Virus record (IMG/VR): IMGVR_UViG_3300028384_001500
Coordinates: 172,653-236,652 of that record
DNA: 64,000 nucleotides
Reading direction: 5' to 3' (one strand)
In this document: positions 1 through 64,000 of the stretch, one piece after another
How the letters are laid out: each line of letters starts with the position of its first letter
Position numbering within the stretch: the stretch's first letter is position 1
Notes under the pieces: model-generated
Seen by the model: the letters and a program-made list of their open reading frames with translations, nothing else
What the model was told of the DNA's origin: nothing
The model's database searches: none
Position numbers and translations under genes: made by a program

Positions 1-18
1 ATGATCTAAAAATCCCAT
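1..18 (-). CDS. 5' end of a gene running off the window (MGFLDH...), probable virion protein
   Basis: ATG at 18-16, GGAG SD at 25-28, ATAATTATA motif at 40-48; N-terminus resembles MGILDK of 9226..10281. Only 6 codons visible. Confidence 0.4.
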
Positions 19-39
19 GTAATTCTCCGGTTATTTTTG

Positions 40-48
40 TATAATTAT
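40..48 (-). promoter_or_regulatory. ATANTTATA putative late-promoter motif
   Basis: ATAATTATA on the minus strand, about 22 nt upstream of the ATG at 18; the motif recurs before other genes. Confidence 0.4.
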
Positions 49-76
49 ATGTTTAATTATCAGCGTAGTAAATTTT

Positions 77-2164
77 TTATTCAACACCGTATTGAAAACT
101 TACATTTTTATCAGAAAAGTTTGCCGGACTTACTTCAAAAAAGTTTTCACCTATTCCGTTAGGGCTAGCAAAGTTTTGTAATTTAATGTTGACAACTTGA
201 TCTTTTTGATTATCGACGTTAATTAGCTGCATTTTATACCTAGCTTTTTTAGGATCAATTGCTAATAAACCTAAATCAATTTCAGAAACTAGCTCGTTAT
301 TTAGATTGTTTAACCTCTTGTACTTGGTCACTTTATAATGATCCGGATCTAAAAATACATTAATTCTATCATAGCCACTTACTTTTATACAGTCTTCAAA
401 AGCGTCAACATTTAAAAGAATATTAGGGTAAGGCTTAGGGGCACCTTCCCTACTAATGACTTTTCTATGAACTCTATTTGTATATCTATCTCTTTCAACT
501 TGAAGCTGAGGCCCATAATTAGAACTCATTCCGTGTGCATCGACACAAGCAACAGTATATATTGGTTTTTCTCCTTCTTTATGAGTCATATCGACAAAAG
601 AAAGCCTAGGACCGTCCAATGTTTCTATACTTTCATCAATTGCAATCTCTGAAACTCCGCCTTTTATAATAGAATCGTCAAAGTTGTACTCTTTTAAAAG
701 TGTAAAAGGTTGACTGGTGCTAAATCTTTTAAATATTTGAAATCGCTTAATGTCTCTCTGCTTATTTAGCGGAAATTGCCAAGTTATTCTAGGTTTAATG
801 ACATCAAAGTCAAAAGTAATCCTCATTGAATTAGGAGGTGGTGGAGGTACTTTTTCAACGCAAGTTACGCCTGCCAATACGCCTTCAGACGCCATTAACA
901 TTGTAGCCAGCACATTTTGATTTAGTGAGCTGTCATCTTTATGTTCACTGCTAGCAATTACTTTAACGGAACACAAACTTCTAATTTTATAAAAATAACT
1001 ACCACCGTACCTTACATCATTATCAATCGCATATGTTGAACTGTGACCTTGAATAAAAAGACGATTAACAAAATTAACAGATTCATTAGGGAGTATTTCA
1101 TATTTTTCAATGATATATCCAACAAACTTAATCTCTGGGAATTTCTTTATGAATTCATTAATAAAACTCTGAGGCCCGGAAATTTCTTTTTGAGAAATTG
1201 CATCAACTTGCAAGTCATAATCAGCCTCTCCAAAAGTATTTGCCGGAGGAATAGAAGAAAGAATCTCAGACTTAATATCTCTAGAAAATTTTTCTAAACT
1301 TCTAATTTCGTCTTGGTAAACGTTGTCAGGAACTATAGTTGAATTTGAAATGACGTCTGCCATTAAAAGATTATTAAATTGAACAGAAAAAGATTGTTTT
1401 CCGATTGGGTCATTTGCAAAGTTGGCAATTTCTGGAGAGACGTCAGAAGGAGCCAAAGTATAACCCTCAGAAGCCATATTTGTCATAGCTTCAACAATTA
1501 GCTTCTTATCTGTACCTTCAAGCCCTCCCTTGTCTTTAAGAGTTGAATGCAAAAGTTCAGCTGATTCTTTTTGCGATAATCTTTCTGTTGGTAAGTCATA
1601 AAAAAACGCTGACCCCTTGAGAATAGAATAGATATTTGATTCTTTTCCTGTGTCTATTAATTCTACACCTGTAAATATCTCTGACGAGGTTGTTCCTTCT
1701 GCAACGATTTTATTTAAAGAGTTTTGAAAATCAAAGTCTAGCTGATTGATTGGTATTGTGTTTATTAGGCTATTTTCGACTTTAGGCGGCTTAATTTCAA
1801 TTTTAACGTATCTTGGTAATTTTTTATTTTTTACCTGATGAAATATATCTGCTGTATTACTTGCGTCTAAACTAACTAGTCTTTCGTTAAAGTTTTCTTT
1901 TCCATTTCTTACTCTTTCATCTCTAGTAAAATAATTATAAACAAAAGTTGCTTTTGCTGAAACAATTTCTGGTAAGTTTATTTTATCAGCTGGCCTACTA
2001 GTAAACGTGTCATAAGGCGTTGCCTTAGATCCGTAATTTTCTAATGCCAGTGCAACCAAGTCTTTCTCTAAATTATCAACAGTGCCTGCTATGCTAGGAG
2101 GTAAAACTTTTGCCTCACCTAAGTTTGAATTTACAGCTAATGTTTTGCTAAAATAAGTACTCAT
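77..2164 (-). CDS. Large virion structural protein with a possible fibronectin type III-like beta domain
   Basis: 695 aa ORF in the tail operon; PPPPPN...ITW...FQIFKR...YTVACVD pattern resembles Fn3. Confidence 0.5.
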   Translation of the reverse strand: MSTYFSKTLAVNSNLGEAKVLPPSIAGTVDNLEKDLVALALENYGSKATPYDTFTSRPADKINLPEIVSAKATFVYNYFTRDERVRNGKENFNERLVSLDASNTADIFHQVKNKKLPRYVKIEIKPPKVENSLINTIPINQLDFDFQNSLNKIVAEGTTSSEIFTGVELIDTGKESNIYSILKGSAFFYDLPTERLSQKESAELLHSTLKDKGGLEGTDKKLIVEAMTNMASEGYTLAPSDVSPEIANFANDPIGKQSFSVQFNNLLMADVISNSTIVPDNVYQDEIRSLEKFSRDIKSEILSSIPPANTFGEADYDLQVDAISQKEISGPQSFINEFIKKFPEIKFVGYIIEKYEILPNESVNFVNRLFIQGHSSTYAIDNDVRYGGSYFYKIRSLCSVKVIASSEHKDDSSLNQNVLATMLMASEGVLAGVTCVEKVPPPPPNSMRITFDFDVIKPRITWQFPLNKQRDIKRFQIFKRFSTSQPFTLLKEYNFDDSIIKGGVSEIAIDESIETLDGPRLSFVDMTHKEGEKPIYTVACVDAHGMSSNYGPQLQVERDRYTNRVHRKVISREGAPKPYPNILLNVDAFEDCIKVSGYDRINVFLDPDHYKVTKYKRLNNLNNELVSEIDLGLLAIDPKKARYKMQLINVDNQKDQVVNIKLQNFASPNGIGENFFEVSPANFSDKNVSFQYGVE

Positions 2165-2175
2165 TAATCATTCCT

Positions 2176-5100
2176 TTATTTGTCAAAGTCATCTGGAAGT
2201 AAAGAAACTGTAACAGAATAATTATATACTTCCGGAAAATTTTCATTAATTGATCTTGCATATTTCAAAATGGAAGAGTCTTTAGACTGACTCACACCAG
2301 CTACGTCTCTTAAATTAATTAAATTTTCATAAGCTCTACTAACTTTATCAGGTCTTTGAATTTTACTGGTAATGTGATGACTAATAGGATCATCAAATAT
2401 TTTAAAATTTGAGTCAAGTATAAAGTCTTTTTCGTTAACTAAGATTGAATACACTTTATCGAAAGACTTAGGTGAGATAACCTTTTTAAACCTATTTTCA
2501 AAAGAAAAAGGCAAAGACTGCTTAAGTATCTTTGTCAATCTAAAGACTTCACTTTTTAACTGAATATCAGACTCTGTGTTTGGATATAGTTTGCTTAAAA
2601 GTTCTAAGACCCTTAAGTATTCATCAGATATGTTTGCACCCAATGAACTTTCAGAAGTCATGTTAAAATTTATAGGTTGGGGCAGTAATAAAAAACTGTC
2701 TTCGTCAAAATTTAGACCGGTCGTTAACTTAGAGTACTCTTTTAAGACATAGTCAAACAAATGATTAATTAGCAAGTCTTTGTTTTTAAAAGCTTTTCCT
2801 GTGCCTACTTTTCCTGATCTTCCAGGTAAACCTGCCAACAAAGCTTTACCAAATCCTTTTTTTGTATTTTTAATTAGTCCACCACTTTCATTAATAAAAA
2901 CCCTAGAAACCTCCAGACTATTAAGAAGTTGATTAAATGTCATATCGTCTCTAAAATCTTTTAGATGCGATGATAATTCAAAATTATTAGGATTATAATC
3001 TAGTATGTTGGCACTGACGTCAAATACAAAGTTTTTTGGAAAAAAGCTATATTCCGGATAAAAATGGCTTTTCTTGTAAACACTAATACAAATAAAATTG
3101 CTATCTAAGTACCTAATATCATCTGTTTCTTGAAAAGCATTAAGTCGCAAAGATGATATCATTGAGTTTGTAATTCCTACATTTAATATTGATTTACTAC
3201 CTCTTTTTTCACTTTTTAAGAAGCCGTAACCTTGCTCACTTAATACTTTGCCCACCAGTCTATTCTTTTTTGCCAAAAATCTTATGTCTTTAGGAAAAAG
3301 AGACTCACTATTAGTTTCATAATTCTTTTGAAAAGAAGCTAGCATTAGGCTTGCTGTATCATCATTATTTAGAGTCAAAGAATCTTCGTACACTTTTAAC
3401 TTTTTTAGAGAAGATATTGCTAATAATGTCTTCTTAGGTATTGTTTTTTCACCTATGCTGGACACACTTCCTTCTATTGTATTAAGCGCATAAGATTTAG
3501 ACTTCTCTAAAGAGTTTGCATGAATATTAAATAATGAAACACAGTCTCTTATTCTTTTTTGTCTTATAAAAACGCGCTTGTAGAGGTCGTTAACAATATT
3601 TTTTGCAGAATCATAAGCTTCTTTCCCACCTGAAGACTCAAAAATATTGTTTAGTTCGTTTCCACGAAGTGCAGCAATAACAGCTTTTATTTGATTACTG
3701 TGTACTCCTAATGTTAACCCTCCATCGTCATCAGTTTTAGCCGTTGCTTGCAGCGTTAGTTTTAAAAGATTGTGAACATAAGAAAACCAAATTAAAGATC
3801 TTTGCACAGCAGAAAACTGAACTATTGACCCGGTAACGGCTGGGTTCTTTTTACCTCTAATTTTATCATCTTTATTTTCATCTTTAACAAAAAAAGAATT
3901 AATTCTTTCTTCTCCACTAGGTGTCCTATAAGGTATTGATCCTTGTTTTCCTACTGCTTCTGATAAATTGCGATTTTCACCTAAAATAATTTTTTTAATT
4001 GAATTTCTAAATAAAGTGTAAAAACCGTAACCTTTAGTGTTTGCAGAGTGATTATACCTGTAATTCCTTATTGTTCTTAAGCGTGCTCCTGGTGCAAAAG
4101 TTTCAGAGAAAACATTGTCTAATTTATTGTGATTCATTTTAATTTTTAGATTAGAATTACTCTTATCATCAACAGTGCTATTTAAGTATTTCCCTTGATT
4201 AATTGCACCACTAACTTTATTTTTATTAGTTAAGTCACCATCTTCTGCAAGTACAACTTTAAACTTTTCATTTGAATTGTGAAATTTTCTTTTTCCTACA
4301 CCGCCATTTCTATAATCAATGTTGCAAATATCTTTTAAAAAGTAATCTGCCAAGTCTTCACAGTAGTATTGCACAAATGCTGCAATCGTTTCAAAAACTT
4401 TTTCGGTCGGTGTGTTTCCTAAATCTTCTCTATTAATAATGCTTCTTTCATTGTCATTATTTTTTTGTCGGTTGCCTATATCAAAAACAAATCCCCAAAA
4501 CATACTAGCAAAAAGCTTTGTCATTTTATCAGGTGGAAGATCAGATAAGAATATTGACAAGAGTGGTATTTTGCTAATTTTTCTGTCATCATAATCTTCT
4601 AACATTGCTTTTAAATCGTCAGCCAGCGCATTATTCATATCTTGCAAATAAGTGACAACTGAATTATTTTTAAGATAGCTGAAATTTGTCATTCCTTTGG
4701 TGCTATTTAAGGCCACCTGACTATCTGGAATCATTGTGAGAATGTCAGATTGCAATGATTTTGATAATGACTTATAAGTAGAAGTAAAGTTATTAATATC
4801 AGAAAAGTCTATGTTGTTGTTAGTGTTGTTAGAAATGCCTGACGCAACTATAGGGTTTTCAATAAAAAACTGAGTCGCCGGAATCAATCCTTTGCCATTT
4901 TTGTTCACTTCTTTTTTTGTCGACTCAATCGGAGAATAAAAAACACTGTTGTTAATTTCTGAAGACCCTGCCTGATTTTTTTCTTTTACACCTGCTATCT
5001 GTGCACCAAATATTCCAAACCCTTGTAAACTTTCATTAAAATCAGGAAGCCCTGTCCTTTGGATGTTATTGTCATCATTATCTACGCTTATTATGCTGTT

Positions 5101-6447
5101 TGGTACCCCTAAAACATCGCTAAGATAACTTCTAATTAAACCAGGATTGTTTGATCCGTAGTTGTTTCTTATCTGCAACTTACTGTTTACATTGTTAGTA
5201 CTACAAACAAAGCTAATGTAATCATACGATAACGCAGCTAGCAGCTCATTAATACTCGTAGTTTTATCAGAAACAGAATCACCTGCTGCATCAGATATTT
5301 TACCAAATACAGAATTTAAAAATGAATATGACATTGGTTTATGATCAATTTGCAAACCTAGAGTTTTATATTCGTTGCTTAGTCCAGATTTTGCACCTGC
5401 AAACATACTTCTTAAATTAATTTGCTTAAGCTCAGATATGGCCTCTTCTAGATCACCCTCAATTCCATATCTAATTTCTCCCGGATCAACTTCTAAATAA
5501 CCGTCATCTAAAGATGTTGCAGTTTCTAAGACAGTGCTAGAATCTTTTAACAATATTAAGCTGGCCAGTTGGGACAATGTATTTGCAAACATATCAGTGT
5601 CAGAGTTAAGCCCAGATCGATATAGGCTTAATAAACTCTTAGGGATATTTGATTCATTATTAAGTAATGTCTCAGCTGAAGCGTATGCACGCTTAAGTGC
5701 ATTTTCATCAAAAGCATTTGCTTGATCAAATGATTCGTTTTTATAAAAATTTTCTATGGACCAAACAGAAGACAAATATTCGTCAATTGATGAAACCCTA
5801 CCCACATACTTAATAATTTCCTCAATTATGTTTTCATAGATAATATACTCTATCATTCCTAGAAAAAACGGGTGATTTGTATTTCTATTTACAATATCTT
5901 TTGTACTTTGCGTTGCTTGTTCTTTTAAGGATGTGGTTATATTTTTAAAAGTTTTCTGTATATCTTCGTCAGCGTCGTTATCAAAATTTAAAGCTACTAT
6001 ATTTTTTACTTCTTGGATAAAAGATTTTTCACTTAACTCTGGATACATTTTATTTAAAACTAATTCAGCAGTTTGAATTATATATTCCCTTATTTGGCGA
6101 TGAAGCTCCATCAATCTTGCAACATTAGTTACAGACACCTGTTTTCCATCACCTAAATTATAATTTATAGTATTTTTATTTGTATCGTCTAGATCACCAG
6201 TTGCAAAAGGAATGAATTCAGAAATGCCGACAATTTCAGATCTTAACATATTTAGGCCTTTACTTTGGAGCCTAACATATCTTACTGTTGTGTCTTCATC
6301 AGTAAATGCGATAGCGCCTTCTTTTGTTTGGGGTGGGCGATCTTGATACTCTTTAAGCGATACTATCATTTTTCCCATTGAGGCTGGAATTTTAACTTCC
6401 TGATTTGTACTTAAACTAATTTTTGATTTATTAAGTTTTAATGGCAT
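2176..6447 (-). CDS. Very large hypothetical protein, probably virion-associated
   Basis: 1423 aa ORF co-oriented and closely packed in the tail/baseplate block; no recognisable catalytic motif. Confidence 0.5.
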   Translation of the reverse strand: MPLKLNKSKISLSTNQEVKIPASMGKMIVSLKEYQDRPPQTKEGAIAFTDEDTTVRYVRLQSKGLNMLRSEIVGISEFIPFATGDLDDTNKNTINYNLGDGKQVSVTNVARLMELHRQIREYIIQTAELVLNKMYPELSEKSFIQEVKNIVALNFDNDADEDIQKTFKNITTSLKEQATQSTKDIVNRNTNHPFFLGMIEYIIYENIIEEIIKYVGRVSSIDEYLSSVWSIENFYKNESFDQANAFDENALKRAYASAETLLNNESNIPKSLLSLYRSGLNSDTDMFANTLSQLASLILLKDSSTVLETATSLDDGYLEVDPGEIRYGIEGDLEEAISELKQINLRSMFAGAKSGLSNEYKTLGLQIDHKPMSYSFLNSVFGKISDAAGDSVSDKTTSINELLAALSYDYISFVCSTNNVNSKLQIRNNYGSNNPGLIRSYLSDVLGVPNSIISVDNDDNNIQRTGLPDFNESLQGFGIFGAQIAGVKEKNQAGSSEINNSVFYSPIESTKKEVNKNGKGLIPATQFFIENPIVASGISNNTNNNIDFSDINNFTSTYKSLSKSLQSDILTMIPDSQVALNSTKGMTNFSYLKNNSVVTYLQDMNNALADDLKAMLEDYDDRKISKIPLLSIFLSDLPPDKMTKLFASMFWGFVFDIGNRQKNNDNERSIINREDLGNTPTEKVFETIAAFVQYYCEDLADYFLKDICNIDYRNGGVGKRKFHNSNEKFKVVLAEDGDLTNKNKVSGAINQGKYLNSTVDDKSNSNLKIKMNHNKLDNVFSETFAPGARLRTIRNYRYNHSANTKGYGFYTLFRNSIKKIILGENRNLSEAVGKQGSIPYRTPSGEERINSFFVKDENKDDKIRGKKNPAVTGSIVQFSAVQRSLIWFSYVHNLLKLTLQATAKTDDDGGLTLGVHSNQIKAVIAALRGNELNNIFESSGGKEAYDSAKNIVNDLYKRVFIRQKRIRDCVSLFNIHANSLEKSKSYALNTIEGSVSSIGEKTIPKKTLLAISSLKKLKVYEDSLTLNNDDTASLMLASFQKNYETNSESLFPKDIRFLAKKNRLVGKVLSEQGYGFLKSEKRGSKSILNVGITNSMISSLRLNAFQETDDIRYLDSNFICISVYKKSHFYPEYSFFPKNFVFDVSANILDYNPNNFELSSHLKDFRDDMTFNQLLNSLEVSRVFINESGGLIKNTKKGFGKALLAGLPGRSGKVGTGKAFKNKDLLINHLFDYVLKEYSKLTTGLNFDEDSFLLLPQPINFNMTSESSLGANISDEYLRVLELLSKLYPNTESDIQLKSEVFRLTKILKQSLPFSFENRFKKVISPKSFDKVYSILVNEKDFILDSNFKIFDDPISHHITSKIQRPDKVSRAYENLINLRDVAGVSQSKDSSILKYARSINENFPEVYNYSVTVSLLPDDFDK

Positions 6448-6451
6448 GCTT

Positions 6452-9223
6452 TTACTCTATAATTTGTGCTGTTACTAGTCTTGGTAACAATATTCTTCCC
6501 GACTTAAGAAAAGGAACAACATAGTATTCTATTACGCCTTGTGCACCTGCGTGTTCAATTAAGTAAGAATAGCTTTTAGTTCTTTGATAATTGTCATTAC
6601 TATGCGCTGCTCCATCTAAATATACATTGTTTCCTTCTTTAATAAAAACTGCATAAAAATCAACGACTGAATCACCCTCAACGTCAAAGCTTAAATCATA
6701 GTATTTTTTTGTAATAGAATTATAGGATTCTCTTTCAATTAAGGCGTGTTGAATTTCTAATATATCTCCGTTTAATAAAGTAACATCTGTTCCTGAAGTA
6801 CTTCTATTACTGCCTCCCACTTCAATATAAGCTATGTCACCTGTGGAAGAGTCAGCAAATATGTCTGCACCGTTATTTTGAACTATTTTCTTAGGGTCTC
6901 TAATTAAGCCTTTTTTGAAAACTTGTCTGTCATTAAACTTGTTTCTTTTTGCTGAGAAAACTTTATCGTTTCTATTTCTTGCATTTGATCTTGCAGCAGC
7001 TGAGACAAAATTAACAGACTTTGATATCGTATATTTTGCGAGAGAGTTTAATTGTGCATTAATACTATCAATTGCTTCGCTAGCTGGTTTAACTCTAGGT
7101 ATTAGTTTATAAGTAACATCAGACAACAAAGGAGCCTCTTTATCTTCAAAAAAGCACATTCCTGATTCATTAGCAGTTACTTTTCCTATTGTTTTAGAGT
7201 CACCTGTGTCGTTGTCGATTCTTTGTATTTCAATAGAATAAACTAAACCTTGCGCATCTTTTACTTTTTTAAGTTCATCACTAAATATGTCAAAAAGGTT
7301 TCCAAACATGTTTTTAATGACTTTATCTATTTCATTTTCAATTTTTTCAATTTTAAAACTTATCGATATGCTTCTCGTAGGTTGTTCAAAGACATCTCTA
7401 GTAAAACTTTCTAAACTATCAAAAGACTCATCTATAACATTAGTGTCAGATATTAATACTGTCTCAGTTCTGGCTTCAAACTTTTCGATAAAATAGTCTG
7501 AAGCCAATTTTCTTTCTCCGTTTGACATTATACATTCTACAACATACATGTATGCTTTTCCCTCAAAGACATCACTATCAAAAAAGCTAATATTTTGTTT
7601 TCCTGAGGTTTTTTCTAGATAACTAAAGTCGTTATTATTTCCTTCCAAATCTTTAGTTGTTAAAAGTTTGCCTTTTGCTGATCCCTTAAATCTGTATTTT
7701 TTTAAACAAACAGCAGCTATATTTTCTGATATATCGTAAATATTAACATTAAATCCACGCCCACTTTCATCAATTTTTGCAATTAATTTTAAACTTGGAA
7801 AGTTCAAAGATCTTCTATTTCCTGACATGCTTTTACTTGATATTGACTTTGAATTTTGATATTGCTTGTCTCTGTAATTTAATGTTGATCGATAGAATAT
7901 TGATGATGACCTATTAAAGTTAATAGGTTGTCTAGGGTTAGCATCTACAACCCCGTCATTTAAAGTAGCAGTGTTTTTTGGAAAAACACCTATATTGCTA
8001 GCTATTTTTTTATAAAAAGAATCTAGCTTACCTTGTGATCTATTAATAGTTTTAGCTTCAATGTCAATACTTGCATAGTTTTTATTGTCTAAGTTAGAAA
8101 CTGTGAGTTTAGAAACACCTGTAGGTTTTCTTAAAGTTGAAAGTTTAACAATAGTACTTTGCTCTTTTACTTGGTCAGTTAGCGCTTTGACGCTAAAAGG
8201 TACAGATTGAGCTTGAATATTTAAACCGCCTAATGATTTAGCTATAAAAAGAATATAACCGTTTTTTCCAATTTTTAGCAGTTCGTCCTTACTAATAGAA
8301 CCTACTATTTCAATAATTTTATAATTCTCAGTTTTTTCTACTTTACTAAATTGATATTTCTGACCAGATAAAAGATTAATCTCTTCAACAAGAGTGTTGT
8401 TTATGTCTTTAAAAAATGCCGGAACTTTAATTGTTGTATTTTTAATTCCTTTTCTTTCTTGATTAAAAGACCTTTTACCTATCGGATTTTCGTAATATCT
8501 AATAGGATCGATATCACTATCAATTAAATTATTGTACGTGTTTAAAAAAGTATCTAAATTAGATCCTCGAGATCTTTTAATATTTTGATCTATTCTGTCG
8601 TCCAAAGATTTAATTTGTAGAACTTTTTTATTACTACTTAAAGTATTTGTTAGTTTTGCGCGAGCAATATTAAAAGATCCAATTTTTTTTGCGCTTTCAT
8701 ATATATCGTTGTTTTTTGATAGCATAAAATTAGCGCTGTTTCTAGAACTTCTAACTAGTGCTTTAGTATCTAAAATTACTTTTGAATTGACTCCAGATGT
8801 CAACCTGTTCTTATTAGATATTTTGTTTTTTTCTTTTTTTTCTCTTGCTCTTCGCCTTCTCTCTTTTCTTCTTTGTTGTCTTTTTGATGATTCTAAAAAT
8901 GACTTAGTTGTATTATCTTTTGTTTGAGCGTCAACTTCTTTATCAAGAATATTAGCGGCAACGACATTTGTCTGAGTCATTTTTCCTAATGTTCTGTAAT
9001 AAGATAAATCTTTTGAAGATAAACGTGCATCAATTTTTTCACATTCAACTTCATTAATGGTATCAAGATTAATTCTGCAAAATAATTTAATAGTCAGTAT
9101 TGACTTATCTCTACCATCTCTGTCTTTTACAATGTTTTCTTTAAGAATACGTGGCTGCAACTTGTCATTGCTATTTTCGTTTGCTAAAATTTTATATTTT
9201 TTAATTGGGTTTCTAATAAACAT
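6452..9223 (-). CDS. Large hypothetical virion protein with a basic tract and beta-rich domains
   Basis: 923 aa ORF; KRQQRRKERRRRAREKKEK tract; Fn3-like strands such as YMYVVECIMSNG. Confidence 0.5.
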   Translation of the reverse strand: MFIRNPIKKYKILANENSNDKLQPRILKENIVKDRDGRDKSILTIKLFCRINLDTINEVECEKIDARLSSKDLSYYRTLGKMTQTNVVAANILDKEVDAQTKDNTTKSFLESSKRQQRRKERRRRAREKKEKNKISNKNRLTSGVNSKVILDTKALVRSSRNSANFMLSKNNDIYESAKKIGSFNIARAKLTNTLSSNKKVLQIKSLDDRIDQNIKRSRGSNLDTFLNTYNNLIDSDIDPIRYYENPIGKRSFNQERKGIKNTTIKVPAFFKDINNTLVEEINLLSGQKYQFSKVEKTENYKIIEIVGSISKDELLKIGKNGYILFIAKSLGGLNIQAQSVPFSVKALTDQVKEQSTIVKLSTLRKPTGVSKLTVSNLDNKNYASIDIEAKTINRSQGKLDSFYKKIASNIGVFPKNTATLNDGVVDANPRQPINFNRSSSIFYRSTLNYRDKQYQNSKSISSKSMSGNRRSLNFPSLKLIAKIDESGRGFNVNIYDISENIAAVCLKKYRFKGSAKGKLLTTKDLEGNNNDFSYLEKTSGKQNISFFDSDVFEGKAYMYVVECIMSNGERKLASDYFIEKFEARTETVLISDTNVIDESFDSLESFTRDVFEQPTRSISISFKIEKIENEIDKVIKNMFGNLFDIFSDELKKVKDAQGLVYSIEIQRIDNDTGDSKTIGKVTANESGMCFFEDKEAPLLSDVTYKLIPRVKPASEAIDSINAQLNSLAKYTISKSVNFVSAAARSNARNRNDKVFSAKRNKFNDRQVFKKGLIRDPKKIVQNNGADIFADSSTGDIAYIEVGGSNRSTSGTDVTLLNGDILEIQHALIERESYNSITKKYYDLSFDVEGDSVVDFYAVFIKEGNNVYLDGAAHSNDNYQRTKSYSYLIEHAGAQGVIEYYVVPFLKSGRILLPRLVTAQIIE

Positions 9224-9225
9224 GC

Positions 9226-10281
9226 TTAATCCATTACGATTGTAAATATATTGACAAATGTGGGCGTATTAAAATCATCTAAAAAAGTTTTACCTACGTA
9301 GAATATTTGCTTTTGAATTCTTCCATTTTCATCTGATTCATCTTCAAATATTCCTGCGTCAACTATATCCAACTTTTGCATTGTTGGCCCTAAAGAATCT
9401 TCAAATAGCTGAATTAAAAGATTGTTTTCTGTTGACGTTTTGTTAAACCTTATAGTTTTGTTTTCTTTTTTAGACTGCTTAATATTAGGAAGCTTCCCAT
9501 TGATAAGTAGCTTTCTACTCTTTTTATTAATGCCTATTGCATTTTTTCTGATATCATTGTCATTTCCAAGAGGTGACATGTCTGATTCGCTAAAAACTTC
9601 ATAACCAATTCTAGCCTTAATATCATCCCATGTTTCTCTTGATCTAGATCTGATATCTGTATATGTACCATAGTTTGATCCATCTGTATTTACGGGAGGT
9701 AAAAACTGAAAATTTTCTAAGTGTGTAAGTTTTGGATCAATAAAAAAAGGATCAGCTTTATTAACATTTATTGTTTCTTTATAAGGGCTGCCGCCAAAAG
9801 GTTGCTCGTTATTGATTGTAAAAACTATCTCTGTATTATCAACTTCAAATTCATTGTTGTCTCTTTTATCGTTTGTCCCTATGAAGTAATTTTTTTTAAA
9901 ATGATTAAGCGAAGTGTCTAAAACAGAATTTTGCCCCACATCAAAACTACTGCCTGTTACAGCATTTAAACTTAGCTTTTGCGCGTTATTAGTGTCTTTT
10001 AGAAAAATATTGTTCCCAACAATAGATCCAGTCGGCGAAAAGTTAAAACTTATTAATTTTCCACTGTCATCTTTTTCTAAAACTATTGAGTTTTCTGGTC
10101 TTTCCATTACTTCAAAATAAAGTCTTTGTGATATATCATCTTTATGTGATTTGTCGTAAAATGCATTGCAGTCTGAAAGTGAAGCAAACTCAGCTTTAAG
10201 CTCTCCCGCAGCAATTTGGCGCTTACCTTCTTGTGTGACAACTAAGTCTATGAATCTTGTTTTTTTATCTAGAATTCCCAT
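9226..10281 (-). CDS. Phage structural protein (MGILD...DLVVTQEGKRQIA N-terminus)
   Basis: 351 aa ORF; AGGA SD; upstream ATAGTTATA motif; N-terminus of a type I recall from large-phage tail-region proteins (unverified). Confidence 0.5.
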   Translation of the reverse strand: MGILDKKTRFIDLVVTQEGKRQIAAGELKAEFASLSDCNAFYDKSHKDDISQRLYFEVMERPENSIVLEKDDSGKLISFNFSPTGSIVGNNIFLKDTNNAQKLSLNAVTGSSFDVGQNSVLDTSLNHFKKNYFIGTNDKRDNNEFEVDNTEIVFTINNEQPFGGSPYKETINVNKADPFFIDPKLTHLENFQFLPPVNTDGSNYGTYTDIRSRSRETWDDIKARIGYEVFSESDMSPLGNDNDIRKNAIGINKKSRKLLINGKLPNIKQSKKENKTIRFNKTSTENNLLIQLFEDSLGPTMQKLDIVDAGIFEDESDENGRIQKQIFYVGKTFLDDFNTPTFVNIFTIVMD

Positions 10282-10298
10282 ATTTGTTTCCTGTTAAC

Positions 10299-10307
10299 TA
10301 TAACTAT
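10299..10307 (-). promoter_or_regulatory. ATANTTATA putative late-promoter motif
   Basis: ATAGTTATA about 18 nt upstream of the ATG at 10281. Confidence 0.45.
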
Positions 10308-10324
10308 CTTGCCTATAAAAAACC

Positions 10325-13300
10325 TTAACCACAATGATAAGTACACGCCAGTAGTTTAGACTTGAACCCAAGATTACTATCTACGTCTATCGTTGAAAAG
10401 TCAATTGATTCTGTTGCTTTTGCAACTGTAAAGTTTTTTAAACTATCACTATCTTGCTTCATTCCATGACCTTCCCTATTGCTGCTGCATATATAATCAC
10501 CAACCTCAATATTTCCATTTTCGTCTGTAACAAGTAACATTCCTTCACCGACAGCATTATAACAATGTAGACTGCCGGAAACAAATGAGTTATATTCATC
10601 CCAAAGCCCGGTATAAACTCCTACTACTGCTTTATCTTTTGCAGACGTTGTTGTTTCAAATTCTACCCAAGCGTTAGATATATCGTTTGGCGAGTTTGAT
10701 TTATGGACAACATTGCCGGTCGATTTTACAATACTACCTAGTTTATAATCTAAACTTCCGCTTAACTTTACACCCGGGTGATTTCCCGTGAAAGTTCCGT
10801 ATATGACTTCGCTGTGTATACTACCTACAAGTGTTCCATTCTGAGTAAAAGTAATCCAATAATTAGTCGTACCCATAGACTGATCAGCTGAGTCTATTCT
10901 CATTATTCTTTGGCCTGTTCCCATAATTGTATCGTTAGAGTCAATGTAAAACATTCCAACTTTATCACCTGATCCGTCTGTAGTATTGTATGCACTAGTA
11001 AATCTTGCAAAAGTATTACCGCTATCAGCAATGTATAACTCGTTTCCTCCTGCATCCAACGTAATGTCACCTGATACGTCTAAAGTATAATCACCAGTTA
11101 CAGCAGCTGTCACACCTGAGAGTTGAGGTATATTATATGCAAGTTTAGTTACACCTGCTGATTTAAAAGTTATATCTGCGCCCCCGGCATCCAACGTAAT
11201 GTCACCTGAAACATCTAGTGTAAGATTTCCTGTTGCATCAATTGAATCATTTGTCCCATCAACGTTAAAACCTAGATAATTATTACCTCCATCACCAAAG
11301 TAAATTTGACCGCCATCTGCATCTAAAGTAATATCGCCAGTACAATCTAGTGTAAAATTACCTGCAACATCCATTTCAGGAGTACTATCTAGATTAAATG
11401 TCATCCTAGTTGTGTTATTATTTTTAAGCACAACTTGAGGCACAACGTCTGTTGCATTTAAAATTATACCACTTCCTGTTATTGCGTACGCACCAGTTGT
11501 TTCTATTCCAACCGGGTCGACACCAGAACCTCCGATATTGTATGTGATTCTTGTATTTCCAGAATCTTTAAAATAAATTTGATCACCGCCGGCGTCTAGT
11601 GTAATATCTCCTGACGCGTCAATAATGTATGCGCCAACAACATCAACCTCTACAGCACCGGCGTTTGGAATATTATGTGTTAACTTTGTAATACCGCCTG
11701 ATTTAAAGACAATGTCAGTACCAGCAGCGTCCAATATAATATCTGTAGAAGCGTCTAGCGTCATATCTCCTGTTGAATATATTCCTAATGGGCTTGGAGA
11801 TATAATTCTAGGTGTTGAGTCTAATTCAAATGTTAACTCTGTCACTCCTGACCCATTAAATTTAATTTCATCACTACCTGCGTCAAAAGTTAATCCACCA
11901 CTCCCAGTCAATGCATAATTTCCAACAACATCTACTTCAACTGCACCTAGTTGAGGAATATTGTAAGTTAATTTTGTAGTACCGCTATCTTTAAAATAAA
12001 TCTGATCACCGGCTGCATCTAGCGTAATATCTCCAGAAGAGTCTAGAGTTATACTCCCGTCTGCAGACAAGCTCATATTACCTGATGTGCCATCATTATC
12101 GTAGGTTGACAGTGTTGTACTTCCGTTTGCAGCAACTTGAATTCTAAAATAATCGTTTGAATTGGTGTCGTCATAAATTGACATGGAAGTGTTATCCATG
12201 TCAAAAAGAAAATGATTGGTTCCGCCATCCTTAAAATCTATTTGACCGCCACCCGCATCGATGACGATGTCACCTCCGCAGTCAATAGTAAAGTTACCAT
12301 TAATATCTAATTCAGGTGTTGAATCTAGATTAAATGTAAATCGTGTATTGCCTTGACCGTCATCCATAGTTATCTGATCACCGTCTGCTGATAGAGCAAT
12401 ATCCCCGGAAGCATCTAAAGTGATATCACCAGTTGCATTTAAATCAATATATCCATCAATGTTTGCAATTAATCGAGCATTTGATGCAGCATTATCTACT
12501 GTCGTTAAAGTAACACCGCCGTTAGGTACAACCTGGATGTCAAAATAATCACCGGTGTCTGCATCGTCTCTCATTCTAAATCGACCGTTGTCTAAGTCAA
12601 AATTAAAAATTGTGTTATTACTATTATCAACAAAGTTTATGTCACCTGTTAAACTATCAAGTGTAATAGAACCATCGACTTCAAAAGTCAAGTCGCCACT
12701 GGTTCCGTCATTGTCATTTGTTGATATTGTACTGGCACCATTTGTGTCCACTTTAAATTTTAAATAGTCACTGCTAGTTACATCATCATAGATTGTTAGT
12801 TCTGTATTGTCCATGTCAAAAAGAAAGTGTGTAGAAGTACTATCTTTTATTGTTAAAGAACCTCCATCTGCGTTAAGAACCATTGTTCCTGATCCGTCAA
12901 TAGTAAAGTTACCTGTGACGTCTATTGTTGGAGTTGCATCTAAATTAAATCTAAATCTTTCATTGCCGGCGGCTTTAAAATAAATTTGATCCCCGTCAGC
13001 ATCTAGTATAATATCCCCTGCCACGTCAAGGGTTAACTGACCTGAAGCAACATCAATTTCAGCGTCGTCTGTAAAGTTAATATTCCCTTCAAGGTGCAAA
13101 TCTTGCCATGCAGCCGTTGTAGATCCTAAGTCATAGGTGTCGTCTGCACCAGGCAATATCCTACCTGTCACAGTTAAGTCGCTACCGTCAAACGTCAAAT
13201 TTGTTTCGGCATTCATCCCATCGGTACCAGTTGCAGTTACAATTCTGTTATTTGCACCATTACTCATGAAATCAGAGACGTCGACAGCAAATTGCATATC

Positions 13301-13936
13301 GTAAGGATCAGCATCTGTACCGTCTGAAGTGTCTGTCCAGTTAATCTCAATGCCAGTTCCTTCTCTAAATTTTACTTCTTTATTCTCTGTAATTGTTACT
13401 TCTGTACCAGCTCCGTCTTCTAAAACAAATCCTGAACCCATTGTATTTTCTGTTACAAAACCACTGTCATTGTTAAAACCTGATAAATTAATGCTCCCTT
13501 TAGTCAACTTTTTATGAACGTTGCTGTTATTGACTACAACAAAATGATCTCCATCACCATCAGTTGTTGATGTTGGTATTTCTGAAAGATCTAGCTGTAT
13601 ATATGGTGTTGATGTTGGTGTAGTAATATCCAACCCAGTCCCAACAGATACTTCTGTTACTGTTCCGACTGCCTCACCAGAAGATGCATCGATTGTAATT
13701 TGTCCATTAGAAGCAGATGTAATTGTTATGTTGTCACCGGCAACTAAATAAGACTTACCTTGGCGTGTGTGGTGTATTGAACCGCTTATAGTTGATGCGA
13801 ATTCGTCACTAGACAAACCTACTTGTAGTGTATTTGGAAAGATTACTTTATTAATATTACCTGCAGAATTAATCTCTTTAAACGATTGCGTTTTTTTAAT
13901 ATCGTCGACACTTTTCTTGCTAGTGTTTTTACCCAT
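10325..13936 (-). CDS. Long tail fibre/spike with a repetitive beta shaft and a probable C-terminal intramolecular chaperone
   Basis: 1203 aa, D/G/T-rich; about 12 GDITLDAxGxxIxF repeats; C-terminus GTFTGNH...ENGNIEVGDYICSS...ACTYHCG resembles autocleaving chaperone domains of phage fibres. Confidence 0.75.
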   Translation of the reverse strand: MGKNTSKKSVDDIKKTQSFKEINSAGNINKVIFPNTLQVGLSSDEFASTISGSIHHTRQGKSYLVAGDNITITSASNGQITIDASSGEAVGTVTEVSVGTGLDITTPTSTPYIQLDLSEIPTSTTDGDGDHFVVVNNSNVHKKLTKGSINLSGFNNDSGFVTENTMGSGFVLEDGAGTEVTITENKEVKFREGTGIEINWTDTSDGTDADPYDMQFAVDVSDFMSNGANNRIVTATGTDGMNAETNLTFDGSDLTVTGRILPGADDTYDLGSTTAAWQDLHLEGNINFTDDAEIDVASGQLTLDVAGDIILDADGDQIYFKAAGNERFRFNLDATPTIDVTGNFTIDGSGTMVLNADGGSLTIKDSTSTHFLFDMDNTELTIYDDVTSSDYLKFKVDTNGASTISTNDNDGTSGDLTFEVDGSITLDSLTGDINFVDNSNNTIFNFDLDNGRFRMRDDADTGDYFDIQVVPNGGVTLTTVDNAASNARLIANIDGYIDLNATGDITLDASGDIALSADGDQITMDDGQGNTRFTFNLDSTPELDINGNFTIDCGGDIVIDAGGGQIDFKDGGTNHFLFDMDNTSMSIYDDTNSNDYFRIQVAANGSTTLSTYDNDGTSGNMSLSADGSITLDSSGDITLDAAGDQIYFKDSGTTKLTYNIPQLGAVEVDVVGNYALTGSGGLTFDAGSDEIKFNGSGVTELTFELDSTPRIISPSPLGIYSTGDMTLDASTDIILDAAGTDIVFKSGGITKLTHNIPNAGAVEVDVVGAYIIDASGDITLDAGGDQIYFKDSGNTRITYNIGGSGVDPVGIETTGAYAITGSGIILNATDVVPQVVLKNNNTTRMTFNLDSTPEMDVAGNFTLDCTGDITLDADGGQIYFGDGGNNYLGFNVDGTNDSIDATGNLTLDVSGDITLDAGGADITFKSAGVTKLAYNIPQLSGVTAAVTGDYTLDVSGDITLDAGGNELYIADSGNTFARFTSAYNTTDGSGDKVGMFYIDSNDTIMGTGQRIMRIDSADQSMGTTNYWITFTQNGTLVGSIHSEVIYGTFTGNHPGVKLSGSLDYKLGSIVKSTGNVVHKSNSPNDISNAWVEFETTTSAKDKAVVGVYTGLWDEYNSFVSGSLHCYNAVGEGMLLVTDENGNIEVGDYICSSNREGHGMKQDSDSLKNFTVAKATESIDFSTIDVDSNLGFKSKLLACTYHCG
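11030..13020 (-). repeat. Intragenic repeat array of the tail fibre
   Basis: About 12 copies of G-D-I-T-L-D-A-x-G-x-x-I-x-F; exact 23-nt duplicate gcatccaacgtaatgtcacctga at 11052-11074 and 11187-11209; HFLFDMDNT occurs twice. Confidence 0.85.
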
Positions 13937-16900
13937 TATACAACCTCGACAGTTTCTGTTCCATACGTTCTGTTTCTTGCAGTATTATCATCAAAGAAAG
14001 GCAAAGAAGACGTTGCAAATAAGCTTAAATTAGAGCTTTGAAATAACTCCTCCGAGGTGCCGTCAATATCGCCTGCTTTAATTAAACTAAACTTTCTAAA
14101 GTTTAAATTTTCTTCATCGTAATCATCTTCAACAAATTTAATTCTTACAGCAGCTTCTGTAATAGTTTGGTTGCCCCTTTCAATTACTCTTTTAAATTTA
14201 CCATCTAAACCTTGACGTAGATTATCAATGTAAAAACCGTAGTGTTTTTTATTAAAATAATACTTTGGTCTACCACCTAAATTTTTAATTCCGGTGCCAG
14301 GTAGCATTAAAGTTGTTGCTAAAGTTTGAGCCACACCATAAGCGTTTAGATTACCACTTCCGTTATCTGTTAAATTTTTCTGGAATTTTGTATCAGCATC
14401 GCTAAACTGCCTATCCGGATCCACAAAACTTTCAAATCTATTAATTTGTGGTAAAAGTAAGTTTTTTCCAAAGTCATTATTAAATCGACTAGTTAATGTT
14501 GAATTTGTAGTAAACTGTGTAATACTTAATACATTACCTGGGTATATAAAAGCAGGTATTGGTAAAGCGTCACTATAGGGCTTAGCTTTGATTCTTTGTA
14601 TTGGGTTTATTCCTATAACATAATTAGCATGAGTAGTATTTAATAGGTTATCATCAAAAAAAGCTATATTTCTACCTATAACATAAGATACATTATTGTC
14701 AGTATCAAGTGTAGAAAAAGAAAATTGATCAGAAAAACTACCAGTTAACTCACCCCTTGTTTCAATCTGCCACTGATCGATCACCGGTTCACTTCCAATA
14801 ACCTCATGCACTACATTTGATGTAAGGTTTTGATTCAGACCTTCGTGGAATTCTTTACCGTCTTTTACTTGCGAACCAAACAATTCTATATTTGTTATTC
14901 CTTTTAAAGTCATACTAAATTCATCAAACTCATCGTCACCCGAACCAATCCCGGCATCGGATTTCCTAGGTAGCGGATATTGCCAGCCAATAATTAATTC
15001 ATCTTCAGGAAATATTAAATAAGGTGAAGTTCGATCAAAAGAATTTAAACCTGCTATTTTTAAAGTTTTTGTCAACTCTGTTGTCAATCCGTCTGCTATA
15101 TTAATTTCTTTTGTTTCTAATAATGTCAAATTAGGATTAAATGCTGAACTAATATTTCTACTCAAACTATTAACTGTTATTGGTGTTCTTCCTCCTGCAG
15201 AATCTAATATTACCGTGTAATCTGTTCCACTTTTACCTATGTCAAATGTAGAAAAAACATCTTGGGATATAATGGGGCTTCGACATGGAAATTCCATGGT
15301 TAGTTGATTTATTTCTAAATTATTAGTGCTTGACGTTATTGTTAAAAGTTTAGCGTCCCTTGTTAATGCGTTAATAATATTTGACCCAAAAGGAGCATCG
15401 ATAAATGTGTAATTAGTACTATCATTAAAAACATTAATAAATGCACCCGGTTCTTCACTACCAGAGCGATAAACAGTAAACTGTCCGTAAGAAATTAGCT
15501 CTCTATTTGTTAAGACATTATCATTAAACGTATCTGGCGTACCTGAGTCTCTGTCAACAATATACCTATTACTAGGTATAGACAAATTTGATTTATAATT
15601 CTGAACTGTTGCCGATCCTACTTGATTAATGTATTGAACATTATTAGTAAATTCAACGCTATCTTTAAAGTTTCTTAACATGAAAAAAGTTGGAATATAT
15701 ATTTCTGTATTTTCTATATTAAATATTCCGTAATTTGATCCAGACCATTTTACTCCTTCCAGAGAGTAGTACTGTGAAGATGGAGATCCGTCTTCAATAT
15801 CAGAGAATTGCATTGATGCGTCAAACGATACTTTAATTTTTTCAAGCAAAAACGGCTTTGTAATTCCTATTTCTTTTGCTTTGATTGTTTGCCCTGATCC
15901 TGTTTGTGGTGCAAATTTAACATGTGAAGGAAAACCAAAAGTGTTTGTAGGCCTAACTCCTGAAGCAACAAAAAAGTCGCCATTGTAAGTAAAATCAGGA
16001 TATCTTATCGGTGTACTTAAAGATGTTGTTTGTGATTCGCCTATTAAGTTAAGTGATCCAAAACCTATAGAAGAGGACTCAATTAAATCAGTTAAATCTT
16101 GATCGTATCTTCTGAATCCTTGTAAAGCCCCATATTCCCATTTATTTTCTGTAAAATTATAGTAACACATCATATTTTGATAAGAAAAATTATTGTTTAT
16201 TGGGGGTGGGTAGATTAAACCAATTTGTGTTTCTTCGCTAGCAGATAACGTAAGTTTAAATTTGGTCTTGCTTAATAAACTACTGTTAAACCCAGGTAAA
16301 GTATCTTCTTTTGTTCCGACTGTATAAAAACCGTCATTTCTAAAATCTGTTACGCTTTCTTCATTAAACGGTGACGCTGTTTGATCGCTAAAAGAAAGGA
16401 TTTTACTATCTGATATATTTGATATAGATGATCCTGACGAAACTAAACTTCCAATATAGTTGGGTGTGGCGATTGATTGTGTCAAATGATAGTTTGTTGC
16501 GTGATCATTCACCCCCAAGTGAGGATAAGTAACTTGCTCTTCCCTAGAAATAATATTAACATGACCAATAGCCCAAACTGCGATATTGTCATCACTAATA
16601 GATGACTGGATAAAACGTAAATAAAACGGCTCTCTTAAGCCGGCTTTTGAAAAGTCCTGTATGTCTAATTTAATATTTAACACTGGCTTTTTTTGTTGCC
16701 CAGAAGTATTTTGTTGTTCGCCTGTTATCCCGTTAAAAAAAGTAAATATAGGTGTCGGTTGAAGCACACCCGAGTCTAAGTTAATATAATCACTATAAGT
16801 CGTCCCTAGATTATTAGCTGTAATATCAATATCATAATCCCAGTTAGTCCCGTCAATACTTGCCTGTATTTTAAAAGTATCAGTAATCTGACCTTGTCCT

Positions 16901-18174
16901 AAATTAAGTTTAAAATTTGCCAATGCGCCTGTGTTATTATATGGTCCTTGAAGCAGTGAAAATACTAATGTAGGATTTGCTATCTTATTTTTTGTTTTTA
17001 ACCACCTACCGTCAGAGTCACCAGCTCCCCCTAAAACAACAGCACCTGTTGTCAACTCTAAATCAGATGCTGGGTCAAATTCTTTCTTAACTAGTACATC
17101 TGAAGTCGACACTTCCCACAAGCTTGAATTAACTTGGCGAGAAAAAACATTATCTTCTTCAATAGTAAAGTCGTCCTTAATTGCGTTCCCAAATTTAATC
17201 GTCTTAGTATCGTCAAAGACAATATTAGATAATATACCAGTATTATCTTTTCTATTCATTCTGTGAACTGTGGGGTACGCTCCTGTTTTATTATCTAGGT
17301 CCTTAATAATAGTTCGAACTGGGTTATTAATTCTTCCTGATTTTATGACTGTTAACTGGACTTTATCTTTTGTACCTAAGTATATTGACTGGATTTCATT
17401 TGCTGTCAACTCTTTTGAAAATACAGAAAACTCTGCCATATATCCGTCAGCTTCTGCATTTCCATCCTTATCAGCGCCTATAAAAAACTTATCAGAAACA
17501 GATTCTAAAGATGTGTAAGATCCTGCTCCTGATCTAGCAGGTGAAGAAAGTTCAACACCATTAACATAGACAGTCATTCCATTTCTGCCGCTTGAACCAT
17601 CGTATGTAAAAGCGTAATGATCCCATTCGTCATTAATGTCGTCAATATTAAAAGATACTGCACAGTCTGGGTGGTATGCTGAATACGTTTCAGTACCTCC
17701 AGAAGAAGCATCTGTCAATTGAAATTCAATGTACCCGCTTGAGCTTATTTTTCCTCGATACTCACTTTTAGCAGCTGTGTCATCGCCTTTTTCAAAAAAT
17801 ACTTCTTGGGTTGCTGACTCATATGTGCTATCTCTATTATACCAAAAACTTATACTAAACGGGCTATCATTTGAACCGTCTCCAAAAGAAGTAGGGTTTG
17901 TTGTACTATTATATGATATCAATGCGTTTAAGTTTTCGCTATCATCAAATCTTGCAACATTATATTGTATACTTCCTATTGTTTGGAGTTCTGATGTGAC
18001 GGATCCTTCGTATTCTATAGTACTTATATCTGAGGAATAAACTGATCGATCGCTAGGAGATTCTGCAAAGTCCACCCAAAGCTTAAGATAACTTCTTAAA
18101 TCATACTCGTACCCGCTGATGGTGTACGCTCCTAAAAGATCATATTTTGATGTCATCGTCTTCTTAACTGGCAT
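13936..18174 (-). CDS. Large tail/baseplate protein with an N-terminal LamG/ConA-like domain
   Basis: FSISFW...WDHYAFTYDG...MTVYVNG...FFIG...GYMAEFSVFSKELTANEIQSIY is the LamG-like jelly-roll pattern; TAATG-coupled to both neighbours. Confidence 0.7.
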   Translation of the reverse strand: MPVKKTMTSKYDLLGAYTISGYEYDLRSYLKLWVDFAESPSDRSVYSSDISTIEYEGSVTSELQTIGSIQYNVARFDDSENLNALISYNSTTNPTSFGDGSNDSPFSISFWYNRDSTYESATQEVFFEKGDDTAAKSEYRGKISSSGYIEFQLTDASSGGTETYSAYHPDCAVSFNIDDINDEWDHYAFTYDGSSGRNGMTVYVNGVELSSPARSGAGSYTSLESVSDKFFIGADKDGNAEADGYMAEFSVFSKELTANEIQSIYLGTKDKVQLTVIKSGRINNPVRTIIKDLDNKTGAYPTVHRMNRKDNTGILSNIVFDDTKTIKFGNAIKDDFTIEEDNVFSRQVNSSLWEVSTSDVLVKKEFDPASDLELTTGAVVLGGAGDSDGRWLKTKNKIANPTLVFSLLQGPYNNTGALANFKLNLGQGQITDTFKIQASIDGTNWDYDIDITANNLGTTYSDYINLDSGVLQPTPIFTFFNGITGEQQNTSGQQKKPVLNIKLDIQDFSKAGLREPFYLRFIQSSISDDNIAVWAIGHVNIISREEQVTYPHLGVNDHATNYHLTQSIATPNYIGSLVSSGSSISNISDSKILSFSDQTASPFNEESVTDFRNDGFYTVGTKEDTLPGFNSSLLSKTKFKLTLSASEETQIGLIYPPPINNNFSYQNMMCYYNFTENKWEYGALQGFRRYDQDLTDLIESSSIGFGSLNLIGESQTTSLSTPIRYPDFTYNGDFFVASGVRPTNTFGFPSHVKFAPQTGSGQTIKAKEIGITKPFLLEKIKVSFDASMQFSDIEDGSPSSQYYSLEGVKWSGSNYGIFNIENTEIYIPTFFMLRNFKDSVEFTNNVQYINQVGSATVQNYKSNLSIPSNRYIVDRDSGTPDTFNDNVLTNRELISYGQFTVYRSGSEEPGAFINVFNDSTNYTFIDAPFGSNIINALTRDAKLLTITSSTNNLEINQLTMEFPCRSPIISQDVFSTFDIGKSGTDYTVILDSAGGRTPITVNSLSRNISSAFNPNLTLLETKEINIADGLTTELTKTLKIAGLNSFDRTSPYLIFPEDELIIGWQYPLPRKSDAGIGSGDDEFDEFSMTLKGITNIELFGSQVKDGKEFHEGLNQNLTSNVVHEVIGSEPVIDQWQIETRGELTGSFSDQFSFSTLDTDNNVSYVIGRNIAFFDDNLLNTTHANYVIGINPIQRIKAKPYSDALPIPAFIYPGNVLSITQFTTNSTLTSRFNNDFGKNLLLPQINRFESFVDPDRQFSDADTKFQKNLTDNGSGNLNAYGVAQTLATTLMLPGTGIKNLGGRPKYYFNKKHYGFYIDNLRQGLDGKFKRVIERGNQTITEAAVRIKFVEDDYDEENLNFRKFSLIKAGDIDGTSEELFQSSNLSLFATSSLPFFDDNTARNRTYGTETVEVV

Positions 18175-19280
18175 TACTTTTTTAAACCTCCAAATGCAAT
18201 AGAGTCTGTACCTAATGCATTACTTTCACCAAATATTAATCCGTTTGTTGCAGATTTAAATCTTGTACCAACTTCGCTTATTCTATTTCTAGAACTAGAT
18301 AAAAAATTTGTTATTAAATTATTCTGAAATGAATAGCTTCCTGATAAATAGTCTTGTGAATCATCAAACGGCGACAATAAATATTGACTGTCTAAGTCAA
18401 CAAAACCTGGAAGAGCAAATTTATACCCCGATGATCCAGTAACGCCGACCCTAGGAAATTCATGACCACCAAACTCAACTTCTTGTGAGTCTAAAAAAAC
18501 TTCATTAGACACTTTATCGACTTCAAATTTGTTAGAAATTGTAATTCCACCTTTTTTATTGGCTTCAATTCCGCCTCCTTGATAACTTCCACGACATCCG
18601 TAGACTCCAATGTCAGAAATTGCTGTGTTTGTTAAAGATGCACGAACTTCAAACACATCAATTGCGCCGTCGCTGGCGGGAGAAGAAGGGTCAGAATAAT
18701 GCTCTAGATTCCTAATATCGTCATGAACAAAAGGATAGGCAAAAACAGAGGATTTACCCATTAAATCTTTTGGAATTAACTTTCCAAAGTCTGCAAACGG
18801 TATAAACTCAAAGCTTTCATTGACTGTTTTGTAATTTTCTCCCATCCCAAAATTATTAAAAGACGCGTAATGATTAATTCTATCCCCAAAAGATTCCTCA
18901 AAAAAACCTTCCGGAGAAATTCTGATCATAGGTCTTACGTTTGTTGCACCACCAAAATGAATAAAATCCTTGATATTTTTACCAGATCTAAATCCATTAA
19001 AAACTGCGTTGTTGATTTCATCTTCAGTTGCGTCGCCATTTCCAAAAAGAGTTACACTATTAAATCTTACACCACCAACTAGATCTGTTGTTTCGTATTC
19101 TTTGGGTTCTAAAAGAGACTTAGATAAAAAAGTCCCAATTCTTCTAGTTGCGTCTGTGATAGCGACTGACGGTATACTTGAAGTTATGTAGCCTCTCTGA
19201 CTTAAGCTGCCCGTCATGTATTCTAGCATTTTTCTAGGAGCTGAACCTCCTTGATCAATAAAAGTGTTTGATATTGCCAT
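18174..19280 (-). CDS. Hypothetical virion protein
   Basis: 368 aa ORF in the structural operon; ends GTDSIAFGGLKK. Confidence 0.5.
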   Translation of the reverse strand: MAISNTFIDQGGSAPRKMLEYMTGSLSQRGYITSSIPSVAITDATRRIGTFLSKSLLEPKEYETTDLVGGVRFNSVTLFGNGDATEDEINNAVFNGFRSGKNIKDFIHFGGATNVRPMIRISPEGFFEESFGDRINHYASFNNFGMGENYKTVNESFEFIPFADFGKLIPKDLMGKSSVFAYPFVHDDIRNLEHYSDPSSPASDGAIDVFEVRASLTNTAISDIGVYGCRGSYQGGGIEANKKGGITISNKFEVDKVSNEVFLDSQEVEFGGHEFPRVGVTGSSGYKFALPGFVDLDSQYLLSPFDDSQDYLSGSYSFQNNLITNFLSSSRNRISEVGTRFKSATNGLIFGESNALGTDSIAFGGLKK

Positions 19281-19289
19281 TTTATTTTC

Positions 19290-22200
19290 CTAGTATTTTT
19301 TTCCTCTACCTACAAACTGAGATAAAAATATGTTTCCTCTGCTTCCGTCTCTTTGATTTGCTTTCATGTATATTTCGTCATATAAGTATTTAAATCTATT
19401 TCTTTCTAAGATATGAGATTCATATATAAAGTTTATTCCTAGAAAATTTGTTGTTCTTGGAACTAAAGAAAAAACAACGTCTGTAAAAGAATTGTCAATC
19501 CACTTAAAAAGATCTCTATACTTTTGCAAGTCCATGACTTCTATAACATTATTAAAATATACCTCTCTTAAATGTCTTAAATCTCCGTAAGATTCACCAA
19601 ACAAAATGTTTGGGCTTCCTAAAGCGTCGTCGAGTGCACTAAAGTCATTAAACATTTTTAAAGCGTTTGCATTAAAACCTTTCATCACAGACATGTCTAG
19701 CGAAAGCCTATTGTCGTCAACTGATTCTTCTGAAGGTAATACTTCGTGGACAGGTGCTATTGTTGAAAAATAACCTTGCTCCAAATTGCTAGCATCTTGA
19801 AAAGACCTTACACGAACCTTGTCACGAGAGTAGTTTAAGTCAAAATTATCACTAAGAGATTCAAAATCAACGCGTACATTTTTCATAACATTCTGAGACG
19901 TAGGAAAATTGCTCCCTTCAAGATGTAATTCATTTTGTGAAAAATCAAAGAGTCTAATATTGCCGTTTGAGTCTGATTCTTGTGTTGCTTGTTTTGCGTC
20001 TGTTCTTAAAATAACTCTTTCAAAAGAACCGGTTATTTCATCAACAAAACTATGATTAACAGATGGATTTTTAACGCCATAACTATCGTAGTTTTTAGCC
20101 CTATTAAGATACTCCTCGTAAGTTGTATTTTTAGAGAAAAATCTAGCATTTGCCAACATACCACTAAAATTAGTAATTTTTGCATCATCTGGTACATTTG
20201 ATGTATTTCCGTTTAAGAAAGTATTAGCAGCGCCACCTTGAAAAGATTGACTTCCTATAACAATAAAACTTCCAGAAGCATTAAATGTACTATTTTGCAC
20301 TGAGAAAAAGTCACCTGCAATATTGTCATAATGGACAAATGAAGATGTGGCATAATTTTCGACCAGATCTCCGTTAACTTGTTTTGCTGCCCTTAAAAAC
20401 AACTCATATTTTCTATAAGCACCCTCAATTTCATACCCAGCTTTTCTTCCAAAAGAAACATACCAGGTATCACGATCGTAAATGTTTAATCCTGTTAAAT
20501 AAAGCCTAGTAGTTTCCATTCCACTAAGTGGTTGTTCTCTTAAATACAAAGAAACGTTTGTGTCATCAGCAACTAAATTTGATAAGACTGCTTCTTTATT
20601 TGTAGGTAATGTACTACCTGTTATGTGCATTCTTACCAAGCTTTGTTTTTCGTCTCTATATCCATCTTCAAATCTATAAAGCGCTTCATATGTAAAACTG
20701 CCGGATGTAAAAAGTCCGTCAGAAGCATCGTTGCTAATTCCATGAGGTTTATATAGGCTTTTTTGAACAAACGTACCAGCAGCCGGTGGTGATCCCGCTT
20801 GAATTCTCGATCCGGATAAAAAACCAGACTTAAGTCTAGGTATGGCACTATCTGTCGGGTACCCTTGCGCGTCTACCCCTGTTGTTGTTTTACCGTAAGA
20901 GCTAGAAAAATTTAAAAATCGATAAACATCTTTTTTTAGAATTCTTGACGCGTCTAATGATTTTTGCTTTGACCCACCATACTCTCTAAAGGTCAGTATA
21001 TTGTCTGGTTCAATCCCAGCGTTTCGAAATGCACTTTTAATCGATCTAACAGTACCTTTGTGAAGCTTCATTTTGGGTGCTTCTGAAAGTATTCTTCTCC
21101 AAATAAGATTCTGTATTTCATTTAAGGATCGTGCTGATTTTGCTTTAGAATCTGCTAAGTCAATGCCTAGAAGTAATTGACTTATATCACCCGTAGAAAA
21201 CATGTAAGGTAATGTTGTATTTGTTATTTTTGCTTTTTCTTTAAGAAAAACGTCAGGTGTCGTATCATATTCGTCATACTCAGTTGCCTGATATGAAGTA
21301 ATTCCATCAATCATTAATTTGAGCTCATCAAAGAATTTTGCATATGTTAAAAGCAATTTAATTAGCATTTGAGAGTCAGGTAGATCACTTACACCCGACC
21401 CGGGACTATTTTTACTTAAAGCATTAAACCCAGTGCCAAGCTTATCAAATTCCTCGCTAAATTCTCTAAAATTAGTACCTTCTTGAAAATAGTGCTTTGG
21501 TATTAAATTAGTAATTAAGTTAGGATTGTACTCATCATAAAGTGAAGCAGTTGTCAAAAGATCAGTATTTAAGTCAATTGATGGTTGAAATGTTGGAAAA
21601 AGAACTGGGTTTCTATTAATATTTTCTGACAATACCGGTACATCAGATGATGTAAGCCGATTGCTGACTTCGAAGTTAACAATTCTTTCATGTAAAGAAT
21701 TGCCAGATGAATCCAACACTATGTCATTACCTCCATAACTTCCATAGGGTTCATTGAATCTATAGTAAAGCTTTAAAGTTGGGTCGCCCTCATGCGGGTA
21801 ATAACTTCTATACTTTCTTTTTTTAATTGTTTTTATAGTGTCAACAGAGTGAAAATATCTAAAATCATCAATCGAACCAGATAGTGTCTCTTGTGGTGTA
21901 AAAACTAAACCGTTCATTCTCGCTGCAACGCCTGTTCCAATTTTAAAGTCTGAAGCTTCATAGTTTAAAGTATTGAATAGTTTTGCATTACTTGATGATA
22001 GCACTGTGTCGTTTATTAAAAGCTTTGCCCTTTGATCACCTAGCCGGTCGTAAAAAGCAGTTACATGATTAAACTCATTTTTTGACAATGCTCCGGTTAC
22101 AAATAAGTAGTTTGACCCAGATGAAATTCCAAAATTAATATTGCATTCTGATGTATCAGAAGATGCTGATATTGCTAACGTAAAGTTATTTGAAAGGCTG

Positions 22201-22805
22201 CTAAACTTCTGTACAATAATTTGATTGTCGTTAACCTTTTCAGGTAACTTTATAAAAAACTCTAAAGAGAAAGGAGACTGATTAGGATCTAAAACCGGAG
22301 CTCCGTCAACCCTATCTGATATAGATTCAATAGAAGATCCACGTCTATCTTTAACAATAATTTGTGTACCGTTACTTGAGCTTTCACCCTTGACAGTCCC
22401 AGAAAAATTAAGATATCCTACGTTTTTTGGAAAACTGTCTAGAATATATTTTTCGAAACCGGTTAAACCGTCTTCAAATTCTTCAATAGATTTTTGACTT
22501 TTTTCAAAAGGGTAAAAGTTGACTATTCTATCAAAAGACTCGTTAACATTAGCAACAGCTGAATGGAAAAAAGTATGATTTTCATATCTAGACCAATCTA
22601 TTTTAAGTTGTTGTGTTGAGACTAAATAAGGTTTATCACCGTATCTAAAAGATGAAGTACTTTCTAGATTTGTATTTTTAAACTCTGAATTATCTAAATA
22701 TAAGTCATTTTGTGATGACAAATAATTACTAGATTCCTTATTGTTTCTAGAAAACCTAGGCTTAAAAAGTTTTCCCTGTGATCGATCAAATAGACTTTTT
22801 GACAT
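19290..22805 (-). CDS. Baseplate/tail protein with LamG-like domain(s)
   Basis: FSLEFFIK...FNHVTAFYD...FKIG...LSGSIDDFRYF and LYYRFNE motifs; next to baseplate genes. Confidence 0.65.
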   Translation of the reverse strand: MSKSLFDRSQGKLFKPRFSRNNKESSNYLSSQNDLYLDNSEFKNTNLESTSSFRYGDKPYLVSTQQLKIDWSRYENHTFFHSAVANVNESFDRIVNFYPFEKSQKSIEEFEDGLTGFEKYILDSFPKNVGYLNFSGTVKGESSSNGTQIIVKDRRGSSIESISDRVDGAPVLDPNQSPFSLEFFIKLPEKVNDNQIIVQKFSSLSNNFTLAISASSDTSECNINFGISSGSNYLFVTGALSKNEFNHVTAFYDRLGDQRAKLLINDTVLSSSNAKLFNTLNYEASDFKIGTGVAARMNGLVFTPQETLSGSIDDFRYFHSVDTIKTIKKRKYRSYYPHEGDPTLKLYYRFNEPYGSYGGNDIVLDSSGNSLHERIVNFEVSNRLTSSDVPVLSENINRNPVLFPTFQPSIDLNTDLLTTASLYDEYNPNLITNLIPKHYFQEGTNFREFSEEFDKLGTGFNALSKNSPGSGVSDLPDSQMLIKLLLTYAKFFDELKLMIDGITSYQATEYDEYDTTPDVFLKEKAKITNTTLPYMFSTGDISQLLLGIDLADSKAKSARSLNEIQNLIWRRILSEAPKMKLHKGTVRSIKSAFRNAGIEPDNILTFREYGGSKQKSLDASRILKKDVYRFLNFSSSYGKTTTGVDAQGYPTDSAIPRLKSGFLSGSRIQAGSPPAAGTFVQKSLYKPHGISNDASDGLFTSGSFTYEALYRFEDGYRDEKQSLVRMHITGSTLPTNKEAVLSNLVADDTNVSLYLREQPLSGMETTRLYLTGLNIYDRDTWYVSFGRKAGYEIEGAYRKYELFLRAAKQVNGDLVENYATSSFVHYDNIAGDFFSVQNSTFNASGSFIVIGSQSFQGGAANTFLNGNTSNVPDDAKITNFSGMLANARFFSKNTTYEEYLNRAKNYDSYGVKNPSVNHSFVDEITGSFERVILRTDAKQATQESDSNGNIRLFDFSQNELHLEGSNFPTSQNVMKNVRVDFESLSDNFDLNYSRDKVRVRSFQDASNLEQGYFSTIAPVHEVLPSEESVDDNRLSLDMSVMKGFNANALKMFNDFSALDDALGSPNILFGESYGDLRHLREVYFNNVIEVMDLQKYRDLFKWIDNSFTDVVFSLVPRTTNFLGINFIYESHILERNRFKYLYDEIYMKANQRDGSRGNIFLSQFVGRGKKY

Positions 22806-24331
22806 TATATTACCCTAAATTTAGATGCTGCGTCCTTAATTACTGTATCTTTTCCATTTCTTTTAATTAAAAAATCAAATGAGTAAAGTCTGTTCTTAGG
22901 AAGCGAATCTGTATAAAAATCAAAAAACATACCGTCCTGATCTGTTGATAACTTTGTTGAATTATTAATGGTGTCAAAGTCTATTACAATATTTCCATCA
23001 TTGACATCTCTTATTCTGTAGTACATTTGATTATATATTTCGCTTTTCTTTTCGTAAGGCGTCCGGACGTATGTAATGTCTCTATCTCTTCTTTCTGCAA
23101 AAACTCTTACATTTACGACTTCACCTCTTCTATATTCGTCACTTACGTTTAAAACTGACACAAGTAAGTTATTTTGATTTTGTGTATTTGAAAGCTTTCT
23201 ACCTTCTTTTTTAATTGTTATTGAAGAAGAAAGATACGTGACAGTTTCGTTAGAATTAGTCCAGACTTCATTAAAAGTTATTGATCCGGTAAGATTTGCT
23301 TGTTCATACAAGCTCGTATCAAAGCTTGAAATTGCAAAAGAAGCGCTATATACTCCTGTTTGCGCATGTCTTCCTAAGAGTGCTTGGGATACATTAAACG
23401 TTTCTTTAAAACTTCCACTCTCAATTTTTAGTACCAGACAATTTTCACCTGTTAGTTCTGTCCCGGCTGACCCAGAAATAATATTAGCTAAATTACCTTG
23501 ATGATAATTTCTCAAGTATAAAGATGATGTTGCATTAAATATAAATTCAGAATGGCTATCATTAATACTATCATCAAAATTAATAATTAGTTTTGGCCTT
23601 AAGGCAGATATCTGGACATCTTTTGATGCAAATCTTTTAACAAAATAAGATCGATCATTTTTTTCGTAGCTGCCTGACAATCCTATTAAAAAACCATTAT
23701 CAGGAATTTGCCCTGAAACAGTTCCAGAAACTATAGTTGTTACGTCTATTAAAAGATCTTCCTTTCCTGTCACAAAAGTTTGCTGGGGCGACAAAGAAAC
23801 AGTTGACGTCCCCGAAGGGCCTGCCAAAGATCCGCTTACGTAAATATCAATATTGCTATCACCTAACGATCCAGATGCTGCAGCTCCTGGCAAATCCCAC
23901 TCAACAGCTGAACCGTTAGTTATTGACGCTGTTATAAAGTTTGTTGTCCCTACGTCTGAAAAATTGACAACATTCATTCCAAAACCTTCATCAAAGTTCT
24001 TTGCTAAAGGAAAAAGTATTGCTTTAAAATTGCTAGGAGTTGTTTGACCGCCATATACATCATGAAGCTTAACATAGCATTTAAAAGTGTCATCATTGAT
24101 ATCAATTTTTCCATCTGAATCCATTGTACCAATTTCGTTTACAGGAAACTTTATTAAAAGTCGAGATAATTCAATAGGATTTGTTTCTCCAGAAATTTTA
24201 TTTTCATTGTAAAGTTTAAATAGGTCGAGTGTGCCTGCAGCGCCTACATTTGCATCTGTAGCTCTAAAATTATTTTTAATAATTTTGTTTGTAATGTAAG
24301 TGTCTTTTGATGCGCTTAATATTCTATACAT
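22805..24331 (-). CDS. Baseplate-associated structural protein
   Basis: 508 aa, TAATG-coupled directly downstream of the baseplate wedge gene. Confidence 0.55.
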   Translation of the reverse strand: MYRILSASKDTYITNKIIKNNFRATDANVGAAGTLDLFKLYNENKISGETNPIELSRLLIKFPVNEIGTMDSDGKIDINDDTFKCYVKLHDVYGGQTTPSNFKAILFPLAKNFDEGFGMNVVNFSDVGTTNFITASITNGSAVEWDLPGAAASGSLGDSNIDIYVSGSLAGPSGTSTVSLSPQQTFVTGKEDLLIDVTTIVSGTVSGQIPDNGFLIGLSGSYEKNDRSYFVKRFASKDVQISALRPKLIINFDDSINDSHSEFIFNATSSLYLRNYHQGNLANIISGSAGTELTGENCLVLKIESGSFKETFNVSQALLGRHAQTGVYSASFAISSFDTSLYEQANLTGSITFNEVWTNSNETVTYLSSSITIKKEGRKLSNTQNQNNLLVSVLNVSDEYRRGEVVNVRVFAERRDRDITYVRTPYEKKSEIYNQMYYRIRDVNDGNIVIDFDTINNSTKLSTDQDGMFFDFYTDSLPKNRLYSFDFLIKRNGKDTVIKDAASKFRVI

Positions 24332-26175
24332 TATACAACTCTCCCTTTGATATCACTATTTGGAAACTTAACTTCAAATATACCACCTATAGGAGGAAAT
24401 AGCATTCCTCTATCTAGATTTTGTTTGACATTAAAACTATAAGTGCTGTATAGTTTGTTATCAACAATACCTTTTTTATTAACAATGTTTAGCGAAAGTA
24501 TTGAAACAACACCGGGTACGTTAAGAATCAAATTTTCAATTTCGCCAACAATGATTGGTTTATTGATTTGAAAGTTTTTTATGTTAAAGTAATTTTTAAT
24601 TTTTGAATTAATTGCATTAATTACAATTTCAGATCGATATCCTTTTTCAATTGTGACGTTATAATTCATTCCAATATTAACTATCACTCCGTCTAAAATA
24701 TCTATTGCATCTGAAACTAATCTAAACTTATTTAAGTATTTAGCAAGATTATTTTTTAACGTATCAGAAGAAGTAACAATATTTCCTGAGCTGGATCTCG
24801 AAAGAATATGAAGTTGTGATCCCCTAGGGTTGCGTGGATTATCGGAAACTGCTACCCTAAAGACTCTTCCAAAGTTTGAAGGCATTGAGTATACTCTTGC
24901 AATTAAGTCCTCTCTTGTTACAATTCTATTTTGCGCATTTCTATTTAGTATTGCTATATTTCTTAACTCTTCGAGAGTAGGTTCATCTTCACCACCTGCT
25001 GCTTTTTTAAAGTTAGTGACGTCCAAAGAAGATCTTACAAACGCTTCAGTTGATGGTGAAAGTGACGAGTTAAATGTTGTCAAAAGAGATTTAACAGATG
25101 TTATTTTTCCTGCAGAAACATTATGTGATAATCCTCCACCATATCTGTATGTTACTGTTAGTGTAGTATTCCTGGGTGATATTCCTAAAGTCTGTGTTGT
25201 TAAAAAGCTATTTGGATCAATAGCTACAGTTGTCAATGCTGTTCTATCTCCATAAAGTCTAATTGCATGTTCACTAGGGTCCGGAATTACGTCTTCGTCA
25301 AAAGATTCTTCTGATCCAGCACCAAACCTTAATGTTGTTTTTCCTGTATTATTACTTCTAGTCTTTACAAATCTTTTTGGCGCATGCATGATTTCCATTC
25401 TAAAAGGAACGTCAGCACTATCGTAGGAATTATTTTCGTATGTTTTAAAAATTGTATCTTGGGATAGCGTGTCAACTTCATAGTAATTATCACCGCTAGT
25501 GTCAACAACAGATATGATCTCTGTTACCCCTTCCTGGTCAAGTGTAATTGTTCTAAATGGAATTAGTTGATCACTTATTGCGATTGATTCTGTGGCTATT
25601 TTCGAGCTAGCAGCGATACCATTTAACTTAACAATGAAGTTTGTAGGGACTCCTCCTGACGATGCACCAATAGAGTAATTAGCTATTAATTCACCTGCAT
25701 CGTTTGTTTTTGAAAAGTCCATATCTTCTAAAAGCACAAAGTCGATGCCATCAGGAGTAGAAAAGACTGAGTTTTTTCTTACGACAGGAAGTGCAATAGT
25801 TTGTGGTTTGTATTCGCCATTAACTAATTGGGCAGGAATAATTAAAGACAGCGTCACATCAGCATATGCAGGACTAGCAGCTGGTATTTCTATTCCTGCC
25901 TCCCTTATAAGTCTTTCAAGATTGTTTCTGTCCACAGCGTTTTCAATTGAGTTTTCATTAAATTGATGATCCATATAAAAGGTCATAACATCACCAACAT
26001 AAGAAGCTAAGTCTAATATAAGCCCACCCATACTTGCGTCAGAAAAATCAACAATATTGTCTCTAAAGTGTGTAAGCGCATATCTTCTTAGTTCATTTCT
26101 CAAAGACTTAAAGTCTTTATTTGTATAGCTTCTTTCCTTGTGCTTTTGGACTTCTTTTTTAATGTTTTTTGCCAA
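24331..26175 (-). CDS. Baseplate wedge subunit (Baseplate J / T4 gp6-like)
   Basis: YTNKDFKSLRNEL...DFSDASMGGLILDLASYVGDVMTFYMD; LRFGAG; AAGGEDEPTLEELR...QNRIVTREDL; TTG start with AGGAGG SD. Confidence 0.85.
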   Translation of the reverse strand: MAKNIKKEVQKHKERSYTNKDFKSLRNELRRYALTHFRDNIVDFSDASMGGLILDLASYVGDVMTFYMDHQFNENSIENAVDRNNLERLIREAGIEIPAASPAYADVTLSLIIPAQLVNGEYKPQTIALPVVRKNSVFSTPDGIDFVLLEDMDFSKTNDAGELIANYSIGASSGGVPTNFIVKLNGIAASSKIATESIAISDQLIPFRTITLDQEGVTEIISVVDTSGDNYYEVDTLSQDTIFKTYENNSYDSADVPFRMEIMHAPKRFVKTRSNNTGKTTLRFGAGSEESFDEDVIPDPSEHAIRLYGDRTALTTVAIDPNSFLTTQTLGISPRNTTLTVTYRYGGGLSHNVSAGKITSVKSLLTTFNSSLSPSTEAFVRSSLDVTNFKKAAGGEDEPTLEELRNIAILNRNAQNRIVTREDLIARVYSMPSNFGRVFRVAVSDNPRNPRGSQLHILSRSSSGNIVTSSDTLKNNLAKYLNKFRLVSDAIDILDGVIVNIGMNYNVTIEKGYRSEIVINAINSKIKNYFNIKNFQINKPIIVGEIENLILNVPGVVSILSLNIVNKKGIVDNKLYSTYSFNVKQNLDRGMLFPPIGGIFEVKFPNSDIKGRVV

Positions 26176-26176
26176 T

Positions 26177-26668
26177 TTATCCTCCTACGTTAATATCTAC
26201 TTCTAAAGCCATGTTGGGGCTTTTAAACTTAGGAATCGTATAGTCAATTCTTATTCTTACTTTTGTCATACCTAAATTGTTTAATTCGTTTTTTTCTGCA
26301 TCATCTACAAAAACAGCTTTAATGTTATTAATAGCTATACTAGGAATGTACTTCTTTGTTGTCTCAATAATTGTTTCGCTAACTGCTGTTTCAAAGTTAG
26401 GTGAGTTACTGTATTCAAAAACGACACTGTTTAAATTTGCACCAAAATTAAAAGTTCCTAATCGCTCACCGTGATTAGTCATGATTAAGTTTCTAAAGTT
26501 ATCTGCCAACTGTTTAACAGGATTTGTGTGCATTTCAAAAAGATCATCACCCTGTACTAGTGGTGTTTTAAACCCAATTGGTCGGTTTTGTGTAGGCGGT
26601 GCTTTTGTAAATTGTCGAGCTGATTTTCTAACACCACTACTTTTAAAATTGAATTGAGAATGACTCAT
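26177..26668 (-). CDS. gp25/GPW-like baseplate wedge protein
   Basis: NFRNLIMTNHGERLGTFNFGANLNSVVFE matches the gp25-like T..GER....FG pattern; 163 aa; next to the J-like gene. Confidence 0.85.
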   Translation of the reverse strand: MSHSQFNFKSSGVRKSARQFTKAPPTQNRPIGFKTPLVQGDDLFEMHTNPVKQLADNFRNLIMTNHGERLGTFNFGANLNSVVFEYSNSPNFETAVSETIIETTKKYIPSIAINNIKAVFVDDAEKNELNNLGMTKVRIRIDYTIPKFKSPNMALEVDINVGG

Positions 26669-26688
26669 ATTAACGCCTCATTTTTATA

Positions 26689-26697
26689 TATAAATAT
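26689..26697 (-). promoter_or_regulatory. ATANTTATA putative late-promoter motif
   Basis: ATATTTATA about 21 nt upstream of the gp25-like ATG. Confidence 0.45.
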
Positions 26698-26700
26698 ACC

Positions 26701-27837
26701 TTACTTTAAAATTCCCAATCCTATAGCTGCACTTTTCATAATTAAACCTTCCCCAAACAAAATTCCGACTACAGATACAACCAGTGACCCGACAAGCGTG
26801 AGTATAGTTTGATGCAAAGCAGATATTAAAGATGTACTATCTTTAAGAAGATTTTTAATTTTTTCATTTTTTTCTAATTCATTAAAAAACTTTCCAAAAA
26901 TAGAATCTGCAAGAGCTTTTAAAAAGTTAGGTATGCTAAACTCACCAGTTAGTATCTTTTTTGCTTCTTCGATTGCTGCTATAAGTATATCAGGCGGGTC
27001 AAGTATACCAGCTGGCGTCGAAGCTAGGGCGATTTCTCGAAGCATGTCAAGTTTTATCTTAAGCATTTCAATAAAAATCACACCAATAGGCGGCACATCT
27101 AGTTCAAAATTAAACAAAAAGGCTATTATCGACTCGAGTGATATAAGTTCTAGATCTATTCCTGGAATATCAAAATCAAACAAACTTATTGGATCTGTTA
27201 TGTCAGGTATTGCAGGTAACTCAGGTATTTCAATATTGAATCCTGCTGCTATTTTTTCGGCAGCTTCTAATATTTTCGTTTTAACGTCGTTAATGTTAAG
27301 TTCTGAAATTATTTCTTTAAAAACTTCTGCTATTTTTTCGGCAGCTTTTGTCACTATGTCTATATCGTCAATGCCCTCAGCTAGTTTTTTAATTTGATTC
27401 ATTAGCTCTTTGCTTCTTTCTAAAACTTCTGGTAATTTTGTAAGTAAAAATTCATTCGGGTTTGGTATACCTATATCAGATAGTATATCTGTTAAATTAT
27501 TCAAAACAGGCAGCAAAGCTGCTGTTGGATCTGACACTCCAACAGCAGATAGAACATTAACAGCAGGTATTGCATCGACAATAGAAAAAATAGGTTTAAC
27601 AGCAGGTATAAAAACAGATCTAAAGGTTGATTCATCTTTTGATGCTTGTGCGATAAAACCATCAGCTGCTGATTCTGCTGCTTCACCCGTAGGCAGTTCT
27701 ACGTCAAAACCAAAGTCTAAATCTAAAAAATCAATTCTAGGCTTTTTGCCAGCACGAATTCCTTCCTCTATAGCTTTGATAAACATATCTGAAAAACCAC
27801 CATCTAAGTCTATTCCTATGTTTTTTAAAGCTCCCAT
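26701..27837 (-). CDS. Hypothetical acidic/Pro-rich protein with a hydrophobic C-terminus
   Basis: 378 aa; IPELPAIPDITDP-type repeats; C-terminal LTLVGSLVVSVVGILFG segment. Confidence 0.5.
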   Translation of the reverse strand: MGALKNIGIDLDGGFSDMFIKAIEEGIRAGKKPRIDFLDLDFGFDVELPTGEAAESAADGFIAQASKDESTFRSVFIPAVKPIFSIVDAIPAVNVLSAVGVSDPTAALLPVLNNLTDILSDIGIPNPNEFLLTKLPEVLERSKELMNQIKKLAEGIDDIDIVTKAAEKIAEVFKEIISELNINDVKTKILEAAEKIAAGFNIEIPELPAIPDITDPISLFDFDIPGIDLELISLESIIAFLFNFELDVPPIGVIFIEMLKIKLDMLREIALASTPAGILDPPDILIAAIEEAKKILTGEFSIPNFLKALADSIFGKFFNELEKNEKIKNLLKDSTSLISALHQTILTLVGSLVVSVVGILFGEGLIMKSAAIGLGILK

Positions 27838-27841
27838 TTTA

Positions 27842-29407
27842 TTACCTAAACATTACTTTGCTAGCAAATTTACCAGCTGGTCCTGACGCATCTTGTGGGT
27901 CAATACCCACAACGCCACCCATCGTTGATGTTATTGGCACACCTGAAACAGTTCCTCCTGCTGGAATACCTGTTTGAACAAGTGCTACATTTAGTGCGTC
28001 TTCAGGTTCCCCACCTAGATATAAAAGACCGTTTGCACCTGGGACTATAGCTATTGAACCGTCCTGTCGTATGCTAATATACGCGCCGCCTTTGGCGGCC
28101 TTAAGAATAATATTGCCTTTGTCATCTAAATCAATAAACGTTTCCCCTATTTTAGATGCTAGCCTTACATCTTCACTTCCAACAACTCTGTTATGCTTAG
28201 CATAAGTAATTATTGACGGACCTAGTTTTAGGTTATCTCCTAGAATGTCAAAATTAATGCCAAAAACGTTGTCAACGTCACAATTGTGAGAAAGATACAT
28301 TCTTGCGCCAATGTCTATTGCATCTGTTTTATCGTCAACTAGTTCTTTATCAAAAACAGTGTCATCTTTGTACCTTATGTGCGCTAGCTTATCATTTTCT
28401 ATATAAGCATATAAGTCGTCATCTGTGGAGTTTTTGACTGTATTGATTTTATCTAATTTTTCTGTTGGTGTACTTTCTGTAAGTTGGTTTATGGATTCAA
28501 GTTTTCTTTTTACAAATATGTCAATCGCTGACATGTCTGTCTTTCTAGCAGCTAGTGTATCGCTAGATGATAACTTTCCTGTAAATTTTACAGGATCAGC
28601 GTTTACTTCTTCAGGAAGGCTAAACTTTTCTGTTGTTAAATGTATACCTGAATTGTTGGATCCTTGAAGAAGTAAATCAGAACAACCTTTTGCCATTCTT
28701 GGAACCGGTTCTCCTGTAAACTCACCTCTGTATGCATACGAATTAGAAAATAAGTCGATAAATGTAGTATCTAGGTTCGTAAATTCATCTTCACCTTTAT
28801 TTAGAATTGATCCTAGACTTAATAAATCATCAGACAAATCTCTTGCTCCGGCACTTTTAATGAATTCGTCAAGTATTACATTTGTTCCCGATGTTCTTTC
28901 AATATGAGTAAAGTTTAAGTCATCAACGTGAATTGAACCAACCTGGCGACACATCCAATAGTAGAGTTTTGATCCTCTCATATCAGCTTCAATTAGCCAG
29001 ACATACTCTCCTGGTTTTAAAGGTAAGGATAAGTGAGGAGGGAAGAATGGGTAACAAACAACAGGCAAAGCACCATCTTTTGAATTATTTCCAGCGTCAA
29101 CAATTTTTGCAAATATTGAATTAATAGGAGCAGTTTCAACTAACTCTTTGTTTTTTATACCCAGATTGATACCTTCTAGTTTTTTACGACCAGAAAGTAC
29201 CTCGCCAACAGTTGCTTCGTCTCCATTATCGTTTTTAATTTTGCTTCTTAAAAACTCATACGGGTTTGAGATTACGTCTGTTACAATACCTGTCAAAAAC
29301 CTGTATTCAACGCCTCTCTCTAGTCTGTCTTTTGAATTTTGCAACAAGTCAGAACCTGCAACCTTTCCGAGCGTCGACTTAAGAAATCGGTAATCTTTTC
29401 CTGCCAC
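27842..29407 (-). CDS. Baseplate central spike/hub protein (gp5/VgrG-like, no lysozyme domain)
   Basis: N-terminal OB-fold-like CYPFFPPHLSLPLKPGEYVWLI; C-terminal beta-helix-like FIDLDDKGNIILK/YISIRQDGSIAI; GTG start with GGAG SD. Confidence 0.65.
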   Translation of the reverse strand: MAGKDYRFLKSTLGKVAGSDLLQNSKDRLERGVEYRFLTGIVTDVISNPYEFLRSKIKNDNGDEATVGEVLSGRKKLEGINLGIKNKELVETAPINSIFAKIVDAGNNSKDGALPVVCYPFFPPHLSLPLKPGEYVWLIEADMRGSKLYYWMCRQVGSIHVDDLNFTHIERTSGTNVILDEFIKSAGARDLSDDLLSLGSILNKGEDEFTNLDTTFIDLFSNSYAYRGEFTGEPVPRMAKGCSDLLLQGSNNSGIHLTTEKFSLPEEVNADPVKFTGKLSSSDTLAARKTDMSAIDIFVKRKLESINQLTESTPTEKLDKINTVKNSTDDDLYAYIENDKLAHIRYKDDTVFDKELVDDKTDAIDIGARMYLSHNCDVDNVFGINFDILGDNLKLGPSIITYAKHNRVVGSEDVRLASKIGETFIDLDDKGNIILKAAKGGAYISIRQDGSIAIVPGANGLLYLGGEPEDALNVALVQTGIPAGGTVSGVPITSTMGGVVGIDPQDASGPAGKFASKVMFR

Positions 29408-29408
29408 A

Positions 29409-29744
29409 TTAATCTCCTATACTATTAAATATATCATCAGGAGATACTGTGTCTTGTCTTTCTTGTTCTTTTGCTATAACTTCTGCCAGTTTAATAATTT
29501 GATCATTACATTTTGACATTCTTTCTAGATATTTTGTTGCCAAACCGCCATAAGTTGAATGATTTGCTGCATTACCCGGGATTGTAACCAATAAGTCATT
29601 TAAAAGAATTGCAGCACTTTCTCTATCTTCAATGGCATTTTGATAGGACTCTCTCCACAAAAGCTTTTTTTTGTCTTCAGTATTCTCTAAACTGTCTAAT
29701 AGATCAGCAAATTCTTTTATTTTGTCTTCTTTGTTCTTTTTCAT
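29409..29744 (-). CDS. Hypothetical helical protein
   Basis: 111 aa, TAATG-coupled to the sigma-like gene, helical pattern. Confidence 0.55.
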   Translation of the reverse strand: MKKNKEDKIKEFADLLDSLENTEDKKKLLWRESYQNAIEDRESAAILLNDLLVTIPGNAANHSTYGGLATKYLERMSKCNDQIIKLAEVIAKEQERQDTVSPDDIFNSIGD

Positions 29745-30505
29745 TAAAGTCCCATTTTAAACATCGATGAATATTCATCATTGTTTTTAACTATTTCCCT
29801 ATAATGTTTTCTTACATTCGACATTGCTACTGAGAGCTGCTTTGGATTAAGTCCTGATATTTCCCTTAAATAGACAAAAATAGCTCTCTTGTTTAAAAAT
29901 TCTAGCTCATCTATGTTTTCAAATAGTTTTATCACAGCATGCACACAGAGTTTTTCATTTTCATTTCTAATTTTATTTGAAATAATATTAAGTACTTCAA
30001 ACATTCTTTTTCTGTCTTCCCTTCTTATCATTGTCGACTCTGGAGAAGGCACATAACTATACACTTCTATGCTTTGTTTATCTTTTGAACTTAAACTTGC
30101 AAAATTTTCAAAGCTAACATTTCTTCTCTCTTTTTTGTTTCGCTTGTTTGTTTGAATTATTAAAAAGTTTTTAGCACAAACATTAAAATATGAAAACGCT
30201 TTAGATCCTCTTTCAGGATCAAACTTTTCTAAAGTTTCATATAAAAAAGTAACAGCATCGTTTTTAAGAATACTAAAAGAAGCAGGGTCTCTTGCAAAAC
30301 TATGTATGAAGATTAAGTTTTCAACTAGCTTATTAAAAGAAGGCCTAATTTTTTCTTCATATATTTTATGCTTTTCTTTTACACATAGACTGGATTGGTA
30401 TTCAACAATGGCTTCGTGAGCTTCTTTTCCAAAATAAAGTTTTTTTTGTGTTGATTTTTTGCCTCTTTTAACTGTCTTCTTTTTTAATTTCGCCACTATT
30501 TTCAC
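29744..30505 (-). CDS. Phage sigma factor, gp55-like (late transcription)
   Basis: LEKFDPERGSKAFSYFNVCAKN resembles sigma region 2 (FDP..G..FSTYA) and T4 gp55; sits just upstream of the structural block; may start at GTG 30496. Confidence 0.65.
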   Translation of the reverse strand: MKIVAKLKKKTVKRGKKSTQKKLYFGKEAHEAIVEYQSSLCVKEKHKIYEEKIRPSFNKLVENLIFIHSFARDPASFSILKNDAVTFLYETLEKFDPERGSKAFSYFNVCAKNFLIIQTNKRNKKERRNVSFENFASLSSKDKQSIEVYSYVPSPESTMIRREDRKRMFEVLNIISNKIRNENEKLCVHAVIKLFENIDELEFLNKRAIFVYLREISGLNPKQLSVAMSNVRKHYREIVKNNDEYSSMFKMGL

Positions 30506-30788
30506 TCTCCATATTTTTTGTAATCTTATTAGCTATAACAAGTATTGATCTGTGACAATCTTTAATATCATTTATTACTTGCCTGATTTCAACTGAGTCA
30601 AAAAATATAGGTTTTTGAATAACTTCATTCATACTGCTATATTTTGCATTAAGTATGTCAAGAGACTCTTCAACAGCGTCTTCTATATCAATAATTAGCA
30701 AAGCAAATTGATATAGCTTCCACCCAAGAAACGCAGATAAAGACATTGACAGGCCACACAAAATCATAAGTATGATATTTAAACTCAT
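30468..30788 (-). CDS. Small membrane-anchored coiled-coil protein
   Basis: N-terminal hydrophobic helix (IILMILCGLSMSLSAFLGW) followed by a helical region. Confidence 0.55.
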   Translation of the reverse strand: MSLNIILMILCGLSMSLSAFLGWKLYQFALLIIDIEDAVEESLDILNAKYSSMNEVIQKPIFFDSVEIRQVINDIKDCHRSILVIANKITKNMESENSGEIKKEDS

Positions 30789-31972
30789 TTTTCTAAGTAC
30801 TCGCTCAAAAGATTATTATATTTATTAATAATTGCTGATCTATTGTAATTAAATCTTACATCCTTCATTAACAATTTGGCATTTTGTTTTGCAGATTGGT
30901 AGTCATCTTTTATTTTTCGAATTTCTTTTTTAAAGCTTTCTTCTTTAGGGTTTGCCCATTTAAACCCTTCTTTAAACACCCTATTATCTATTTTAGACTT
31001 TTGTATTTCAACCAAATCGTAATCAACTACTCCAAAATATTTTTTATTTAAAAATTCTAAATGTCCTGACCATCCTGTTGCAATAATTGGGATTCCAGAA
31101 GCAGCAGCCTCTACTAAAGGTAGTCCGTAACCTTCTCCTCTTGTTGCTGTGGCATAGCATTTAACGTAACGATGATTGAAAAGTGCAGACATTTCTTCTT
31201 TTTGCATATTACCATGAACTAGTTTAATTTTAGGGTGGCTAGGTAATTGATGTGCCTCTTTAAAAGATCTTAAGTAATCTATACACATTTTTTTATCTAC
31301 AGTCGACCCTTTTCCAAAACTAGTCTTAAGAATGATTTCTACATTTTCGTCGTCTTTAAATTCTTCACACGTCCATTTAATTGTATTTAGAATATTTTTT
31401 CTATCATTTTCAGGTATTTGACTTGTTAACGTTCCTACCATTAAGACATTAAACTTATTACTAATTTTTTTAAATCTATCATCATTTAGTATTTTATCAT
31501 TAAGACTTTTATTAGTTAAAACTGGATTAAACCACTCTTGTATGACAGAAAGTTTTGTGGTAACTATTCCTGATCTCTTAAGTACATTTTTTGTAAATGT
31601 TGAGGGTACAATTACATGATCCATGCTATTACATTTATCAACCCATTCCGGAGAACACTTGTCAGTTTCTACTAGCGCAGTCACACCAATGTTAAATTTT
31701 CCCAAAGAAGTATCCCACTCATCAGGAAGCTGAACTTGAATTGACATGTCTATTTCATTTTTATTAAAGGGTTTAGACTTAGCCATTATTCTTTTTACTA
31801 TTCCATTTTCTTCTTTTTCATCAATTATCCAACTTGTCCTTCCCCACTGGAGACACTCAACAATCAAGTCTATATCTTCTCTTCCATCTAACCAATCAAA
31901 TATTTGGCGTGAATGTACCCCGTAACCACTATTTGTGAGTAAAGGTGCTCTTAAAAGTATCTTTTTCATCAT
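30785..31972 (-). CDS. Glycosyltransferase, GT4-like (GT-B)
   Basis: SGYGVHSR N-terminal motif; TRGEGYGLPLVEAAASGIPIIATGWSGH (EX7E). Confidence 0.85.
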   Translation of the reverse strand: MMKKILLRAPLLTNSGYGVHSRQIFDWLDGREDIDLIVECLQWGRTSWIIDEKEENGIVKRIMAKSKPFNKNEIDMSIQVQLPDEWDTSLGKFNIGVTALVETDKCSPEWVDKCNSMDHVIVPSTFTKNVLKRSGIVTTKLSVIQEWFNPVLTNKSLNDKILNDDRFKKISNKFNVLMVGTLTSQIPENDRKNILNTIKWTCEEFKDDENVEIILKTSFGKGSTVDKKMCIDYLRSFKEAHQLPSHPKIKLVHGNMQKEEMSALFNHRYVKCYATATRGEGYGLPLVEAAASGIPIIATGWSGHLEFLNKKYFGVVDYDLVEIQKSKIDNRVFKEGFKWANPKEESFKKEIRKIKDDYQSAKQNAKLLMKDVRFNYNRSAIINKYNNLLSEYLEK

Positions 31973-33219
31973 AATTCCTCAATATCCCAGTGCTTTTTAT
32001 TTTTAAAGCGATTAATTGTTTTTATCATTGAGTCATGCCACTTATCAATTGTATCTTGGTATTTAAACTCAAAGTCAGCATAATCTTTTACTTTCTTAGA
32101 AAGTTTAACTTTTTCACTTTCTGGCAGTTGATAAATTTTCATCATTGCATCTGCGAACGTTTCTATCGATGTGTAGTCTTCATAGATATATGGGACAGAT
32201 TGGCTCCCTACAAGCGTTTTAAGTTCTACTTCACAAGCAACACCGTTATGACTTCCGTCTCTATAATCCTCAACTTGTCTAGTAAGCCCACCTGTTTTTG
32301 GTGCAATAATAGGAGTTCCTGTCATCATAGACTCTAGAGTTGCTAACCCAAAGCCTTCAGCGTAAGACGTGTTTATGCAAAAATCAGAAATATTATAAAG
32401 AACGTTCATTTTTTCAAATTCAATTCTGTCTCTAGAAAAGAAAACATGATCTTGAATGTTTAGCATTTCTGTAACTTTAAACAAATTAGGACCTTCATTG
32501 TCGTTAGGTTCAGTATGCATAATTAGCGTTGCTTTTTGATGACCTTCTTTTTCTTGTAGTTTATCTAAAAACGTCTTCCAAGCAACAAGAAGATCAGAGG
32601 GTCTTTTTCTTTTAGCGTTTCTATTGACCCATATTCCAACAAAATGATCTTTTCTATCGATACCTAAAAGTGATGATTTGTGAGTTTGAATATTATCATT
32701 TGACATTTTATAAAATAAGCTATCAGGCAGGGAGTGCGGAATAAAGTTAGTTTTTTCTGGATAAGTGTCTTTTAACATTGTATAGGTCATATGACTATGA
32801 CAGTTAATTAAATCAGTTGCCTGATAATAGCTATCATTAAATTTTGGGTATGGATAATTATCCCAAACATGCCACCAGACAATCGGACAAATTTTTCTAA
32901 CTTCATCTTCAATTTCAAATAGCCAAGTAAAAAATCTTGGATCAGTAAAAATAAAAAGAACATCTGGTTTTTCAGTTGCCAATGTTACCCTAATTAAGTC
33001 TGGACTTCCAAAACCATCTATAGGCTTAATAATAAAGTCTTCGTTAACAACGACTGTTCTATAGTCATTGTGCTTTAAAGCTGCTCCAAACTGTCTAAAA
33101 GACCAGCAGTCTTTTTTTAAAAGACCCTCTATTAAATGCCTTGTTTGTGTACCTACACCACTCGTTGAGAGTGCATGATCTGACAAGACTAAAACTTTAT
33201 ATTTGCCATCTTCTGTCAT
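31969..33219 (-). CDS. Glycosyltransferase, GT4-like (GT-B)
   Basis: SGVGTQTR; NRNAKRKRP; SYAEGFGLATLESMMTGTPIIAPKTGG. Confidence 0.85.
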   Translation of the reverse strand: MTEDGKYKVLVLSDHALSTSGVGTQTRHLIEGLLKKDCWSFRQFGAALKHNDYRTVVVNEDFIIKPIDGFGSPDLIRVTLATEKPDVLFIFTDPRFFTWLFEIEDEVRKICPIVWWHVWDNYPYPKFNDSYYQATDLINCHSHMTYTMLKDTYPEKTNFIPHSLPDSLFYKMSNDNIQTHKSSLLGIDRKDHFVGIWVNRNAKRKRPSDLLVAWKTFLDKLQEKEGHQKATLIMHTEPNDNEGPNLFKVTEMLNIQDHVFFSRDRIEFEKMNVLYNISDFCINTSYAEGFGLATLESMMTGTPIIAPKTGGLTRQVEDYRDGSHNGVACEVELKTLVGSQSVPYIYEDYTSIETFADAMMKIYQLPESEKVKLSKKVKDYADFEFKYQDTIDKWHDSMIKTINRFKNKKHWDIEEL

Positions 33220-33274
33220 AAATAATAATTCCTCTTTCTTGTTATAATATTATATCTAGTAATAAAAAAGTAAA

Positions 33275-34123
33275 CTATTTACAATGTTCAGTTTCAAAAA
33301 ACGGACAAAACTTACAACTATTTCTATTTTTAAGATAGAGGCCCCTTCTAACAGTTTTAATCATGCTTCTCATAAGCTTCATCCCTTTTTCATATGTCTT
33401 AGGCCCTACAGATACTTTTACGATATCACATACTTTTCCGGGTTTGGCACCTCTTTTAAGAAGAACAAATGCACATCGAACATCTTTTAGGTTAATTCCG
33501 TGCTTTTTTGCCCAAAAATGCTTATAGAGGATTAGCTGAGCAGTCATCCCTAAATCTTGTTTTTTATCTCTCCTCCAACCGTATGCTCCTGCCGTTTTCC
33601 AGTCAATGATCCAGTATTCGTGACCTTTGCCGCGCTTTTTAGGAACTTTGAGAATTCCATCAACAAAGCCTTTAAAGTTAAGTGGTTTATCTAATCCTTC
33701 AATAGGCTCGTAGAGCTCCTCTTCTGCTTTAAAACATTCCCACCCAGGAAACTCTTTGTCTAGAAAGCTGTTAACTTCATCCCACATGTTATTGGCCCAC
33801 TGTTCCCAAGTTTCAACCGGTTCGTGTTTATACCAACCAGGCTGCTTTGAATACCACTCCTCGTTCTCAAATCCAGCTTTCTCCCAGCTTTCTTTCATAA
33901 CCCCTAGTATTTTATCACGGTCAATATCACGTCCCTCTAAAAGACTTTCGCAACCTTCGTGCACAGCTGTTCCAAAGTGAAGATATGGACTGTCTTGGAA
34001 AGTGTCAATTTTATCAATATAGACTAATTTGTGTCTGTAGCTACACTCTTTCCATTGTTTAATCTCTGAAAAAGATACGTGGGGTTTTCCGTTAGGAAAG
34101 CTTGGAGTTTTATTATCACTCAT
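33275..34123 (-). CDS. PD-(D/E)XK nuclease, Cas4/AddB-like with a four-Cys cluster
   Basis: SFSEIKQWKECS; GTAVHE; GFVDG...IIDWKT; QLILY; C-terminal CKFCPFFETEHC. Confidence 0.85.
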   Translation of the reverse strand: MSDNKTPSFPNGKPHVSFSEIKQWKECSYRHKLVYIDKIDTFQDSPYLHFGTAVHEGCESLLEGRDIDRDKILGVMKESWEKAGFENEEWYSKQPGWYKHEPVETWEQWANNMWDEVNSFLDKEFPGWECFKAEEELYEPIEGLDKPLNFKGFVDGILKVPKKRGKGHEYWIIDWKTAGAYGWRRDKKQDLGMTAQLILYKHFWAKKHGINLKDVRCAFVLLKRGAKPGKVCDIVKVSVGPKTYEKGMKLMRSMIKTVRRGLYLKNRNSCKFCPFFETEHCK

Positions 34124-34172
34124 TTTTGCTCCTTTTTATTTTCTATAATACTAAGAAATGCAAAAATTTACA

Positions 34173-35045
34173 CTAATCAATGCTTATAGCTCGACCTTTC
34201 ATTTTTTCCCAATCTCTGTTGTTTCTAATTAAGGAGTTGTAATTTTCTACTTCTTGCAAGAACGATAACGAACCAAAGGTGTTGTTGTCCTTGCCAAACT
34301 TAATCATTGCGGATAGATCTTTTGGTAAACAGTGTCCACCAAAACCCATGTCACCATCTGGCCCGGGTACCATCATATGACTATTTCCAATCCTAGGATC
34401 TAAAAGTGCTAAAAATTTAACAGTATTATAATCTAACCCTATTGATTTGCAAATATTGTGCATTTGATTTGCAAAAATTACTTTTGTTGCAAGAAAACAA
34501 TTAATAAAATATTTGCACATTTCAGCTTCATCAGCTTTGACTATTTGTATTGTTACATTTTCCTTAAATGCTTTTTTAAACATTTTTTTAACTTTTTTAC
34601 CTTCAAAACTTACTCGAGTGTTGTCGTAATTAGGTACACCAATTATAATTCTATTTTGATTTTTAAAGTCTTCAAAAGAATTAGCTTCAGTTAAAAACTC
34701 TGGGCTAAATAATACCTTCATATCTTTGTATTTTGAATTAATTCTATTTGTTGTTCCAGGTGGTACAGTTGATTTAATAATTAATATTGGGAACGTTTTT
34801 GTTTTACAGCATTCATTATATACTTTGTCGATTACTGACTCTAAAATTCTCGTATCACAACTTCCATCAATTCTCATTGGTGTAGGTACACATATAAAAA
34901 TAACATTTGAACGATTGCAAACTTCTTTGTGAGTTGAATTGCATTTATCTTTATCTAGATCATATGTTAATATATCATAATGGTTTTTTAATCCTTCCTT
35001 TATTGCAGATCCAACAAAACCTTGCCCAATTATTCCAATATTCAT
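34173..35045 (-). CDS. ugd: UDP-glucose/GDP-mannose dehydrogenase family protein (C-terminally short)
   Basis: GQGFVG Rossmann motif; FSPEFL; AEMCKY; GFGGHCLPKD catalytic-Cys motif; start placed at MNIGII (ATGA overlap). Confidence 0.85.
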   Translation of the reverse strand: MNIGIIGQGFVGSAIKEGLKNHYDILTYDLDKDKCNSTHKEVCNRSNVIFICVPTPMRIDGSCDTRILESVIDKVYNECCKTKTFPILIIKSTVPPGTTNRINSKYKDMKVLFSPEFLTEANSFEDFKNQNRIIIGVPNYDNTRVSFEGKKVKKMFKKAFKENVTIQIVKADEAEMCKYFINCFLATKVIFANQMHNICKSIGLDYNTVKFLALLDPRIGNSHMMVPGPDGDMGFGGHCLPKDLSAMIKFGKDNNTFGSLSFLQEVENYNSLIRNNRDWEKMKGRAISID

Positions 35046-35608
35046 TTTTTTGATTTCCCTATCCAAGGATATATAATTTCTTTATAAACTTTAATATCAT
35101 TTTTAATTAAGAAATTATATATTTTTTCTTCTTTTTTTTCTTCAGTTAAATGTATTAACAAAAAGTTTTCTTTGTCTTTAAAGTAGTCTCTTACTTCCAT
35201 TTCATATTTTTCAAAAGCAATTTTAAGTTGTTTTTCATTAAAAGAGGTTGTTCCGTATACTTTTTCTCTAAGATATCCTTTCATAGTCTCTTTTTTAGGT
35301 TCTGGTCTAATACTAATGTGTTTTTTGTATGACCTTATCCAACTTTCATAGTCTCTAAATGTGTGTATGAAGACAGAATCAAAGGCTTGATCCAACTCTT
35401 TATAAATTGTACAAACCTGTATATCAGACATGCCATCGATTTTGTAAATATTTTTTAGGTTTTCTGTTGATGGTTTTTTTATCGCTTGATTTATAAGATC
35501 ATTGTTGATTGGGTAGTGAAGTATATTTAAGCAGCAAGAATTATTTAAAAAACTAGTCATACTTTTAGTACTTGTTTTACTTAACCCAGTTATAAATACT
35601 TTTTTCAT
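35042..35608 (-). CDS. Sulfotransferase-family P-loop protein
   Basis: VFITGLSKTSTKSM 5'-PSB-like loop; DIQVCTIYKELD; FIHTFRDYESWIRS 3'-PB-like motif. Confidence 0.7.
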   Translation of the reverse strand: MKKVFITGLSKTSTKSMTSFLNNSCCLNILHYPINNDLINQAIKKPSTENLKNIYKIDGMSDIQVCTIYKELDQAFDSVFIHTFRDYESWIRSYKKHISIRPEPKKETMKGYLREKVYGTTSFNEKQLKIAFEKYEMEVRDYFKDKENFLLIHLTEEKKEEKIYNFLIKNDIKVYKEIIYPWIGKSKK

Positions 35609-36259
35609 TTAAAACTTAATTCCTATTAAGACTTCTTTTTTACTTTTATTTATTTCTTGCGGTTTTGTTTTAATCTTTACGGACTTTACATCTCTGTTAA
35701 TTAGATTAACAATATCTTGAACATGACTTACATCTTCACTTTCAACATCTTTTTCAGTTACTTCTTTCATAATGTTGAAATGGGTTGGGTGCCCTTGTCT
35801 AGGCTCTTTTCCGGGAGGTAAGACTATATAAATGCCTAGTTTTGCTATAGATCCGGCAGACTCAAGAAATGAGTCAGGATCGATAATGTGTTCTAAACTA
35901 TGTCTAGAATAAATAATGTCAAATTCATTTTCTTTAAATGTATTAGAAATTTTAGCTGCGTCTAGTCTAATTATTCTAGGGGAAGGGTTGTCGTTAATAT
36001 CTACACCTTTTGCATCGATTCCGGAACTTATGAAAGATTGAAGCTCAGAATCATCTCTACACCCGATGCACAAAACACTTTTAATTTCTTTTTCAAAGAA
36101 TTCTCTCATAAAGCTTATATCTTCACTTCTACTTTTTTCTGACCTGGGGTCTTTAGTCAGTTGTATTTTTTCTTTAGTAGAATGCTTTTTTGACTCTAAC
36201 GTTAAAATGTTTTCAATTCTTACTTTTGATATATTTTTTGTTTCAAATAGTTTTTTCAC
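35609..36259 (-). CDS. Class I SAM-dependent methyltransferase
   Basis: VLCIGCR...GVDI...LDAAKI...FDIIYSRHSLEHIIDP. Confidence 0.75.
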   Translation of the reverse strand: MKKLFETKNISKVRIENILTLESKKHSTKEKIQLTKDPRSEKSRSEDISFMREFFEKEIKSVLCIGCRDDSELQSFISSGIDAKGVDINDNPSPRIIRLDAAKISNTFKENEFDIIYSRHSLEHIIDPDSFLESAGSIAKLGIYIVLPPGKEPRQGHPTHFNIMKEVTEKDVESEDVSHVQDIVNLINRDVKSVKIKTKPQEINKSKKEVLIGIKF

Positions 36260-37151
36260 CTTTTATCCCTTTTTTAGTAGTATCTTTTAAAAAGCTTTTA
36301 TTGTTCTCTTTAAAGAAATTTAGTAATCTTTCACTCTGAAACAGCTGAGGTCTGTTAAATTTTTTATAAGTTTCTACTCTTTGTTCCAGTTTTTTAATTA
36401 CGTCTCCGTGCCATTTAAAATGATGGACAAAAAACCCATGCTTGTCTTTCATCATTTGATAAGCTGATTCGTTAAAGTCTTCTTGGTTATATTCTTTGTT
36501 GCTGTTGTTAGGTTCGCCTAAGATCTTTATAGATAGATCATTATTTGCTAAACATTGATTGCCGCCGTGAGAATAATTAACTTTGTCTCTTAGTTGATTG
36601 TGAATCTGGCCTGATCCGTTATTTGCTCTTAAGTATCCTTTGTAAGCCATTAATTTTACACCAGATATTCCAATTAATTTTGTTAAGTTAATTTTCTTCG
36701 GAAACTGGTTTTGTATATTATCATCACTAGATATTTTTTTAATTGAACCGTCTGAAGTTATTCTATCTATTAAATACCCTTGAATGGCATTAACACCAAT
36801 ATTGTCACAGTGATTTAAAATTTCACTTACGCCGGCAGGAAATTCATGGAATTCATCTGAGTCGGGATGAATTACCCAATCTTGGGACGTGACATGTTTG
36901 TTTAACATCATATGAACTCTTTGCCATTTTTCTTCGCTTTCGTATTCATAACACCAAATGTCTTTAGGAAAAATATTGTACTTGTTTAGTATTTTTAATC
37001 CTTTCTCTAAATTATCTCTATCTTTAAAAACATTTAATACAAAAAGAAAATTTTCAGGATTTATTCCTAGGTTCATGTAATGCTTAATAAAATGATCTAA
37101 TAAACCTAAGTCAAAGTCTAAACTAAAACAAGTTGCTAAATATACTTTCAT
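36243..37151 (-). CDS. Glycosyltransferase, GT2-like (GT-A)
   Basis: LLDHFIKHYMNLGI...WVIHPDSDEF (DxD). Confidence 0.7.
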   Translation of the reverse strand: MKVYLATCFSLDFDLGLLDHFIKHYMNLGINPENFLFVLNVFKDRDNLEKGLKILNKYNIFPKDIWCYEYESEEKWQRVHMMLNKHVTSQDWVIHPDSDEFHEFPAGVSEILNHCDNIGVNAIQGYLIDRITSDGSIKKISSDDNIQNQFPKKINLTKLIGISGVKLMAYKGYLRANNGSGQIHNQLRDKVNYSHGGNQCLANNDLSIKILGEPNNSNKEYNQEDFNESAYQMMKDKHGFFVHHFKWHGDVIKKLEQRVETYKKFNRPQLFQSERLLNFFKENNKSFLKDTTKKGIKGEKTI

Positions 37152-38104
37152 CTTCTAACCTCTTTTAAAATATCGTAATATGAATTAACACATTTTACAA
37201 AATGCGAAACATTTTTGCCTTTTTTTCTATTGCTAAATTCTTTTTGTATTGCTATTTCTTTTGTCTTGCTGAAATCCACGTTAGGAGGTTTATAAAGCGC
37301 ACAAGGCTTCATATCCCATTCATCTTCTAAAATCATAGTGCCGTTATCGACAATTTCATGTGTGCCACCCGTAGAAGAACAAATAATCTTACATCCAGCT
37401 GCCTGTGCGTCAATAACTACATTAGGACAATGATCTAAATAAGCTAAATGTACAAAAGTAGAAGATCTATGATAAAGTGCTAAAAGATTTTGGTATGACA
37501 ATTCCCCTAAAACGTATATTCTTTCACTCATAGATAAGTACTGTTTTGCTTCATCCATTCCTAAACTTCCCGCTATAGCAAAAACAGCTTCAGGAGGTGA
37601 ATGATCTAAAAAGTATAATATGTTTTGTAAAAGTCTTTTATGCGGCCTCCAAGAAGCTGCACACGACCAAACTTCTTTTTCTTTATTCCACGGCCACTGC
37701 ATTGTTTTGTAAGATTCAATTACTATTGGATGATTTACAATGTCAGGATCAGCAGCATTATGAACAACATGACCATTTTTATGAGGGCCAAACCAAGACT
37801 CAGTTAGTTTTTTATTAAAGTTTGACTGAAATATCACTGCATCAGCATTGTTATAAGCAAATCTAATTGGTGTGTTCTGTTGTTTAAAGTCCTGTTCGGA
37901 ATTAAAGTATATTCCATCTAACCTAAGGACCATAGGTTTAACCTTATGGGCTTGCTGTTGAATTACACAGAATTCAACGTCAGCATCTTCTTGACTACTT
38001 AAAGAAACCTTTTTGTCATTTACAAGTTTTGAAAAAAGCGTTCTTGTGAACTTATTAGGTCCGCTATTAGATTGCGGATTGAAATTGTGAGTAAATACTT
38101 TCAT
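37148..38104 (-). CDS. Glycosyltransferase, GT4-like
   Basis: SGPNKF; ASWRPHKRL; DHCPNVVIDAQAAGCKIICSSTGGTHE. Confidence 0.8.
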   Translation of the reverse strand: MKVFTHNFNPQSNSGPNKFTRTLFSKLVNDKKVSLSSQEDADVEFCVIQQQAHKVKPMVLRLDGIYFNSEQDFKQQNTPIRFAYNNADAVIFQSNFNKKLTESWFGPHKNGHVVHNAADPDIVNHPIVIESYKTMQWPWNKEKEVWSCAASWRPHKRLLQNILYFLDHSPPEAVFAIAGSLGMDEAKQYLSMSERIYVLGELSYQNLLALYHRSSTFVHLAYLDHCPNVVIDAQAAGCKIICSSTGGTHEIVDNGTMILEDEWDMKPCALYKPPNVDFSKTKEIAIQKEFSNRKKGKNVSHFVKCVNSYYDILKEVRR

Positions 38105-38439
38105 CTTTTATAATCATCTTTGAGTCTTACGACATCGTCTAGTTCAGGAGTACTTACTTCAAATACTTGTGTGAGAATTCCTTCTGGTGATCCAAATCGA
38201 TGGACTTGCCCAGGTTTAACATGATATGAAGTGCCCGGATTTAAAATTAATTTATTGTCATCTTTATCGCTTGTCCAGACGATTAGTTTACCCATTGTGA
38301 CATATATAGTTTCTTCTTTCTTTTGATGATACTGGAGACTTAATCGTTGTCCCGGTTTAATTGTTAAAACTTTACCTACGTATTTATCAGTTTCTGCCCA
38401 AACCTCTTCATGCCCCCATGGTTTTTCAACTTTTCTCAT
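38101..38439 (-). CDS. Cupin, mannose-6-phosphate isomerase type II C-terminal-like
   Basis: KPWGHEE...LTIKPGQRLSLQYHQKKEETIYV...HVKPGQVHRF...DVVRLKDDYKR. Confidence 0.85.
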   Translation of the reverse strand: MRKVEKPWGHEEVWAETDKYVGKVLTIKPGQRLSLQYHQKKEETIYVTMGKLIVWTSDKDDNKLILNPGTSYHVKPGQVHRFGSPEGILTQVFEVSTPELDDVVRLKDDYKR

Positions 38440-39158
38440 TCTATTAACCCTCTTGATCTTACTAGCCTAATTGTGTCCATTTGATTTTTTTCTTTTTCCG
38501 GTCTAAATTTTAAAGAGTTTGAATTAATTCTGTACAGATAACATATTTCATTTAAGAATTTTCTATCTTTTGCAAGAAGTAACATAGGAAGATAAAGCGC
38601 TTGATCGTAACCTCTTTCAAACCAGTTACCATCTAAGTCTTTAAAGTTTTCTTCTTTAATTTTTTTAAATAAATTCACTTTAAAAGTTTTAAGATGTGAG
38701 CTTACCCATGGATAGTGATATGGATTAATTTTTTCTGGTAACTCTCTAGAGATATTCATACCGTTTATATCCCAGGAATGTGCTGTCCAAAGGGCATCTA
38801 ATTGAGGATTGTTGTCATACTCTTTAAGAATAAGATCAACAGTGTTTTCATTGCACAAGGCATCGTCGCCATCAAGAACTGCTATAATTTGCTCTGAAAA
38901 ATCATTATATCCGCTCAGATAATCATAAATACCCTTTAACGCAAATTTCTTATGATCATGATTAATAACAGTTACTCTTTCTTTTTCATCTGACAAAACA
39001 ATTTTATTAGCAATTTCAAAAGTATCATCATTTGACATGTCATTTAAAATGACCCATTCCCAATTTGGATTTAATTGCTCTTTTAGTGACTCATAACATT
39101 CTTTTAAATGAAAAGAAGCATTATAAGTCGGCGTAACAAAACATACTGTTTTTCTCAT
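38436..39158 (-). CDS. Glycosyltransferase, GT2
   Basis: VTPTYNA...WEWVILNDMSNDDT...LDGDD. Confidence 0.85.
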   Translation of the reverse strand: MRKTVCFVTPTYNASFHLKECYESLKEQLNPNWEWVILNDMSNDDTFEIANKIVLSDEKERVTVINHDHKKFALKGIYDYLSGYNDFSEQIIAVLDGDDALCNENTVDLILKEYDNNPQLDALWTAHSWDINGMNISRELPEKINPYHYPWVSSHLKTFKVNLFKKIKEENFKDLDGNWFERGYDQALYLPMLLLAKDRKFLNEICYLYRINSNSLKFRPEKEKNQMDTIRLVRSRGLIE

Positions 39159-39458
39159 TTATCTTCCTACTTTTGTTTTAGTTGAATCTTTAAGTGATCT
39201 AACTGATTCTTGAATAAAATCTCTTCTACTTTCTAACTCAGAAACGCTTCTTAAAATATGCAATGTATCTTCTTCTAAAGTTGCTACTATTGTTAAATCT
39301 GCTTTAAATGCGTCTTCTTCTAACTGTTCTACTAATCGATTAAGTTTTTCAGAAAGTGTTCTGCACTTTGTCCTAAGTTCAACGTCGCATTTGTTAAAAG
39401 ATTGCTGGCTTTGTATAAAAACCTGTGAAAAAACTTGGAATAAATTTTCTTGTTCCAT
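39159..39458 (-). CDS. Hypothetical coiled-coil protein
   Basis: 99 aa, abuts both neighbours in the operon, GGAG SD, heptad-like pattern. Confidence 0.55.
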   Translation of the reverse strand: MEQENLFQVFSQVFIQSQQSFNKCDVELRTKCRTLSEKLNRLVEQLEEDAFKADLTIVATLEEDTLHILRSVSELESRRDFIQESVRSLKDSTKTKVGR

Positions 39459-39459
39459 A

Positions 39460-41385
39460 TTAACTCCTTTTCTGTAACCAGCCTTTGATTACTTCTGGGT
39501 GATCCGACTCTACAAAATACCAATTTGTAGGTTTACTAAAGTCAACTCTACTGTGGAATATCCAGCCACCCATTTCATTATCTAATCTTTTTGCCATATT
39601 TACAATTTCTTTTTCTGAAACTTCTGACCATGGTTTATTAAAAAACTTATTGTTCTCTGCATTATCAACAACTTGCTTATTATACAAGCTAGCGTGAAAC
39701 TTGCTCCAAAAATCTCTATAGTTGTATATTTTTCTTTGAATGTCAAACCATGAATAATGATGAACTGACGGTAATTCTTTTAGTGCAGCGTTAATAAAGT
39801 TAACGTAAACATCTAGACTAGAATTTTTAAAATTTTCGTCTGTCAATATTTTCTGTCTTATTTGTTCATGTTGTGGTGTATAAAAATTCATATTAGGGAT
39901 AGGTTGATAATTATCAGTGTGAACGTAGTCACATCCGTCTGATCCTGCAGAGTATACATTTCCGTTTTCATCGTATCTTCTGTGTGCTGCAGGTATATCA
40001 TGCGTTATATGTGTATCATTTCTAGATAATCTCCATTTCCATGGGTGTACATCTAGTCTTACTTTGTTTTGTTTTCCCCAATAGTCTATGACAGGCAGGC
40101 AAACAACTTTAACAGCTTTAGGAATTTGCCTGGCTAGCTTTTTAACTTTTTTATAGTCACTTTCATGAACAATTTCATCAACATCAGACTGCCAACACCA
40201 GTCTCCCGTGCATAAAGATCTTGCAACTGCTTTTTGCTGACCATCGAACAAAGCAAATCGATAATGATCCCAGTCACGATTAACTTGGTACACTCTAAGT
40301 TTTTCTTCCTTTTCTGACCATTTTTGAAGTTGCTCCCAAGTCCCGTCTTTTGACCCACCGTCGACTACAACAACTTCATCACAAAAACCCAATAAAGATT
40401 TAATAGATTCTCTCCATGGGTAGTCAGCGTCTATTACATCTTTTGTTGTTGTATAACCGCTAACAGTAACTTCTCTTTCAAAAAAAGATGTTATAACACT
40501 CCAAAAAGTATCGTGGCGAGAAAGTAGGTAGAAAAGAAGTTCGTCTGGCGAGTCACTTTGACTATTTTTAAACCAGCCTTCTTCTGAGTGCTGAACATTT
40601 TCATTTATAGATAATTCTAATCCTAAGAGCTTAGCTTCAATAGTTGTTCTAGGGCATGTATCACCGCCAAGAGGATGAAATGACAATCCTTTGAATTCTG
40701 ATAACTTTCTTAATAAATCATAATAAGGTAAACCTGAAAGTATTTCTGCTTCATCCTGGAGAATGTCTGTCACTACTTTTTTACTCTCAACAATTCCTTT
40801 TATCCAGCTATTACCGTCTATGATTGCCCATTTATTATTATTTGATTTTCTATCTGCCCTTAGCCTGGTCATAAATTCTAAGTCTTCTAAGCTAAAAATT
40901 GAACTTAAGACTGTTTGTTTGTTTTCTTTTAAAAATGGAAATCTTTGGTGATATATTTCAGATTGTTTCTTTGACATCCAAAAAATATGTTCTGACCCAT
41001 GCAAAAACGCAGAAATGATTTTTCCTAACTGGCTATTTTGACAGTCACAATCTTCGCCCGTCTGTCGTTTGTGCAGATCAATTGATCGGTATTGACAAAA
41101 TTTATAGTCATATTCAACAATTGCGTAGTTTAAATTTGCAACAATCATAGGTATTAACTCATGATTCATTGATCGATAATTAAAAAATACCCAAAACTTA
41201 TTAACACCTTGTTGAATTAATTCTTTTGTTACTTCCGATGATTTTAGTTTAAAAGTCGTATAAGGAGAAGTTTCAAAAAGAGCCTCTGTTGATTTTTCAG
41301 CTCCTCCTCCATATTCATCTAAAAAAGCGTCTGCAACAAAAACGACGCTAGAATCTAAAAAATTATCCATACAGTAATACCTCAT
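39460..41385 (-). CDS. Two-domain glycosyltransferase (GT-B-like N-terminus fused to a GT2 C-terminus)
   Basis: YGGGAEKST and DTCPRTTIEAKLLG in the N-half; CDEVVVVDGGSKDGT and WQSDVDE in the C-half. Confidence 0.8.
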   Translation of the reverse strand: MRYYCMDNFLDSSVVFVADAFLDEYGGGAEKSTEALFETSPYTTFKLKSSEVTKELIQQGVNKFWVFFNYRSMNHELIPMIVANLNYAIVEYDYKFCQYRSIDLHKRQTGEDCDCQNSQLGKIISAFLHGSEHIFWMSKKQSEIYHQRFPFLKENKQTVLSSIFSLEDLEFMTRLRADRKSNNNKWAIIDGNSWIKGIVESKKVVTDILQDEAEILSGLPYYDLLRKLSEFKGLSFHPLGGDTCPRTTIEAKLLGLELSINENVQHSEEGWFKNSQSDSPDELLFYLLSRHDTFWSVITSFFEREVTVSGYTTTKDVIDADYPWRESIKSLLGFCDEVVVVDGGSKDGTWEQLQKWSEKEEKLRVYQVNRDWDHYRFALFDGQQKAVARSLCTGDWCWQSDVDEIVHESDYKKVKKLARQIPKAVKVVCLPVIDYWGKQNKVRLDVHPWKWRLSRNDTHITHDIPAAHRRYDENGNVYSAGSDGCDYVHTDNYQPIPNMNFYTPQHEQIRQKILTDENFKNSSLDVYVNFINAALKELPSVHHYSWFDIQRKIYNYRDFWSKFHASLYNKQVVDNAENNKFFNKPWSEVSEKEIVNMAKRLDNEMGGWIFHSRVDFSKPTNWYFVESDHPEVIKGWLQKRS

Positions 41386-41393
41386 TTAAGATA

Positions 41394-41421
41394 ATTTTAC
41401 TGTGATGATTGTGCAGGTAAA
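41394..41421 (-). promoter_or_regulatory. sigma70-like promoter upstream of the glycosylation operon
   Basis: TTTACC-16 nt-TAAAAT; could occur by chance in AT-rich DNA. Confidence 0.35.
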
Positions 41422-41425
41422 CCTT

Positions 41426-41878
41426 TTATACTATATAAGATGCTTTTATGTCGATATTAATTGTTCCTCCTGCAGCAGTAACTGCAGATTGAACTGTTGC
41501 TTGATTAACTGTATTTGTACTTGATGGGTTAACTAAGCCGGTTTTAAAATAAACGTCAATAATAATTTTGTCTGATGAAAGGGCTCTGGTTGTTTCTCTA
41601 ATATATGGGACTATATTACTGCCTAGTGAGTCGTAAGAATCAATGTTAATGTAAGGCATAGCTGTTGTTTTTTCATCAAGTACTAGAGAAGTAGTAAAAG
41701 TAACATAACCATTGCCGCTTGCGTTGTTTACATCAGAACTTATAAAAGAAAAACTTTCTTTAATTTCATACACAGTACCAACATCATCAGGTTCAGATTC
41801 AACCACTAAAGAGTGTTTTGGCTTTCTTCTAATAAATGAATATATTTTTCTATTTCTGTTAAGATCTTTATAAGCCAT
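41426..41878 (-). CDS. Hypothetical protein, possibly virion-associated
   Basis: 150 aa, beta-rich, S/T-rich. Confidence 0.5.
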   Translation of the reverse strand: MAYKDLNRNRKIYSFIRRKPKHSLVVESEPDDVGTVYEIKESFSFISSDVNNASGNGYVTFTTSLVLDEKTTAMPYINIDSYDSLGSNIVPYIRETTRALSSDKIIIDVYFKTGLVNPSSTNTVNQATVQSAVTAAGGTINIDIKASYIV

Positions 41879-41881
41879 AAT

Positions 41882-43246
41882 TTATCCTAAGATTGAAGCA
41901 GCTACTGCACTTAAATGAGATCTTTCTCCTCTTTTGAGTGCAATATGAGAAGCACAACTTTGATTTTTAAACTTTTCAGAAACTATAGTCAAACCATTTG
42001 AAAGAGTGTCAATGTAAGGAGTGTCAATCTGATCAACGTCACCTAGAAGAATAATTTTAGAATTTTCTCCCATTCGTGTAATTACAGTTTTTAACTCATG
42101 TATTGTCGCATTTTGCGCTTCATCCATGATAAGTATAGTGTCATTAAACGTTCTTCCTCTAATAAAAGAAAGTGGTGCAATTTCAATAACACCTTGCGAT
42201 CTTAGTGTATTGAAAAGTGAAAGATTATTATCTTTAAGGCCTACTCTTAAATTATCCATGATGGGTGCTAACCATGGTGCCATTTTTTCTTCCATTGAAC
42301 CAGGCAAGAAACCTATATCACGACCTACAGGCTGAACATTTCTTGTAAAAACTATTCGATCATAATAACCAGCCTGTACCATCGCATATGCTGACATCAA
42401 GGTGATAAATGTTTTTCCACTACCTGCTAATCCGGAGATGGTCACTAGAGGTAATGATGGATCTAGTAATGAATTTAAAGCATAAAGCTGTTCTCTATTT
42501 TTTGCTTTAATGTCAAGTCTAGCAAATGAATCGAGAAGATCTTTGGCTTTTTTTACGCGAATGATATCTCCTTCTTCATATCTACCAATAAATGATGAAG
42601 AATCATATTTAACACAAAGATACTCATTTTCATAAGGTTGACGATTATATTTTTCCTGAAACATGTCTAAAAGCTCTTCTAGAACATCACTATCATTTTT
42701 ATATCGATCTTTGCTTTTTGTGTAATCGTAAAGTTCATCAATTAAAAAAGGATCTAACGCTTCAATTTCAGAGTAACCTTTAAAAACACCTTTATCTTCT
42801 AGTTGTATTTTATCTTTATAATAGTCTTCAGAGTGTATTCCTAGAGAATCACACTTGACTCTAAAGTTAATGTCTTTTGTTACTAATATAACTTTTTGTT
42901 TTTCTTGGTTTTGTATTTCTAAAGCCAACGATATCATTTTATTATCTGAATATTCTGGGTCTAGACCGGCTGGTACTTTATTAAAACCTGAGAGTGCTAC
43001 TTTGATTGTCTGGCCATTTTCTAATTCTATTCCTGTGTGAAGAGATCCTTTTTGTCTAAGATCATCTAGAAAACGATTAACATGTCTTGCGTTTTCTCCA
43101 ACTAAACCTTTTTTATCTTTAAACCTGTCTAACTCGTCTAAAACCACTAATGGTATTAAAAGGTCGTTTTCTGGAAAAGAGTGAATTGAATCTTTATCGT
43201 ATAGCAATACGCAAGTATCAATAATGAATATTTTTCTATCTGACAT
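41882..43246 (-). CDS. phoH: PIN-PhoH fusion (PhoH2/YlaK-like)
   Basis: PIN motif IIDTCVLL...LDELD...DINFRVK; Walker A GLAGSGKT; DIGFLPG; RGRTF; DEAQN; GDVDQID; start placed at MSDRK. Confidence 0.9.
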   Translation of the reverse strand: MSDRKIFIIDTCVLLYDKDSIHSFPENDLLIPLVVLDELDRFKDKKGLVGENARHVNRFLDDLRQKGSLHTGIELENGQTIKVALSGFNKVPAGLDPEYSDNKMISLALEIQNQEKQKVILVTKDINFRVKCDSLGIHSEDYYKDKIQLEDKGVFKGYSEIEALDPFLIDELYDYTKSKDRYKNDSDVLEELLDMFQEKYNRQPYENEYLCVKYDSSSFIGRYEEGDIIRVKKAKDLLDSFARLDIKAKNREQLYALNSLLDPSLPLVTISGLAGSGKTFITLMSAYAMVQAGYYDRIVFTRNVQPVGRDIGFLPGSMEEKMAPWLAPIMDNLRVGLKDNNLSLFNTLRSQGVIEIAPLSFIRGRTFNDTILIMDEAQNATIHELKTVITRMGENSKIILLGDVDQIDTPYIDTLSNGLTIVSEKFKNQSCASHIALKRGERSHLSAVAASILG

Positions 43247-43256
43247 AATCATCCTT

Positions 43257-43285
43257 TTGTTAATTTTAAATTGTCGATGTATAAT
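43257..43285 (+). promoter_or_regulatory. sigma70-like promoter of the stand-alone sigma-region-4 gene
   Basis: TTGTTA-17 nt-TATAAT, then AAGGA SD before the ATG at 43315. Confidence 0.45.
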
Positions 43286-43314
43286 CTTAAATATCACATA
43301 AGGAAACGTATATT

Positions 43315-43560
43315 ATGAAATGTTTTAATTATAACAAAAAGAATAATACAAATTGCGCAAACAAAGATTGCAGATACTGGATTAATTGTAACAAATCAAA
43401 TAATTGTTGTATTTTACTCCTAAAGAATAAAGAATTCAATGAAGACAAAACAACTTTACAAGATATTGGTGATATATTTAAAGTTACAAGAATGAGAATA
43501 TGTCAGATAGAGAAAAATGCAATTAAAAAGTTAAAAGACAAAATTGGTAACTTGGTATAA
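43315..43560 (+). CDS. Small Cys-rich protein with a sigma70 region 4 HTH
   Basis: TTLQDIGDIFKVTRMRICQIEKNAIKKLK matches region 4.2 (TLEEIG..F.VTRERIRQIE..AL.KL); N-terminal C-x4-C, C and CC residues. Confidence 0.8.
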   Translation: MKCFNYNKKNNTNCANKDCRYWINCNKSNNCCILLLKNKEFNEDKTTLQDIGDIFKVTRMRICQIEKNAIKKLKDKIGNLV

Positions 43561-43586
43561 AAAAAGGTCGCCATGGCGACCTTTTT
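43561..43586. terminator. Bidirectional intrinsic terminator
   Basis: Perfect 26-bp palindrome aaaaaggtcgccatggcgaccttttt between convergent genes. Confidence 0.85.
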
Positions 43587-43609
43587 AAGCTTAATAATAA
43601 AATTAATTT

Positions 43610-43801
43610 TTAAGATTTGCTAGCTTCTAAAGACGTTTTAACAACAGCTGATGCCATTTTCTTAGCTTCTCTTAGGCCTTTTCTGGCTCTAATTCCTGCT
43701 GATTTATTACCTTGAGCATTTTTAACAACGTCTGTTTGCAAAGCCTCAATTAAAACTTTAAGTTCTTCAAATTGGGAAATTAATTCTTCGTTTAGTGACA
43801 T
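43610..43801 (-). CDS. Histone H1-like Hc1/HctA-family protein
   Basis: GNKSAGIRARK...SLEASK matches the GNKAAG.RARK core of Hc1-like proteins; GGAGG SD. Confidence 0.8.
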   Translation of the reverse strand: MSLNEELISQFEELKVLIEALQTDVVKNAQGNKSAGIRARKGLREAKKMASAVVKTSLEASKS

Positions 43802-43811
43802 ATCATCCTCC

Positions 43812-44072
43812 TTAATCTAAAATAATCTTTGGTTTGTCATCTTCTTTTAAATTATTATCTACTTCTTCTTCTTTGTTAATAACTTCTCTGTACTTTTTTA
43901 ATATATTATTAATATCTTTGAGTGCTTCATTGCTTTCTAGACTTAGGCATATACCATGTATTATGTCTAGTTTTTGTTGTTCAGAAACACCAAATTTAAG
44001 AACTTCAGAAACAATTTCTCTTGATTGTTGTTTTTGTCGGGCTAGTTTTTCTAACTTTACTGAATAGCTCAT
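43812..44072 (-). CDS. Hypothetical protein
   Basis: 86 aa in the operon, GAGG SD. Confidence 0.55.
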   Translation of the reverse strand: MSYSVKLEKLARQKQQSREIVSEVLKFGVSEQQKLDIIHGICLSLESNEALKDINNILKKYREVINKEEEVDNNLKEDDKPKIILD

Positions 44073-44555
44073 TTATTCCTCACTGTTTTTTATATAAAAT
44101 ATATCTTGTATAGTCTCTGATAGTATTTTTATTTTTTTACTACTTTCTAAGTTCAAAATTTTTAAATTGTGTTTATCATCGACAATATCTCTTTTTAATA
44201 CAATACTGCTAGGATACAAATCATTATCTATAACGTCCTCAACTTCTTCGTATAGATCAATAGTCGCATTATACTCGGATAAAATTTTAACTAACTTTTC
44301 AGGCAAACTAATTTCTATATCTTGTATTGATCTTACAGAACCGATCTCTTCGCTACCTACTTTAATTTCTGATTTGCATAACTCATAAACTAAATGTGTG
44401 ATTCCACAATTATTGCAATTTACATACTTAGGAATAATTTTTCCTGCATCGTCTATTTTAGAGTATACAGAGAACTTATGATATACAATTGGTTTGACAC
44501 CTTTATATAAGGGTAGTACACAGTGACATTCAATTAAGTGTTTTTGCCCGCGCAT
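44073..44555 (-). CDS. Hypothetical putative Zn-binding protein
   Basis: CHC and CNNCGITH motifs. Confidence 0.55.
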   Translation of the reverse strand: MRGQKHLIECHCVLPLYKGVKPIVYHKFSVYSKIDDAGKIIPKYVNCNNCGITHLVYELCKSEIKVGSEEIGSVRSIQDIEISLPEKLVKILSEYNATIDLYEEVEDVIDNDLYPSSIVLKRDIVDDKHNLKILNLESSKKIKILSETIQDIFYIKNSEE

Positions 44556-44557
44556 AA

Positions 44558-44794
44558 TTATTTAAGTGAGTTCTCTATTTGACCGGATGCTCTAGTAAAA
44601 GCTGTTGTCATGCTGGCTTCAACATAAAAACATACTTTTCTTAATTCTTCTGAATCTAGATTAATTTTTCCCTGGCCGGTTGCATCATTTAAGCTGGAAA
44701 CAACAGACTTTTTCATAAAGTCTACAACATCTGCAACGGATGCCATTACTTTGGATGCGTCAACTGTTTTTATTTTTTCTTCTTTTTTAGACAT
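44558..44794 (-). CDS. Hypothetical protein
   Basis: 78 aa in the operon, AGGAG SD. Confidence 0.55.
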   Translation of the reverse strand: MSKKEEKIKTVDASKVMASVADVVDFMKKSVVSSLNDATGQGKINLDSEELRKVCFYVEASMTTAFTRASGQIENSLK

Positions 44795-44804
44795 GATTAT
44801 TCTC

Positions 44805-46037
44805 CTATAGAATTATTTTTTGGATATTATTGAAATTATTTTCAATACTTTTGACCTTCTCATCAATAATTTTAATACAGTCATCAGGAATGTAAAACTT
44901 TTGTCCGTCAATAACTATTTGTCGGTATACTTTTTTAATATTTTTCACAAACCTTAAAAAATAGTCTAGTTCTCTTGTCATTTTTTTATCAGATAAAATT
45001 CTATCTGGAAGATAAACATTTATTCTTTTTCCAGTAAACATTTTTAATCTTTTCTTTAATGGATCTACGTTTACGTCAGTTTTGATCATAGCATCGTCAA
45101 TTCTTCTTTTTAAAAAAGACCTATGAAGTTCTATTTTTTTCTTAGCAACACAAGGTTTTATTACAATCCCTTTGTTTGTAAAAGTTATCTTTTTTCCCGT
45201 TCTAAGTTTTTTTCTAACAGCTTGTGATATTGATTCTCCCATATCGCTAGAAACTACATGTCCTCCGTGAATTGCAGCGAAGTCATTTAATATGTTGAGA
45301 GTGTTTTCATCATTTACATTCAAAGAGACAGGATAAACTCTAAGTCTACCCATCTTATTGTTTTTGAGTATTGTCTCTTTTACTTCCTCATTCATTCCAA
45401 AGCAAAATATAACGTAGGGTATTTTTGTTTGATTTGCTTCAGTAAGTAAATGATGAATTTCACCAACAGACTCTATATAACCATTGATAATTACGTATTT
45501 GTAGCTCTTTGCTTCTTTTGGGATATCTCTAGTAAATGATGTATCATAATCAATATCAAATAAAAATTCGTCTAGACACTCAATTGATATATCTTCGCCT
45601 GGATAAGAATTAATATTTATGCTTCTTTCTAGACAAGCATTCTCAAATAGCCATTTTGCTAGTAGCATATTTTCTTTTCTAGAAAGAGATGATAAAAAGT
45701 CTTGTTGCATTTTCTTTTCAAATACAAACTTTTTACCTTTTTTAACTTTTGATTTAAAAAAACTGTGAATAAAAAGATCACCCATGTATGGGTAAATACT
45801 TTCACATTTATAATATTCGCTCATAATTATGTTTTTTAAAACTTCTGATCCATAGCAACTAGGCACTATATTTAGATAGTTTAAAGATGTATCTTCAATT
45901 AATTCTTTTGTGTCGTAAAGCGCTTTTCTATTTAAAGAAAGGGAGTTAAATACTTCCCTTTCTTTTTTAAGAAAACTTTGCACAAAGTCTTTTTCTAGAA
46001 TCTCTTTATGAGTCTCGCCAAAGGTTGTTGCTTGCAT
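44805..46037 (-). CDS. Degenerate GroEL/Cpn60-like protein (apical/intermediate domains retained)
   Basis: ILNDFAAIHGGHVVSSDMG aligns with GroEL MLQDIATLTGGTVISEEIG; YVIINGYIESVGEIHHLL with LLVDKKISNIRELL; LKKRLKMFTG with LQERVAKLAG; no GDGTTT. Confidence 0.7.
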   Translation of the reverse strand: MQATTFGETHKEILEKDFVQSFLKKEREVFNSLSLNRKALYDTKELIEDTSLNYLNIVPSCYGSEVLKNIIMSEYYKCESIYPYMGDLFIHSFFKSKVKKGKKFVFEKKMQQDFLSSLSRKENMLLAKWLFENACLERSININSYPGEDISIECLDEFLFDIDYDTSFTRDIPKEAKSYKYVIINGYIESVGEIHHLLTEANQTKIPYVIFCFGMNEEVKETILKNNKMGRLRVYPVSLNVNDENTLNILNDFAAIHGGHVVSSDMGESISQAVRKKLRTGKKITFTNKGIVIKPCVAKKKIELHRSFLKRRIDDAMIKTDVNVDPLKKRLKMFTGKRINVYLPDRILSDKKMTRELDYFLRFVKNIKKVYRQIVIDGQKFYIPDDCIKIIDEKVKSIENNFNNIQKIIL

Positions 46038-47946
46038 AAGTCAATATTTCCTCTGCTGATGCTTCATTATAGCCATATTCTTCAATTAAAGTTTGGATCA
46101 TATCAGTATATTTCTTTTTCTGGTCGTCATCACGCGATTTTGAACGTGTAACAATCCTTGCGATATCTTTTACTGATGAAATTAAATATTGTTCGATTGC
46201 TTCTTTTAAAGGGCCGTATGAACGATAATCAACAGTTTCACCTTTTCTCATTTTAGAAAACATAAATGCAGTTACATCATTTCTAAATCCATCTCTAGCT
46301 GAACCAACAACACCAATCATTTCTTCAATTGTTCTCATGAACTTTTCATCTGGTTCTGACTCTTCTCTTGTGATTTTATTTTTTACTTTTGTTTTAGTTG
46401 TAAAACATTCTGCGTTATCTAAGTATGAATCAAATAGTGATTGTGCTTGCTCTTCATATGCAGTAATAAATGCTTTTGCAATTTCAGTTTCTAGAATTCT
46501 GAGATATTCTTCACGAATAATCTTTTGTAGAATTTCAAGATATCTTGTCTTAGCATCTTCATCAATAATCTGTTCTTTGACTTGCTTAATTAAAGAGTCG
46601 ACAACATTAATCGGTGTAATCATACCATTATCTGAATCTGAAAGTGCTGCATCCAAGGCTTTCATAATAAAGCGTGTAGAAATACCTTCCATACCTTCGT
46701 GCTTTGCCTCATCTTTAAGATCACGAATATCGACTTTCTTTACGCGACCTTTTTCAATAATTGCCTCACCATTGTAAATTTTCATTTTAGTTAGTAAGTC
46801 ACACTTTCTAGACTGTTGTAGGCGGCTCATCACTGAAAACATTGAAGCTATTTTTAAAGTATGCGGTGCGATATGTGCATCTGTAAAGTCAGACCTACGA
46901 ATTATCTTTTCATAAATTTTTTGTTCTTGATCTAATTCTAACACATAAGGTACTTCAATCTTTAATACCCTGTCCAAAATAGCCTCGTTAGTGTGTTCAG
47001 ATTTAAATCTGTTCCACTCTGACTCATTACAATGAGATAATATCACCCCATCAAAATAAAGCATATCGTTCTTACCTGGGGTAGGCACACGTTTCTCTTG
47101 GGTTGCTGTTAACATTGTATGTAAGAATTCAATCTCATTCTTGAAAACTTCTACAAACTCAACAATACCTCGATTACCTACGTTAAATGCTCCATTAAGT
47201 GACAAAACTCTTGGATCGTCTTCTGGATATAGGTCTAATTTACTAATATCTTCTGTACCAATAAGGACTGACACGTCTTGGCTATTAGCATCCATTGGCG
47301 GAACTACAGCAATACCTCTGCGTCCTCTTTGCGAGTAACCGGTTTGCTTTACTGGAAACTTTTCATACTCACCGTTAAATTCATTCATTAATCTATGACG
47401 ACATACCGGACATAAGTCACCTTCAATATGCACACCTAGTAATTCTTCAAAGTCTTTTCTGAGACTCCTAGGTAGAAGGTGAAGTGGTTCTTCTCTTACC
47501 GGGCAGCCATCTAAGTAGTAATAATCTTCTGCTTCTTCCAGTGCACGCTTTACTGAATCGATCAACGCTGATTTTCCTGCTCCAACAGGACCCATTAAGA
47601 GAAGAACCTGCCGACTTTCTTCACCTTTAAAAGCTGCCGACTTCATAAATCTCATCAATTTGTTGATGACAGACTCCATTCCAAAAAATTCTTTTTCAAA
47701 ATAGTCATACTTTCTAATTTTGTCGCCATTAAAAATATCTCGATAACCATCAGTCCCTACATCCAAAGTATCAACACCACGATTTTTAATAGTTTCATAT
47801 AATCGCTTATGTGCTAGCTTAACTGATCCCGGTTTTTCTCTGACTAATTCAAGATAGTCTAAAAAAGTACCTTCAAACTTAACTTTATTTTTTTGTTCTC
47901 TTTGCTTTTTAATCATTGTCAAAAAGTCTTTTTGATTGCGTGCCAT
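46006..47946 (-). CDS. prkA: PrkA/YeaG AAA+ ATPase (serine kinase family)
   Basis: Walker A GPVGAGKS; CPVREEPLHLLP; GDLCPVC; GNRGIVEFVEVFK; HCNESEW; EAILDR; EGMEGISTRF. Confidence 0.92.
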   Translation of the reverse strand: MARNQKDFLTMIKKQREQKNKVKFEGTFLDYLELVREKPGSVKLAHKRLYETIKNRGVDTLDVGTDGYRDIFNGDKIRKYDYFEKEFFGMESVINKLMRFMKSAAFKGEESRQVLLLMGPVGAGKSALIDSVKRALEEAEDYYYLDGCPVREEPLHLLPRSLRKDFEELLGVHIEGDLCPVCRHRLMNEFNGEYEKFPVKQTGYSQRGRRGIAVVPPMDANSQDVSVLIGTEDISKLDLYPEDDPRVLSLNGAFNVGNRGIVEFVEVFKNEIEFLHTMLTATQEKRVPTPGKNDMLYFDGVILSHCNESEWNRFKSEHTNEAILDRVLKIEVPYVLELDQEQKIYEKIIRRSDFTDAHIAPHTLKIASMFSVMSRLQQSRKCDLLTKMKIYNGEAIIEKGRVKKVDIRDLKDEAKHEGMEGISTRFIMKALDAALSDSDNGMITPINVVDSLIKQVKEQIIDEDAKTRYLEILQKIIREEYLRILETEIAKAFITAYEEQAQSLFDSYLDNAECFTTKTKVKNKITREESEPDEKFMRTIEEMIGVVGSARDGFRNDVTAFMFSKMRKGETVDYRSYGPLKEAIEQYLISSVKDIARIVTRSKSRDDDQKKKYTDMIQTLIEEYGYNEASAEEILTYASNNLWRDS

Positions 47947-47971
47947 ATATTGTTACTCCTGCTTCTCTATA

Positions 47972-48000
47972 ATAATATTTTATTATATTTTGTATGTAAA
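47972..48000 (-). promoter_or_regulatory. sigma70-like promoter upstream of prkA
   Basis: TTTACA-17 nt-TATTAT, then AGGAG SD. Confidence 0.45.
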
Positions 48001-48001
48001 A

Positions 48002-49327
48002 TTAAATTTCCCAAACTTCCTCTTCAATTATTGTATAAAGCTTAGCGTCAAAAGGCCAGAGATCTCTGACGTGATCCATTACTTTATCAGCATAGTCTAA
48101 GTCTAGGTCTCGACCGTCATGTTCATGCTTAAGAACTAAAGTGTTTTCACTGTCAACACTATCAACATAAACATGAGGTATCATGTTAATACCTGTGTTT
48201 CTAATAAGTTCATTCCTGACCGTCTTCCAGTCATCGTGATCTGTTACTTCAGATACAATTGCGCTACCGTCTTTTTGATTCTCGTAAGCGAAGAAGTTTA
48301 ATTCTCTAAAGTCTTCTTCATCAAGAAGCATTCTTAGAGCTGAGACATCATCGCTAGTTTCTCTGACTTCAAAGCACCTTTCTAGCCCGTATTCTCTCTC
48401 TAGTTTTTGGAAAATATAAAAACCAACATGATATGGGTTAACTCTTCCTAAATGAGGCCTGACAACTGCATTATGCATCTTTAAAAAAGGAAGATGCATT
48501 TCATCAGGTAATTTTAAATCATGCAATATTTTATAATGCCAAAATGAAGCCCACCCCTCGTTAAGGATTTTTGTTTGAATCTGTGGCATAAAGTACTGAC
48601 TGTCTTCTTTGACGATATCAATTAAGTCTAATTGCCAGTCTTCAAAATAGTCTGGATAGTATTCAGAAAAGAATGCCAACATATCGTGGTCAGGTTGAAG
48701 AAGTCTTTGCTTGTTAAGGACGTCTGAATTAAGAATAATCCCTTTTTCTTTGTATTTGTTGTATTTTTTAATTTCACCTGCTTTGATTTCAGACTTAGAC
48801 TTTCTTGGTGAGTTATATCTATTTGTTTGATATTTAATTGCATGTAAGTTATCTAAAAAAGTTTCTACTTTTTCTTGACCAATCAAAGGATCTTCAACAT
48901 ATCCTTGAATTCTTTTTTTAGCATTTCTCATTCTAGAAACTACATGACTCGGGTCAGTATTCTTAAAACATCTGTTGTTTTTAAAGAAGTCACTGTGTCC
49001 AACACAATGTGCCATAATTAATATCTGTAAGTATAACGGGTTTTGCATCATCAGATATGCTATTGAAGGATTGGAATTAATAATCATTTCATAAGGCAAA
49101 CCTGTCTGACCTAAATTATAATTAAAATGTGTCTGCTCAAATGATTTACCAAATGACCAATGGTTGTAGTGGCTAGGCATTCCATGATAAGACATGTGAC
49201 CAATCATCTCGTAATAGTCACATATCTCATAAGTTATTTCGTGCCAGTCTAATCCATAACCTTTAGCTATTTCGCATATTTTATCATCCCATTCTTTGAG
49301 ATCACTTACACCCCAATCAGAGCTCAT
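48002..49327 (-). CDS. spoVR: SpoVR/YcgB family protein
   Basis: GMPSHYNHWSFGKSFE; LPYEMIINSNPSIAYL; AHCVGHSDFFKNN; TKILNEGWASFWH; NPYHVG; start placed at MSSDW with GGAGG SD. Confidence 0.92.
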   Translation of the reverse strand: MSSDWGVSDLKEWDDKICEIAKGYGLDWHEITYEICDYYEMIGHMSYHGMPSHYNHWSFGKSFEQTHFNYNLGQTGLPYEMIINSNPSIAYLMMQNPLYLQILIMAHCVGHSDFFKNNRCFKNTDPSHVVSRMRNAKKRIQGYVEDPLIGQEKVETFLDNLHAIKYQTNRYNSPRKSKSEIKAGEIKKYNKYKEKGIILNSDVLNKQRLLQPDHDMLAFFSEYYPDYFEDWQLDLIDIVKEDSQYFMPQIQTKILNEGWASFWHYKILHDLKLPDEMHLPFLKMHNAVVRPHLGRVNPYHVGFYIFQKLEREYGLERCFEVRETSDDVSALRMLLDEEDFRELNFFAYENQKDGSAIVSEVTDHDDWKTVRNELIRNTGINMIPHVYVDSVDSENTLVLKHEHDGRDLDLDYADKVMDHVRDLWPFDAKLYTIIEEEVWEI

Positions 49328-50489
49328 ATTTTCCTCCAAAAAGTTTGGCAAATTGCGGCCAGACATCTTCTTTTTCTCTAATTCTACATACTTTAAAACT
49401 ATCACTAGTTAGAACTTCAAAAACTTTTGCCATTTCTTCTCCCCAAATGCTTTCTTGTTCAGGTTTAATTTGAATATAACCGGCAAGTTGACTAATATCT
49501 GAAAGATAAGACATTTTTTCCAATGCCTTGTCATTATCTTCAGACCAGTTATCACCATCTGAGCAGTGGAACGTATAGATATTCCAAGCTGAAGGACTAT
49601 ATCTTTCATCAATAATATCTTCTGCCATTGCTAAACCGGAAGAAATATAAGTTCCTCCACTGCTGGCTTTCTTAAAGAAATCGTCTTCATTTACTTCTTG
49701 AGCTTCAGTTGTATGTGAAATAAAAACAATATCAACAGTTTGATATTTATATCTAATAAATTGATAAAGCAAAAAGAAGAAAGATCTAGCCAAAAACTTT
49801 TTACGTTTACCCATCGATCCTGAAACATCCATTATCATAAAAATCACAGCATTAGTGATAGGTTTCTTTTTCACCTCAATATGTTTATATTTTAAATCAT
49901 CATAATGAAATGGAAACCTTTCACCACTTTCTGGGTCATATGTTCCGTTTTTTATCGCTTGTTTTTGTCTTCTTATTTTGTTTTTAAGAGTTTCCTTTTT
50001 AGACAGTCTTGCACGTATACCTTTCGGTCTATATCCCTTTCTTTTAATTTTTTCAGCCATTACAGTTGATGACTGTTTTTTATCTAGATCAGGAAGATTT
50101 AAATCGTCAAAAAGATACTTTGCCAATTCATCTAATGATATCTCTACATCATAAAAGTCTTCACCTTTATTATTTCCCGGTTTACCTTCTCCGGATCGAC
50201 CTTGACCTTTTTGTTTGGCTTGTCTTACAACTTGGCCCTTCTGAATATCTTGTCCTTGAGCAGAGCCTACTCCTTTAGAACCACTTCCTTTACCATGAAT
50301 AAATTGGTATTCTTTTATACCTCTTACAGGTATTTTAATCTTTTTCTTTCCATCTTGACCAATAATAGACTCTTCAGCAACTATATCATGAATTCCTTCT
50401 TTAATTGCTTTTTCAATCTTTTCTTTATGGCGTCTTCGATCAGAAGCTGATCGATCAGCAACTGTTTTATGATTTTTAAAAATTGACAT
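49317..50489 (-). CDS. yeaH: YeaH/YhbH (DUF444) VWA-domain protein
   Basis: DRRRH; FPFHYDDLKYK; MIDAS-like MDVSGSM; FISHTTEA; SGGTYISS; WNIYTFHCSDGDNW. Confidence 0.9.
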   Translation of the reverse strand: MSIFKNHKTVADRSASDRRRHKEKIEKAIKEGIHDIVAEESIIGQDGKKKIKIPVRGIKEYQFIHGKGSGSKGVGSAQGQDIQKGQVVRQAKQKGQGRSGEGKPGNNKGEDFYDVEISLDELAKYLFDDLNLPDLDKKQSSTVMAEKIKRKGYRPKGIRARLSKKETLKNKIRRQKQAIKNGTYDPESGERFPFHYDDLKYKHIEVKKKPITNAVIFMIMDVSGSMGKRKKFLARSFFFLLYQFIRYKYQTVDIVFISHTTEAQEVNEDDFFKKASSGGTYISSGLAMAEDIIDERYSPSAWNIYTFHCSDGDNWSEDNDKALEKMSYLSDISQLAGYIQIKPEQESIWGEEMAKVFEVLTSDSFKVCRIREKEDVWPQFAKLFGGKYEL

Positions 50490-50570
50490 ATATTATTAAC
50501 ATCCTAATTGATAATTACCTATATATTCTATACTTAGTAATAGATAAAGTTAATATATTAGGTACATATA

Positions 50571-51512
50571 ATGAATAAAGACAATAAATTAATAAAGCAA
50601 GTTTTAGATAATTTACAATTAGTAAGTGAAAAAAAGAAAGTAGATGGAATGAGAAGCGTTAAAAAAGGTGCAGACAACAATCCTAAAGTAACAAAAATGG
50701 ACTTTTTGCCCAATAAAGTTTTAGATAAAATAGCTAAAAATAAAAAAGTTAACGAAGGAGATACTAATCGATTAGTATGCCCTAATTGCGGTACACATAA
50801 TGAAGAAGGAATAGATAAATGTAAAAATTGCGGTCATCCTTATCCTTCTCCTAAAGATGGAAAAGAGTGGAAAGAGGTAGCCAGTGAAAGCTTAGAAAGT
50901 GTGCTCGAGTCTTTTATTAACTTAGATGAAAAACGTAAGAAAAGAAAAAAGGGTAGAAAAAAGAAGAAAAAAACTGATTTTGACGTTGGAGGACAACCGC
51001 AATACAGAGCAGGAAGGTCTAAAAAACAGATTAGTCGACAAGCTAGTTTAACTAGAAAGTATAACGCTGCAACAACTGAAAAGCAAAGGCAGAAATATAG
51101 AGACATGATAGATCGGTCAAGAGCAAAAGAAAGATTATCTGAAAGTTTAATATTAGATAAAGAATCACTTGAAGAATTGATTAATGAATCCATAGAAGCT
51201 GAAAAACTAGCTATTATGTTAGAAAAGATTGAAGAACTTGAAGAAAAAAAGAAACGTAAAAAAAAGAAAGGCGGCGGATTATCAGCAGCAGTTAAAAAGT
51301 CTTTAGATAAAAAAGCAGATAGAAGAGGACTTACACGTGGATCTGTATACGCTGAGTTTAGAAAAGGATTAGCAGCTTATTACTCTTCTGGATCCAGAAA
51401 AGGTATGTCAGCACATCAATGGGCTCATGCCCGCGTTAACTCTGCAAACCCAAGTAAGTCTTGGGCAGTTGTTAAAAAGCGCAAGGGTGGAAAGAAGAAA
51501 AAGAAGAAATAG
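50571..51512 (+). CDS. Lys/Arg-rich basic protein with a Zn-ribbon and a DUF5824-like C-terminal domain
   Basis: CPNCG...CKNCG; three poly-Lys/Arg tracts; VYAEFRKGLAAYYSSGSRKGMSAHQWAHARVNS. Confidence 0.6.
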   Translation: MNKDNKLIKQVLDNLQLVSEKKKVDGMRSVKKGADNNPKVTKMDFLPNKVLDKIAKNKKVNEGDTNRLVCPNCGTHNEEGIDKCKNCGHPYPSPKDGKEWKEVASESLESVLESFINLDEKRKKRKKGRKKKKKTDFDVGGQPQYRAGRSKKQISRQASLTRKYNAATTEKQRQKYRDMIDRSRAKERLSESLILDKESLEELINESIEAEKLAIMLEKIEELEEKKKRKKKKGGGLSAAVKKSLDKKADRRGLTRGSVYAEFRKGLAAYYSSGSRKGMSAHQWAHARVNSANPSKSWAVVKKRKGGKKKKKK

Positions 51513-52217
51513 TCAAAGACTTAAATCAACATCAAAAACGTTATCTTTCATGTCATAAAGTTTTTGTATATCTCCTTCAGAGCGTAGTACCTTATATATA
51601 ATATTCTCATCAGCCATCTCGCCGCTCTTTTCGAGACCTGCTGAACGCATATCACGAATTTTTTTTATGAGCTTTTCCAGTCCTTTAATGTTTCTATTCA
51701 TCTTGGCTTCTTCGATCTCCATATCAATAAGTCTTTTAAAGTACTTTACTTTTCTAGCAACATTAACGCCGTTAAACTCTTTTCTAAACTTTTTAGGTTT
51801 TTCAATCCATTTATCTTCTTTGACTGAGTATACTCCACTACTAGCATGGGGTTCATCCTTATCTTGTGCATACAATTCAACTTCTATGTTAAGTACTCTG
51901 ATGTCGTGCCTGTTATTCCAGAATTGTCTTTTAGCTTTTAAAAATTCTTCAACTAAATCTACATCTTTATTGATACCTGCTGGGTCTACAATTATATGCA
52001 GGTCAATGTCTGAATAGGGAGTGTAATTATAGTTTGCGTATGATCCAGTCATTGTAATATCAATAACATCAATAGGTACACCTAGGTATTCAATAAAGAC
52101 GTCTGCTATTTTTAACAACTGTTCGCGTATTGCAGGTTTTAACTTTTCTTCTTTCCAAAGTTTTTCTGATAACTCTTGGTGAGGTAAATGTTGTTTTATT
52201 TTGCCAGTAATTGACAT
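51513..52217 (-). CDS. Pol-beta superfamily nucleotidyltransferase
   Basis: TGSYANYNYTPYSDIDLH (GS...DxD) and a downstream VELYAQD acidic motif. Confidence 0.8.
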   Translation of the reverse strand: MSITGKIKQHLPHQELSEKLWKEEKLKPAIREQLLKIADVFIEYLGVPIDVIDITMTGSYANYNYTPYSDIDLHIIVDPAGINKDVDLVEEFLKAKRQFWNNRHDIRVLNIEVELYAQDKDEPHASSGVYSVKEDKWIEKPKKFRKEFNGVNVARKVKYFKRLIDMEIEEAKMNRNIKGLEKLIKKIRDMRSAGLEKSGEMADENIIYKVLRSEGDIQKLYDMKDNVFDVDLSL

Positions 52218-53128
52218 TTATTTTCTCCGTATAATTCTCTGTACTTAAGTATGGCTTGTTCTTTGGCTTTTGCCTCAAAAACAACATCAATGTCTAAACC
52301 GTAGTCTTGTACTTCTTTTAAAATATAATCACTATGTGCTTGAGGTTTAACGTCTAAGCCTTCATTAAGCGCCTTAGACTCTGAATAGTGACAACAAGGT
52401 CGTATATCACCCCAAGTGCTAGCAGCTAGCTTAAGAGCCTCTTCTTCTGTTTGACCACCGGTGCAGAACTTGTGATGGTGATAGTCAAATACAATAGGTA
52501 CACCGAGTCGTTCGTAGACCTGATGTAAGTCTTTCGTACTGTACATGCTAGCTTTGTCGTCATTTTCTAGTGTGATACGAGTTTTGACACTTTCTGGTAG
52601 TCTTTCGTAGTTTTTACACCAGCGATCGATAGCTGACTGCTTATCGCCGTAGGTAGCACCAATGTGTATATTAATCTTTGACCATCGATCACGAGGCATA
52701 CCGATAGTGTCCATAATTTTACCGTGTATAGATAAATCTTTGACAGCATTTTGCACAACATGTTCTTTAGGTGATGTAAGAATATTAAAAGGGCCTGGGT
52801 GGAAAGAAAGACGTATACCACAATGCTTTGCATAAGCACCAACTTTTTTGAGATTGATTTGAATTTGATCCCAATGTGGCAAGTCTTCCAATTCATATTC
52901 AGAGGCCCATGGGAATAGGCAGGATGTCATTCTGAATACTTTAATGTTGTGCTTTTGATTCCACATAAGAATAGGCAAAAGGTTTCTTGTATTATGTTCT
53001 GCCAACTCTGAGGCATATGCAATACCTTTTGCTTTGAAAGTACGCTTGATCATGCCGCGATTTGTAGTAATTTTTTGTGTTTTTTGAAGGTGCATATTAA
53101 TACATGCGTAACCTAACCTAATTGTCAT
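52196..53128 (-). CDS. uvsE: UV damage endonuclease UvsE/UVDE
   Basis: RLGYACIN; RLSFHPG; INIHIG; LENDD; FDYHHH; HYSES; AHSDY; EAKAKE. Confidence 0.92.
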   Translation of the reverse strand: MTIRLGYACINMHLQKTQKITTNRGMIKRTFKAKGIAYASELAEHNTRNLLPILMWNQKHNIKVFRMTSCLFPWASEYELEDLPHWDQIQINLKKVGAYAKHCGIRLSFHPGPFNILTSPKEHVVQNAVKDLSIHGKIMDTIGMPRDRWSKINIHIGATYGDKQSAIDRWCKNYERLPESVKTRITLENDDKASMYSTKDLHQVYERLGVPIVFDYHHHKFCTGGQTEEEALKLAASTWGDIRPCCHYSESKALNEGLDVKPQAHSDYILKEVQDYGLDIDVVFEAKAKEQAILKYRELYGENKCQLLAK

Positions 53129-53215
53129 AATAACTCCTTGATTGTATAGATATATTATATACTGTTATTTTATACGTTGCATTTTTGCATAATACTTAAA
53201 ATTATAAGGGTTTGT

Positions 53216-54004
53216 ATGTATGTAGATTATTTTATTAAACATTGGAGAGAAATTATGTGGGGATCTATTCTATCTTTATTTGGCTTGTTTTATTTATTTA
53301 GTTGTCAAGGTCACCCAAAAATAATTACGCCAAAGTTTAATAATAAATTTCAACATCAACTCTCTAACTTTGTGTTCTTAGTCAAAGAAGTCAAATTAAC
53401 TTTTTGTGATGAGATTGACAAAGAAATGGGAACATGTGACGAAGTCCAGTTTCCTGAAGCTTCTGCAAGTGGAGTTGTAATATCTCAGTCAAGTTCTCAT
53501 ATTTTTATTCTTACTGCAAATCATTTTTGTGTTGACGCTCCTCCCGAAGAAGACATGTCTCTTGTAGGTGAAAGAAAAATTAAAGTATTTATTGGTGACA
53601 CAGAAAGAGAGTCTCAAGTTCTCTATGAGGATGAAGAAAACGATCTATGTCTTTTAGGTTCTATTAAGCTCGAAAAAGAAAACTTTAAGACTGTAAAGTT
53701 CGCAAAAAGGATGCCTAAAATAGGAGAGAAGGTCTATAATTTTGCCGCTCCTAACGGTATAGGCTCACCTAATACAAGACTCGTGTTCGACGGATACTTT
53801 GCGGGTTGTGAACAAAAACTCTGCATGTACAGCATACCTGCAACTTTTGGAAGCAGTGGATCAGCTGTTTATAATGAAAAAGGAGAGTTAGTTTCAATTT
53901 TAGTTGCAGCAGCAATAGATTTTGAAAATGTATCAATGGGCCCGGATATACAAAAAATATCTGAATTAATAATATCTATCGATGATGTAATAGATATTTA
54001 CTAA
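53216..54004 (+). CDS. Trypsin-like (S1) serine protease, membrane-anchored or lipoprotein
   Basis: Triad motifs LTANHFC, NDLCLL, GSSGSAVYN; N-terminal hydrophobic helix ending LFSC. Confidence 0.85.
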   Translation: MYVDYFIKHWREIMWGSILSLFGLFYLFSCQGHPKIITPKFNNKFQHQLSNFVFLVKEVKLTFCDEIDKEMGTCDEVQFPEASASGVVISQSSSHIFILTANHFCVDAPPEEDMSLVGERKIKVFIGDTERESQVLYEDEENDLCLLGSIKLEKENFKTVKFAKRMPKIGEKVYNFAAPNGIGSPNTRLVFDGYFAGCEQKLCMYSIPATFGSSGSAVYNEKGELVSILVAAAIDFENVSMGPDIQKISELIISIDDVIDIY

Positions 54005-54019
54005 TAAAAAGAGGTAACA

Positions 54020-54427
54020 ATGAGATTAAATGTTGATCATGACCTGCATTATACACCTGAGCAGCTGAAACTTGCTGGAGAATTCATCCTATTCTGCGCA
54101 GATAGTTTACCAATAGAGGGAGACTTTAGTGTTTACCTGACCAATTCTCGGGAACAACACGGTATAGCAACAACTGCACTTTATGAAGTTGGAAATAATT
54201 GTTGCCGTGTCTATTGCAAAAACAGAGCACTGGCTGACGTATTAAGGTCGGTGGCACATGAAATGACGCATATGATGCAAGACCAAACCGGTCTAATAAG
54301 AGGACCAATTAGAGATGCAGGTGGATTTCATGAAGATCAGGCAAACGCAAAAGCAGGTGAGTTAATTAAACTCTTTGCAAAAAGTAAACCTGAAAATAGA
54401 ATGATTTACGAGCGTAGATTAAATTAA
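54020..54427 (+). CDS. Small HEXXH zinc metallopeptidase-like protein
   Basis: LRSVAHEMTHMMQ and downstream HEDQANA; GAGG SD. Confidence 0.7.
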   Translation: MRLNVDHDLHYTPEQLKLAGEFILFCADSLPIEGDFSVYLTNSREQHGIATTALYEVGNNCCRVYCKNRALADVLRSVAHEMTHMMQDQTGLIRGPIRDAGGFHEDQANAKAGELIKLFAKSKPENRMIYERRLN

Positions 54428-55138
54428 CTTTTGATAAAGTTTTGCCAATGCCTTGGTTGACGTAATTCTATTTGATGACATACCTACTTTTTTAAGCTCA
54501 TTTTCAAAATTTTTAAAATACTTAGGCATATCTTTATTAGCAAATTCAAAATGATGAAATTCAGTAATTCCTCTTCCCTTAGGTGTCTGACCTTTTTTTA
54601 GTGAAGCTTTTCCTGAGCTAAAAGCACCGCCCCAATACACTTTATTTTTATACTCAGGCAATTCTAAAAAAGAAATAATAGCATCAACTAATTTTTGATC
54701 TTTTACTAATATCGAATTAAACTTTTTATAGCTTGTATACTTTCCGTATTTTTTTGTGTGCATATAGACGTCTTGAGCAAGACCTGCCCCGTGCTTAGAT
54801 CCAGAAACCCTGTCTTTATTGCCTGCATTGTCAGCTGCAGCACTTAATGCTCTTGTCACGCCTAAGTTGTCAATTTTAAGTCCAATTTCTGGGTAAACAG
54901 AATTAACATAAGCTTCTAATTTTTTTCTAAATCCATCCCAGTAACCTTTTGGCGATATGCCTGTTCTAGGGTCACCTAAATACTTTTTTCCACCAGAGGC
55001 AGTTACTAGTTCTCCTTCATACGCAGATGATTTGTCTGTATTATTTGAATTATTGCTTGTTGTCTTGACATTATAGTCGCCTTTATTTTTGAGTTTTTCT
55101 CTTAATAACAGGCGTATTTTTTCTTCAGATATTATCAT
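54419..55138 (-). CDS. M15-family Zn peptidoglycan peptidase with the shared N-terminal leader
   Basis: SKHGAGLAQD (SxHxxGxAxD), YWGG, HHFEF. Confidence 0.7.
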   Translation of the reverse strand: MIISEEKIRLLLREKLKNKGDYNVKTTSNNSNNTDKSSAYEGELVTASGGKKYLGDPRTGISPKGYWDGFRKKLEAYVNSVYPEIGLKIDNLGVTRALSAAADNAGNKDRVSGSKHGAGLAQDVYMHTKKYGKYTSYKKFNSILVKDQKLVDAIISFLELPEYKNKVYWGGAFSSGKASLKKGQTPKGRGITEFHHFEFANKDMPKYFKNFENELKKVGMSSNRITSTKALAKLYQKLI

Positions 55139-56923
55139 TTAGTTGTACCTACCAGCAGGAAAATTTAAAACAATTTCAAATTTTCTTGTTTTGGACCTAA
55201 TTTTACTTCTAATTCTTGACGGCTCAATCTTTTCGTTGTCTGCGCTTCCGGCTTTTTCTAAATACCTTCTAACAACGTTTCTAAGATTTTCAAATTGCTT
55301 TGCAACTGGAGATCTTCTTTGACCAGGCGCTAATCTTACGTTTTTAACAACACCTTGACGATCTGTCACTATAGTTAAGTTAATTGTCCCACCAGAAATA
55401 TTTCCTTTAACCCTTTGAGAGACAGCATTTACTAAACCATTAGTAGTTCCTTCTTTAAAACCTATACTTTCTAAAGAAGATTTTCCTTGGCCTGCTAATA
55501 TTACTCTAACTGTAGGCTTAAGTCCAAAACCAGTATCAGTTAGCTCACTTCCTGAAATTGTTTCATTACCTGGTATTCTTTTTCGGCTGCGGCCTCCTGA
55601 ACCTCCACCTGATTTAATTTTTTTATTACCTGATCCATAATCAGTGTTTCCATTATAAGCATCAACAACAAACGCTAAACAACCGATTGATCTAGGTACA
55701 TATCCAGGAAAAGCTCCTATCATGTCACCTGAAACTTCCGTCCATGGATAAAAACCACTTTGATAAGTTTTTGAATATTCAAGTGTTTTAAAGACTGAAT
55801 GATATGTAAAAGAGTGGTTAAGCACTTTCCCCCAAAGATCGTCAGTTTGTGGGCCCCATTTACCATCAACTGTGATTTTCATTCCTAAGTTTCTTTCTTC
55901 TGAGTACTTGTTCATAACAAATTGTATTTTTTGAACGGTTGTTCCTTTTAAATCATTAGGATTGATAGGTACAATCTGAGTTGTAGGATCATCAGGTTCT
56001 GGTGGGTTGTTAATTAACTCGTTAACTTGATTTGAAAATTCAATCAATTCTTTTTCACTATAACAAGCTTTTTGTCCATTTCCGTCTTTGAAGCAAATAA
56101 CTGCCTTTCTTTTAAGATCTTGAATAGGCTTTCGGACATAGTCTTCCATATCGTTAGTAAAAGCTAAAGATTCTTCATCACTAAGTTCCTCATTAAAAAC
56201 TTTAACCAAGTCTTTTTTGTATTGCTGCTTAAAAGCTGATGCTGTTAACGACAAATCCATGAGTGAAGGCATTTCTCTAATAACAGTCTCAATTTCACCC
56301 TCATCAGTTCCCATTCCAAAAAAACCACCCTTGGTAGCTCTCCAGAGACGTTTGGCCATTTTAGTATGTAAGTCTAAGACATCATTGTAGTGTGTTAAAG
56401 AAGGAAAGTTTGCCAATTGATCTTGCATGCCGGCTTCTTTCATTTTAGCTTTTGTTTCTGTTTCAATTTTTTTAAGTTCAGCGTTTGTTTTTTCAGCCCA
56501 AGTTCCGTTAAGAATACCCTCAATGTCACTTCCCACGTCACCTTCATCTAATAAAATGTATGCAATTCCAAGTCCTATAGCAACGCCAGCACCAATAACC
56601 CAACCCGGAGGACCCCCCGATATAGCAGCTGCTGCACCGGATGCAGCACCACCGCCAGAAAGATAACCAGCTGCAATAGCAGCAGTAGTTGAATTAGCCA
56701 CACCACCTGCTGTTGCAAGCTGTGCTGCTGCGCCTAAAGTTAAGTTTGTAGCACCTAGCGCACCTAACCCACCTGTTACTCCGTATGTGGTAGCTGCCCC
56801 AGCGATACCTGCTGTTGCAAGATCACCAGCTATTTCTCCCCCACCTTGCTTGTATTTTTCTGCTTTTTCTGCAAGTATGCGCTTTCTAATTATTTTTCTT
56901 AATTCTACCTCTGATAATCTCAT
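55139..56923 (-). CDS. Multidomain protein: leader, Gly/Ala hydrophobic region, annexin-like repeat, peptidoglycan-binding-like domain
   Basis: AKRLWRATKG..GMGTDEGEI...FKQQYKKDL...EELS (annexin); VQKIQ...VDGKWGPQT (PG-binding). Confidence 0.65.
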   Translation of the reverse strand: MRLSEVELRKIIRKRILAEKAEKYKQGGGEIAGDLATAGIAGAATTYGVTGGLGALGATNLTLGAAAQLATAGGVANSTTAAIAAGYLSGGGAASGAAAAISGGPPGWVIGAGVAIGLGIAYILLDEGDVGSDIEGILNGTWAEKTNAELKKIETETKAKMKEAGMQDQLANFPSLTHYNDVLDLHTKMAKRLWRATKGGFFGMGTDEGEIETVIREMPSLMDLSLTASAFKQQYKKDLVKVFNEELSDEESLAFTNDMEDYVRKPIQDLKRKAVICFKDGNGQKACYSEKELIEFSNQVNELINNPPEPDDPTTQIVPINPNDLKGTTVQKIQFVMNKYSEERNLGMKITVDGKWGPQTDDLWGKVLNHSFTYHSVFKTLEYSKTYQSGFYPWTEVSGDMIGAFPGYVPRSIGCLAFVVDAYNGNTDYGSGNKKIKSGGGSGGRSRKRIPGNETISGSELTDTGFGLKPTVRVILAGQGKSSLESIGFKEGTTNGLVNAVSQRVKGNISGGTINLTIVTDRQGVVKNVRLAPGQRRSPVAKQFENLRNVVRRYLEKAGSADNEKIEPSRIRSKIRSKTRKFEIVLNFPAGRYN

Positions 56924-56924
56924 T

Positions 56925-57728
56925 TTATTCTTGTCCTTTTCCTAAAATTTGATTTGCCAAATCTTTTCCGCTACCGGCTCTTCTTGCATCGTCTCTATTT
57001 GATAATCCTTTGTTAGCAGCGTCTAAGCCGCCCTCAACACCAATTGCACCTAAAGTACCTACAGCACCCATCTTAGCAAAATCGCCTAGTTCATCTGCTA
57101 AACCACCTTTATATACGCCGTTGTATAAGAAGTCTTTTAAACTATCATATTCACAAAATATAGCCTCAATCTTAGGTTCAATAATCGGCCCAATCCATTG
57201 GTAAATAAACTGATTAACAACCTCTCTACCCGCTGCATTTATTAATCCGCCAAGCGCCTTATCTAATCTATCTAATAACTCAGGTGATTTAATTTTTTCT
57301 TGACCGGTAACTGTATAATAAATAACTTTGATCAGTTCAGCACCTTGAAGTTCTGTAATTGTTTCAATACCTGCACGAGCAACTAATGCTGGTATTTCTT
57401 TGCATTTCCCTTCCTCAAAATATTTACCCATACCTAAAATATTAAATTCTTCAATAAAATTCATTAAGAATCTAAAAACTACGCTTTGTTTATCAACACC
57501 CATAAGATCAGCAAGGTATTCAATCACTTGAGACTTAAATGCACTAACTAAACCACCGCCAAAAATATCCATAATATTTTCCTCAATAACACGAGGCTGA
57601 TATCCGGATAATTTGTAGTTGATTTGATCGATTCTTTCCATAATCAAATGATTGGTTTTTAATTCATTTAACATTACTTTGCTTTCAATAGACTCTTGCA
57701 CAAGCCTTCTTATTTGATATTTGTTCAT
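56925..57728 (-). CDS. Hypothetical protein with the shared leader and a C-terminal glycine-zipper-like segment
   Basis: Start placed at MNKYQIRRLVQE with GGAG SD; GAVGTLGAIGVEGG. Confidence 0.55.
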   Translation of the reverse strand: MNKYQIRRLVQESIESKVMLNELKTNHLIMERIDQINYKLSGYQPRVIEENIMDIFGGGLVSAFKSQVIEYLADLMGVDKQSVVFRFLMNFIEEFNILGMGKYFEEGKCKEIPALVARAGIETITELQGAELIKVIYYTVTGQEKIKSPELLDRLDKALGGLINAAGREVVNQFIYQWIGPIIEPKIEAIFCEYDSLKDFLYNGVYKGGLADELGDFAKMGAVGTLGAIGVEGGLDAANKGLSNRDDARRAGSGKDLANQILGKGQE

Positions 57729-57755
57729 TATTATGTTCTCCATGCATGATCTAAC

Positions 57756-57764
57756 TATAATTAT
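57756..57764 (-). promoter_or_regulatory. ATANTTATA putative late-promoter motif
   Basis: ATAATTATA about 28 nt upstream of the ATG at 57728. Confidence 0.4.
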
Positions 57765-57786
57765 TAACGTCTGATTAAATGTTATA

Positions 57787-58110
57787 TTATATTTCAATCA
57801 CATAAGAATATTTAACACCTGGATTGAATAATTGCTTCTGATACGGTCTGGCTTTGAAATCTTTAAGTATGTTGAAGTCTTTATCTAAAAATATAATATG
57901 AAGAGGAATTCCAGTATTTTTCATTGTAAAAGAATGATTTACGGGTGTATTATAAACAAACAACATACCGTGATTTTTTGGAAGTTCTTTTATTTTTGAC
58001 AGGCCTATTCTTTTTTTATTGGGAGTGTCAGCTATGGCTAGTGTGTAAGTCCTTCCCATAATTTTTGTTTTAATTCTCTTATAACCTTTAAAAAGTTGGT
58101 AAAAATGCAA
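57787..58110 (-). CDS. DUF192-family protein
   Basis: IADTPNKKRIGLS...GMLFVY...FTMKNTGIPLHIIFLD...YVIEI; start uncertain (TTG 58110 or a downstream ATG). Confidence 0.8.
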   Translation of the reverse strand: MHFYQLFKGYKRIKTKIMGRTYTLAIADTPNKKRIGLSKIKELPKNHGMLFVYNTPVNHSFTMKNTGIPLHIIFLDKDFNILKDFKARPYQKQLFNPGVKYSYVIEI

Positions 58111-58132
58111 CGTGCACCGCCTAATGATATAG

Positions 58133-58141
58133 TATAAATAT
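58133..58141. promoter_or_regulatory. AT-rich promoter motif in a divergent intergenic region
   Basis: Reads ATATTTATA on the minus strand (family motif) and TATAAATA (T4 late consensus) on the plus strand; orientation ambiguous. Confidence 0.4.
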
Positions 58142-58157
58142 ACACCAGGAGAAGAGA

Positions 58158-58616
58158 ATGTTTATGTTTGCAATATTTTTAACAATTCAAAATGCAAATG
58201 CTGACAAAGAGACGCTAGTAAAAGCATATGAATGGGAAAAAAAACCAGCAATACAAATTTGCGGTGATTCAAATGTAACAATTAAAGAAGTAAATAATGC
58301 CCTTTCTTATTGGCAAGATGAGCTAAATAATAAAAACTTGGTAAAAAGTGTATCTTACAAAGAAACATGCTCATTTAATAGATCAAATGTTATTTTATTT
58401 ACTAACGAATACAATAGAAGATTTGAAAAAGAACTGGCAAATACAAACTTAGACTGGTATTATTATGAAGGTGAAAGCCAAAAATATCTGAACACAGCAA
58501 AAGTAGCAATCCCTAATAATATATCATATAAGCGACAATTAACAATTACACATGAGTTAGGTCACGCCTTGGGTTATCACCACTCGAATCACGAAGTAAT
58601 GAAAAGCCATTTTTAA
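58158..58616 (+). CDS. Metzincin/matrixin-like zinc metalloprotease, probably secreted
   Basis: HELGHALGYHH (HExxHxxGxxH) with a Met-turn (EVM); signal-peptide-like N-terminus; AGGAG SD. Confidence 0.8.
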   Translation: MFMFAIFLTIQNANADKETLVKAYEWEKKPAIQICGDSNVTIKEVNNALSYWQDELNNKNLVKSVSYKETCSFNRSNVILFTNEYNRRFEKELANTNLDWYYYEGESQKYLNTAKVAIPNNISYKRQLTITHELGHALGYHHSNHEVMKSHF

Positions 58617-58620
58617 ACAA

Positions 58621-58644
58621 ATAAAAACTCCGGCCTGACCGGAG
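58621..58644 (-). terminator. Intrinsic terminator (minus strand)
   Basis: Stem ctccgg/ccggag with a 5-nt loop, followed by TTTTTAT on the minus strand. Confidence 0.65.
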
Positions 58645-58710
58645 CGAGCTGCCCAACTCTATGAGCGAAGAGCAGTACCCCGAGGGGGTCCTACTTTCTC
58701 TCCACCCTGC

Positions 58711-59169
58711 TTACTCAAGAAAATCATCTGGATATCGATTTGGGTTCCGATTTCTAGAATACCGATCAAGATTATAATCATCCGAACCCAAATAAGAGTC
58801 AGTCTTACTCCGAGCTAGATCATATGCTTTATCATCTAATGCACGTAGATCATGCAAAGAGTCAGGGTGAAGTGCACGATACCCGCCCGGGAAAAAAGGA
58901 TCAACCGGCTCATAGAGTGCAGCAGCCTCATTACCTAACCTTTCCATGTCACCAACTTCCATATACGCTATGTAGTTATCGACATAATCATCTGGACCGC
59001 CCAATGCGTCGACAAGAGAGTGGGCTTGTTCTACTGACCCCCTATCGATCAACGAGTTAATCTTTGCTACGTGACTATTAGGAATATGCGCAGGTAATGT
59101 CGGCTTAATCCGATGTTCAGATAAAACTTCCATGATTAGGTCTCGTAAACGTCTTCTATTTAATTTCAT
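58711..59169 (-). CDS. Single-unit paralog of the tandem-repeat protein, with the shared leader
   Basis: MKLNRRRLRDLIMEVLSEHRIKP...LVDALGGP...VGDMERLGN; start placed by GGAG SD. Confidence 0.75.
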   Translation of the reverse strand: MKLNRRRLRDLIMEVLSEHRIKPTLPAHIPNSHVAKINSLIDRGSVEQAHSLVDALGGPDDYVDNYIAYMEVGDMERLGNEAAALYEPVDPFFPGGYRALHPDSLHDLRALDDKAYDLARSKTDSYLGSDDYNLDRYSRNRNPNRYPDDFLE

Positions 59170-59191
59170 ATTATTTTCTCCAATTGCCTGC

Positions 59192-59578
59192 TTAAATAAA
59201 GTCATCATCATCATCGTCGAAATCATCGACAATAGTCGACACCGGATAAGTGTTCATATTACCAGGATAATATTCTCTAAATCGGCCTCGTCCTCCGCCT
59301 ATCTCATCATCGAAGTATTGGATCTGTGCGCCGATTGTATCTGTGTCACCGCTCTCTAAGCTGTGCACGTGAGTAAAACCCATACCTTTGAGTGCTACAA
59401 GAGCACCGGCAACTTCATCCATTTCGTCGACGACGATTTCTCCACCTGCTAGTTCAGGATGGCGCAGGGTGAATCCGGCACCTAGTGATAACTCTACAAC
59501 CTTCATAGTATTGTCTTGTAGCATTGTTAGCTCATTAAGGATCATGCGTCGCAACGCTCTTCTGTTTAAGCTTTTCAT
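59192..59578 (-). CDS. Acidic hypothetical protein with the shared leader
   Basis: MKSLNRRALRRMILNEL; poly-Asp C-terminus; AGGAGG SD; ATGA overlap. Confidence 0.7.
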   Translation of the reverse strand: MKSLNRRALRRMILNELTMLQDNTMKVVELSLGAGFTLRHPELAGGEIVVDEMDEVAGALVALKGMGFTHVHSLESGDTDTIGAQIQYFDDEIGGGRGRFREYYPGNMNTYPVSTIVDDFDDDDDDFI

Positions 59579-61680
59579 AAAGTAGGCCCTCCTGCGGCTT
59601 CTATCATTTCTTCCAGTTCATAAGCACGAGACTGCAATTCTTCTTTATCATCGTAGTAATCGGGATACTCCATTTCATACCCATAAGCAGCCTCGATGGG
59701 ATCAACACCGAATCGCTCTTGAGTCATGAGGTAGTCCTGTCTTTCCATTTCCATTTCTTCGAGTTGTGCCTCGATACGCTGCAATTCTTGCATCATTGCG
59801 TCGATCGACATGGGAGGCTGTCCGCCTATACCCATGCTTGACATCTCTTGCAAGATCATGCGTCGTAATCCGGCTCTGTTGGAGTTATGTTCATTTAGCG
59901 GTTTAACACTTCCCATGCCTCGCATGTATCTGTCACGCATGTATGGGTAACTTGCATGTGTACGCGCACCCGGTTTTGTAGTGCCATCGAACCCAGGGGC
60001 TAGTCCGCGTGAGACTTTGTCTGCCCCTAACCTGTAAGCCTGGTTGTCTAAGTCTTCAAGTTGTCTGTAGTCATCAGATTCGTACCATTCTGGATCTGAG
60101 TAATCAGCATTGGCAAGTATATCAGCTCGAGCATTACCTAGCTTTTCTAAGTCACCCACTTCTTCGTAGGCTCGATAATTTTCGACCCAATTTGGATCGC
60201 CACCAAAAGCGTCGATGAATGTCTGTGCCTGATCAAAATCGCCGGTATTAATTAAGTCATGGATCTTATCGATGTGCGACTGCGGCAAACCTAGTAGATC
60301 AAGCGGTGGAGGCGCAATACGATGTTCATTTAGTGGGTTGCCGTCGTCATCGAAATAGGTAGGCGACTTGTCTCCTCTATGGTCAACAAAAGTATGAGGC
60401 AAAGTGTTATTTCTAATGTTGAAGTATCTGTCACGCATATAGTCACGATCCCAAGTGGTGTCAGCTGGAAGTTCCCCTCTTTCTATTTTGCTATTGACAC
60501 TGTCATAAGCATGCTTATCGATATCGTAGACAGGCTGCATATCACTCATTGTTGACCAACCTCTTTCTGTTTTAGGTACTCTGGACATAACGTCAGCTGC
60601 CCGGTTACCCAGCTTTTCTAAGTCTCCGACTTCATCATACATTTGATAATCTCTTGCATAGTTAGGAGGACCACCAAAAGCGTCGATGAGTGACTGTGCC
60701 ATTTCTAATTCTCCATCACTGATGAGATCATGGATCTTGTCGACGTGATCCTGTGGTACACCCGGTAGATTAAGTGAGGGCGCAATGCGATGCTCAGATA
60801 GCGGCCTGTCTCTGTTACCTACATATCGTCGCATATCAGACTGAAAGCTACCACTACCACCAAAAATAGAATGAGCATCTCCGTCTATCATTTGCCCTCT
60901 TTTGTGAGCTATACCAACAGCTTCCCTATCTATGTTTTTGAGTGCATTTGTCAATTCTAAACTGTCGCGATCATATGTCGATCTAGCATCGTAGGCTTGA
61001 TTGCCCAATTTCTCCATGTCACCTACATTACTATAAAGAATATAGTCGTCAACGTAGTCAACAGGCCCGCCAAGAGCATCGATGAGCGACCGTGCCATCT
61101 CTATTTCACCTCCGTCGATGAGGTCTTGTATTTTGTGCAAATGGTGAAGAGGAATATTTGTGGGAACAGGAGGCGCAGTGAGATGCTCAAATAAGAATTC
61201 ATCCGGATCCGATTCATCATCGATATATCTATCTCTGTTACCTCTATAGCGATCCAGAGCTATGTCTTGGGCATCTGGGTTATAATACTCTTGACCGTCC
61301 TCAATTTCTACGGCTTTGTCCTGTGATAGCGAGTAAGCCTCCCTGTCTACATCACGTACTTTTTTCCAGTCATCAGTTTTCATAAAGTCACGCGCAGCGA
61401 ATTCTTCTGGAGAGTCAGGGAGGATGTCTGCAGCTCGATTACCTAGCTTCTCCATATCACCTACATTTTGGTACTCTAGATAATCCTGCGCATAAGTAGG
61501 AGAGCCACCCAAAGCATCAACCAGCGATTGGGCTTGGGATAAGTCACCGTGATCGATGATGCCATGTATAGTATCCAAGTGCTGAGGTGGTATTGCACCT
61601 GCGTCTGGCATTGTCCGGTGTTCTCTTAAAGCCATTCGCTCCAAGATCATTCGTCGTATTTTCTGTCGTGAGATTTTCAT
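59575..61680 (-). CDS. Tandem-repeat polyprotein-like protein (four units of about 131-156 aa plus an acidic tail)
   Basis: Four copies of LxEH..P...I..LID.G...AQ.L.DA.GG...VGD(M/L)EKLGN; start placed at MKISRQ by GGAG SD. Confidence 0.8.
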   Translation of the reverse strand: MKISRQKIRRMILERMALREHRTMPDAGAIPPQHLDTIHGIIDHGDLSQAQSLVDALGGSPTYAQDYLEYQNVGDMEKLGNRAADILPDSPEEFAARDFMKTDDWKKVRDVDREAYSLSQDKAVEIEDGQEYYNPDAQDIALDRYRGNRDRYIDDESDPDEFLFEHLTAPPVPTNIPLHHLHKIQDLIDGGEIEMARSLIDALGGPVDYVDDYILYSNVGDMEKLGNQAYDARSTYDRDSLELTNALKNIDREAVGIAHKRGQMIDGDAHSIFGGSGSFQSDMRRYVGNRDRPLSEHRIAPSLNLPGVPQDHVDKIHDLISDGELEMAQSLIDAFGGPPNYARDYQMYDEVGDLEKLGNRAADVMSRVPKTERGWSTMSDMQPVYDIDKHAYDSVNSKIERGELPADTTWDRDYMRDRYFNIRNNTLPHTFVDHRGDKSPTYFDDDGNPLNEHRIAPPPLDLLGLPQSHIDKIHDLINTGDFDQAQTFIDAFGGDPNWVENYRAYEEVGDLEKLGNARADILANADYSDPEWYESDDYRQLEDLDNQAYRLGADKVSRGLAPGFDGTTKPGARTHASYPYMRDRYMRGMGSVKPLNEHNSNRAGLRRMILQEMSSMGIGGQPPMSIDAMMQELQRIEAQLEEMEMERQDYLMTQERFGVDPIEAAYGYEMEYPDYYDDKEELQSRAYELEEMIEAAGGPTL

Positions 61681-61703
61681 TTCTGCTCCGTGATGCATCG
61701 TAT

Positions 61704-61712
61704 TATAACTAT
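61704..61712 (-). promoter_or_regulatory. ATANTTATA putative late-promoter motif
   Basis: ATAGTTATA about 24 nt upstream of the ATG at 61680. Confidence 0.45.
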
Positions 61713-61749
61713 TTACACTGTATTTATTTTTCTTATTAAATATTAAAAA

Positions 61750-62385
61750 CTAGTCACGAGTTATAAAAAGTTTATTGCCCATTGCCATAATAGTCGTGTT
61801 ACTCTTAGAATAGCGTTTACTCAGGGGAGACATTGCCCAGTAAATACCGTCGTAGCCTATCATGTTCTTAGGAATACGCTGAGACATGTTATCCCAGTCG
61901 TCAGGAGTCAAGGTGTTCTTTGTGTCATCACACTGAAAAACATCGATGTCTCCGGCGCCTGACTGGCTATACTGGGATCGATTTCTAAGATAGAAGTCCC
62001 AGACGTCTTGAGCATCTTTGCTGACCATGCGACGATCAGCGACCAGCCCTGACCCCTTCATCGAGGCGACTTCCATCGCGATATCATAGATAAGCGGGCC
62101 GTAACCGTTTGCCGCCATGGCCTGATACACCTCCCAAGCGCCGCCGCACGTGTCGTCTTTTAAGGGCACTATCGCAATATATCCGTATATGCCCTCAGGA
62201 GACGGACTGTGGTCTTCAGCGTAGAATCTACCCATAGACCCGTCGGCGTTGATTCCGCAATATGTCACACAAACGTCGCCCTTAGGGAAGAAATTGACAT
62301 TTACACCGATTGTCGGAGGTAACTCTCCGTGTGCGATCATGGCTTCAGAGATTATTTGATTTAGCTGCCTTCTTGTAATTCTCAT
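61750..62385 (-). CDS. GNAT-like protein with the shared leader
   Basis: WEV...NGYGPLIYDIAME...VSKDAQDVWDFY resembles GNAT motif A/B spacing. Confidence 0.5.
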   Translation of the reverse strand: MRITRRQLNQIISEAMIAHGELPPTIGVNVNFFPKGDVCVTYCGINADGSMGRFYAEDHSPSPEGIYGYIAIVPLKDDTCGGAWEVYQAMAANGYGPLIYDIAMEVASMKGSGLVADRRMVSKDAQDVWDFYLRNRSQYSQSGAGDIDVFQCDDTKNTLTPDDWDNMSQRIPKNMIGYDGIYWAMSPLSKRYSKSNTTIMAMGNKLFITRD

Positions 62386-62391
62386 AGTGAT

Positions 62392-62400
62392 TATAACTAT
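62392..62400 (-). promoter_or_regulatory. ATANTTATA putative late-promoter motif
   Basis: ATAGTTATA only 6 nt upstream of the ATG at 62385; no SD visible. Confidence 0.45.
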
Positions 62401-62402
62401 CT

Positions 62403-62430
62403 AAAAGTTCTCCAAAATTCAGGAGAAATT
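62403..62430. repeat. Degenerate third copy of the intergenic palindromic repeat
   Basis: aaaagttctccaaaattcaggagaaatt versus aaaagttttccaaattttccggagaaatt. Confidence 0.6.
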
Positions 62431-62710
62431 AACGTCGTCTTACCCATATGTTATCATCACAGCGACTAGTTCGCAAATGCCAACAACCGCAGTCATCCGA
62501 CCAGTACGCTGTATGCTGACGATCGTACTTCAAGAACTGATATCTTGAGTAAAGATCAGCAACTTCCTCGTAAGGAAAACGAATTTTCTTGCACCCGCTG
62601 TAGAAACAGTTACACTTACTGAACTCACCGCGGAAATGATATTTTCCGTTTTTAATAATTATTGACCAAGTTCTCCGCCCATCCCTGACAGACTTACATA
62701 CACGTTCCAT
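62429..62710 (-). CDS. Small Cys/Trp-rich hypothetical protein
   Basis: GAGGAG SD before MERVCK; several Cys residues. Confidence 0.55.
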   Translation of the reverse strand: MERVCKSVRDGRRTWSIIIKNGKYHFRGEFSKCNCFYSGCKKIRFPYEEVADLYSRYQFLKYDRQHTAYWSDDCGCWHLRTSRCDDNIWVRRR

Positions 62711-62920
62711 TGAACACACTCCTCTATGATAATCGTTTTTTTACGATATCACTTACGATGTGTCCCGAAACTTCACGTCCACCCATTAGCCTCTCTTCCA
62801 GAAGGACCTGCGCTTTCCCGTTCGGATCTAAGCTTTACCTCTATGTTGCTGTCTAGACACCGTCGATCTTTTAGGTTGGCCATTCTGGACTATGGCAATC
62901 TCTAGTACCCATACATTTAT

Positions 62921-62949
62921 ATTATATGCTGTTTCACACACGGTTACAA
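62921..62949 (-). promoter_or_regulatory. Near-consensus sigma70 promoter
   Basis: TTGTAA-17 nt-TATAAT directly downstream of a terminator and the palindromic repeat. Confidence 0.55.
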
Positions 62950-62959
62950 AAGTTTTGCA

Positions 62960-62984
62960 AAATTTTCCGGAGAAATTTTTGTGA
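62960..62984. repeat. 25-bp quasi-palindromic direct repeat, copy 1
   Basis: aaattttccggagaaatttttgtga, identical to 63642-63666. Confidence 0.9.
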
Positions 62985-62985
62985 G

Positions 62986-63013
62986 AAAAAGAAACGCCGG
63001 TGATGAGCCGGCG
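62986..63013 (-). terminator. Intrinsic terminator (minus strand)
   Basis: Stem cgccgg/ccggcg with a 7-nt loop, followed by TTTCTTTTT on the minus strand, just after the stop at 63034. Confidence 0.7.
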
Positions 63014-63033
63014 CGAGTTTTTACTTTTATCTA

Positions 63034-63591
63034 TTAACCCCAACCATCAATTCTCATATGCGGGTAATTTTCAACAATATACATCATTGCCATACGGCCC
63101 CAGTCATTTTCATCTTGAATATTTAAAAGCAAATTAATTGGGCCGTCTTTCCAACTATTAAATGGGCCAGGTCCTCGATTCTGGACCACGTAATCATAAT
63201 TACAATAATTAAGCAACGTCTGCTGCCTATCAATATCGATCGGATTTGTAGGTCCCATAGTGTCAGGAAAATCATCAGGTTTCATACCCGCAATACCGTA
63301 AGTTAACTCTAGTTCTGCCAAGATTCTCTCAAACTCCTGAATAGCTCGATCAATCGCTCTTTTAACACTAGCTTCAGAAGTTCCACCGTATATCGTCTTC
63401 AAAACATTATCACTAGCTTCGTCAAGATATATTTTTAAAATGGCTTCGCCTTTTCCGCCGGCTCGATCTTCTCCCATGCCAAAAAATCCACCTGGCGGCG
63501 ATATCACATTGTCTTTATCATCATCGTTAAAAATAGTGTCTCTAAACTCTTTTAAAACCATCTGTCGTAACTGTGTTCTAGTCAATTTCAT
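63034..63591 (-). CDS. Hypothetical protein with the shared leader
   Basis: MKLTRTQLRQMVLKEF; AAGGAG SD; TATAAT at 63607-63612. Confidence 0.7.
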   Translation of the reverse strand: MKLTRTQLRQMVLKEFRDTIFNDDDKDNVISPPGGFFGMGEDRAGGKGEAILKIYLDEASDNVLKTIYGGTSEASVKRAIDRAIQEFERILAELELTYGIAGMKPDDFPDTMGPTNPIDIDRQQTLLNYCNYDYVVQNRGPGPFNSWKDGPINLLLNIQDENDWGRMAMMYIVENYPHMRIDGWG

Positions 63592-63641
63592 AGCTTCTCC
63601 TTTATGATTATAATATACAATTTATATAGGAAAAGTTTTCC

Positions 63642-63666
63642 AAATTTTCCGGAGAAATTTTTGTGA
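63642..63666. repeat. 25-bp quasi-palindromic direct repeat, copy 2
   Basis: Identical to 62960-62984; flanking aaaagtttt is also shared. Confidence 0.9.
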
Positions 63667-63790
63667 CGAAATGTGCAATGTCCACAGTCTGGTGCGCAGA
63701 AAACAGGGTTGTAAATCGTATTGCTGCTGAGTGTACGTATGTTTAGGTAAGTTGATCAAAAAGTGGTCGTGTAGAAAATTTTGACTTAGG

Positions 63791-63860
63791 CCCGGCAGGG
63801 AGCGCTAGACGGGCCGGTGGGCATGGGGCTCTGCGCGGGGGGCGGGCGCCCCCAGCCCTC
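63791..63860. other. Non-coding GC-rich island with G-tracts and a hairpin
   Basis: 58 of 70 nt are G/C in an otherwise AT-rich genome; six G3+ tracts; gggggc/gccccc stem. Confidence 0.7.
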
Positions 63861-64000
63861 TAGAAGGGGCCTAAATAGGGGCTGCAGGAAGCTCCAGAAT
63901 GACGTGCAAGACACTTTTACTCGTGCGCCAGACAGATACATAAGTTCTCATCGGAAATGCAACCGGGCGCAAGATGATGTATAATATAGATGTCCACCCC

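What the first reader, a model, noticed from the sequence alone, without database searches (positions are those of the whole stretch)
30785..41385. 10.6-kb phage glycosylation and glycan-decoration cluster
Seen: six GT ORFs with seven GT domains (GT4-like and GT2-like, one fusion), a UDP-sugar dehydrogenase, an M6P-isomerase-like cupin, a methyltransferase and a sulfotransferase-like protein, mostly coupled by overlapping stop/start codons. Established: some phages and giant viruses glycosylate capsids or DNA. Inference: synthesis of a uronic-acid-containing, methylated and possibly sulfated glycan for virion coating, DNA protection or host-surface remodelling; no export or polymerase gene is visible, which fits a cytoplasmic acceptor.
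Basis: partly seen in the sequence, partly recalled or inferred. Interest (0 to 1): 0.6.

Follow-up and report, generated by a model that had tools for sequence, protein, structure and literature searches.

The report
Variable sugar-coat gene island, marine jumbo phage
An uncultured marine jumbo phage carries a 10.6-kb block of soluble sugar-chain-building enzymes whose ends are shared by its relatives while the middle differs in each of them, much as in bacterial O-antigen loci; what the sugars are attached to is not known.

Summary
Window 30785-41385 carries 13 minus-strand genes, mostly translationally coupled. There are six glycosyltransferase (GT) ORFs with seven GT domains, a cupin, a methyltransferase, a Sulfotransfer_4 protein and a UGDH-like dehydrogenase.

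Corrections:
- The dehydrogenase is a 290-aa form without the UDP-binding C-terminal domain, so uronic acid is unproven. This short form is a large metagenomic family, not a broken gene.
- One GT (36243-37151) is only probable.

The 641-aa protein is a true GT-B plus GT-A fusion. The AF2 model has pLDDT 93, the N-half matches GT-B folds at Z 19, and the gene is split in two in some relatives.

The host genome is a 236.6-kb IMG/VR jumbo myovirus. It has distant cultured kin: Flavobacterium phage immuto, Microcystis phage Mel-JY01 and Rhodothermus phage RM378.

Across 15 related loci the left block (fusion, GT2, cupin, GT4) and the right block (nuclease, GT4, GT4, tail genes) are conserved. The centre is replaced wholesale.

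No membrane, export, polymerase or priming enzyme occurs in the 236 kb.

Best reading, at about 0.45: phage-built glycans on virion proteins. The main rival is host-surface remodelling. DNA glycosylation is disfavoured. This is a new variant of a known kind.

The parts
39460..41385 (-). 641-aa fusion glycosyltransferase: N-half compact GT-B (GT4-like) domain, residues about 10-305; C-half GT-A (GT2) domain with an invariant DxD (D401, D403). This is the left anchor of the island.
   Evidence: Pfam GT2 hit at residues 326-445. AF2 model with pLDDT 93, pTM 0.87. VIA-wide: Z 19.4 to 6kih, 19.0 to BshA, 18.5 to PglA for residues 11-306. Foldseek best matches for the C-half are SunS/ThuS, RmlT and TarS. 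Invariant residues. Split into two ORFs in L009 and L010. More than 2000 full-length homologue clusters.
39159..39458 (-). 99-aa ORF of unknown function, coiled-coil-like, found in close relatives only.
   Evidence: No Pfam hit above cut-off. 71-96% identical in L002, L003, L004, L021 and L023.
38436..39158 (-). 240-aa GT2 (GT-A) glycosyltransferase, part of the conserved left block.
   Evidence: PF00535, 49.8 bits. DGD motif at residue 96. Present in 11 of 15 related loci at 29-90% identity.
38101..38439 (-). 112-aa single-domain cupin of the type-II phosphomannose-isomerase C-terminal kind.
   Evidence: PF01050, 54.1 bits, and Cupin_2. TIGR01479 C-terminal region, residues 357-467. Conserved in close relatives.
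37148..38104 (-). 318-aa GT4 glycosyltransferase, last gene of the conserved left block.
   Evidence: PF00534, 46.8 bits. Present in 11 of 15 loci at 33-79% identity.
36243..37151 (-). 302-aa probable GT-A glycosyltransferase (GT2_4/GT92-like). Variable cassette gene.
   Evidence: PF13704, 27.1 bits against a 27.5 cut-off. ESM Atlas neighbours are viral GT2-like and GT92 clusters at 0.97-0.98. DSD motif at residue 97. Homologues only in L010 and L022.
35609..36259 (-). 216-aa class-I SAM methyltransferase. Variable cassette gene.
   Evidence: PF13489, 37.6 bits, and PF08241, 26.7 bits. Of the 15 loci, only a weak 25% match in L027.
35042..35608 (-). 188-aa Sulfotransfer_4-family protein. Rare variable cassette gene.
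   Evidence: PF17784, 46.2 bits against a 22.8 cut-off. Only 2 homologues in the 5.8-billion word search. ESM Atlas neighbours are Sulfotransfer_4 clusters, mostly viral. Absent from all 15 related loci.
34173..35045 (-). 290-aa short UDP-glucose/GDP-mannose-dehydrogenase-family protein. It keeps the NAD-binding and central domains, the GxGxxG motif and the GGHCLPKD catalytic-Cys motif. It has no C-terminal UDP-binding domain.
   Evidence: PF03721 and PF00984 only. PDB alignment ends near residue 300 of 390-490. Sequence. No PF03720 in the genome. The 120 best homologues are all 277-305 aa with the same two domains.
33275..34123 (-). 282-aa PD-(D/E)XK nuclease, set off by the only two intergenic gaps. 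First gene of the conserved right block; probably a recombination or replication exonuclease rather than a glycan enzyme.
   Evidence: PF12705, 73.4 bits. PHROG exonuclease families. Same position before the GT4 pair in L005-L007, L009, L026, L027, immuto and Mel-JY01.
31969..33219 (-). 416-aa GT4 glycosyltransferase with an EX7E motif. Deeply conserved right-anchor gene.
   Evidence: PF00534, 51.7 bits. EGFGLATLE motif. tblastn hits to immuto, Mel-JY01, RM378 and LR756508 at 27-31% identity.
30785..31972 (-). 395-aa GT4 glycosyltransferase with an EX7E motif. Partner of the 416-aa GT4, with a 4-nt overlap.
   Evidence: PF20706, 32.8 bits, and PF00534, 30.3 bits. EGYGLPLVE motif. Homologue directly after the first GT4 in immuto, Mel-JY01 and RM378.
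41426..41878 (-). 150-aa Ser/Thr-rich beta-rich protein just upstream. It has a conserved basic N-terminal motif, and its relatives give weak H_lectin hits. It is a possible virion surface protein or acceptor; this is speculative.
   Evidence: Alignment A3. H_lectin weak or faint in L022 and L023. The AF2 model was unusable at pLDDT 46.
26701..30788 (-). Downstream genes conserved with the GT4 pair (106 aa with an N-terminal TM helix, then 253, 111, 521 and 378 aa). They lead into the baseplate/tail module.
   Evidence: Syntenic in L007, L009 and L027. PHROG baseplate-wedge hits for 24331-26175 and 26177-26668, and a tape-measure-like hit for 26701-27837.

Best explanation
The region is a phage-encoded glycan-assembly island made only of soluble proteins and so presumably cytoplasmic. 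It lies inside the late/structural part of an uncultured marine jumbo myovirus.

Shown:
- Seven GT domains, a methyltransferase, a sulfotransferase-family protein, a cupin and a short UGDH-like dehydrogenase are encoded as translationally coupled genes.
- A left block (GT-B/GT-A fusion, GT2, cupin, GT4) and a right block (nuclease, GT4, GT4) are conserved among relatives.
- The genes between the two blocks are exchanged wholesale, as in O-antigen or capsule loci.

Inferred:
- The conserved GTs attach and build an inner core on an acceptor that is common to these phages.
- The cassette enzymes add lineage-specific outer sugars and decorations. In this phage those decorations are methyl and probably sulfate. 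In relatives they include deoxy and amino sugars, nonulosonic acid or Kdo, fucose-type GT11 and GT6 additions, and radical-SAM modifications.
- Host pools would supply NDP-sugars, SAM and PAPS.

Most likely acceptor: one or more virion surface proteins, which would give the particle a variable 'serotype-like' glycan coat.
For: - Enzyme content and coupling.
- Fusion fold and natural split.
- No TM helix in any cluster protein. No polytopic membrane ORF, no Bac_transf and no NTP_transferase in 236 kb.
- Conserved flanks with a replaced centre across 15 loci. For example L021 has PrkA at 98%, PhoH at 91% and GT2 at 90% identity, yet entirely different genes after the GT4.
- Cassette repertoire in relatives: GMD and epimerases, DegT, NeuB, DAHP/Kdo8P synthase, CTP_transf_3, GT6, GT11, GT15, GT25, radical SAM/SPASM, several methyltransferase families, Asn synthase, Sulfotransfer_3.
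- L007 has the minimal form: the fusion is followed directly by nuclease-GT4-GT4.
- The GT4-GT4 pair is kept in phages of Rhodothermus, Flavobacterium and Microcystis. These hosts have very different envelopes, which argues for a phage-borne acceptor.
- The island is flanked by tail/baseplate genes. In relatives it is also flanked by lectin-like, LamG 'virion structural protein' and large variable ORFs.
- DNA of the relative immuto shows no glyco-nucleoside.
- Precedent: mycobacteriophage capsid and tail-tube glycosylation (Freeman et al. 2023, as cited in PMC12619734), and clade-specific virion glycosylation clusters of giant viruses (PMC10117803).
Against: - No acceptor has been identified and no glycoprotein data exist for any relative.
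- GT4 and GT2 enzymes that work on undecaprenyl-linked intermediates are also soluble or peripheral. The missing membrane genes therefore do not exclude use of host Wzx/Wzy or ABC machinery.
- The published reading of similar polymorphic GT clusters in jumbo cyanophages is host-surface modification (PMC7824862).
- The record is only about 77% complete, so absences are provisional.
- The UGDH-like protein lacks its UDP-binding domain, and the sulfotransferase is known only by family membership.
- Fold matches of the fusion's GT-A half to peptide GTs (SunS/ThuS) are not specific, because wall-teichoic-acid GTs score similarly.
Confidence: 0.45

Rival explanations
1. Host-surface remodelling. The soluble GTs and tailoring enzymes act at the inner face of the membrane on host undecaprenyl- or lipid-A-core-linked intermediates. 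Host flippases, polymerases and ligases export the altered O-antigen or capsule. The changed surface blocks superinfection or stops progeny from re-adsorbing to infected cells and debris.
For: - This is the published interpretation of polymorphic multi-GT clusters in jumbo cyanophages (PMC7824862).
- The cassette enzymes are those typical of O-antigen and capsule loci: NeuB, Kdo8P synthase, GT11, GT6, DegT, GMD.
- The polymorphism between close relatives mirrors host serotype diversity.
- The GT2 gives a weak hit to a GtrB-like PHROG.
Against: - No priming phosphoglycosyltransferase, flippase, polymerase, ligase or any polytopic membrane protein in 236 kb.
- The 240-aa GT2 lacks the C-terminal TM helices of GtrB.
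- The anchor GTs are conserved across phages whose hosts belong to three or more phyla and across more than 2000 metagenomic clusters. A strain-specific host acceptor fits this poorly, although a universal one such as Und-PP-GlcNAc is possible.
- The island sits in the structural gene block.
Confidence: 0.3
2. The enzymes build a glycoconjugate that is neither on virion proteins nor on the host surface. Examples are a glycolipid, a glycosylated small molecule or secondary metabolite, or glycosylation of a non-structural phage or host cytoplasmic protein as a takeover or anti-defence function.
For: - The nearest folds of the fusion's GT-B half include small-molecule GTs: BshA, sucrose-phosphate synthase, tetrahydrobiopterin GT and SenB.
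- Both right-anchor GT4s pass the Pfam 'GT4-conflict' model.
- Radical-SAM/SPASM, aldolase and Asn-synthase genes in related cassettes also occur in metabolite pathways.
- Iyer et al. propose a metabolite role for a second cyanophage cluster.
Against: - Seven GT domains and O-antigen-like cassette swapping point to an oligo- or polysaccharide rather than a small glycoside.
- No carrier, NRPS/PKS or export gene is present.
- GT-B fold neighbours are not diagnostic of the acceptor.
Confidence: 0.15
3. DNA hypermodification. The GTs glycosylate phage DNA bases to evade restriction, and the adjacent PD-(D/E)XK nuclease discriminates modified from unmodified DNA.
For: - A nuclease is conserved next to the GT4 pair.
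- T4 alpha-glucosyltransferase appears among the GT-B fold matches at Z about 16.
- Phage GTs that add diverse glycans to DNA are known (bioRxiv 10.1101/2023.12.21.572611).
Against: - No Thymidylat_synt/hydroxymethylase, Tet_JBP or TGT/DpdA family in 236 kb. The Tet_JBP control rang nowhere, so that result is weak.
- In Flavobacterium phage immuto, which carries nuclease-GT4-GT4 plus further GTs, digested DNA gave dA, dC and dT plus fdPreQ1 replacing dG. No glycosylated nucleoside was reported.
- Seven GT domains with methyl and sulfate tailoring far exceed known DNA glycans.
- The T4 enzyme match is no better than dozens of other GT-B enzymes.
Confidence: 0.04

Closest known systems
Polymorphic multi-glycosyltransferase ('LPS / capsular polysaccharide modification') clusters of jumbo cyanophages (Iyer, Anantharaman, Krishnan, Burroughs and Aravind 2021, PMC7824862)
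   Same: - Several paralogous GTs from different families, together with sugar-tailoring enzymes.
- Sporadic and polymorphic gene content even between related phages.
- Carried by large aquatic myoviruses.
   Different: - A different phage lineage.
- The island here has two conserved GT anchors, including a GT-B/GT-A fusion, around a swapped centre.
- It lies between PhoH and the tail module.
- No nucleotidyltransferase or sugar kinase in this genome.
- The function of the cyanophage clusters is itself only predicted.
Mycobacteriophage virion O-glycosylation (Che8, Corndog, Myrna; Freeman et al. 2023, Cell Host Microbe; cited in PMC12619734)
   Same: Phage-encoded soluble GTs, with methyltransferases in some phages, acting in the cytoplasm without export genes. 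This is the mechanism proposed here.
   Different: - Those phages carry far fewer GT genes; seven GT domains are found here.
- Those are siphoviruses of Actinobacteria.
- Their acceptor sites (C-termini of capsid and tail-tube proteins) are experimentally known. Here no acceptor is known.
- No sequence relationship was tested.
Clade-specific virion glycosylation gene clusters of giant viruses (Megavirinae fibril glycans, PMC10117803; chlorovirus capsid glycans, PMC9614988)
   Same: - Virus-encoded cytoplasmic pathways for rare bacterial-like sugars.
- Multi-domain GTs.
- Sugar methylation.
- Cluster content that differs by clade.
   Different: Those are eukaryotic viruses with unrelated capsids. 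This is similarity of logic, not demonstrated homology.
Bacterial O-antigen and capsule loci
   Same: - Conserved flanks with a hypervariable centre.
- The same enzyme families: GT2, GT4, GT6, GT11, GMD, DegT, NeuB, Kdo8P synthase and CMP-transferases.
   Different: No initiating transferase, Wzx, Wzy, ABC transporter or ligase, and the carrier is a lytic-type jumbo phage.
[quoted passage not shown]
   Same: - Homologous nuclease-GT4-GT4 in immuto and Mel-JY01, and GT4-GT4 in RM378, in the same order at 26-31% identity.
- The baseplate wedge protein is homologous at 31% in immuto and Mel-JY01.
   Different: - Those genomes are 130-190 kb.
- Extra GTs, transaminases and a methyltransferase lie after the GT4 pair rather than before the nuclease.
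- The fusion GT gave no tblastn hit in the 50,697 phage records.
'Moraphages', large aquatic phages with four core glycosyltransferase orthogroups (Perez-Hernandez et al. 2025, PMC12619734)
   Same: - Aquatic, 200-307 kb.
- Histone H1-like Hc1 (PF07432) gene, found here at 43610-43801.
- Several core GTs.
- A Rhodothermus phage used among the reference phages in that paper's capsid tree.
- Bacteroidota hosts are predicted for moraphages; the nearest cultured kin of this phage infects Flavobacterium.
   Different: - No moraphage sequence was available to compare, so membership is untested.
- No DnaK here.
- That paper lists the GTs but does not analyse the island's architecture or variability.

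Membership tests
GT4 / GT-B retaining glycosyltransferases (Glycos_transf_1) | Pfam Glycos_transf_1 or Glyco_trans_1_4 domain above the gathering score | tested here: met
   30785-31972 scores 30.3 bits (and GT4-conflict 32.8). 31969-33219 scores 51.7. 37148-38104 scores 46.8. The cut-off is 26.4.
GT4 / GT-B retaining glycosyltransferases (Glycos_transf_1) | EX7E nucleotide-sugar-binding motif in the C-terminal Rossmann domain | tested here: met
   EGYGLPLVE (395-aa protein) and EGFGLATLE (416-aa protein). The strict motif was not found in the 318-aa GT4. The N-half of the fusion keeps an invariant E250 in a PRxVIEA context.
GT4 / GT-B retaining glycosyltransferases (Glycos_transf_1) | Two-Rossmann GT-B fold (N-half of the 641-aa fusion, which has no Pfam hit) | tested here: met
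   AF2 pLDDT 93. Z 19.4, rmsd 3.4 over 275 aligned residues to 6kih. More than 40 GT-B enzymes score Z above 14 over residues 10-305.
GT2 / GT-A inverting glycosyltransferases | Pfam Glycos_transf_2 domain above cut-off and a DxD motif | tested here: met
   38436-39158 scores 49.8 bits and has DGD at residue 96. The fusion C-half scores 36.7-38.9 bits and has invariant D401 and D403. 36243-37151 is borderline only: 27.1 against 27.5 bits.
UDP-glucose/GDP-mannose dehydrogenase family | N-terminal NAD-binding Rossmann domain, and a central domain with the catalytic Cys (GGxCxxKD) | tested here: met
   PF03721 at 85 bits and PF00984 at 79 bits. GQGFVG and GGHCLPKD motifs in the sequence.
UDP-glucose/GDP-mannose dehydrogenase family | C-terminal UDP/GDP-sugar-binding domain (PF03720) | tested here: not met
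   The protein ends at residue 290. No PF03720 at E <= 0.1 anywhere in 236 kb. TIGR03026 scores 187.9 bits, just under its 189.8 cut-off, and covers only positions 68-295 of 413. All 120 best homologues share the short form. It is therefore a relative of UGDH, not a demonstrated UDP-sugar 6-dehydrogenase.
Sulfotransferases (Pfam Sulfotransfer_4, PF17784) | Family domain above the gathering score | tested here: met
   46.2 bits against 22.8, covering residues 3-156 of the protein and positions 1-187 of 215 in the profile. ESM Atlas neighbours are 88-100% PF17784.
Sulfotransferases (Pfam Sulfotransfer_4, PF17784) | PAPS-binding 5'-PSB and 3'-PB motifs, and sulfotransfer activity | tested here: inconclusive
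   By eye, an N-terminal GLSKTSTKS segment and an RD...S segment resemble the two motifs (sequence). No structure-based check was possible: there is no PDB sequence match and only 2 homologues for an alignment. Activity is not testable here. No APS kinase in the genome.
Phage virion-glycosylation systems (mycobacteriophage type) | Phage-encoded soluble GTs without export machinery | tested here: met
Phage virion-glycosylation systems (mycobacteriophage type) | Glycans covalently bound to capsid or tail proteins | not testable with these tools
   This needs virions. No cultured member of this clade is known, and no glycoproteomic data were found for immuto, Mel-JY01 or RM378.
Jumbo-phage polysaccharide-modification clusters (Iyer et al. 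2021) | Several paralogous GT families plus tailoring enzymes, polymorphic between related phages | tested here: met
Jumbo-phage polysaccharide-modification clusters (Iyer et al. 2021) | Alteration of host LPS or capsule | not testable with these tools
   This is a prediction in the source paper too.
Phage DNA-glycosylation systems (T4 aGT/bGT; MT-TET-GT) | An enzyme that makes a hydroxymethylated (or otherwise glycosylatable) base | tested here: not met
   No Thymidylat_synt, Tet_JBP (the control was silent, so this is weak) or TGT in the 236 kb. The record is about 77% complete.
Moraphage lineage (PMC12619734) | Aquatic phage over 200 kb with an Hc1 gene and several core GTs; placement by TerL, MCP and PolB trees | tested here: inconclusive
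   Size, habitat, Hc1 and the GT content fit. No moraphage sequences were held, so no tree or AAI could be made.

The most novel reading that the evidence does not exclude
An abundant, cosmopolitan clade of marine jumbo phages coats its virions with a glycan built entirely by its own cytoplasmic enzymes. A conserved inner core would be made by the GT-B/GT-A fusion and the ancient GT4-GT4 pair. A hypervariable outer part would be exchanged between phages as gene cassettes. In this phage the outer part would be methylated and sulfated; in others it would carry nonulosonic acids, Kdo, fucose or blood-group-like GT6/GT11 additions. That would amount to phage 'serotypes'. As a side claim, the widespread 280-300-aa UGDH-like family without a UDP-binding domain would be a new kind of sugar dehydrogenase that acts on something other than a free UDP-sugar.
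Probability: 0.3. Interest if true: 0.8.

Novelty: new variant of a known kind. Interest (0 to 1): 0.55.

Why it matters
Virus-built glycans are well documented for giant eukaryotic viruses and for a few mycobacteriophages. For large aquatic phages, multi-GT clusters have only been noted and assigned by guesswork to host-surface modification.

This locus gives a defined and widespread architecture. The fusion GT has more than 2000 protein clusters at 90% identity, including Tara Oceans samples. The island has fixed anchors and a swapped centre, so it can be surveyed like an O-antigen locus.

A cultured distant relative, Flavobacterium phage immuto, keeps the GT4-GT4 core, so the acceptor question is testable at the bench.

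If the glycan sits on virions, it would add a diversifying surface layer to marine phage ecology, with possible effects on adsorption, particle stickiness, grazing and host recognition. It would also be the first sulfated phage glycan that I know of.

The short UGDH-like family is an enzymological puzzle of its own.

Tried and rejected
- Megablast of the whole cluster against 50,697 phage records gave no match. tblastn of the fusion protein there also gave no match.
- PDB sequence searches gave nothing useful for the N-half of the fusion, the sulfotransferase-like protein or the 302-aa GT.
- hhalign of the 302-aa protein against the fusion profile gave probability 2%, with only a short shared VHH-x-W stretch. 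This does not support the GT call. That call rests on near-threshold Pfam and the Atlas neighbours.
- The AF2 model of the 150-aa upstream protein had pLDDT 46 and was unusable. Its lectin-like nature rests only on weak or faint precomputed H_lectin hits in relatives.
- I intended complex prediction for the conserved GT4-416/GT4-395 pair, to test a GtfA/GtfB-like heteromer. I make no binding claim.
There is no expression or read-level evidence.
- The idea that the short UGDH is a truncation caused by insertion of the nuclease gene is rejected. The 42%-identical L005 homologue is also 295 aa, and the 120 best homologues listed, of 7,994 metagenomic hits, have the same length and the same two domains.
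- The idea that the missing C-terminal domain is encoded elsewhere is rejected for the recovered 236 kb.
- A DnaK search, as a moraphage marker, found nothing.
- The promoter and terminator scans found no more sites than shuffled sequence, so I make no operon-boundary claim beyond the two intergenic gaps.

Full report
**What is in the sequence.** The window is the last 64 kb of a single-contig IMG/VR virus record of 236,652 bp. The record has 35% G+C, is classed as linear, and CheckV estimates it at about 77% complete. Nearly all genes run on the minus strand.

Between 30785 and 41385 there are 13 consecutive minus-strand ORFs. In transcription order, with Pfam results:
- 641-aa protein with a GT2 domain in its C-half
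- 99-aa unknown ORF
- 240-aa GT2
- 112-aa PMI-type cupin
- 318-aa GT4
- 302-aa Glyco_tranf_2_4-like protein (27.1 bits against a 27.5 cut-off)
- 216-aa class-I methyltransferase
- 188-aa Sulfotransfer_4 protein (46.2 bits against a 22.8 cut-off)
- UGDH-like protein of 290 aa from its ATG
- 282-aa PD-(D/E)XK nuclease
- GT4 of 416 aa
- GT4 of 395 aa

The 13th ORF in the range (39332-39523, 63 aa, TTG start) lies across the end of the 641-aa gene and the start of the 99-aa gene. I do not count it as a gene.

Junctions are six ATGA overlaps, one 17-nt overlap and three gaps of 0-1 nt. Only two real intergenic gaps exist (49 and 55 nt), on either side of the nuclease.

**The fusion.** The N-half of the 641-aa protein has no Pfam, NCBIfam or PDB sequence match. 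An AF2 model built on 71 homologues is confident, with pLDDT 93 and pTM 0.87.
- Residues 10-305 form a compact GT-B fold. The best match is sucrose-phosphate synthase 6kih at Z 19.4, rmsd 3.4 over 275 residues. BshA, PglA, WaaG, PimA and dozens more score Z above 14.
- The C-half is GT-A. Its best Foldseek matches are the glycocin S-glycosyltransferases SunS and ThuS, then RmlT, TarS and GalNAc-T4.
- A DxD (D401, D403) and many other residues are invariant.
- In two related loci (L009, L010) the two halves are separate adjacent ORFs. The protein is thus a genuine fusion, and the count of seven GT domains stands, with one domain (the 302-aa protein) only probable.

**The dehydrogenase.** The UGDH-like protein keeps the GxGxxG NAD motif and the GGHCLPKD catalytic-cysteine motif. 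It stops where the UDP-sugar-binding C-terminal domain of solved UGDHs begins.
- No PF03720 domain exists anywhere in the 236 kb.
- This is not decay. A 42%-identical homologue in L005 is 295 aa.
- The word search returned 7,994 homologues. The best 120 are all 277-305 aa with only the two domains, and many lie on long viral-type contigs.
- In L026 and L027 the gene sits in the same kind of island, near the nuclease.
- It is a family in its own right with an untested substrate.

**Sulfation and sugar supply.**
- The sulfotransferase-like protein passes its Pfam threshold. Its language-model neighbours are Sulfotransfer_4 clusters, mostly from tailed phages.
- It has only two close homologues in 5.8 billion proteins and is absent from all 15 related loci.
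- The genome has no APS kinase and no sugar nucleotidyltransferase.
- Two extended-SDR NDP-sugar epimerase/dehydratase-type genes lie far away, at about 67 and 80 kb of the record.

**Which phage.**
- Downstream genes hit baseplate-wedge, tail and tape-measure PHROGs.
- The 416-aa GT4 also hits these phages, plus Rhodothermus phage RM378.
- Relatives come from Tara Oceans and other metagenomes.
- The window carries an Hc1 histone-H1-like gene and a sigma-70 region-4 gene next to PhoH. No sequences were available for comparison, so membership is untested.

**Architecture across relatives.** I compared the window's proteins with 15 related loci.
- The left block (fusion, GT2, GT4, and in close kin the 99-aa ORF and the cupin) is present wherever the locus covers it. 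Identities range from 29% to 96%.
- The right block (nuclease, GT4-416, GT4-395, then the 106-, 253-, 111- and 521-aa genes that lead into the tail module) is likewise conserved.
- The genes between the two blocks are replaced wholesale.
- The nearest long relative, L021, has PrkA at 98%, PhoH at 91%, GT2 at 90% and cupin at 92% identity. After the GT4 it carries an FkbM methyltransferase, a hexapeptide acetyltransferase, DegT, an SDR, CTP_transf_3 and another methyltransferase instead.
- Other versions carry GMD and epimerases, NeuB, Kdo8P-synthase-type DAHP_synth_1, GT6, GT11, GT15, GT25, radical-SAM/SPASM enzymes, Asn synthase, an HpcH aldolase, PIG-L and Sulfotransfer_3.
- L007 shows the minimal form: the fusion is followed directly by nuclease-GT4-GT4.
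- The window's own cassette (GT2_4-like protein, methyltransferase, sulfotransferase, short UGDH) is rare. The stretch 34-36 kb, which holds most of it, has the lowest G+C of the region at 0.29.

**Deep conservation of the right anchor.**
- In immuto and Mel-JY01 the order nuclease, GT4-416-like, GT4-395-like is kept. It is followed there by further GTs, transaminases and a methyltransferase.
- RM378 keeps the two GT4s.
- The nuclease is probably an ordinary recombination or replication exonuclease that marks a module boundary. I found nothing that ties it to glycan chemistry.

**Where the glycan goes.**
- No protein of the island has a TM helix.
- In the whole record only three ORFs have three or more hydrophobic segments, and none is polytopic.
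- There is no Bac_transf priming enzyme.
- The phage therefore encodes no flippase, polymerase, ligase or transporter, with the caveat that about a quarter of the genome may be missing.

Evidence on DNA glycosylation:
- No thymidylate-synthase/hydroxymethylase, TET/JBP or TGT family was found.
- LC-UV-MS of immuto DNA found dA, dC and dT, with fdPreQ1 replacing dG, and no glyco-nucleoside (bioRxiv 10.1101/2023.04.13.536721).

Evidence for a phage-borne acceptor:
- The GT4 pair is retained in phages of Rhodothermus, Flavobacterium, Microcystis and this marine clade, whose envelopes differ greatly.
- The fusion GT is conserved in more than 2000 clusters.
- The island lies within the structural region.
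- In relatives it is preceded by a small Ser/Thr-rich, weakly H-lectin-like protein, by large variable ORFs, and by a LamG protein that matches a 'virion structural protein' PHROG.

I therefore favour virion-protein glycosylation at about 0.45. The mechanism would resemble that of mycobacteriophages (Freeman et al. 2023, cited). The cluster logic would resemble that of Megavirinae and chloroviruses (PMC10117803, PMC9614988).

**Rivals.**
- The published reading of similar polymorphic GT clusters in jumbo cyanophages is host-surface polysaccharide modification against superinfection (PMC7824862). It remains credible at about 0.3. GT2 and GT4 enzymes of lipid-linked pathways are also soluble, a universal intermediate could serve as the conserved acceptor, and the host could supply export.
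- A non-surface glycoconjugate, or a cytoplasmic protein target, cannot be excluded (about 0.15).
- DNA glycosylation is unlikely (about 0.04).

**What could not be done.**
- The model of the 150-aa upstream protein was too poor to use.

**Verdict.**
The cluster is a real phage glycan-assembly island without export genes. Uronic acid is doubtful, DNA protection is unlikely, and the acceptor is unresolved.
- It is not a new kind of system, because polymorphic GT clusters in jumbo phages and virion glycosylation are both known.
- It is a well-defined new variant: a widespread island with fixed anchors and a swappable centre, a GT-B/GT-A fusion, a phage sulfotransferase and a domain-lacking UGDH family.
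- It has a cultured distant relative in which the acceptor can be determined.

Noticed in passing
window 46006-50489 (-): Phage-encoded PrkA (646 aa), SpoVR (467 aa) and DUF444 (390 aa) triad, the YeaG/YcgB/YeaH-type stress-kinase module. All three score very strongly in Pfam. PrkA is 81-98% identical in relatives. Its role in a phage is unexplained.
   Followed up: partly
window 43610-43801 (-) and 43315-43560 (+): A 63-aa histone H1-like Hc1 gene (E 2e-13) next to an 81-aa sigma-70 region-4 protein on the opposite strand. The same pair occurs in all close relatives. Hc1 is a trait reported for 'moraphages'.
   Followed up: partly
window 34173-35045 (-); L026, L027, L005: The UGDH-like family of 277-305 aa without the UDP-binding domain is large (7,994 word-search hits; the best 120 all have this form). 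It recurs in these phage islands. One member is filed under a Candidatus Poribacteria MAG, possibly a mis-binned viral contig.
   Followed up: partly
G000:C1:36680-37040 and 1283-2204 (outside the window): A phage-encoded tmRNA (tag ANNNAHFESVALAA) and three tRNAs (Lys-UUU, Met-CAU, Leu-UAA).
   Followed up: no
window 58000-64000: G+C rises to 0.41-0.44, against 0.29-0.36 in the rest of the window. The ORFs tested there (707, 211, 185, 173, 152 and 128 aa) have no significant Pfam hit. This could be a differently sourced segment or simply the end of the contig.
   Followed up: no
window 52196-53128 (-) and 53177-54004 (+): A UvdE UV-damage endonuclease (222 bits) and a trypsin-like peptidase on the opposite strand.
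   Followed up: no
G000:C1:64400-70700 and 80100-83300 (L015, L016): Fe/Mn superoxide dismutase, DHH/DHHA1 phosphoesterase, thymidine kinase, a phosphoribosyltransferase, a C92 amidase and two extended-SDR NDP-sugar epimerase/dehydratase-type genes, far from the island.
   Followed up: partly
L001 8025-9938, L002 7419-9938, L003 6875-9940, L022 6780-9932, L023 2655-5107: In relatives, large and highly variable ORFs (564-1050 aa, no family hit) sit between the small lectin-like gene and the fusion GT. In L023 there is also a LamG protein matching a 'virion structural protein' PHROG. The window lacks these ORFs.
   Followed up: partly

What the first reader, a model, noticed from the sequence alone, without database searches (positions are those of the whole stretch)
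44805..46037. Degenerate, apparently ATPase-dead GroEL overlapping prkA
Seen: colinear similarity to GroEL across the intermediate and apical (substrate/GroES-binding) region, but the equatorial GDGTTT nucleotide motif is absent (the position reads roughly YPYMGD), the protein is only 410 aa, and it overlaps the prkA stop by 32 nt. Established: phage chaperonins described so far are full ATPases, and isolated GroEL apical domains can act as mini-chaperones. Inference: a holdase, a co-assembling modulator or inhibitor of host GroEL, or a substrate adaptor powered by the adjacent PrkA AAA+ motor.
Basis: partly seen in the sequence, partly recalled or inferred. Interest (0 to 1): 0.7.

Follow-up and report, generated by a model that had tools for sequence, protein, structure and literature searches.

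The report
Miniature ATP-site-less GroEL of jumbo phages
This gene encodes a shrunken relative of the protein-folding machine GroEL that keeps the substrate-binding domain but has lost the ATP-binding parts. It is a conserved, unannotated core gene of a lineage of large uncultured marine phages that also carry a normal GroEL.

Summary
Window 44805-46037 (-) is an intact 410-aa ORF that overlaps the prkA stop by 32 nt. It is a real GroEL homologue. A family profile matches GroEL residues 148-376 at E 2.5e-13. AlphaFold models of two members only about 28% identical both superpose on whole GroEL subunits (Z 17.9 and Z 25.3; rmsd 3.1 Å over 367 of 370 residues). The equatorial domain is cut down by roughly 130-160 residues. 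GDGTT is absent in 0 of 261 members.

It is not a pseudogene. The family has 1,874 clusters at 50% identity, members are 370-470 aa, and dN/dS is about 0.07. It has no Pfam family and no match in 50,697 phage records.

It is a core gene, always followed by the same block (160-aa ORF, 86-aa ORF, Hc1, sigma-r4, PIN-PhoH). The prkA operon lies upstream only in some clades. One 99%-complete genome has the gene but no prkA. Every large genome checked also has one canonical GroEL and no GroES.

Best reading: a nucleotide-independent binding module built on the GroEL apical groove (invariant E-x-H-H, N226). It probably acts as a dedicated holdase or adaptor. The link to PrkA is secondary. The mechanism is inferred, not shown.

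The parts
44805..46037 (-). Mini-GroEL gene, 410 aa, stop codon included
   Evidence: ORF. 127 homologues at 36-87% identity, almost all 401-430 aa. AlphaFold model with pLDDT 87.4. GroEL fold.
45690..46037 (-). Residues 1-116: reduced N-terminal half of the equatorial domain. In GroEL terms it has strand 1, helix A, the stem-loop hairpin, helices B and C, a short helix D and helix F.
   Evidence: Secondary structure of the model. The whole chain superposes on GroEL 2-522. No sequence signal to GroEL. Naming of the helices is inferred from their order.
45777..45794 (-). Y82-P83-Y84-M85-G86-D87: the conserved loop at the place of GroEL's phosphate-binding GDGTTT
   Evidence: P83 and G86 are invariant in the 36-sequence alignment. 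E79 is kept in 56/57, P83 in 46/57 and G86 in 45/57 of the wider family. 0 of 261 members have GDGTT.
45009..45689 (-). Residues 117-343: intermediate plus apical domain, the part homologous to GroEL 148-381 by sequence
   Evidence: The apical domain alone gives Z 18 at rmsd about 3 Å.
45450..45461 (-). E193-I-H195-H196 on the helix that corresponds to GroEL helix H (E232, L234, P235). This is the most conserved motif of the family.
   Evidence: E193 57/57, H195 55/57, H196 57/57. E[IVLM]HH occurs in 219 of 261 members, fragments included. Mapping from hhalign.
44808..45008 (-). Residues 344-410: rest of the intermediate domain (helix M) and a minimal C-terminal equatorial part (hairpin, last helix, last strand). 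GroEL residues from about 410 to 496 have no counterpart.
   Evidence: Secondary structure and superposition ranges. Placement of the deletions is inferred.
46006..46037 (-). 32-nt overlap of the prkA 3' end and the mini-GroEL 5' end, in different frames
   Evidence: The same overlap is present in every locus of the window's clade.
46006..47946 (-). prkA / yeaG (AAA_PrkA plus PrkA C-terminal domain), 646 aa
   Evidence: Pfam E 7.8e-142 and 1.7e-77.
48002..49405 (-). spoVR / ycgB homologue
   Evidence: Pfam SpoVR E 1.5e-111. The listed GTG start probably lies too far upstream.
49317..50489 (-). yeaH (DUF444) homologue, first gene of the prkA operon
   Evidence: Pfam DUF444 E 6.3e-117.
44558..44794 (-). 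78-aa ORF downstream, poorly conserved, present in part of the loci
   Evidence: No family.
44073..44555 (-). 160-aa ORF with a CxC...CxxC pattern, found downstream of the mini-GroEL in all related loci
   Evidence: No Pfam, PHROG or Atlas lead.
43812..44072 (-). 86-aa ORF, conserved downstream neighbour
   Evidence: No family.
43610..43801 (-). Histone H1-like Hc1 gene, part of the conserved block
   Evidence: Pfam Hc1 E 2.1e-13..
43315..43560 (+). Small sigma-70 region-4 protein, part of the conserved block
   Evidence: Pfam E 1.1e-9..
41882..43297 (-). PIN-PhoH gene, end of the conserved block
   Evidence: Pfam PhoH E 3.8e-50, PIN_4 E 1.4e-28..

Best explanation
The gene encodes a miniaturised derivative of a group I chaperonin (GroEL).

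Shown or strongly supported:
- It keeps a complete apical domain, the intermediate domain and a stripped-down equatorial domain.
- It has lost every glycine-rich nucleotide-binding motif.

Inferred from the models:
- It has also lost the segments that carry GroEL's ring-to-ring contacts.
- It therefore most likely does not hydrolyse ATP and does not run a GroEL folding cycle.

Inferred mechanism:
- What selection preserves is the groove between the two apical helices that bind substrate and the GroES loop in GroEL. Part of that groove is kept as in GroEL (E232, L237, T261, N265, R268 equivalents). Part is replaced by an invariant His-His pair.
- I therefore read the protein as a nucleotide-independent binding module. 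It would hold or present a specific peptide segment of a partner protein, acting as a dedicated holdase or assembly adaptor.
- It would work within the large proteostasis kit of these jumbo phages: canonical GroEL, Hsp20, ClpP and, in many, the PrkA-YeaH-SpoVR module.
- In the window's clade it is co-transcribed and probably translationally coupled with prkA. That link is a later, lineage-specific arrangement.
For: Homology and fold:
- PDB sequence and profile matches and hhalign.
- Foldseek E 8e-18, with the listed hits all GroEL/Hsp60.
- VIA-align aligns model residues 10-410 to GroEL 3-524 with 388 residues aligned.
- An independent model of a 370-aa member, 28% identical in its best tblastn segment, gives Z 25.3 and rmsd 3.1 Å over 367 residues against T. 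thermophilus Cpn60 residues 9-523.

Loss of the ATP site:
- 0 of 261 members have GDGTT, against 118 of 120 full-length GroELs of the same phage lineage.
- The lineage's full GroELs keep T30, G32, P33, D52, D87-T91, D398, G414-416 and D495.
- The mini form has about 130-160 fewer residues, all in the equatorial part.

Selection:
- 1,874 clusters at E<=1e-3 and 271 at E<=1e-30.
- Constant length.
- dN/dS 0.07 at dS 0.44.

Conserved groove:
- E193 57/57, H195 55/57, H196 57/57, L198 52/57, N226 57/57, T222 41/57, R at 229 40/57.

Core-gene status and independence from PrkA.

Co-occurrence with one canonical GroEL in 5 of 5 large records, and no Cpn10 in any.
Against: - No experiment and no interaction prediction supports any partner. 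The homodimer prediction gave no answer.
- The groove residues most important for GroEL's promiscuous hydrophobic binding are changed (L234 to His, L259 mostly Lys). A general holdase activity is therefore doubtful, and the protein may bind something other than a polypeptide.
- A conserved E79 / P83 / G86 loop and D358 sit about where the nucleotide pocket was. A remodelled ligand site cannot be excluded.
- Residue-level statements about the equatorial part rest on AlphaFold models and on the order of helices, not on an alignment.
- The strictly conserved 32-nt overlap with prkA in the window's clade could mean a real functional tie there.
Confidence: 0.5

Rival explanations
1. In the window's clade the protein is a substrate receptor or regulator of the phage PrkA machine. 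It would capture proteins through the apical groove and hand them to the Lon-like AAA+ protease PrkA. Alternatively it would shield phage proteins from PrkA. The purpose would be to recycle the host proteome for phage production.
For: - The 32-nt overlap with prkA is conserved in all loci of a clade with 100/100 support (28 distinct sequences) whose mini-GroELs are only 30-53% identical to the window's.
- No terminator-like site lies between the genes.
- E. coli YeaG drives broad starvation-induced proteolysis (PMC13684143).
Against: - The gene exists without PrkA in a 99%-complete genome (G003), and far from PrkA in G001.
- 20 loci have no prkA upstream.
- Other prkA-linked clades show no overlap, or an extra 79-aa gene in between.
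- PrkA is 81-97% identical among phages whose mini-GroELs are only 33-52% identical. This does not look like tight co-evolution.
- Phages and bacteria with PrkA outside this lineage have no such gene.
Confidence: 0.17
2. It works on a chaperonin system. It could join or cap the phage's own full-length GroEL, which has no phage GroES. It could instead act as a decoy that binds host GroES or poisons host GroEL rings.
For: - One canonical GroEL is present in all five large genomes that carry the mini form, and no Cpn10 in any.
- Several GroEL groove positions that I recall as GroES-loop contacts are kept: L237, T261, N265, R268 equivalents.
- In the window's subfamily the terminal strands and the stem-loop hairpin are predicted to be present. 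In GroEL these build the contacts within a ring.
Against: - The equatorial part has no detectable sequence similarity to any GroEL, so a shared ring interface is unlikely.
- The family profile scores the phage's own GroEL at only 5.3 bits.
- The 370-aa subfamily lacks both terminal strands.
- L234, the central groove residue, is His.
- Co-occurrence may only reflect shared ancestry of the genomes.
Confidence: 0.15
3. It is still a true, ring-forming, nucleotide-driven chaperonin with an unconventional ATP site.
For: - Three-domain fold.
- A conserved loop at the old phosphate-loop position and a conserved Asp (D358, 47/57) about where catalytic D398 lies (the mapping is inferred).
Against: - No Walker-like or GDGTT-like motif. 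Two chance-level G....GK[ST] hits occur among 261 sequences.
- The region holding G414-G416, N479, A480 and D495 has no counterpart.
- The inter-ring contact segments are missing.
Confidence: 0.05
4. It is a decaying remnant of a groEL gene with no function.
For: It is shorter than GroEL and has lost the catalytic motifs.
Against: - Hundreds of intact homologues of constant length.
- dN/dS about 0.07.
- Conserved position in the genome.
- Confident models.
Confidence: 0.01

Closest known systems
GroEL / Cpn60 (group I chaperonin, Pfam PF00118), including phage chaperonins such as EL gp146 and the AR9 single-ring chaperonin
   Same: - Same three-domain fold.
- The apical and intermediate domains are homologous by sequence (E 2.5e-13).
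- Several groove residues are kept (E232, L237, T261, N265, R268).
   Different: - About 130-160 residues shorter, all in the equatorial domain.
- No GDGTTT, no GGG loop and no counterpart of GroEL residues from about 410 to 496.
- Below the Pfam threshold.
- L234 and P235 are replaced by invariant His-His.
- Neutral to basic pI (5.9-9.4) against 4.8-5.5 for GroELs.
- Ring formation is unknown.
Engineered GroEL 'mini-chaperones' (isolated apical domain, residues 191-376; e.g. PDB 1kid, 1fy9, 3vz6)
   Same: - The best structural matches to the apical part (Z about 18-23, rmsd 2-3 Å).
- Binding without ATP is the proposed mode of action.
   Different: - This is a natural protein, not a laboratory fragment.
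- It also keeps the intermediate domain and a reduced equatorial domain.
- The hydrophobic groove is partly made polar.
Degenerate chaperonin paralogues and domains of eukaryotes (BBS6/10/12 of the BBSome assembly pathway; the chaperonin-like domain of Fab1/PIKfyve). Cited from my own knowledge, not tested here.
   Same: The chaperonin fold is reused as a protein-binding or assembly factor alongside a canonical chaperonin.
   Different: - Those derive from group II chaperonins (CCT) of eukaryotes.
- This one derives from group I and is viral.
- No relation beyond the common superfamily.
PrkA/YeaG-YeaH-YcgB(SpoVR) operon of bacteria and some phages (Thermus phage phiYS40, Ralstonia phage RsoM2USA)
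   Same: The upstream three genes are clear members (Pfam E 1e-111 to 1e-142). They are also found in other large phages (PMC8504454).
   Different: I found no described operon, cellular or viral, with a GroEL-like fourth gene. The fourth gene here belongs to another conserved block and joined the operon only in some clades.

Membership tests
GroEL / Cpn60 (PF00118) | Three-domain subunit fold (equatorial, intermediate, apical) | tested here: met
   Two AlphaFold models (pLDDT 87.4 and 89.6) were tested. VIA-align gives Z 17.9 over model residues 10-410, and Z 25.3 with rmsd 3.1 Å over 367 of 370 residues, both against Cpn60. The equatorial domain is strongly reduced.
GroEL / Cpn60 (PF00118) | Score above the curated Pfam threshold | tested here: not met
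   No PF00118 match at E<=1. The whole-genome search with PF00118 found only the 536-aa gene. Ten wider family members also gave no match.
GroEL / Cpn60 (PF00118) | Nucleotide-binding and hydrolysis residues (T30-P33 loop, D52, D87-T91 'GDGTTT', D398, G414-G416, D495) | tested here: not met
   0 of 261 members have GDGTT. The loop reads YPYMGD. The region around 410-496 has no counterpart in the models. The phage's own full GroEL keeps all of these residues. A possible D398 equivalent (D358) is only inferred.
GroEL / Cpn60 (PF00118) | Hydrophobic substrate and GroES-binding groove (Y199, Y203, F204, L234, L237, L259, V263, V264) | tested here: inconclusive
   Kept: L237. Aromatic in part of the members: Y199 and Y203 equivalents. 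Changed: L234 to His (55/57), L259 to Lys in 31/57, V263 and V264 variable (mapping).
GroEL / Cpn60 (PF00118) | Heptameric rings, stacked back to back | tested here: inconclusive
   The prediction of two copies gave 'no answer', which counts neither way. The segments that carry the inter-ring contacts (second half of helix D; helices O-Q) appear deleted. This is inferred from the models.
GroEL / Cpn60 (PF00118) | Works with a Cpn10 (GroES) co-chaperonin | not testable with these tools
   No Cpn10 gene in the window's genome or in three complete related genomes. Host GroES cannot be examined.
Isolated-apical-domain mini-chaperone | Consists of the apical domain alone and suppresses aggregation without ATP | tested here: not met
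   The protein has all three domains. The activity itself is not testable here.
PrkA-YeaH-SpoVR module (as an obligate fourth component) | Constant co-occurrence and adjacency with prkA | tested here: not met
   prkA lies upstream in 37 of 57 distinct family sequences (loci plus the window). It is absent from the 99%-complete genome G003 and distant in G001. No mini-GroEL occurs in the 17 phage records that hold PrkA.

The most novel reading that the evidence does not exclude
A chaperonin has been turned into a nucleotide-free receptor that works with other machines. In the window's clade it would feed or gate the phage-borne PrkA (SpdA-like) proteolysis system, so that the phage converts host protein into building blocks. 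More widely, it would replace the missing GroES-type partner of the phage's own GroEL. Either way it would be the first natural group I chaperonin derivative that acts without its own ATPase.
Probability: 0.15. Interest if true: 0.85.

Novelty: new variant of a known kind. Interest (0 to 1): 0.66.

Why it matters
Group I chaperonins are textbook ATP-driven machines. I found no description of a natural, conserved GroEL relative that has discarded the ATP site and most of the equatorial domain but kept the apical domain under strong selection.

The family is large (1,874 sequence clusters). It is restricted, as far as recorded, to uncultured viruses, and it has no Pfam family.

- It offers a natural experiment on what the GroEL apical domain can do on its own.
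- It marks a jumbo-phage lineage with an unusually rich proteostasis kit: GroEL, mini-GroEL, Hsp20, ClpP and PrkA-YeaH-SpoVR.
- In the window's clade it sits in one transcription unit with PrkA. The E. coli counterpart of PrkA was recently shown to drive global starvation proteolysis. A direct test of how phages use that system becomes possible.

Tried and rejected
- **tblastn against phage records.** The 410-aa protein found nothing in 50,697 records. A distant member found only canonical GroELs of Flavobacterium and Cellulophaga phages. No cultured phage carries the family.
- **BLASTP against the phage's own GroEL.** Nothing significant. The family profile gives it 5.3 bits, against 41.7 for E. 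coli GroEL. I rejected recent duplication of the resident groEL.
- **hhalign of the N-terminal 120 and C-terminal 81 residues against the matching GroEL parts.** No signal.
- **Complex prediction of two copies.** 'No answer'; not used as evidence.
- **Promoter and terminator scan.** Promoter-like sites are not enriched, and none separates prkA from the gene.
- **T4 late promoter.** TATAAATA was not found upstream of the gene in 19 prkA-less loci.
- **Public sequencing runs.** At most 11% of the sampled words were held, so I did not attempt an expression read-out.
- **Downstream small ORFs.** Pfam, PHROGs and the ESM Atlas gave no lead.
- **Nucleic-acid binding suggested by basic pI.** Rejected as a family trait because pI ranges from 5.9 to 9.4.
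- **The flanking small genes as dedicated partners.** Not pursued, because several loci have 1-3 kb insertions between them and the gene.
Full report
**What is there.** Window 44805..46037 (- strand) is an uninterrupted ORF of 410 codons with an ATG start. The gene upstream on the same strand, 46006..47946, is a full PrkA/YeaG: AAA_PrkA E 7.8e-142 and PrkA C-terminal domain E 1.7e-77. Before it lie spoVR/ycgB (48002..49405) and DUF444/yeaH (49317..50489).

The two reading frames share 32 nt (46006-46037). The ATG of the 410-aa ORF lies inside the Tyr-Ala codons of the PrkA tail ...LTYASNNLWRDS*. The start is credible because in 36 homologues the frame stays open from this ATG through a stretch that carries one- and two-codon indels (alignment columns 12-14). 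No terminator-like site separates the genes, and promoter-like sites are not enriched.

The window is the last 64 kb of a 236,652-bp IMG/VR virus record estimated to be 77% complete. It has a T4-type major capsid gene (Gp23, E 6.7e-66). The nearest cultured capsid relatives are Flavobacterium phage immuto (47% identity) and Microcystis phage Mel-JY01.

**Is it GroEL-like?** Yes.
- The single sequence matches GroEL apical domains in the PDB at E 5e-9. It matches full GroELs colinearly over residues 140-336 = GroEL 175-374.
- PHROGs gives only 'chaperonin groEL' (E 4.5e-16). Pfam PF00118 does not see it.
- A profile of 36 homologues matches GroEL residues 148-374 at E 2.5e-13.
- Profile-profile comparison with a GroEL alignment anchored on E. 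coli GroEL aligns 119-343 with 149-381 (E 6.6e-6, probability 85%).
- An AlphaFold model built on the alignment is confident (mean pLDDT 87.4). Foldseek against the PDB returns 482 hits at E<=0.001. The 50 listed are all GroEL/Hsp60, best E 8e-18, with TM-scores up to 0.67 for GroES-bound subunits.
- VIA-align aligns model residues 10-410 to GroEL 3-524, with about 388 residues aligned at rmsd 4.5-5.7 Å against GroES-bound conformers. The apical domain alone gives Z 18 at about 3 Å.
- As a control I modelled a 370-aa member from a complete 298-kb genome, 28% identical in its best tblastn segment, with its own alignment of 38 sequences (pLDDT 89.6). It gives Z 25.3 and rmsd 3.1 Å over 367 of 370 residues against T. 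thermophilus Cpn60 residues 9-523.

The whole protein is therefore a GroEL subunit in miniature, not only the middle part. Both models take the raised, 'open' apical position of GroES-bound subunits. I treat that as a property of the prediction, not as a finding.

**What has been lost.** The secondary structure of the two models follows the order of GroEL elements:
- terminal strand (window subfamily only), helix A, stem-loop hairpin, helices B and C, a loop, a short helix D, then helices F and G;
- the apical domain;
- helices K, L and M, and the last helix (plus a hairpin and a last strand in the window subfamily).

By this reading, GroEL residues of about 98-135 (second half of helix D, helix E) and about 410-496 have no counterpart. 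The second stretch holds the G414-G416 loop, helices N to Q, N479, A480 and D495. This placement is inferred from element order and lengths. The N- and C-terminal parts have no sequence signal to GroEL, and I had no model coordinates.

From established knowledge of GroEL, the missing stretches carry the ring-to-ring contacts (K105, A109, E434, R452, E461, S463, V464) and half of the nucleotide pocket.

It is conserved (P83 and G86 invariant in the close family) but chemically unlike GDGTTT. None of 261 family sequences has GDGTT. By contrast, 118 of 120 full-length GroELs of the same phage lineage have it, and those keep T30, G32, P33, D52, D87-T91, D398, G414-416 and D495.

**It is a family under selection.**
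- The word-indexed search found 127 homologues at 36-87% identity, almost all of 401-430 aa.
- The exhaustive profile search found 1,874 clusters (50% identity) at E<=1e-3, 920 at E<=1e-10 and 271 at E<=1e-30, with lengths of 370-490 aa.
- Ten diverse members have no Pfam family and at best a weak PHROG GroEL match.
- In the ESM Atlas the nearest clusters are 'hypothetical protein', 94-100% viral.
- For the closest unsaturated pair of loci, dN/dS is 0.07 at dS 0.44.

The pseudogene reading is excluded.

**Context.** I fetched 56 related IMG/VR loci plus contigs for several database hits. I mapped the window's neighbouring proteins on them.
- In every locus that reaches far enough, the gene is followed by the same block: the 160-aa ORF, Hc1, an antisense sigma-70 region-4 gene and PIN-PhoH. 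The 86-aa ORF is detected in most loci. Some loci have insertions such as ClpP plus a helicase.
- The yeaH-spoVR-prkA operon lies directly upstream for 37 of 57 distinct family sequences (loci plus the window) and is absent there for 20.
- In a maximum-likelihood tree of the protein, the prkA-less loci fall almost into one clade, needing 1-2 changes.
- In the window's clade (28 rows, support 100/100) the 32-nt overlap is found in nearly every locus, although the proteins are only 30-53% identical to the window's and PrkA is 78-97% identical.
- In other prkA-linked clades the genes merely abut, or a 79-aa gene lies between them.
- The 99%-complete genome G003 (340 kb) has the gene but no PrkA.
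- In the complete genome G001 (298 kb, terminal repeats) the prkA operon lies about 135 kb from the gene and is followed by a convergent glycosyltransferase.

The gene is therefore a core gene of the lineage. The prkA operon is a mobile neighbour that became fused to it in one branch.

**A second groEL.** The window's genome holds one canonical GroEL (536 aa, GDGTTT intact) at C1:53477-54985, next to an Hsp20 gene.
- The three complete or near-complete related genomes and one partial genome each have one as well.
- Five fragments estimated at 40-61% complete had none, which is uninformative.
- No Cpn10 was found in any of the five. All five encode ClpP.
- The mini form is not a recent copy of the resident GroEL. 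BLASTP finds nothing. The family profile scores the resident GroEL at 5.3 bits (lineage median 7), but E. coli GroEL at 41.7 and the Flavobacterium-phage GroEL at 49.1.
- The best solved-structure matches are chaperonins of the Fibrobacteres-Chlorobi-Bacteroidetes group.

**What is conserved, and the likely mechanism.** Over 57 diverse sequences the invariant or nearly invariant positions lie in the apical domain. The hhalign register maps them to GroEL as follows:

| Mini-GroEL position | Conservation | GroEL position |
|---|---|---|
| E193 | 57/57 | E232 |
| H195 | 55/57 | L234 |
| H196 | 57/57 | P235 |
| L198 | 52/57 | L237 |
| T222 | 41/57 | T261 |
| N226 | 57/57 | N265 |
| R at 229 | 40/57 | R268 |

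- L259 is mostly Lys, and V263/V264 vary.
- These positions line the groove between helices H and I. In GroEL that groove binds substrate segments and the GroES mobile loop (established knowledge).
- The groove is thus the feature under selection, but it has been made more polar and specific.
- Together with the loss of the nucleotide machinery, this points to a nucleotide-independent binding module, a dedicated holdase or adaptor for a particular partner.

Which partner is unknown. Candidates are a phage structural protein, the phage or host chaperonin system and, in the window's clade, PrkA or its substrates. The last idea gains some appeal from two reports. B. subtilis PrkA is a Lon-like ATP-dependent protease (PMC9512850). 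E. coli YeaG (renamed SpdA) drives broad starvation-induced proteolysis that supplies amino acids and energy (PMC13684143). The distribution data above show, however, that the protein's basic function cannot depend on PrkA.

**Limits.**
- The only complex prediction allowed (two copies) returned 'no answer' and is not evidence either way. The pair with PrkA exceeded the size limit.
- No expression data could be obtained. Public runs hold at most 11% of the sampled words.
- No cultured phage carries the family.
- The survey of viral chaperonins in marine viromes considered full-length GroELs and does not mention truncated forms (PMC5649160). Full-text searches found no description of such a protein.

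**Verdict.**
- It is a new, strongly reduced variant of a known kind of protein. It forms a large unannotated viral family.

Noticed in passing
Own genome G000:C1:53477-54985 (= L001:1468-3078, - strand), outside the window: A canonical 536-aa GroEL with GDGTTT. An Hsp20 gene lies about 450 bp downstream (L001:602-1015). Its relatives form a distinct viral GroEL clade only about 37% identical to E. coli GroEL.
   Followed up: partly
L001:3080-3328 (- strand), own genome: An 82-aa ORF ends 2 nt before the start of the full-length groEL, in the position where groES normally sits. It has no Cpn10 signature and no Pfam match at E<=1. It could be a very divergent co-chaperonin or unrelated.
   Followed up: partly
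Window 46006-50489 (- strand): A complete yeaH-spoVR-prkA operon in a phage. The same three genes occur in many related marine phage contigs and, by tblastn of PrkA, in Thermus phages, Ralstonia phage RsoM2USA and huge uncultured phages. Since YeaG was reported to drive starvation proteolysis in E. coli (PMC13684143), it is a candidate host-reprogramming module.
   Followed up: partly
Window 41882-43801: A conserved block of a histone H1-like Hc1 gene, an antisense 81-aa sigma-70 region-4 protein and a PIN-PhoH fusion. It is present in all related loci.
   Followed up: no
L008:1477-3426 (own genome, C1 about 147.5-149.4 kb): The Gp23-type major capsid protein is 649 aa. It matches T4-like capsid proteins in two pieces covering only about 57% of its length, which suggests a large inserted domain.
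   Followed up: no
Window 58000-64000: GC content rises from about 0.30-0.35 to 0.41-0.44 near the contig end. The ORFs there (up to 707 aa, mostly - strand) have no Pfam match at E<=0.001.
   Followed up: partly
L013:10134-12418 and the equivalent gap in other prkA-less loci: In the clade without prkA upstream, a ClpP protease gene and an SF2 helicase gene are inserted between the 86-aa ORF and Hc1, three genes after the mini-GroEL. All five large genomes checked encode ClpP somewhere.
   Followed up: partly
Protein P0012 (574 aa, on a 2,039-bp contig): One homologue is about 160 aa longer than all the others at 52% identity over the full query. It may be a fusion with the prkA 3' end caused by a frameshift or an assembly error in the overlap.
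   Followed up: no
G001:C1:145744-155999 (L072): In this complete 298-kb genome the full-length GroEL, UvdE, an AAA ATPase and the yeaH-spoVR-prkA operon lie within about 12 kb of each other. The mini-GroEL is about 135 kb away.
   Followed up: partly

What the first reader, a model, noticed from the sequence alone, without database searches (positions are those of the whole stretch)
46006..50489. Complete yeaH-spoVR-prkA triad in a phage, in rearranged order
Seen: three intact genes transcribed yeaH, spoVR, prkA; prkA has its own sigma70-like promoter and leads into the GroEL-like gene. Established: bacteria commonly carry prkA(yeaG)-yeaH-spoVR(ycgB), linked to stationary phase, nitrogen starvation and sporulation; YeaH has a VWA/MIDAS motif (DVSGS here), and AAA+/VWA pairs act as remodelling chaperones. 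Inference: either control of host dormancy, or an AAA+/VWA/GroEL-like assembly machine repurposed for the phage.
Basis: partly seen in the sequence, partly recalled or inferred. Interest (0 to 1): 0.65.

Follow-up and report, generated by a model that had tools for sequence, protein, structure and literature searches.

The report
Phage-owned PrkA–YeaH–SpoVR operon, permuted
A large family of uncultured marine T4-like giant phages carries an intact, strongly conserved copy of the bacterial starvation-response trio PrkA/YeaH/SpoVR in a fixed, rotated gene order, usually followed by a shrunken GroEL-like gene; the genes are real and old in phages, but what they do during infection is still untested.

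Summary
Window 46006-50489 (minus strand) encodes YeaH/DUF444, then SpoVR, then PrkA, all full length with very strong Pfam scores. The next gene (44805-46037) has a GroEL fold.

The contig is a phage and not a host chimera:
- It has a gp23-type capsid gene, a large terminase and a baseplate gene, it is 96% coding, and its GC is even.
- The same gene order recurs in all 44 related IMG/VR contigs and in 2 contigs mis-binned into bacterial MAGs.
- All 73 bacterial loci with enough flank have prkA-yeaH-spoVR.

Each of the three phage genes is monophyletic. The best bacterial PrkA matches are 55-60% identical. dN/dS is about 0.02-0.2, and the Walker A and MIDAS residues are invariant. This points to one old capture of the whole operon, a rotation of its order, and then vertical inheritance.

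It is not the first phage case. Thermus phages phiYS40 and Lalka have very divergent copies in the same rotated order. Ralstonia phage RsoM2USA has the canonical order, and PHROGs already holds all three families.

One new lead: the SpoVR model resembles zincin metallopeptidase domains, which suggests an AAA+/VWA/zincin-like protein-remodelling machine.

The function in infection, whether host reprogramming or assembly chaperone, stays open. No RNA run was listed and the complex prediction gave no verdict.

The parts
50490..50570 (-). Divergent intergenic region upstream of yeaH. The upstream neighbour is on the other strand, so the promoter of the unit should lie here. A weak sigma70-like site, TTAACT-17-TAGAAT, is at 50553-50525.
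   Evidence: The site is a motif only and was not tested.
49317..50489 (-). yeaH/yhbH homologue (DUF444), 390 aa. It has a VWA domain with a complete MIDAS (D221, S223, S225, T280, D311).
   Evidence: Pfam PF04285 E 6e-117; phrog_19072; invariant columns; 65 of 70 bacterially conserved columns kept; dN/dS 0.04-0.2.
48002..49327 (-). spoVR/ycgB homologue, about 441 aa from ATG 49327 (the ORF is open up to GTG 49405). It is translationally coupled to yeaH by an 11-nt overlap with GGAGG upstream. The predicted fold resembles zincin metallopeptidase catalytic domains.
   Evidence: Pfam PF04293 E 1.5e-111 and PF24755; start site; AF2 pLDDT 83.3; VIA-wide Z 8-11.8 to DUF885, M1, M3, M32 and M4 peptidases; invariant H120, H124, D126, E270 in A6 numbering.
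47947..48001 (-). 55-nt spacer between spoVR and prkA. It holds a sigma70-like pair, TTTACA-17-TATTAT (48000-47972), and an AGGAG ribosome-binding site.
   Evidence: conserved in 8 of 9 relatives; one of only 6 such pairs among 89 upstream regions of the genome. Function not shown.
46006..47946 (-). prkA/yeaG homologue, 646 aa: an AAA+ domain with Walker A GPVGAGKS, plus the PrkA C-terminal domain. It is the most conserved gene of the neighbourhood.
   Evidence: Pfam PF08298 E 8e-142 and PF06798 E 2e-77; PDB 9xip E 7e-98; 217 of 255 bacterially conserved columns kept; dN/dS 0.02-0.07; monophyletic phage clade.
44805..46037 (-). Compact GroEL-like protein, 410 aa. Its start overlaps the end of prkA by 32 nt. 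The apical domain is well conserved and the equatorial part is reduced. There is no GDGTTT loop and no Pfam Cpn60 hit.
   Evidence: phrog_5725 E 4.5e-16; PDB Cpn60 apical domain E 5e-9; AF2 pLDDT 86.9; Foldseek GroEL E 3.6e-18; VIA Z 19.3, rmsd 2.8 over 177 aa, with 385-390 aa aligned to GroEL 2-522; none of 29 members hits Pfam Cpn60; found after prkA in most related loci but not all.
43812..44794 (-). Three small conserved genes of unknown function (78, 160 and 86 aa). They follow the GroEL-like gene in most related loci.
   Evidence: no Pfam or PHROG family.
41882..43297 (-). PIN-PhoH fusion protein, the downstream syntenic neighbour of the block.
   Evidence: Pfam PhoH E 4e-50 and PIN_4 E 1e-28; phrog_2765; synteny.

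Best explanation
This is a phage-domesticated copy of the bacterial PrkA-YeaH-SpoVR module.

Origin. An ancestor of a large clade of marine T4-like jumbo phages captured the whole three-gene operon once, from a bacterium carrying the PrkA type seen today in Bacillota, Thermodesulfobacteriota and Binatia. The order was rotated from prkA-yeaH-spoVR to yeaH-spoVR-prkA. The block has since been inherited vertically under strong purifying selection, with PrkA the most constrained gene.

Expression (inferred). The three genes are probably transcribed from the divergent gap upstream of yeaH. yeaH and spoVR are translationally coupled, and prkA probably has an extra internal sigma70-like promoter, which would let PrkA be made separately or in excess.

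Mechanism (inferred, not shown). As in bacteria, the three proteins act together as one ATP-driven protein-remodelling machine. PrkA would be the AAA+ motor, YeaH the VWA/MIDAS adaptor that grips an acidic site on a client, and SpoVR a zincin-like module that binds or cuts the client.

Role in infection (my preferred reading, least supported). The machine rewires the physiology of a nutrient-starved marine host so that the long replication of a roughly 300-kb phage can finish. The downstream compact GroEL-like protein would be an accessory client holder in most members of the clade.
For: Shown:
- Gene identities and their intactness.
- Phage nature of the contig: gp23-type capsid gene, TerL, a baseplate gene, 96% coding, even GC.
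- The rotated order in 44 of 44 viral loci and 2 mis-binned MAG contigs, against the canonical order in 73 of 73 bacterial loci.
- Monophyly of the phage copies for all three genes, with SH-aLRT 100, 92 and 94.
- Best bacterial PrkA identity of only 55-60%.
- The same position relative to TerL, 61-75 kb away, in three other contigs.
- dN/dS of 0.02-0.2 with saturated dS.
- 84-93% of bacterially conserved columns kept, including Walker A and the full MIDAS.
- The coupling overlaps and the conserved promoter-like spacer.

From the literature:
- yeaG, yeaH and ycgB are each other's best cofitness partners in six bacteria, and they form one operon in most bacteria (10.1101/072470).
- The operon is induced at growth arrest under ppGpp and RpoN control in Rhizobium etli (PMC3188799).
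- PrkA is an AAA+ ATPase whose Walker A motif is needed in vivo (PMC9512850, PMC13001217).

Inferred:
- The zincin-like fold of SpoVR.
- Host-directed use, from the PhoH neighbour and from marine viromes in which spoVR is an abundant viral gene (PMC8940887).
Against: - There are no expression data; no RNA run was listed.
- No interaction is supported. The PrkA-YeaH job gave no verdict.
- The host is unknown, so it cannot be said whether the host has or lacks its own triad.
- The zincin similarity is of middling strength (Z 8-12). Foldseek and a sequence profile found nothing, and the catalytic Glu of HExxH is absent.
- The biochemical activity of PrkA itself is disputed. It has been called a kinase and a protease, and a third study found neither activity (PMC9512850, PMC13001217).
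- In Thermus phages the triad sits between the portal or minor head genes and TerL, which favours a role in virion assembly over host control.
- The genome contigs sample was chosen by two peptide patterns and capped, so a closer bacterial donor could have been missed.
Confidence: 0.55

Rival explanations
1. The triad is a phage assembly or maturation chaperone. The AAA+/VWA pair, with SpoVR and the GroEL-like protein, would fold, insert or process phage structural proteins of a very large T4-like virion, and would not act on the host.
For: - AAA+/VWA pairs are typically maturation chaperones. This rests on established knowledge of the MoxR-VWA, CbbQ-CbbO and NorQ-NorD pairs and was not tested here.
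- A GroEL-fold gene is coupled to prkA in most loci.
- In Thermus phage Lalka27b the order is portal, minor head protein, YeaH, SpoVR, PrkA and then TerL. In phiYS40 the triad lies a few genes from TerL.
- The copy is old and behaves like a phage core gene, not like a recent host-like auxiliary gene.
Against: - In this phage the block lies 62 kb from TerL and the capsid gene. Its neighbours are repair, nucleotidyltransferase and PhoH genes, not morphogenesis genes.
- The GroEL-like gene is absent in one subclade that keeps the triad, and it evolves much faster.
- The nearest cultured T4-like relatives build similar capsids without the triad. Only 17 phage records have PrkA, and the immuto, Mel-JY01 and RM378 phages are not among them.
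Confidence: 0.25
2. The triad is a sporulation or dormancy switch. The phage would drive its host into, or hold it out of, a spore-like dormant state, as the gene names suggest and as a marine virome study proposed for viral spoVR.
For: PrkA and SpoVR affect sporulation in Bacillus (PMC9512850, PMC13001217). spoVR was the most abundant 'sporulation' gene in viromes from a marine oxygen-minimum zone (PMC8940887).
Against: - The triad is widespread and functional in bacteria that do not sporulate (10.1101/072470, PMC3188799).
- The phage's capsid and terminase are closest to those of phages of Flavobacterium, Microcystis and Rhodothermus, none of which forms endospores.
- The clade is abundant in open-ocean metagenomes, Tara included. 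That endospore formers are rare there is my own knowledge.
Confidence: 0.05
3. The block is host DNA, either through a chimeric assembly or as a recently picked-up passenger (moron) with no role for the phage.
For: Such cases exist. The record of Enterobacter phage LAU1 starts with E. coli-type yeaG-yeaH next to lambdoid tail genes, which is most simply host DNA at the edge of a prophage.
Against: - The same block with the same phage neighbours on both sides occurs in 44 independent viral contigs from many samples.
- GC is 0.34-0.35, as in the rest of the genome.
- No bacterial copy found is closer than about 60%.
- The phage copies are monophyletic with deep internal divergence and under strong purifying selection.
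Confidence: 0.02

Closest known systems
Bacterial prkA(yeaG)-yeaH(yhbH)-spoVR(ycgB) operon, in the subtype found in Clostridia, Sporomusaceae, Thermodesulfobacteriota and Binatia
   Same: It has the same three Pfam families at full length. PrkA is 55-60% identical, YeaH 43-51% and SpoVR 39-46%. Walker A, MIDAS and most invariant residues are kept.
   Different: The gene order is rotated to yeaH-spoVR-prkA. The block is carried by a virus. There is a spacer with a promoter-like site before prkA and a GroEL-like gene after it. The usual RpoS, RpoN or sigma-E control cannot be assumed.
Thermus phages phiYS40, TMA, YS40_Isch and Lalka
   Same: They are phage-borne and have the same rotated order, DUF444 then SpoVR then PrkA.
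   Different: They share only 28-33% identity and sit on long separate branches. phiYS40 has an extra 616-aa gene before prkA. The block lies beside the portal and terminase genes, there is no GroEL-like neighbour, and the hosts are thermophiles. The capture is probably independent, so the shared order may be convergent. The gene order in the Thermus host was not checked.
Ralstonia jumbo phage RsoM2USA and the huge phages LR756502 and LR756511
   Same: They are large phages encoding PrkA, YeaH and, where detected, SpoVR (PMC8504454).
   Different: RsoM2USA and LR756502 carry the YeaG type, and LR756511 sits on a long separate branch. All three have prkA first followed by yeaH, and SpoVR was not detected in the LR756502 locus. 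Identity to the window proteins is about 25-33%.
FtsH/YME1-type AAA+ zinc metalloproteases
   Same: A published analysis places PrkA in AAA+ clade III with YME1 (PMC13001217). The SpoVR model matches zincin catalytic domains. Together they would rebuild an AAA+ plus zincin pair.
   Different: Here the two parts are separate proteins, and a VWA protein is added. SpoVR lacks the HExxH glutamate, no membrane anchor was seen, and no protease activity is established. This is a likeness in how it might work, not membership.
Phage-encoded GroEL chaperonins (PHROG 5725; from my own knowledge, Pseudomonas phage EL gp146)
   Same: The fold is GroEL-like and is recognised by phrog_5725 and by structure search.
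   Different: It has 410 aa against about 550, gives no Pfam Cpn60 match, does not keep the nucleotide-binding GDGTTT loop, and diverges quickly.

Membership tests
PrkA/YeaG family | An AAA_PrkA domain (PF08298) followed by the PrkA C-terminal domain (PF06798), at full length | tested here: met
   473 and 261 bits against cut-offs of 25; profile coverage 2-357 of 358 and 1-255 of 255
PrkA/YeaG family | An intact Walker A lysine, which is needed for function in B. subtilis (PMC9512850) | tested here: met
   G119-P-V-G-A-G-K125-S126; all positions except A123 are invariant in 52 sequences
PrkA/YeaG family | Enzymatic activity (ATPase; kinase or protease activity is disputed) | not testable with these tools
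   The literature disagrees (PMC9512850 against PMC13001217)
YeaH/YhbH (DUF444) | A PF04285 match over the whole protein | tested here: met
   E 6e-117, 391.6 bits
YeaH/YhbH (DUF444) | A VWA MIDAS motif, DxSxS...T...D | tested here: met
   D221, S223, S225, T280 and D311 are invariant across phage and bacterial sequences
SpoVR/YcgB | PF04293 plus the SpoVR_C domain (PF24755) | tested here: met
   E 1.5e-111 and 5.7e-10; the ESM Atlas SpoVR cluster matches at TM 0.86
Canonical prkA-yeaH-spoVR operon | Gene order prkA, yeaH, spoVR on one strand | tested here: not met
   The window and all 44 viral loci have yeaH, spoVR, prkA. All 73 bacterial loci have the canonical order.
Canonical prkA-yeaH-spoVR operon | The three proteins act together (cofitness or a complex) | tested here: inconclusive
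   They are co-inherited and coupled, but the complex prediction gave no verdict
Group I chaperonin (GroEL/Cpn60), for the neighbouring gene | A Pfam Cpn60_TCP1 match and the GDGTTT nucleotide-binding loop | tested here: not met
   No Pfam hit in any of 29 members. Only the GD within 'YPxLGDxF' is kept.
Group I chaperonin (GroEL/Cpn60), for the neighbouring gene | The three-domain GroEL fold | tested here: met
   Foldseek E 3.6e-18; VIA Z 18-19 with 385-390 residues aligned to GroEL 2-522; apical domain rmsd 2.8 Å
Zincin metallopeptidases, for SpoVR | An HExxH motif plus a third metal ligand | tested here: not met
   The invariant motif is H120-x-x-x-H124 with no Glu after the first His. D126 and E270 are invariant candidates for the third ligand.
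Zincin metallopeptidases, for SpoVR | The zincin catalytic-domain fold | tested here: inconclusive
   In the VIA-wide search almost all of the top 50 matches are zincins, but Z is only 8-11.8. Foldseek found nothing at E<=0.001 and the sequence profile found nothing.
Auxiliary (host-derived) phage gene | Bacterial origin, with close host homologues | tested here: inconclusive
   The origin is clearly bacterial, but the capture is old: at most 60% identity to any sampled bacterium, and the sister group is unresolved. The host is unknown.

The most novel reading that the evidence does not exclude
PrkA, YeaH and SpoVR together form a split, three-protein ATP-dependent metalloprotease or remodeller: an AAA+ motor, a MIDAS adaptor and a zincin-like subunit. 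On this reading the biochemistry of this widespread bacterial stress operon has been misread because PrkA was always assayed alone. Phages would have captured the machine at least twice and converged on the same rotated order, and marine jumbo phages would have added a compact chaperonin-like client holder that has lost the GroEL nucleotide-binding loop.
Probability: 0.2. Interest if true: 0.8.

Novelty: new variant of a known kind. Interest (0 to 1): 0.55.

Why it matters
The PrkA-YeaH-SpoVR operon is one of the most widespread bacterial stress modules whose mechanism is still unknown.

A phage lineage that has kept all three genes under strong constraint over deep divergence, with the synonymous sites saturated, shows that the trio works as a portable, self-contained unit, away from its native regulators. 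That gives a compact natural test case.

The Thermus phages carry the same rotated trio and are cultivable, so the question can be put to genetics now.

The zincin-like fold of SpoVR, if confirmed, suggests a concrete biochemical experiment: assay the three proteins together, with metal. This could settle the published disagreement over whether PrkA is a kinase, a protease or neither.

For marine virology, the result shows that viral spoVR counted in viromes as a 'sporulation gene' belongs to this trio in T4-like jumbo phages and probably has nothing to do with spores.

Tried and rejected
- The search for RNA sequencing runs listed none, so read laying was not used and expression remains untested.
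- Complex prediction on PrkA 27-646 with YeaH 1-378 gave no verdict. It is evidence neither for nor against binding.
- The T4 late-promoter motif TATAAATA has 4 hits against 9.3 expected and is not enriched, so expression timing cannot be read from it.
- The generic promoter scan over 43-52 kb is below the shuffled expectation. The promoter claim rests only on conservation and on genome-wide enrichment.
- Foldseek of the SpoVR model against the PDB found nothing significant. The SpoVR profile against PDB sequences gave only chance hits. YeaH and SpoVR have no solved relatives by sequence.
- I tried to test whether the triad is a core gene of the clade using TerL-related contigs. The five large fragments without PrkA are 28-70% complete, and the expected position falls off their ends, so they are uninformative.
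- One protein comparison compared the GroEL-like alignment with its own first sequence and added nothing.
- Rejected: the chimeric host contig and the sporulation switch (see the rival explanations).
- Not done: the large representative protein search, which was judged unnecessary given the cost note; checking the gene order in the Thermus host genome; and inspecting the model coordinates, which are not available in the script box.

Full report
WHAT IS THERE

On the minus strand of the window, three ORFs fill 46006-50489 exactly. In the order of transcription they are:
- 49317-50489 (390 aa): DUF444/YeaH, E 6e-117.
- 48002-49405: SpoVR, E 1.5e-111, plus SpoVR_C.
- 46006-47946 (646 aa): AAA_PrkA, E 8e-142, plus the PrkA C-terminal domain, E 2e-77.

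None has an internal stop.

YeaH carries DVSGS at residues 221-225. In an alignment of 52 phage and bacterial sequences the whole MIDAS (D221, S223, S225, T280, D311) is invariant. The PrkA Walker A, G119-P-V-G-x-G-K125-S126, is invariant too.

The real SpoVR start is most likely ATG 49327. GGAGG lies just upstream of it, and the gene then overlaps the end of yeaH by 11 nt. That gives a protein of about 441 aa.

A 55-nt spacer separates spoVR from prkA.

The next ORF, 44805-46037 (410 aa), starts 32 nt inside prkA.

IS IT A PHAGE, AND IS THE BLOCK PART OF IT?

The window is the last 64 kb of an IMG/VR virus record of 236,652 bp, estimated 77% complete.

The record is 96% coding, almost all on one strand, at 35% GC. 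The block has the same GC, 0.34-0.35.

The genome encodes a gp23-type major capsid protein (PF07068, E 7e-66) and a large terminase. It also has a baseplate wedge protein inside the window, three tRNAs and a tmRNA.

Capsid and terminase are closest, at 39-47% identity, to Flavobacterium phage immuto, Microcystis phage Mel-JY01, Rhodothermus phage RM378 and an uncultured huge phage. The phage is therefore a distant T4-like jumbo myovirus of unknown host.

A pattern scan of IMG/VR with PrkA returned 44 distinct viral loci at 67-97% identity. A word search found more than 120 protein clusters at 81-97% identity in JGI, ENA, Tara and Logan data. The clade is thus large and common in marine metagenomes.

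In every one of the 44 loci the order is yeaH, spoVR, prkA. In most it is followed by the GroEL-like gene, two or three small genes and a PIN-PhoH gene, and in the closer relatives it is preceded by the same UvdE, nucleotidyltransferase and zinc-ribbon genes.

Three other contigs carry both TerL and PrkA, 61-75 kb apart and in the same relative order as here.

A chimeric host contig is therefore excluded, in my view.

COMPARISON WITH BACTERIA AND OTHER PHAGES

A scan of one genome per prokaryotic species kept the best 80 loci.
- The best bacterial PrkA proteins are 55-60% identical. They come from Clostridia, Sporomusaceae, Thermodesulfobacteriota, Binatia and others.
- All 73 bacterial loci with enough flank have prkA, yeaH, spoVR.
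- The only two loci with the phage order also have phage neighbours and the highest identities (73% and 69%). They are short contigs binned into a Luteolibacter MAG and a Legionellales MAG, and I take them for mis-binned phage contigs.

Maximum-likelihood trees (quick IQ-TREE search, LG+C20) make the marine phage copies one clade for each gene. SH-aLRT support is 100 for PrkA, 92 for YeaH and 94 for SpoVR. The PrkA clade has a long stem (0.53) and deep internal divergence. Its sister among three bacterial groups is unresolved.

Other phages with PrkA number 17 records.
- Ralstonia jumbo phage RsoM2USA and huge phage LR756511 have the canonical order.
- Huge phage LR756502 has prkA followed by yeaH; SpoVR was not detected in that locus.
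- The record of Enterobacter phage LAU1 merely starts with host-type yeaG-yeaH.
- Thermus phages phiYS40/YS40_Isch and Lalka27b have DUF444, then SpoVR, then PrkA. phiYS40 has one extra 616-aa gene in between. These genes are only 28-33% identical to the window's and sit on long separate branches.

The rotated order thus appears in two very distant phage groups. The Lalka trio lies between the portal and minor head genes and TerL.

PHROGs already has a phage family for each of the three proteins.

SELECTION

Of the alignment columns that are at least 97% conserved in the bacterial sample, the window keeps 217 of 255 in PrkA, 65 of 70 in YeaH and 62 of 74 in SpoVR.

Pairwise Nei-Gojobori estimates against related loci have saturated dS (above 1), so they are rough. 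dN/dS is 0.02-0.07 for PrkA, 0.04-0.2 for YeaH and 0.03-0.13 for SpoVR.

Against the closest relative, L002, PrkA has dN 0.024. The figures for PhoH and the GroEL-like gene are 0.117 and 0.453. PrkA is therefore among the most constrained genes of the neighbourhood, and the GroEL-like gene is the fastest evolving.

THE NEIGHBOURING GroEL-LIKE GENE

There is no Pfam hit for it, nor for any of 29 homologues. It is, however, recognised by phrog_5725 (E 4.5e-16) and by Cpn60 apical domains in the PDB (E 5e-9).

The AlphaFold2 model, built from 29 sequences, has pLDDT 86.9. It matches GroEL with Foldseek E 3.6e-18.

VIA-align gives Z 19.3 with rmsd 2.8 Å over 177 residues for the apical domain. For whole GroEL it gives Z 18-19 with 385-390 residues aligned to positions 2-522, and the fit is best to GroES-bound conformers.

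It is thus a compact three-domain chaperonin-like protein. The invariant residues all lie in the apical part. The nucleotide-binding GDGTTT loop is reduced to GD, so ATPase activity is doubtful; I did not test it.

The gene is missing after prkA in the most divergent subclade, where the next genes are on the other strand.

SpoVR FOLD

The model has pLDDT 83.3 and pTM 0.84. It has no Foldseek match in the PDB, and a sequence profile finds nothing.

The exhaustive VIA-align search does find something. Its 50 best rows are almost all catalytic domains of zincin metallopeptidases, at Z 8-11.8: DUF885, M1 aminopeptidases, M3, M32, M30, thermolysin and LasB, collagenases, ACE and YbeY.

The tool warns that Z below about 13 can be a common arrangement in helical proteins. 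What impresses is the uniformity of the list, not the score.

The topology fits: strands at 44-49 and 94-106, then a long helix at 111-130 that carries the invariant H120-x3-H124-x-D126, and an invariant E270 on a later helix. The glutamate of HExxH is missing.

I found no paper linking SpoVR to zincins in the searchable library, which does not prove novelty.

PROMOTER

The site TTTACA-17-TATTAT before prkA exists. In this AT-rich region such matches are no more frequent than in shuffles (30 against 38.7).

Two things raise it above chance. First, the two hexamers and the ribosome-binding site are kept in 8 of 9 relatives, although synonymous sites are saturated. Second, in the whole genome a stricter version of the pair is about 39 times denser in upstream intergenic DNA than in coding DNA, and it occurs in only 6 of 89 upstream regions, this one included.

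The T4 late motif TATAAATA is not enriched.

WHAT THE LITERATURE SAYS

- yeaG, yeaH and ycgB are each other's best cofitness partners in six bacteria. They form one operon in most bacteria, and their mutant phenotypes differ between species (10.1101/072470).
- In Rhizobium etli the three-gene operon is induced at growth arrest, under ppGpp and RpoN control (PMC3188799).
- B. subtilis PrkA was reported to be an ATP-dependent protease and not a kinase (PMC9512850).
- Carefully purified B. anthracis PrkA had neither activity, and was placed in AAA+ clade III with YME1 (PMC13001217).
- A PrkA homologue has now been solved (PDB 9xip, E 7e-98 to the window protein). I found no paper on it.
- For phages, the RsoM2USA paper lists the genes (PMC8504454).
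- A marine virome study counted spoVR as its most abundant viral 'sporulation' gene (PMC8940887).
- No paper in the library pairs PrkA with jumbo phages beyond RsoM2USA, or with auxiliary metabolic genes.

INTERPRETATION

Shown: an intact trio owned by the phage; a single origin within this phage clade; a fixed rotated order; strong constraint; and a frequent GroEL-fold partner.

Inferred: the three proteins work together as an ATP-driven remodelling machine, with an AAA+ motor, a MIDAS adaptor and a zincin-like module.

Least certain is the target. I lean towards host reprogramming of starved cells, for three reasons: the module's role in bacteria, the PhoH neighbour, and the long infection cycle a 300-kb phage needs. 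The placement in Thermus phages and the chaperonin-like partner keep an assembly role alive.

Expression could not be tested because no RNA run was listed. The one complex prediction gave no verdict.

NOVELTY

The trio in phages is already present in public records and in PHROGs, so it is not a new kind of thing.

New here are:
- the size and coherence of the marine clade;
- the rule that the phage copies are rotated while the bacterial ones are not;
- the parallel with the Thermus phages;
- the compact chaperonin-like partner;
- the zincin lead for SpoVR.

I rate it a new variant of a known kind, with interest 0.55.

Noticed in passing
window 48002-49327 (-): The predicted SpoVR fold matches zincin metallopeptidase catalytic domains (Z 8-11.8), and H120-x3-H124, D126 and E270 are invariant, but there is no HExxH glutamate. 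This could bear on the unknown biochemistry of the whole bacterial family.
   Followed up: partly
window 44805-46037 (-): A compact 410-aa GroEL-fold protein without a Pfam Cpn60 match and without the GDGTTT loop. It evolves about 20 times faster than PrkA at the protein level and is absent in one subclade.
   Followed up: yes
outside the window: G000 contig positions 36680-37040 and 1283-2204: The phage genome carries a tmRNA (predicted tag ANNNAHFESVALAA) and tRNA-Lys, tRNA-Met and tRNA-Leu genes (ARAGORN).
   Followed up: no
outside the window: G000 about 147.4-149.4 kb (L134:40-1989): The gp23-type major capsid protein is 649 aa. It matches relatives in two pieces covering only about 57% of its length, which suggests a large insertion.
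   Followed up: no
window 41882-43297 (-): A PIN-domain/PhoH fusion protein that is syntenic with the triad across the clade.
   Followed up: partly
window 51513-54004: A UvdE UV-damage endonuclease (52196-53128, -), a nucleotidyltransferase (51513-52217, -) and a trypsin-like peptidase (53177-54004, +) lie just upstream of the triad.
   Followed up: no
window 30785-41385: A cluster of glycosyltransferases with a UDP-glucose dehydrogenase-like gene, perhaps for DNA or surface modification.
   Followed up: no
window 58000-64000: GC rises from about 0.33 to 0.41-0.44 at the contig end. The ORFs there (for example 59575-61698, 707 aa) have no Pfam family.
   Followed up: no
L048 (CAZMUK010000072.1) and L049 (PBNF01000027.1): Contigs filed under a Luteolibacter MAG and a Legionellales MAG carry the phage-order triad, and L049 also has phage neighbours. 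They are probably phage contigs mis-binned into bacterial MAGs.
   Followed up: partly
L052 (Lutibacter sp. B2, JADPRS010000007.1): The PrkA of this Bacteroidota record nests inside Clostridia next to Marinisporobacter. The cause could be contamination, mislabelling or horizontal transfer.
   Followed up: no
L131 (Enterobacter phage LAU1, MN688132.1 1-3308): The phage record begins with E. coli-type yeaG-yeaH next to lambdoid tail genes. This is most simply host DNA at the edge of a prophage.
   Followed up: no
window 46006-47946 (-), PrkA residues 148-182: A Cys/His cluster (C148, H156, C179, C182; 'CPxxEEPLHLLP...GDLCPVCR') is shared by the window protein, the bacterial PrkA proteins and PDB 9xip, and kept in about two thirds of the phage rows (0.64-0.66). 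It may be a zinc site inside the AAA+ domain.
   Followed up: no
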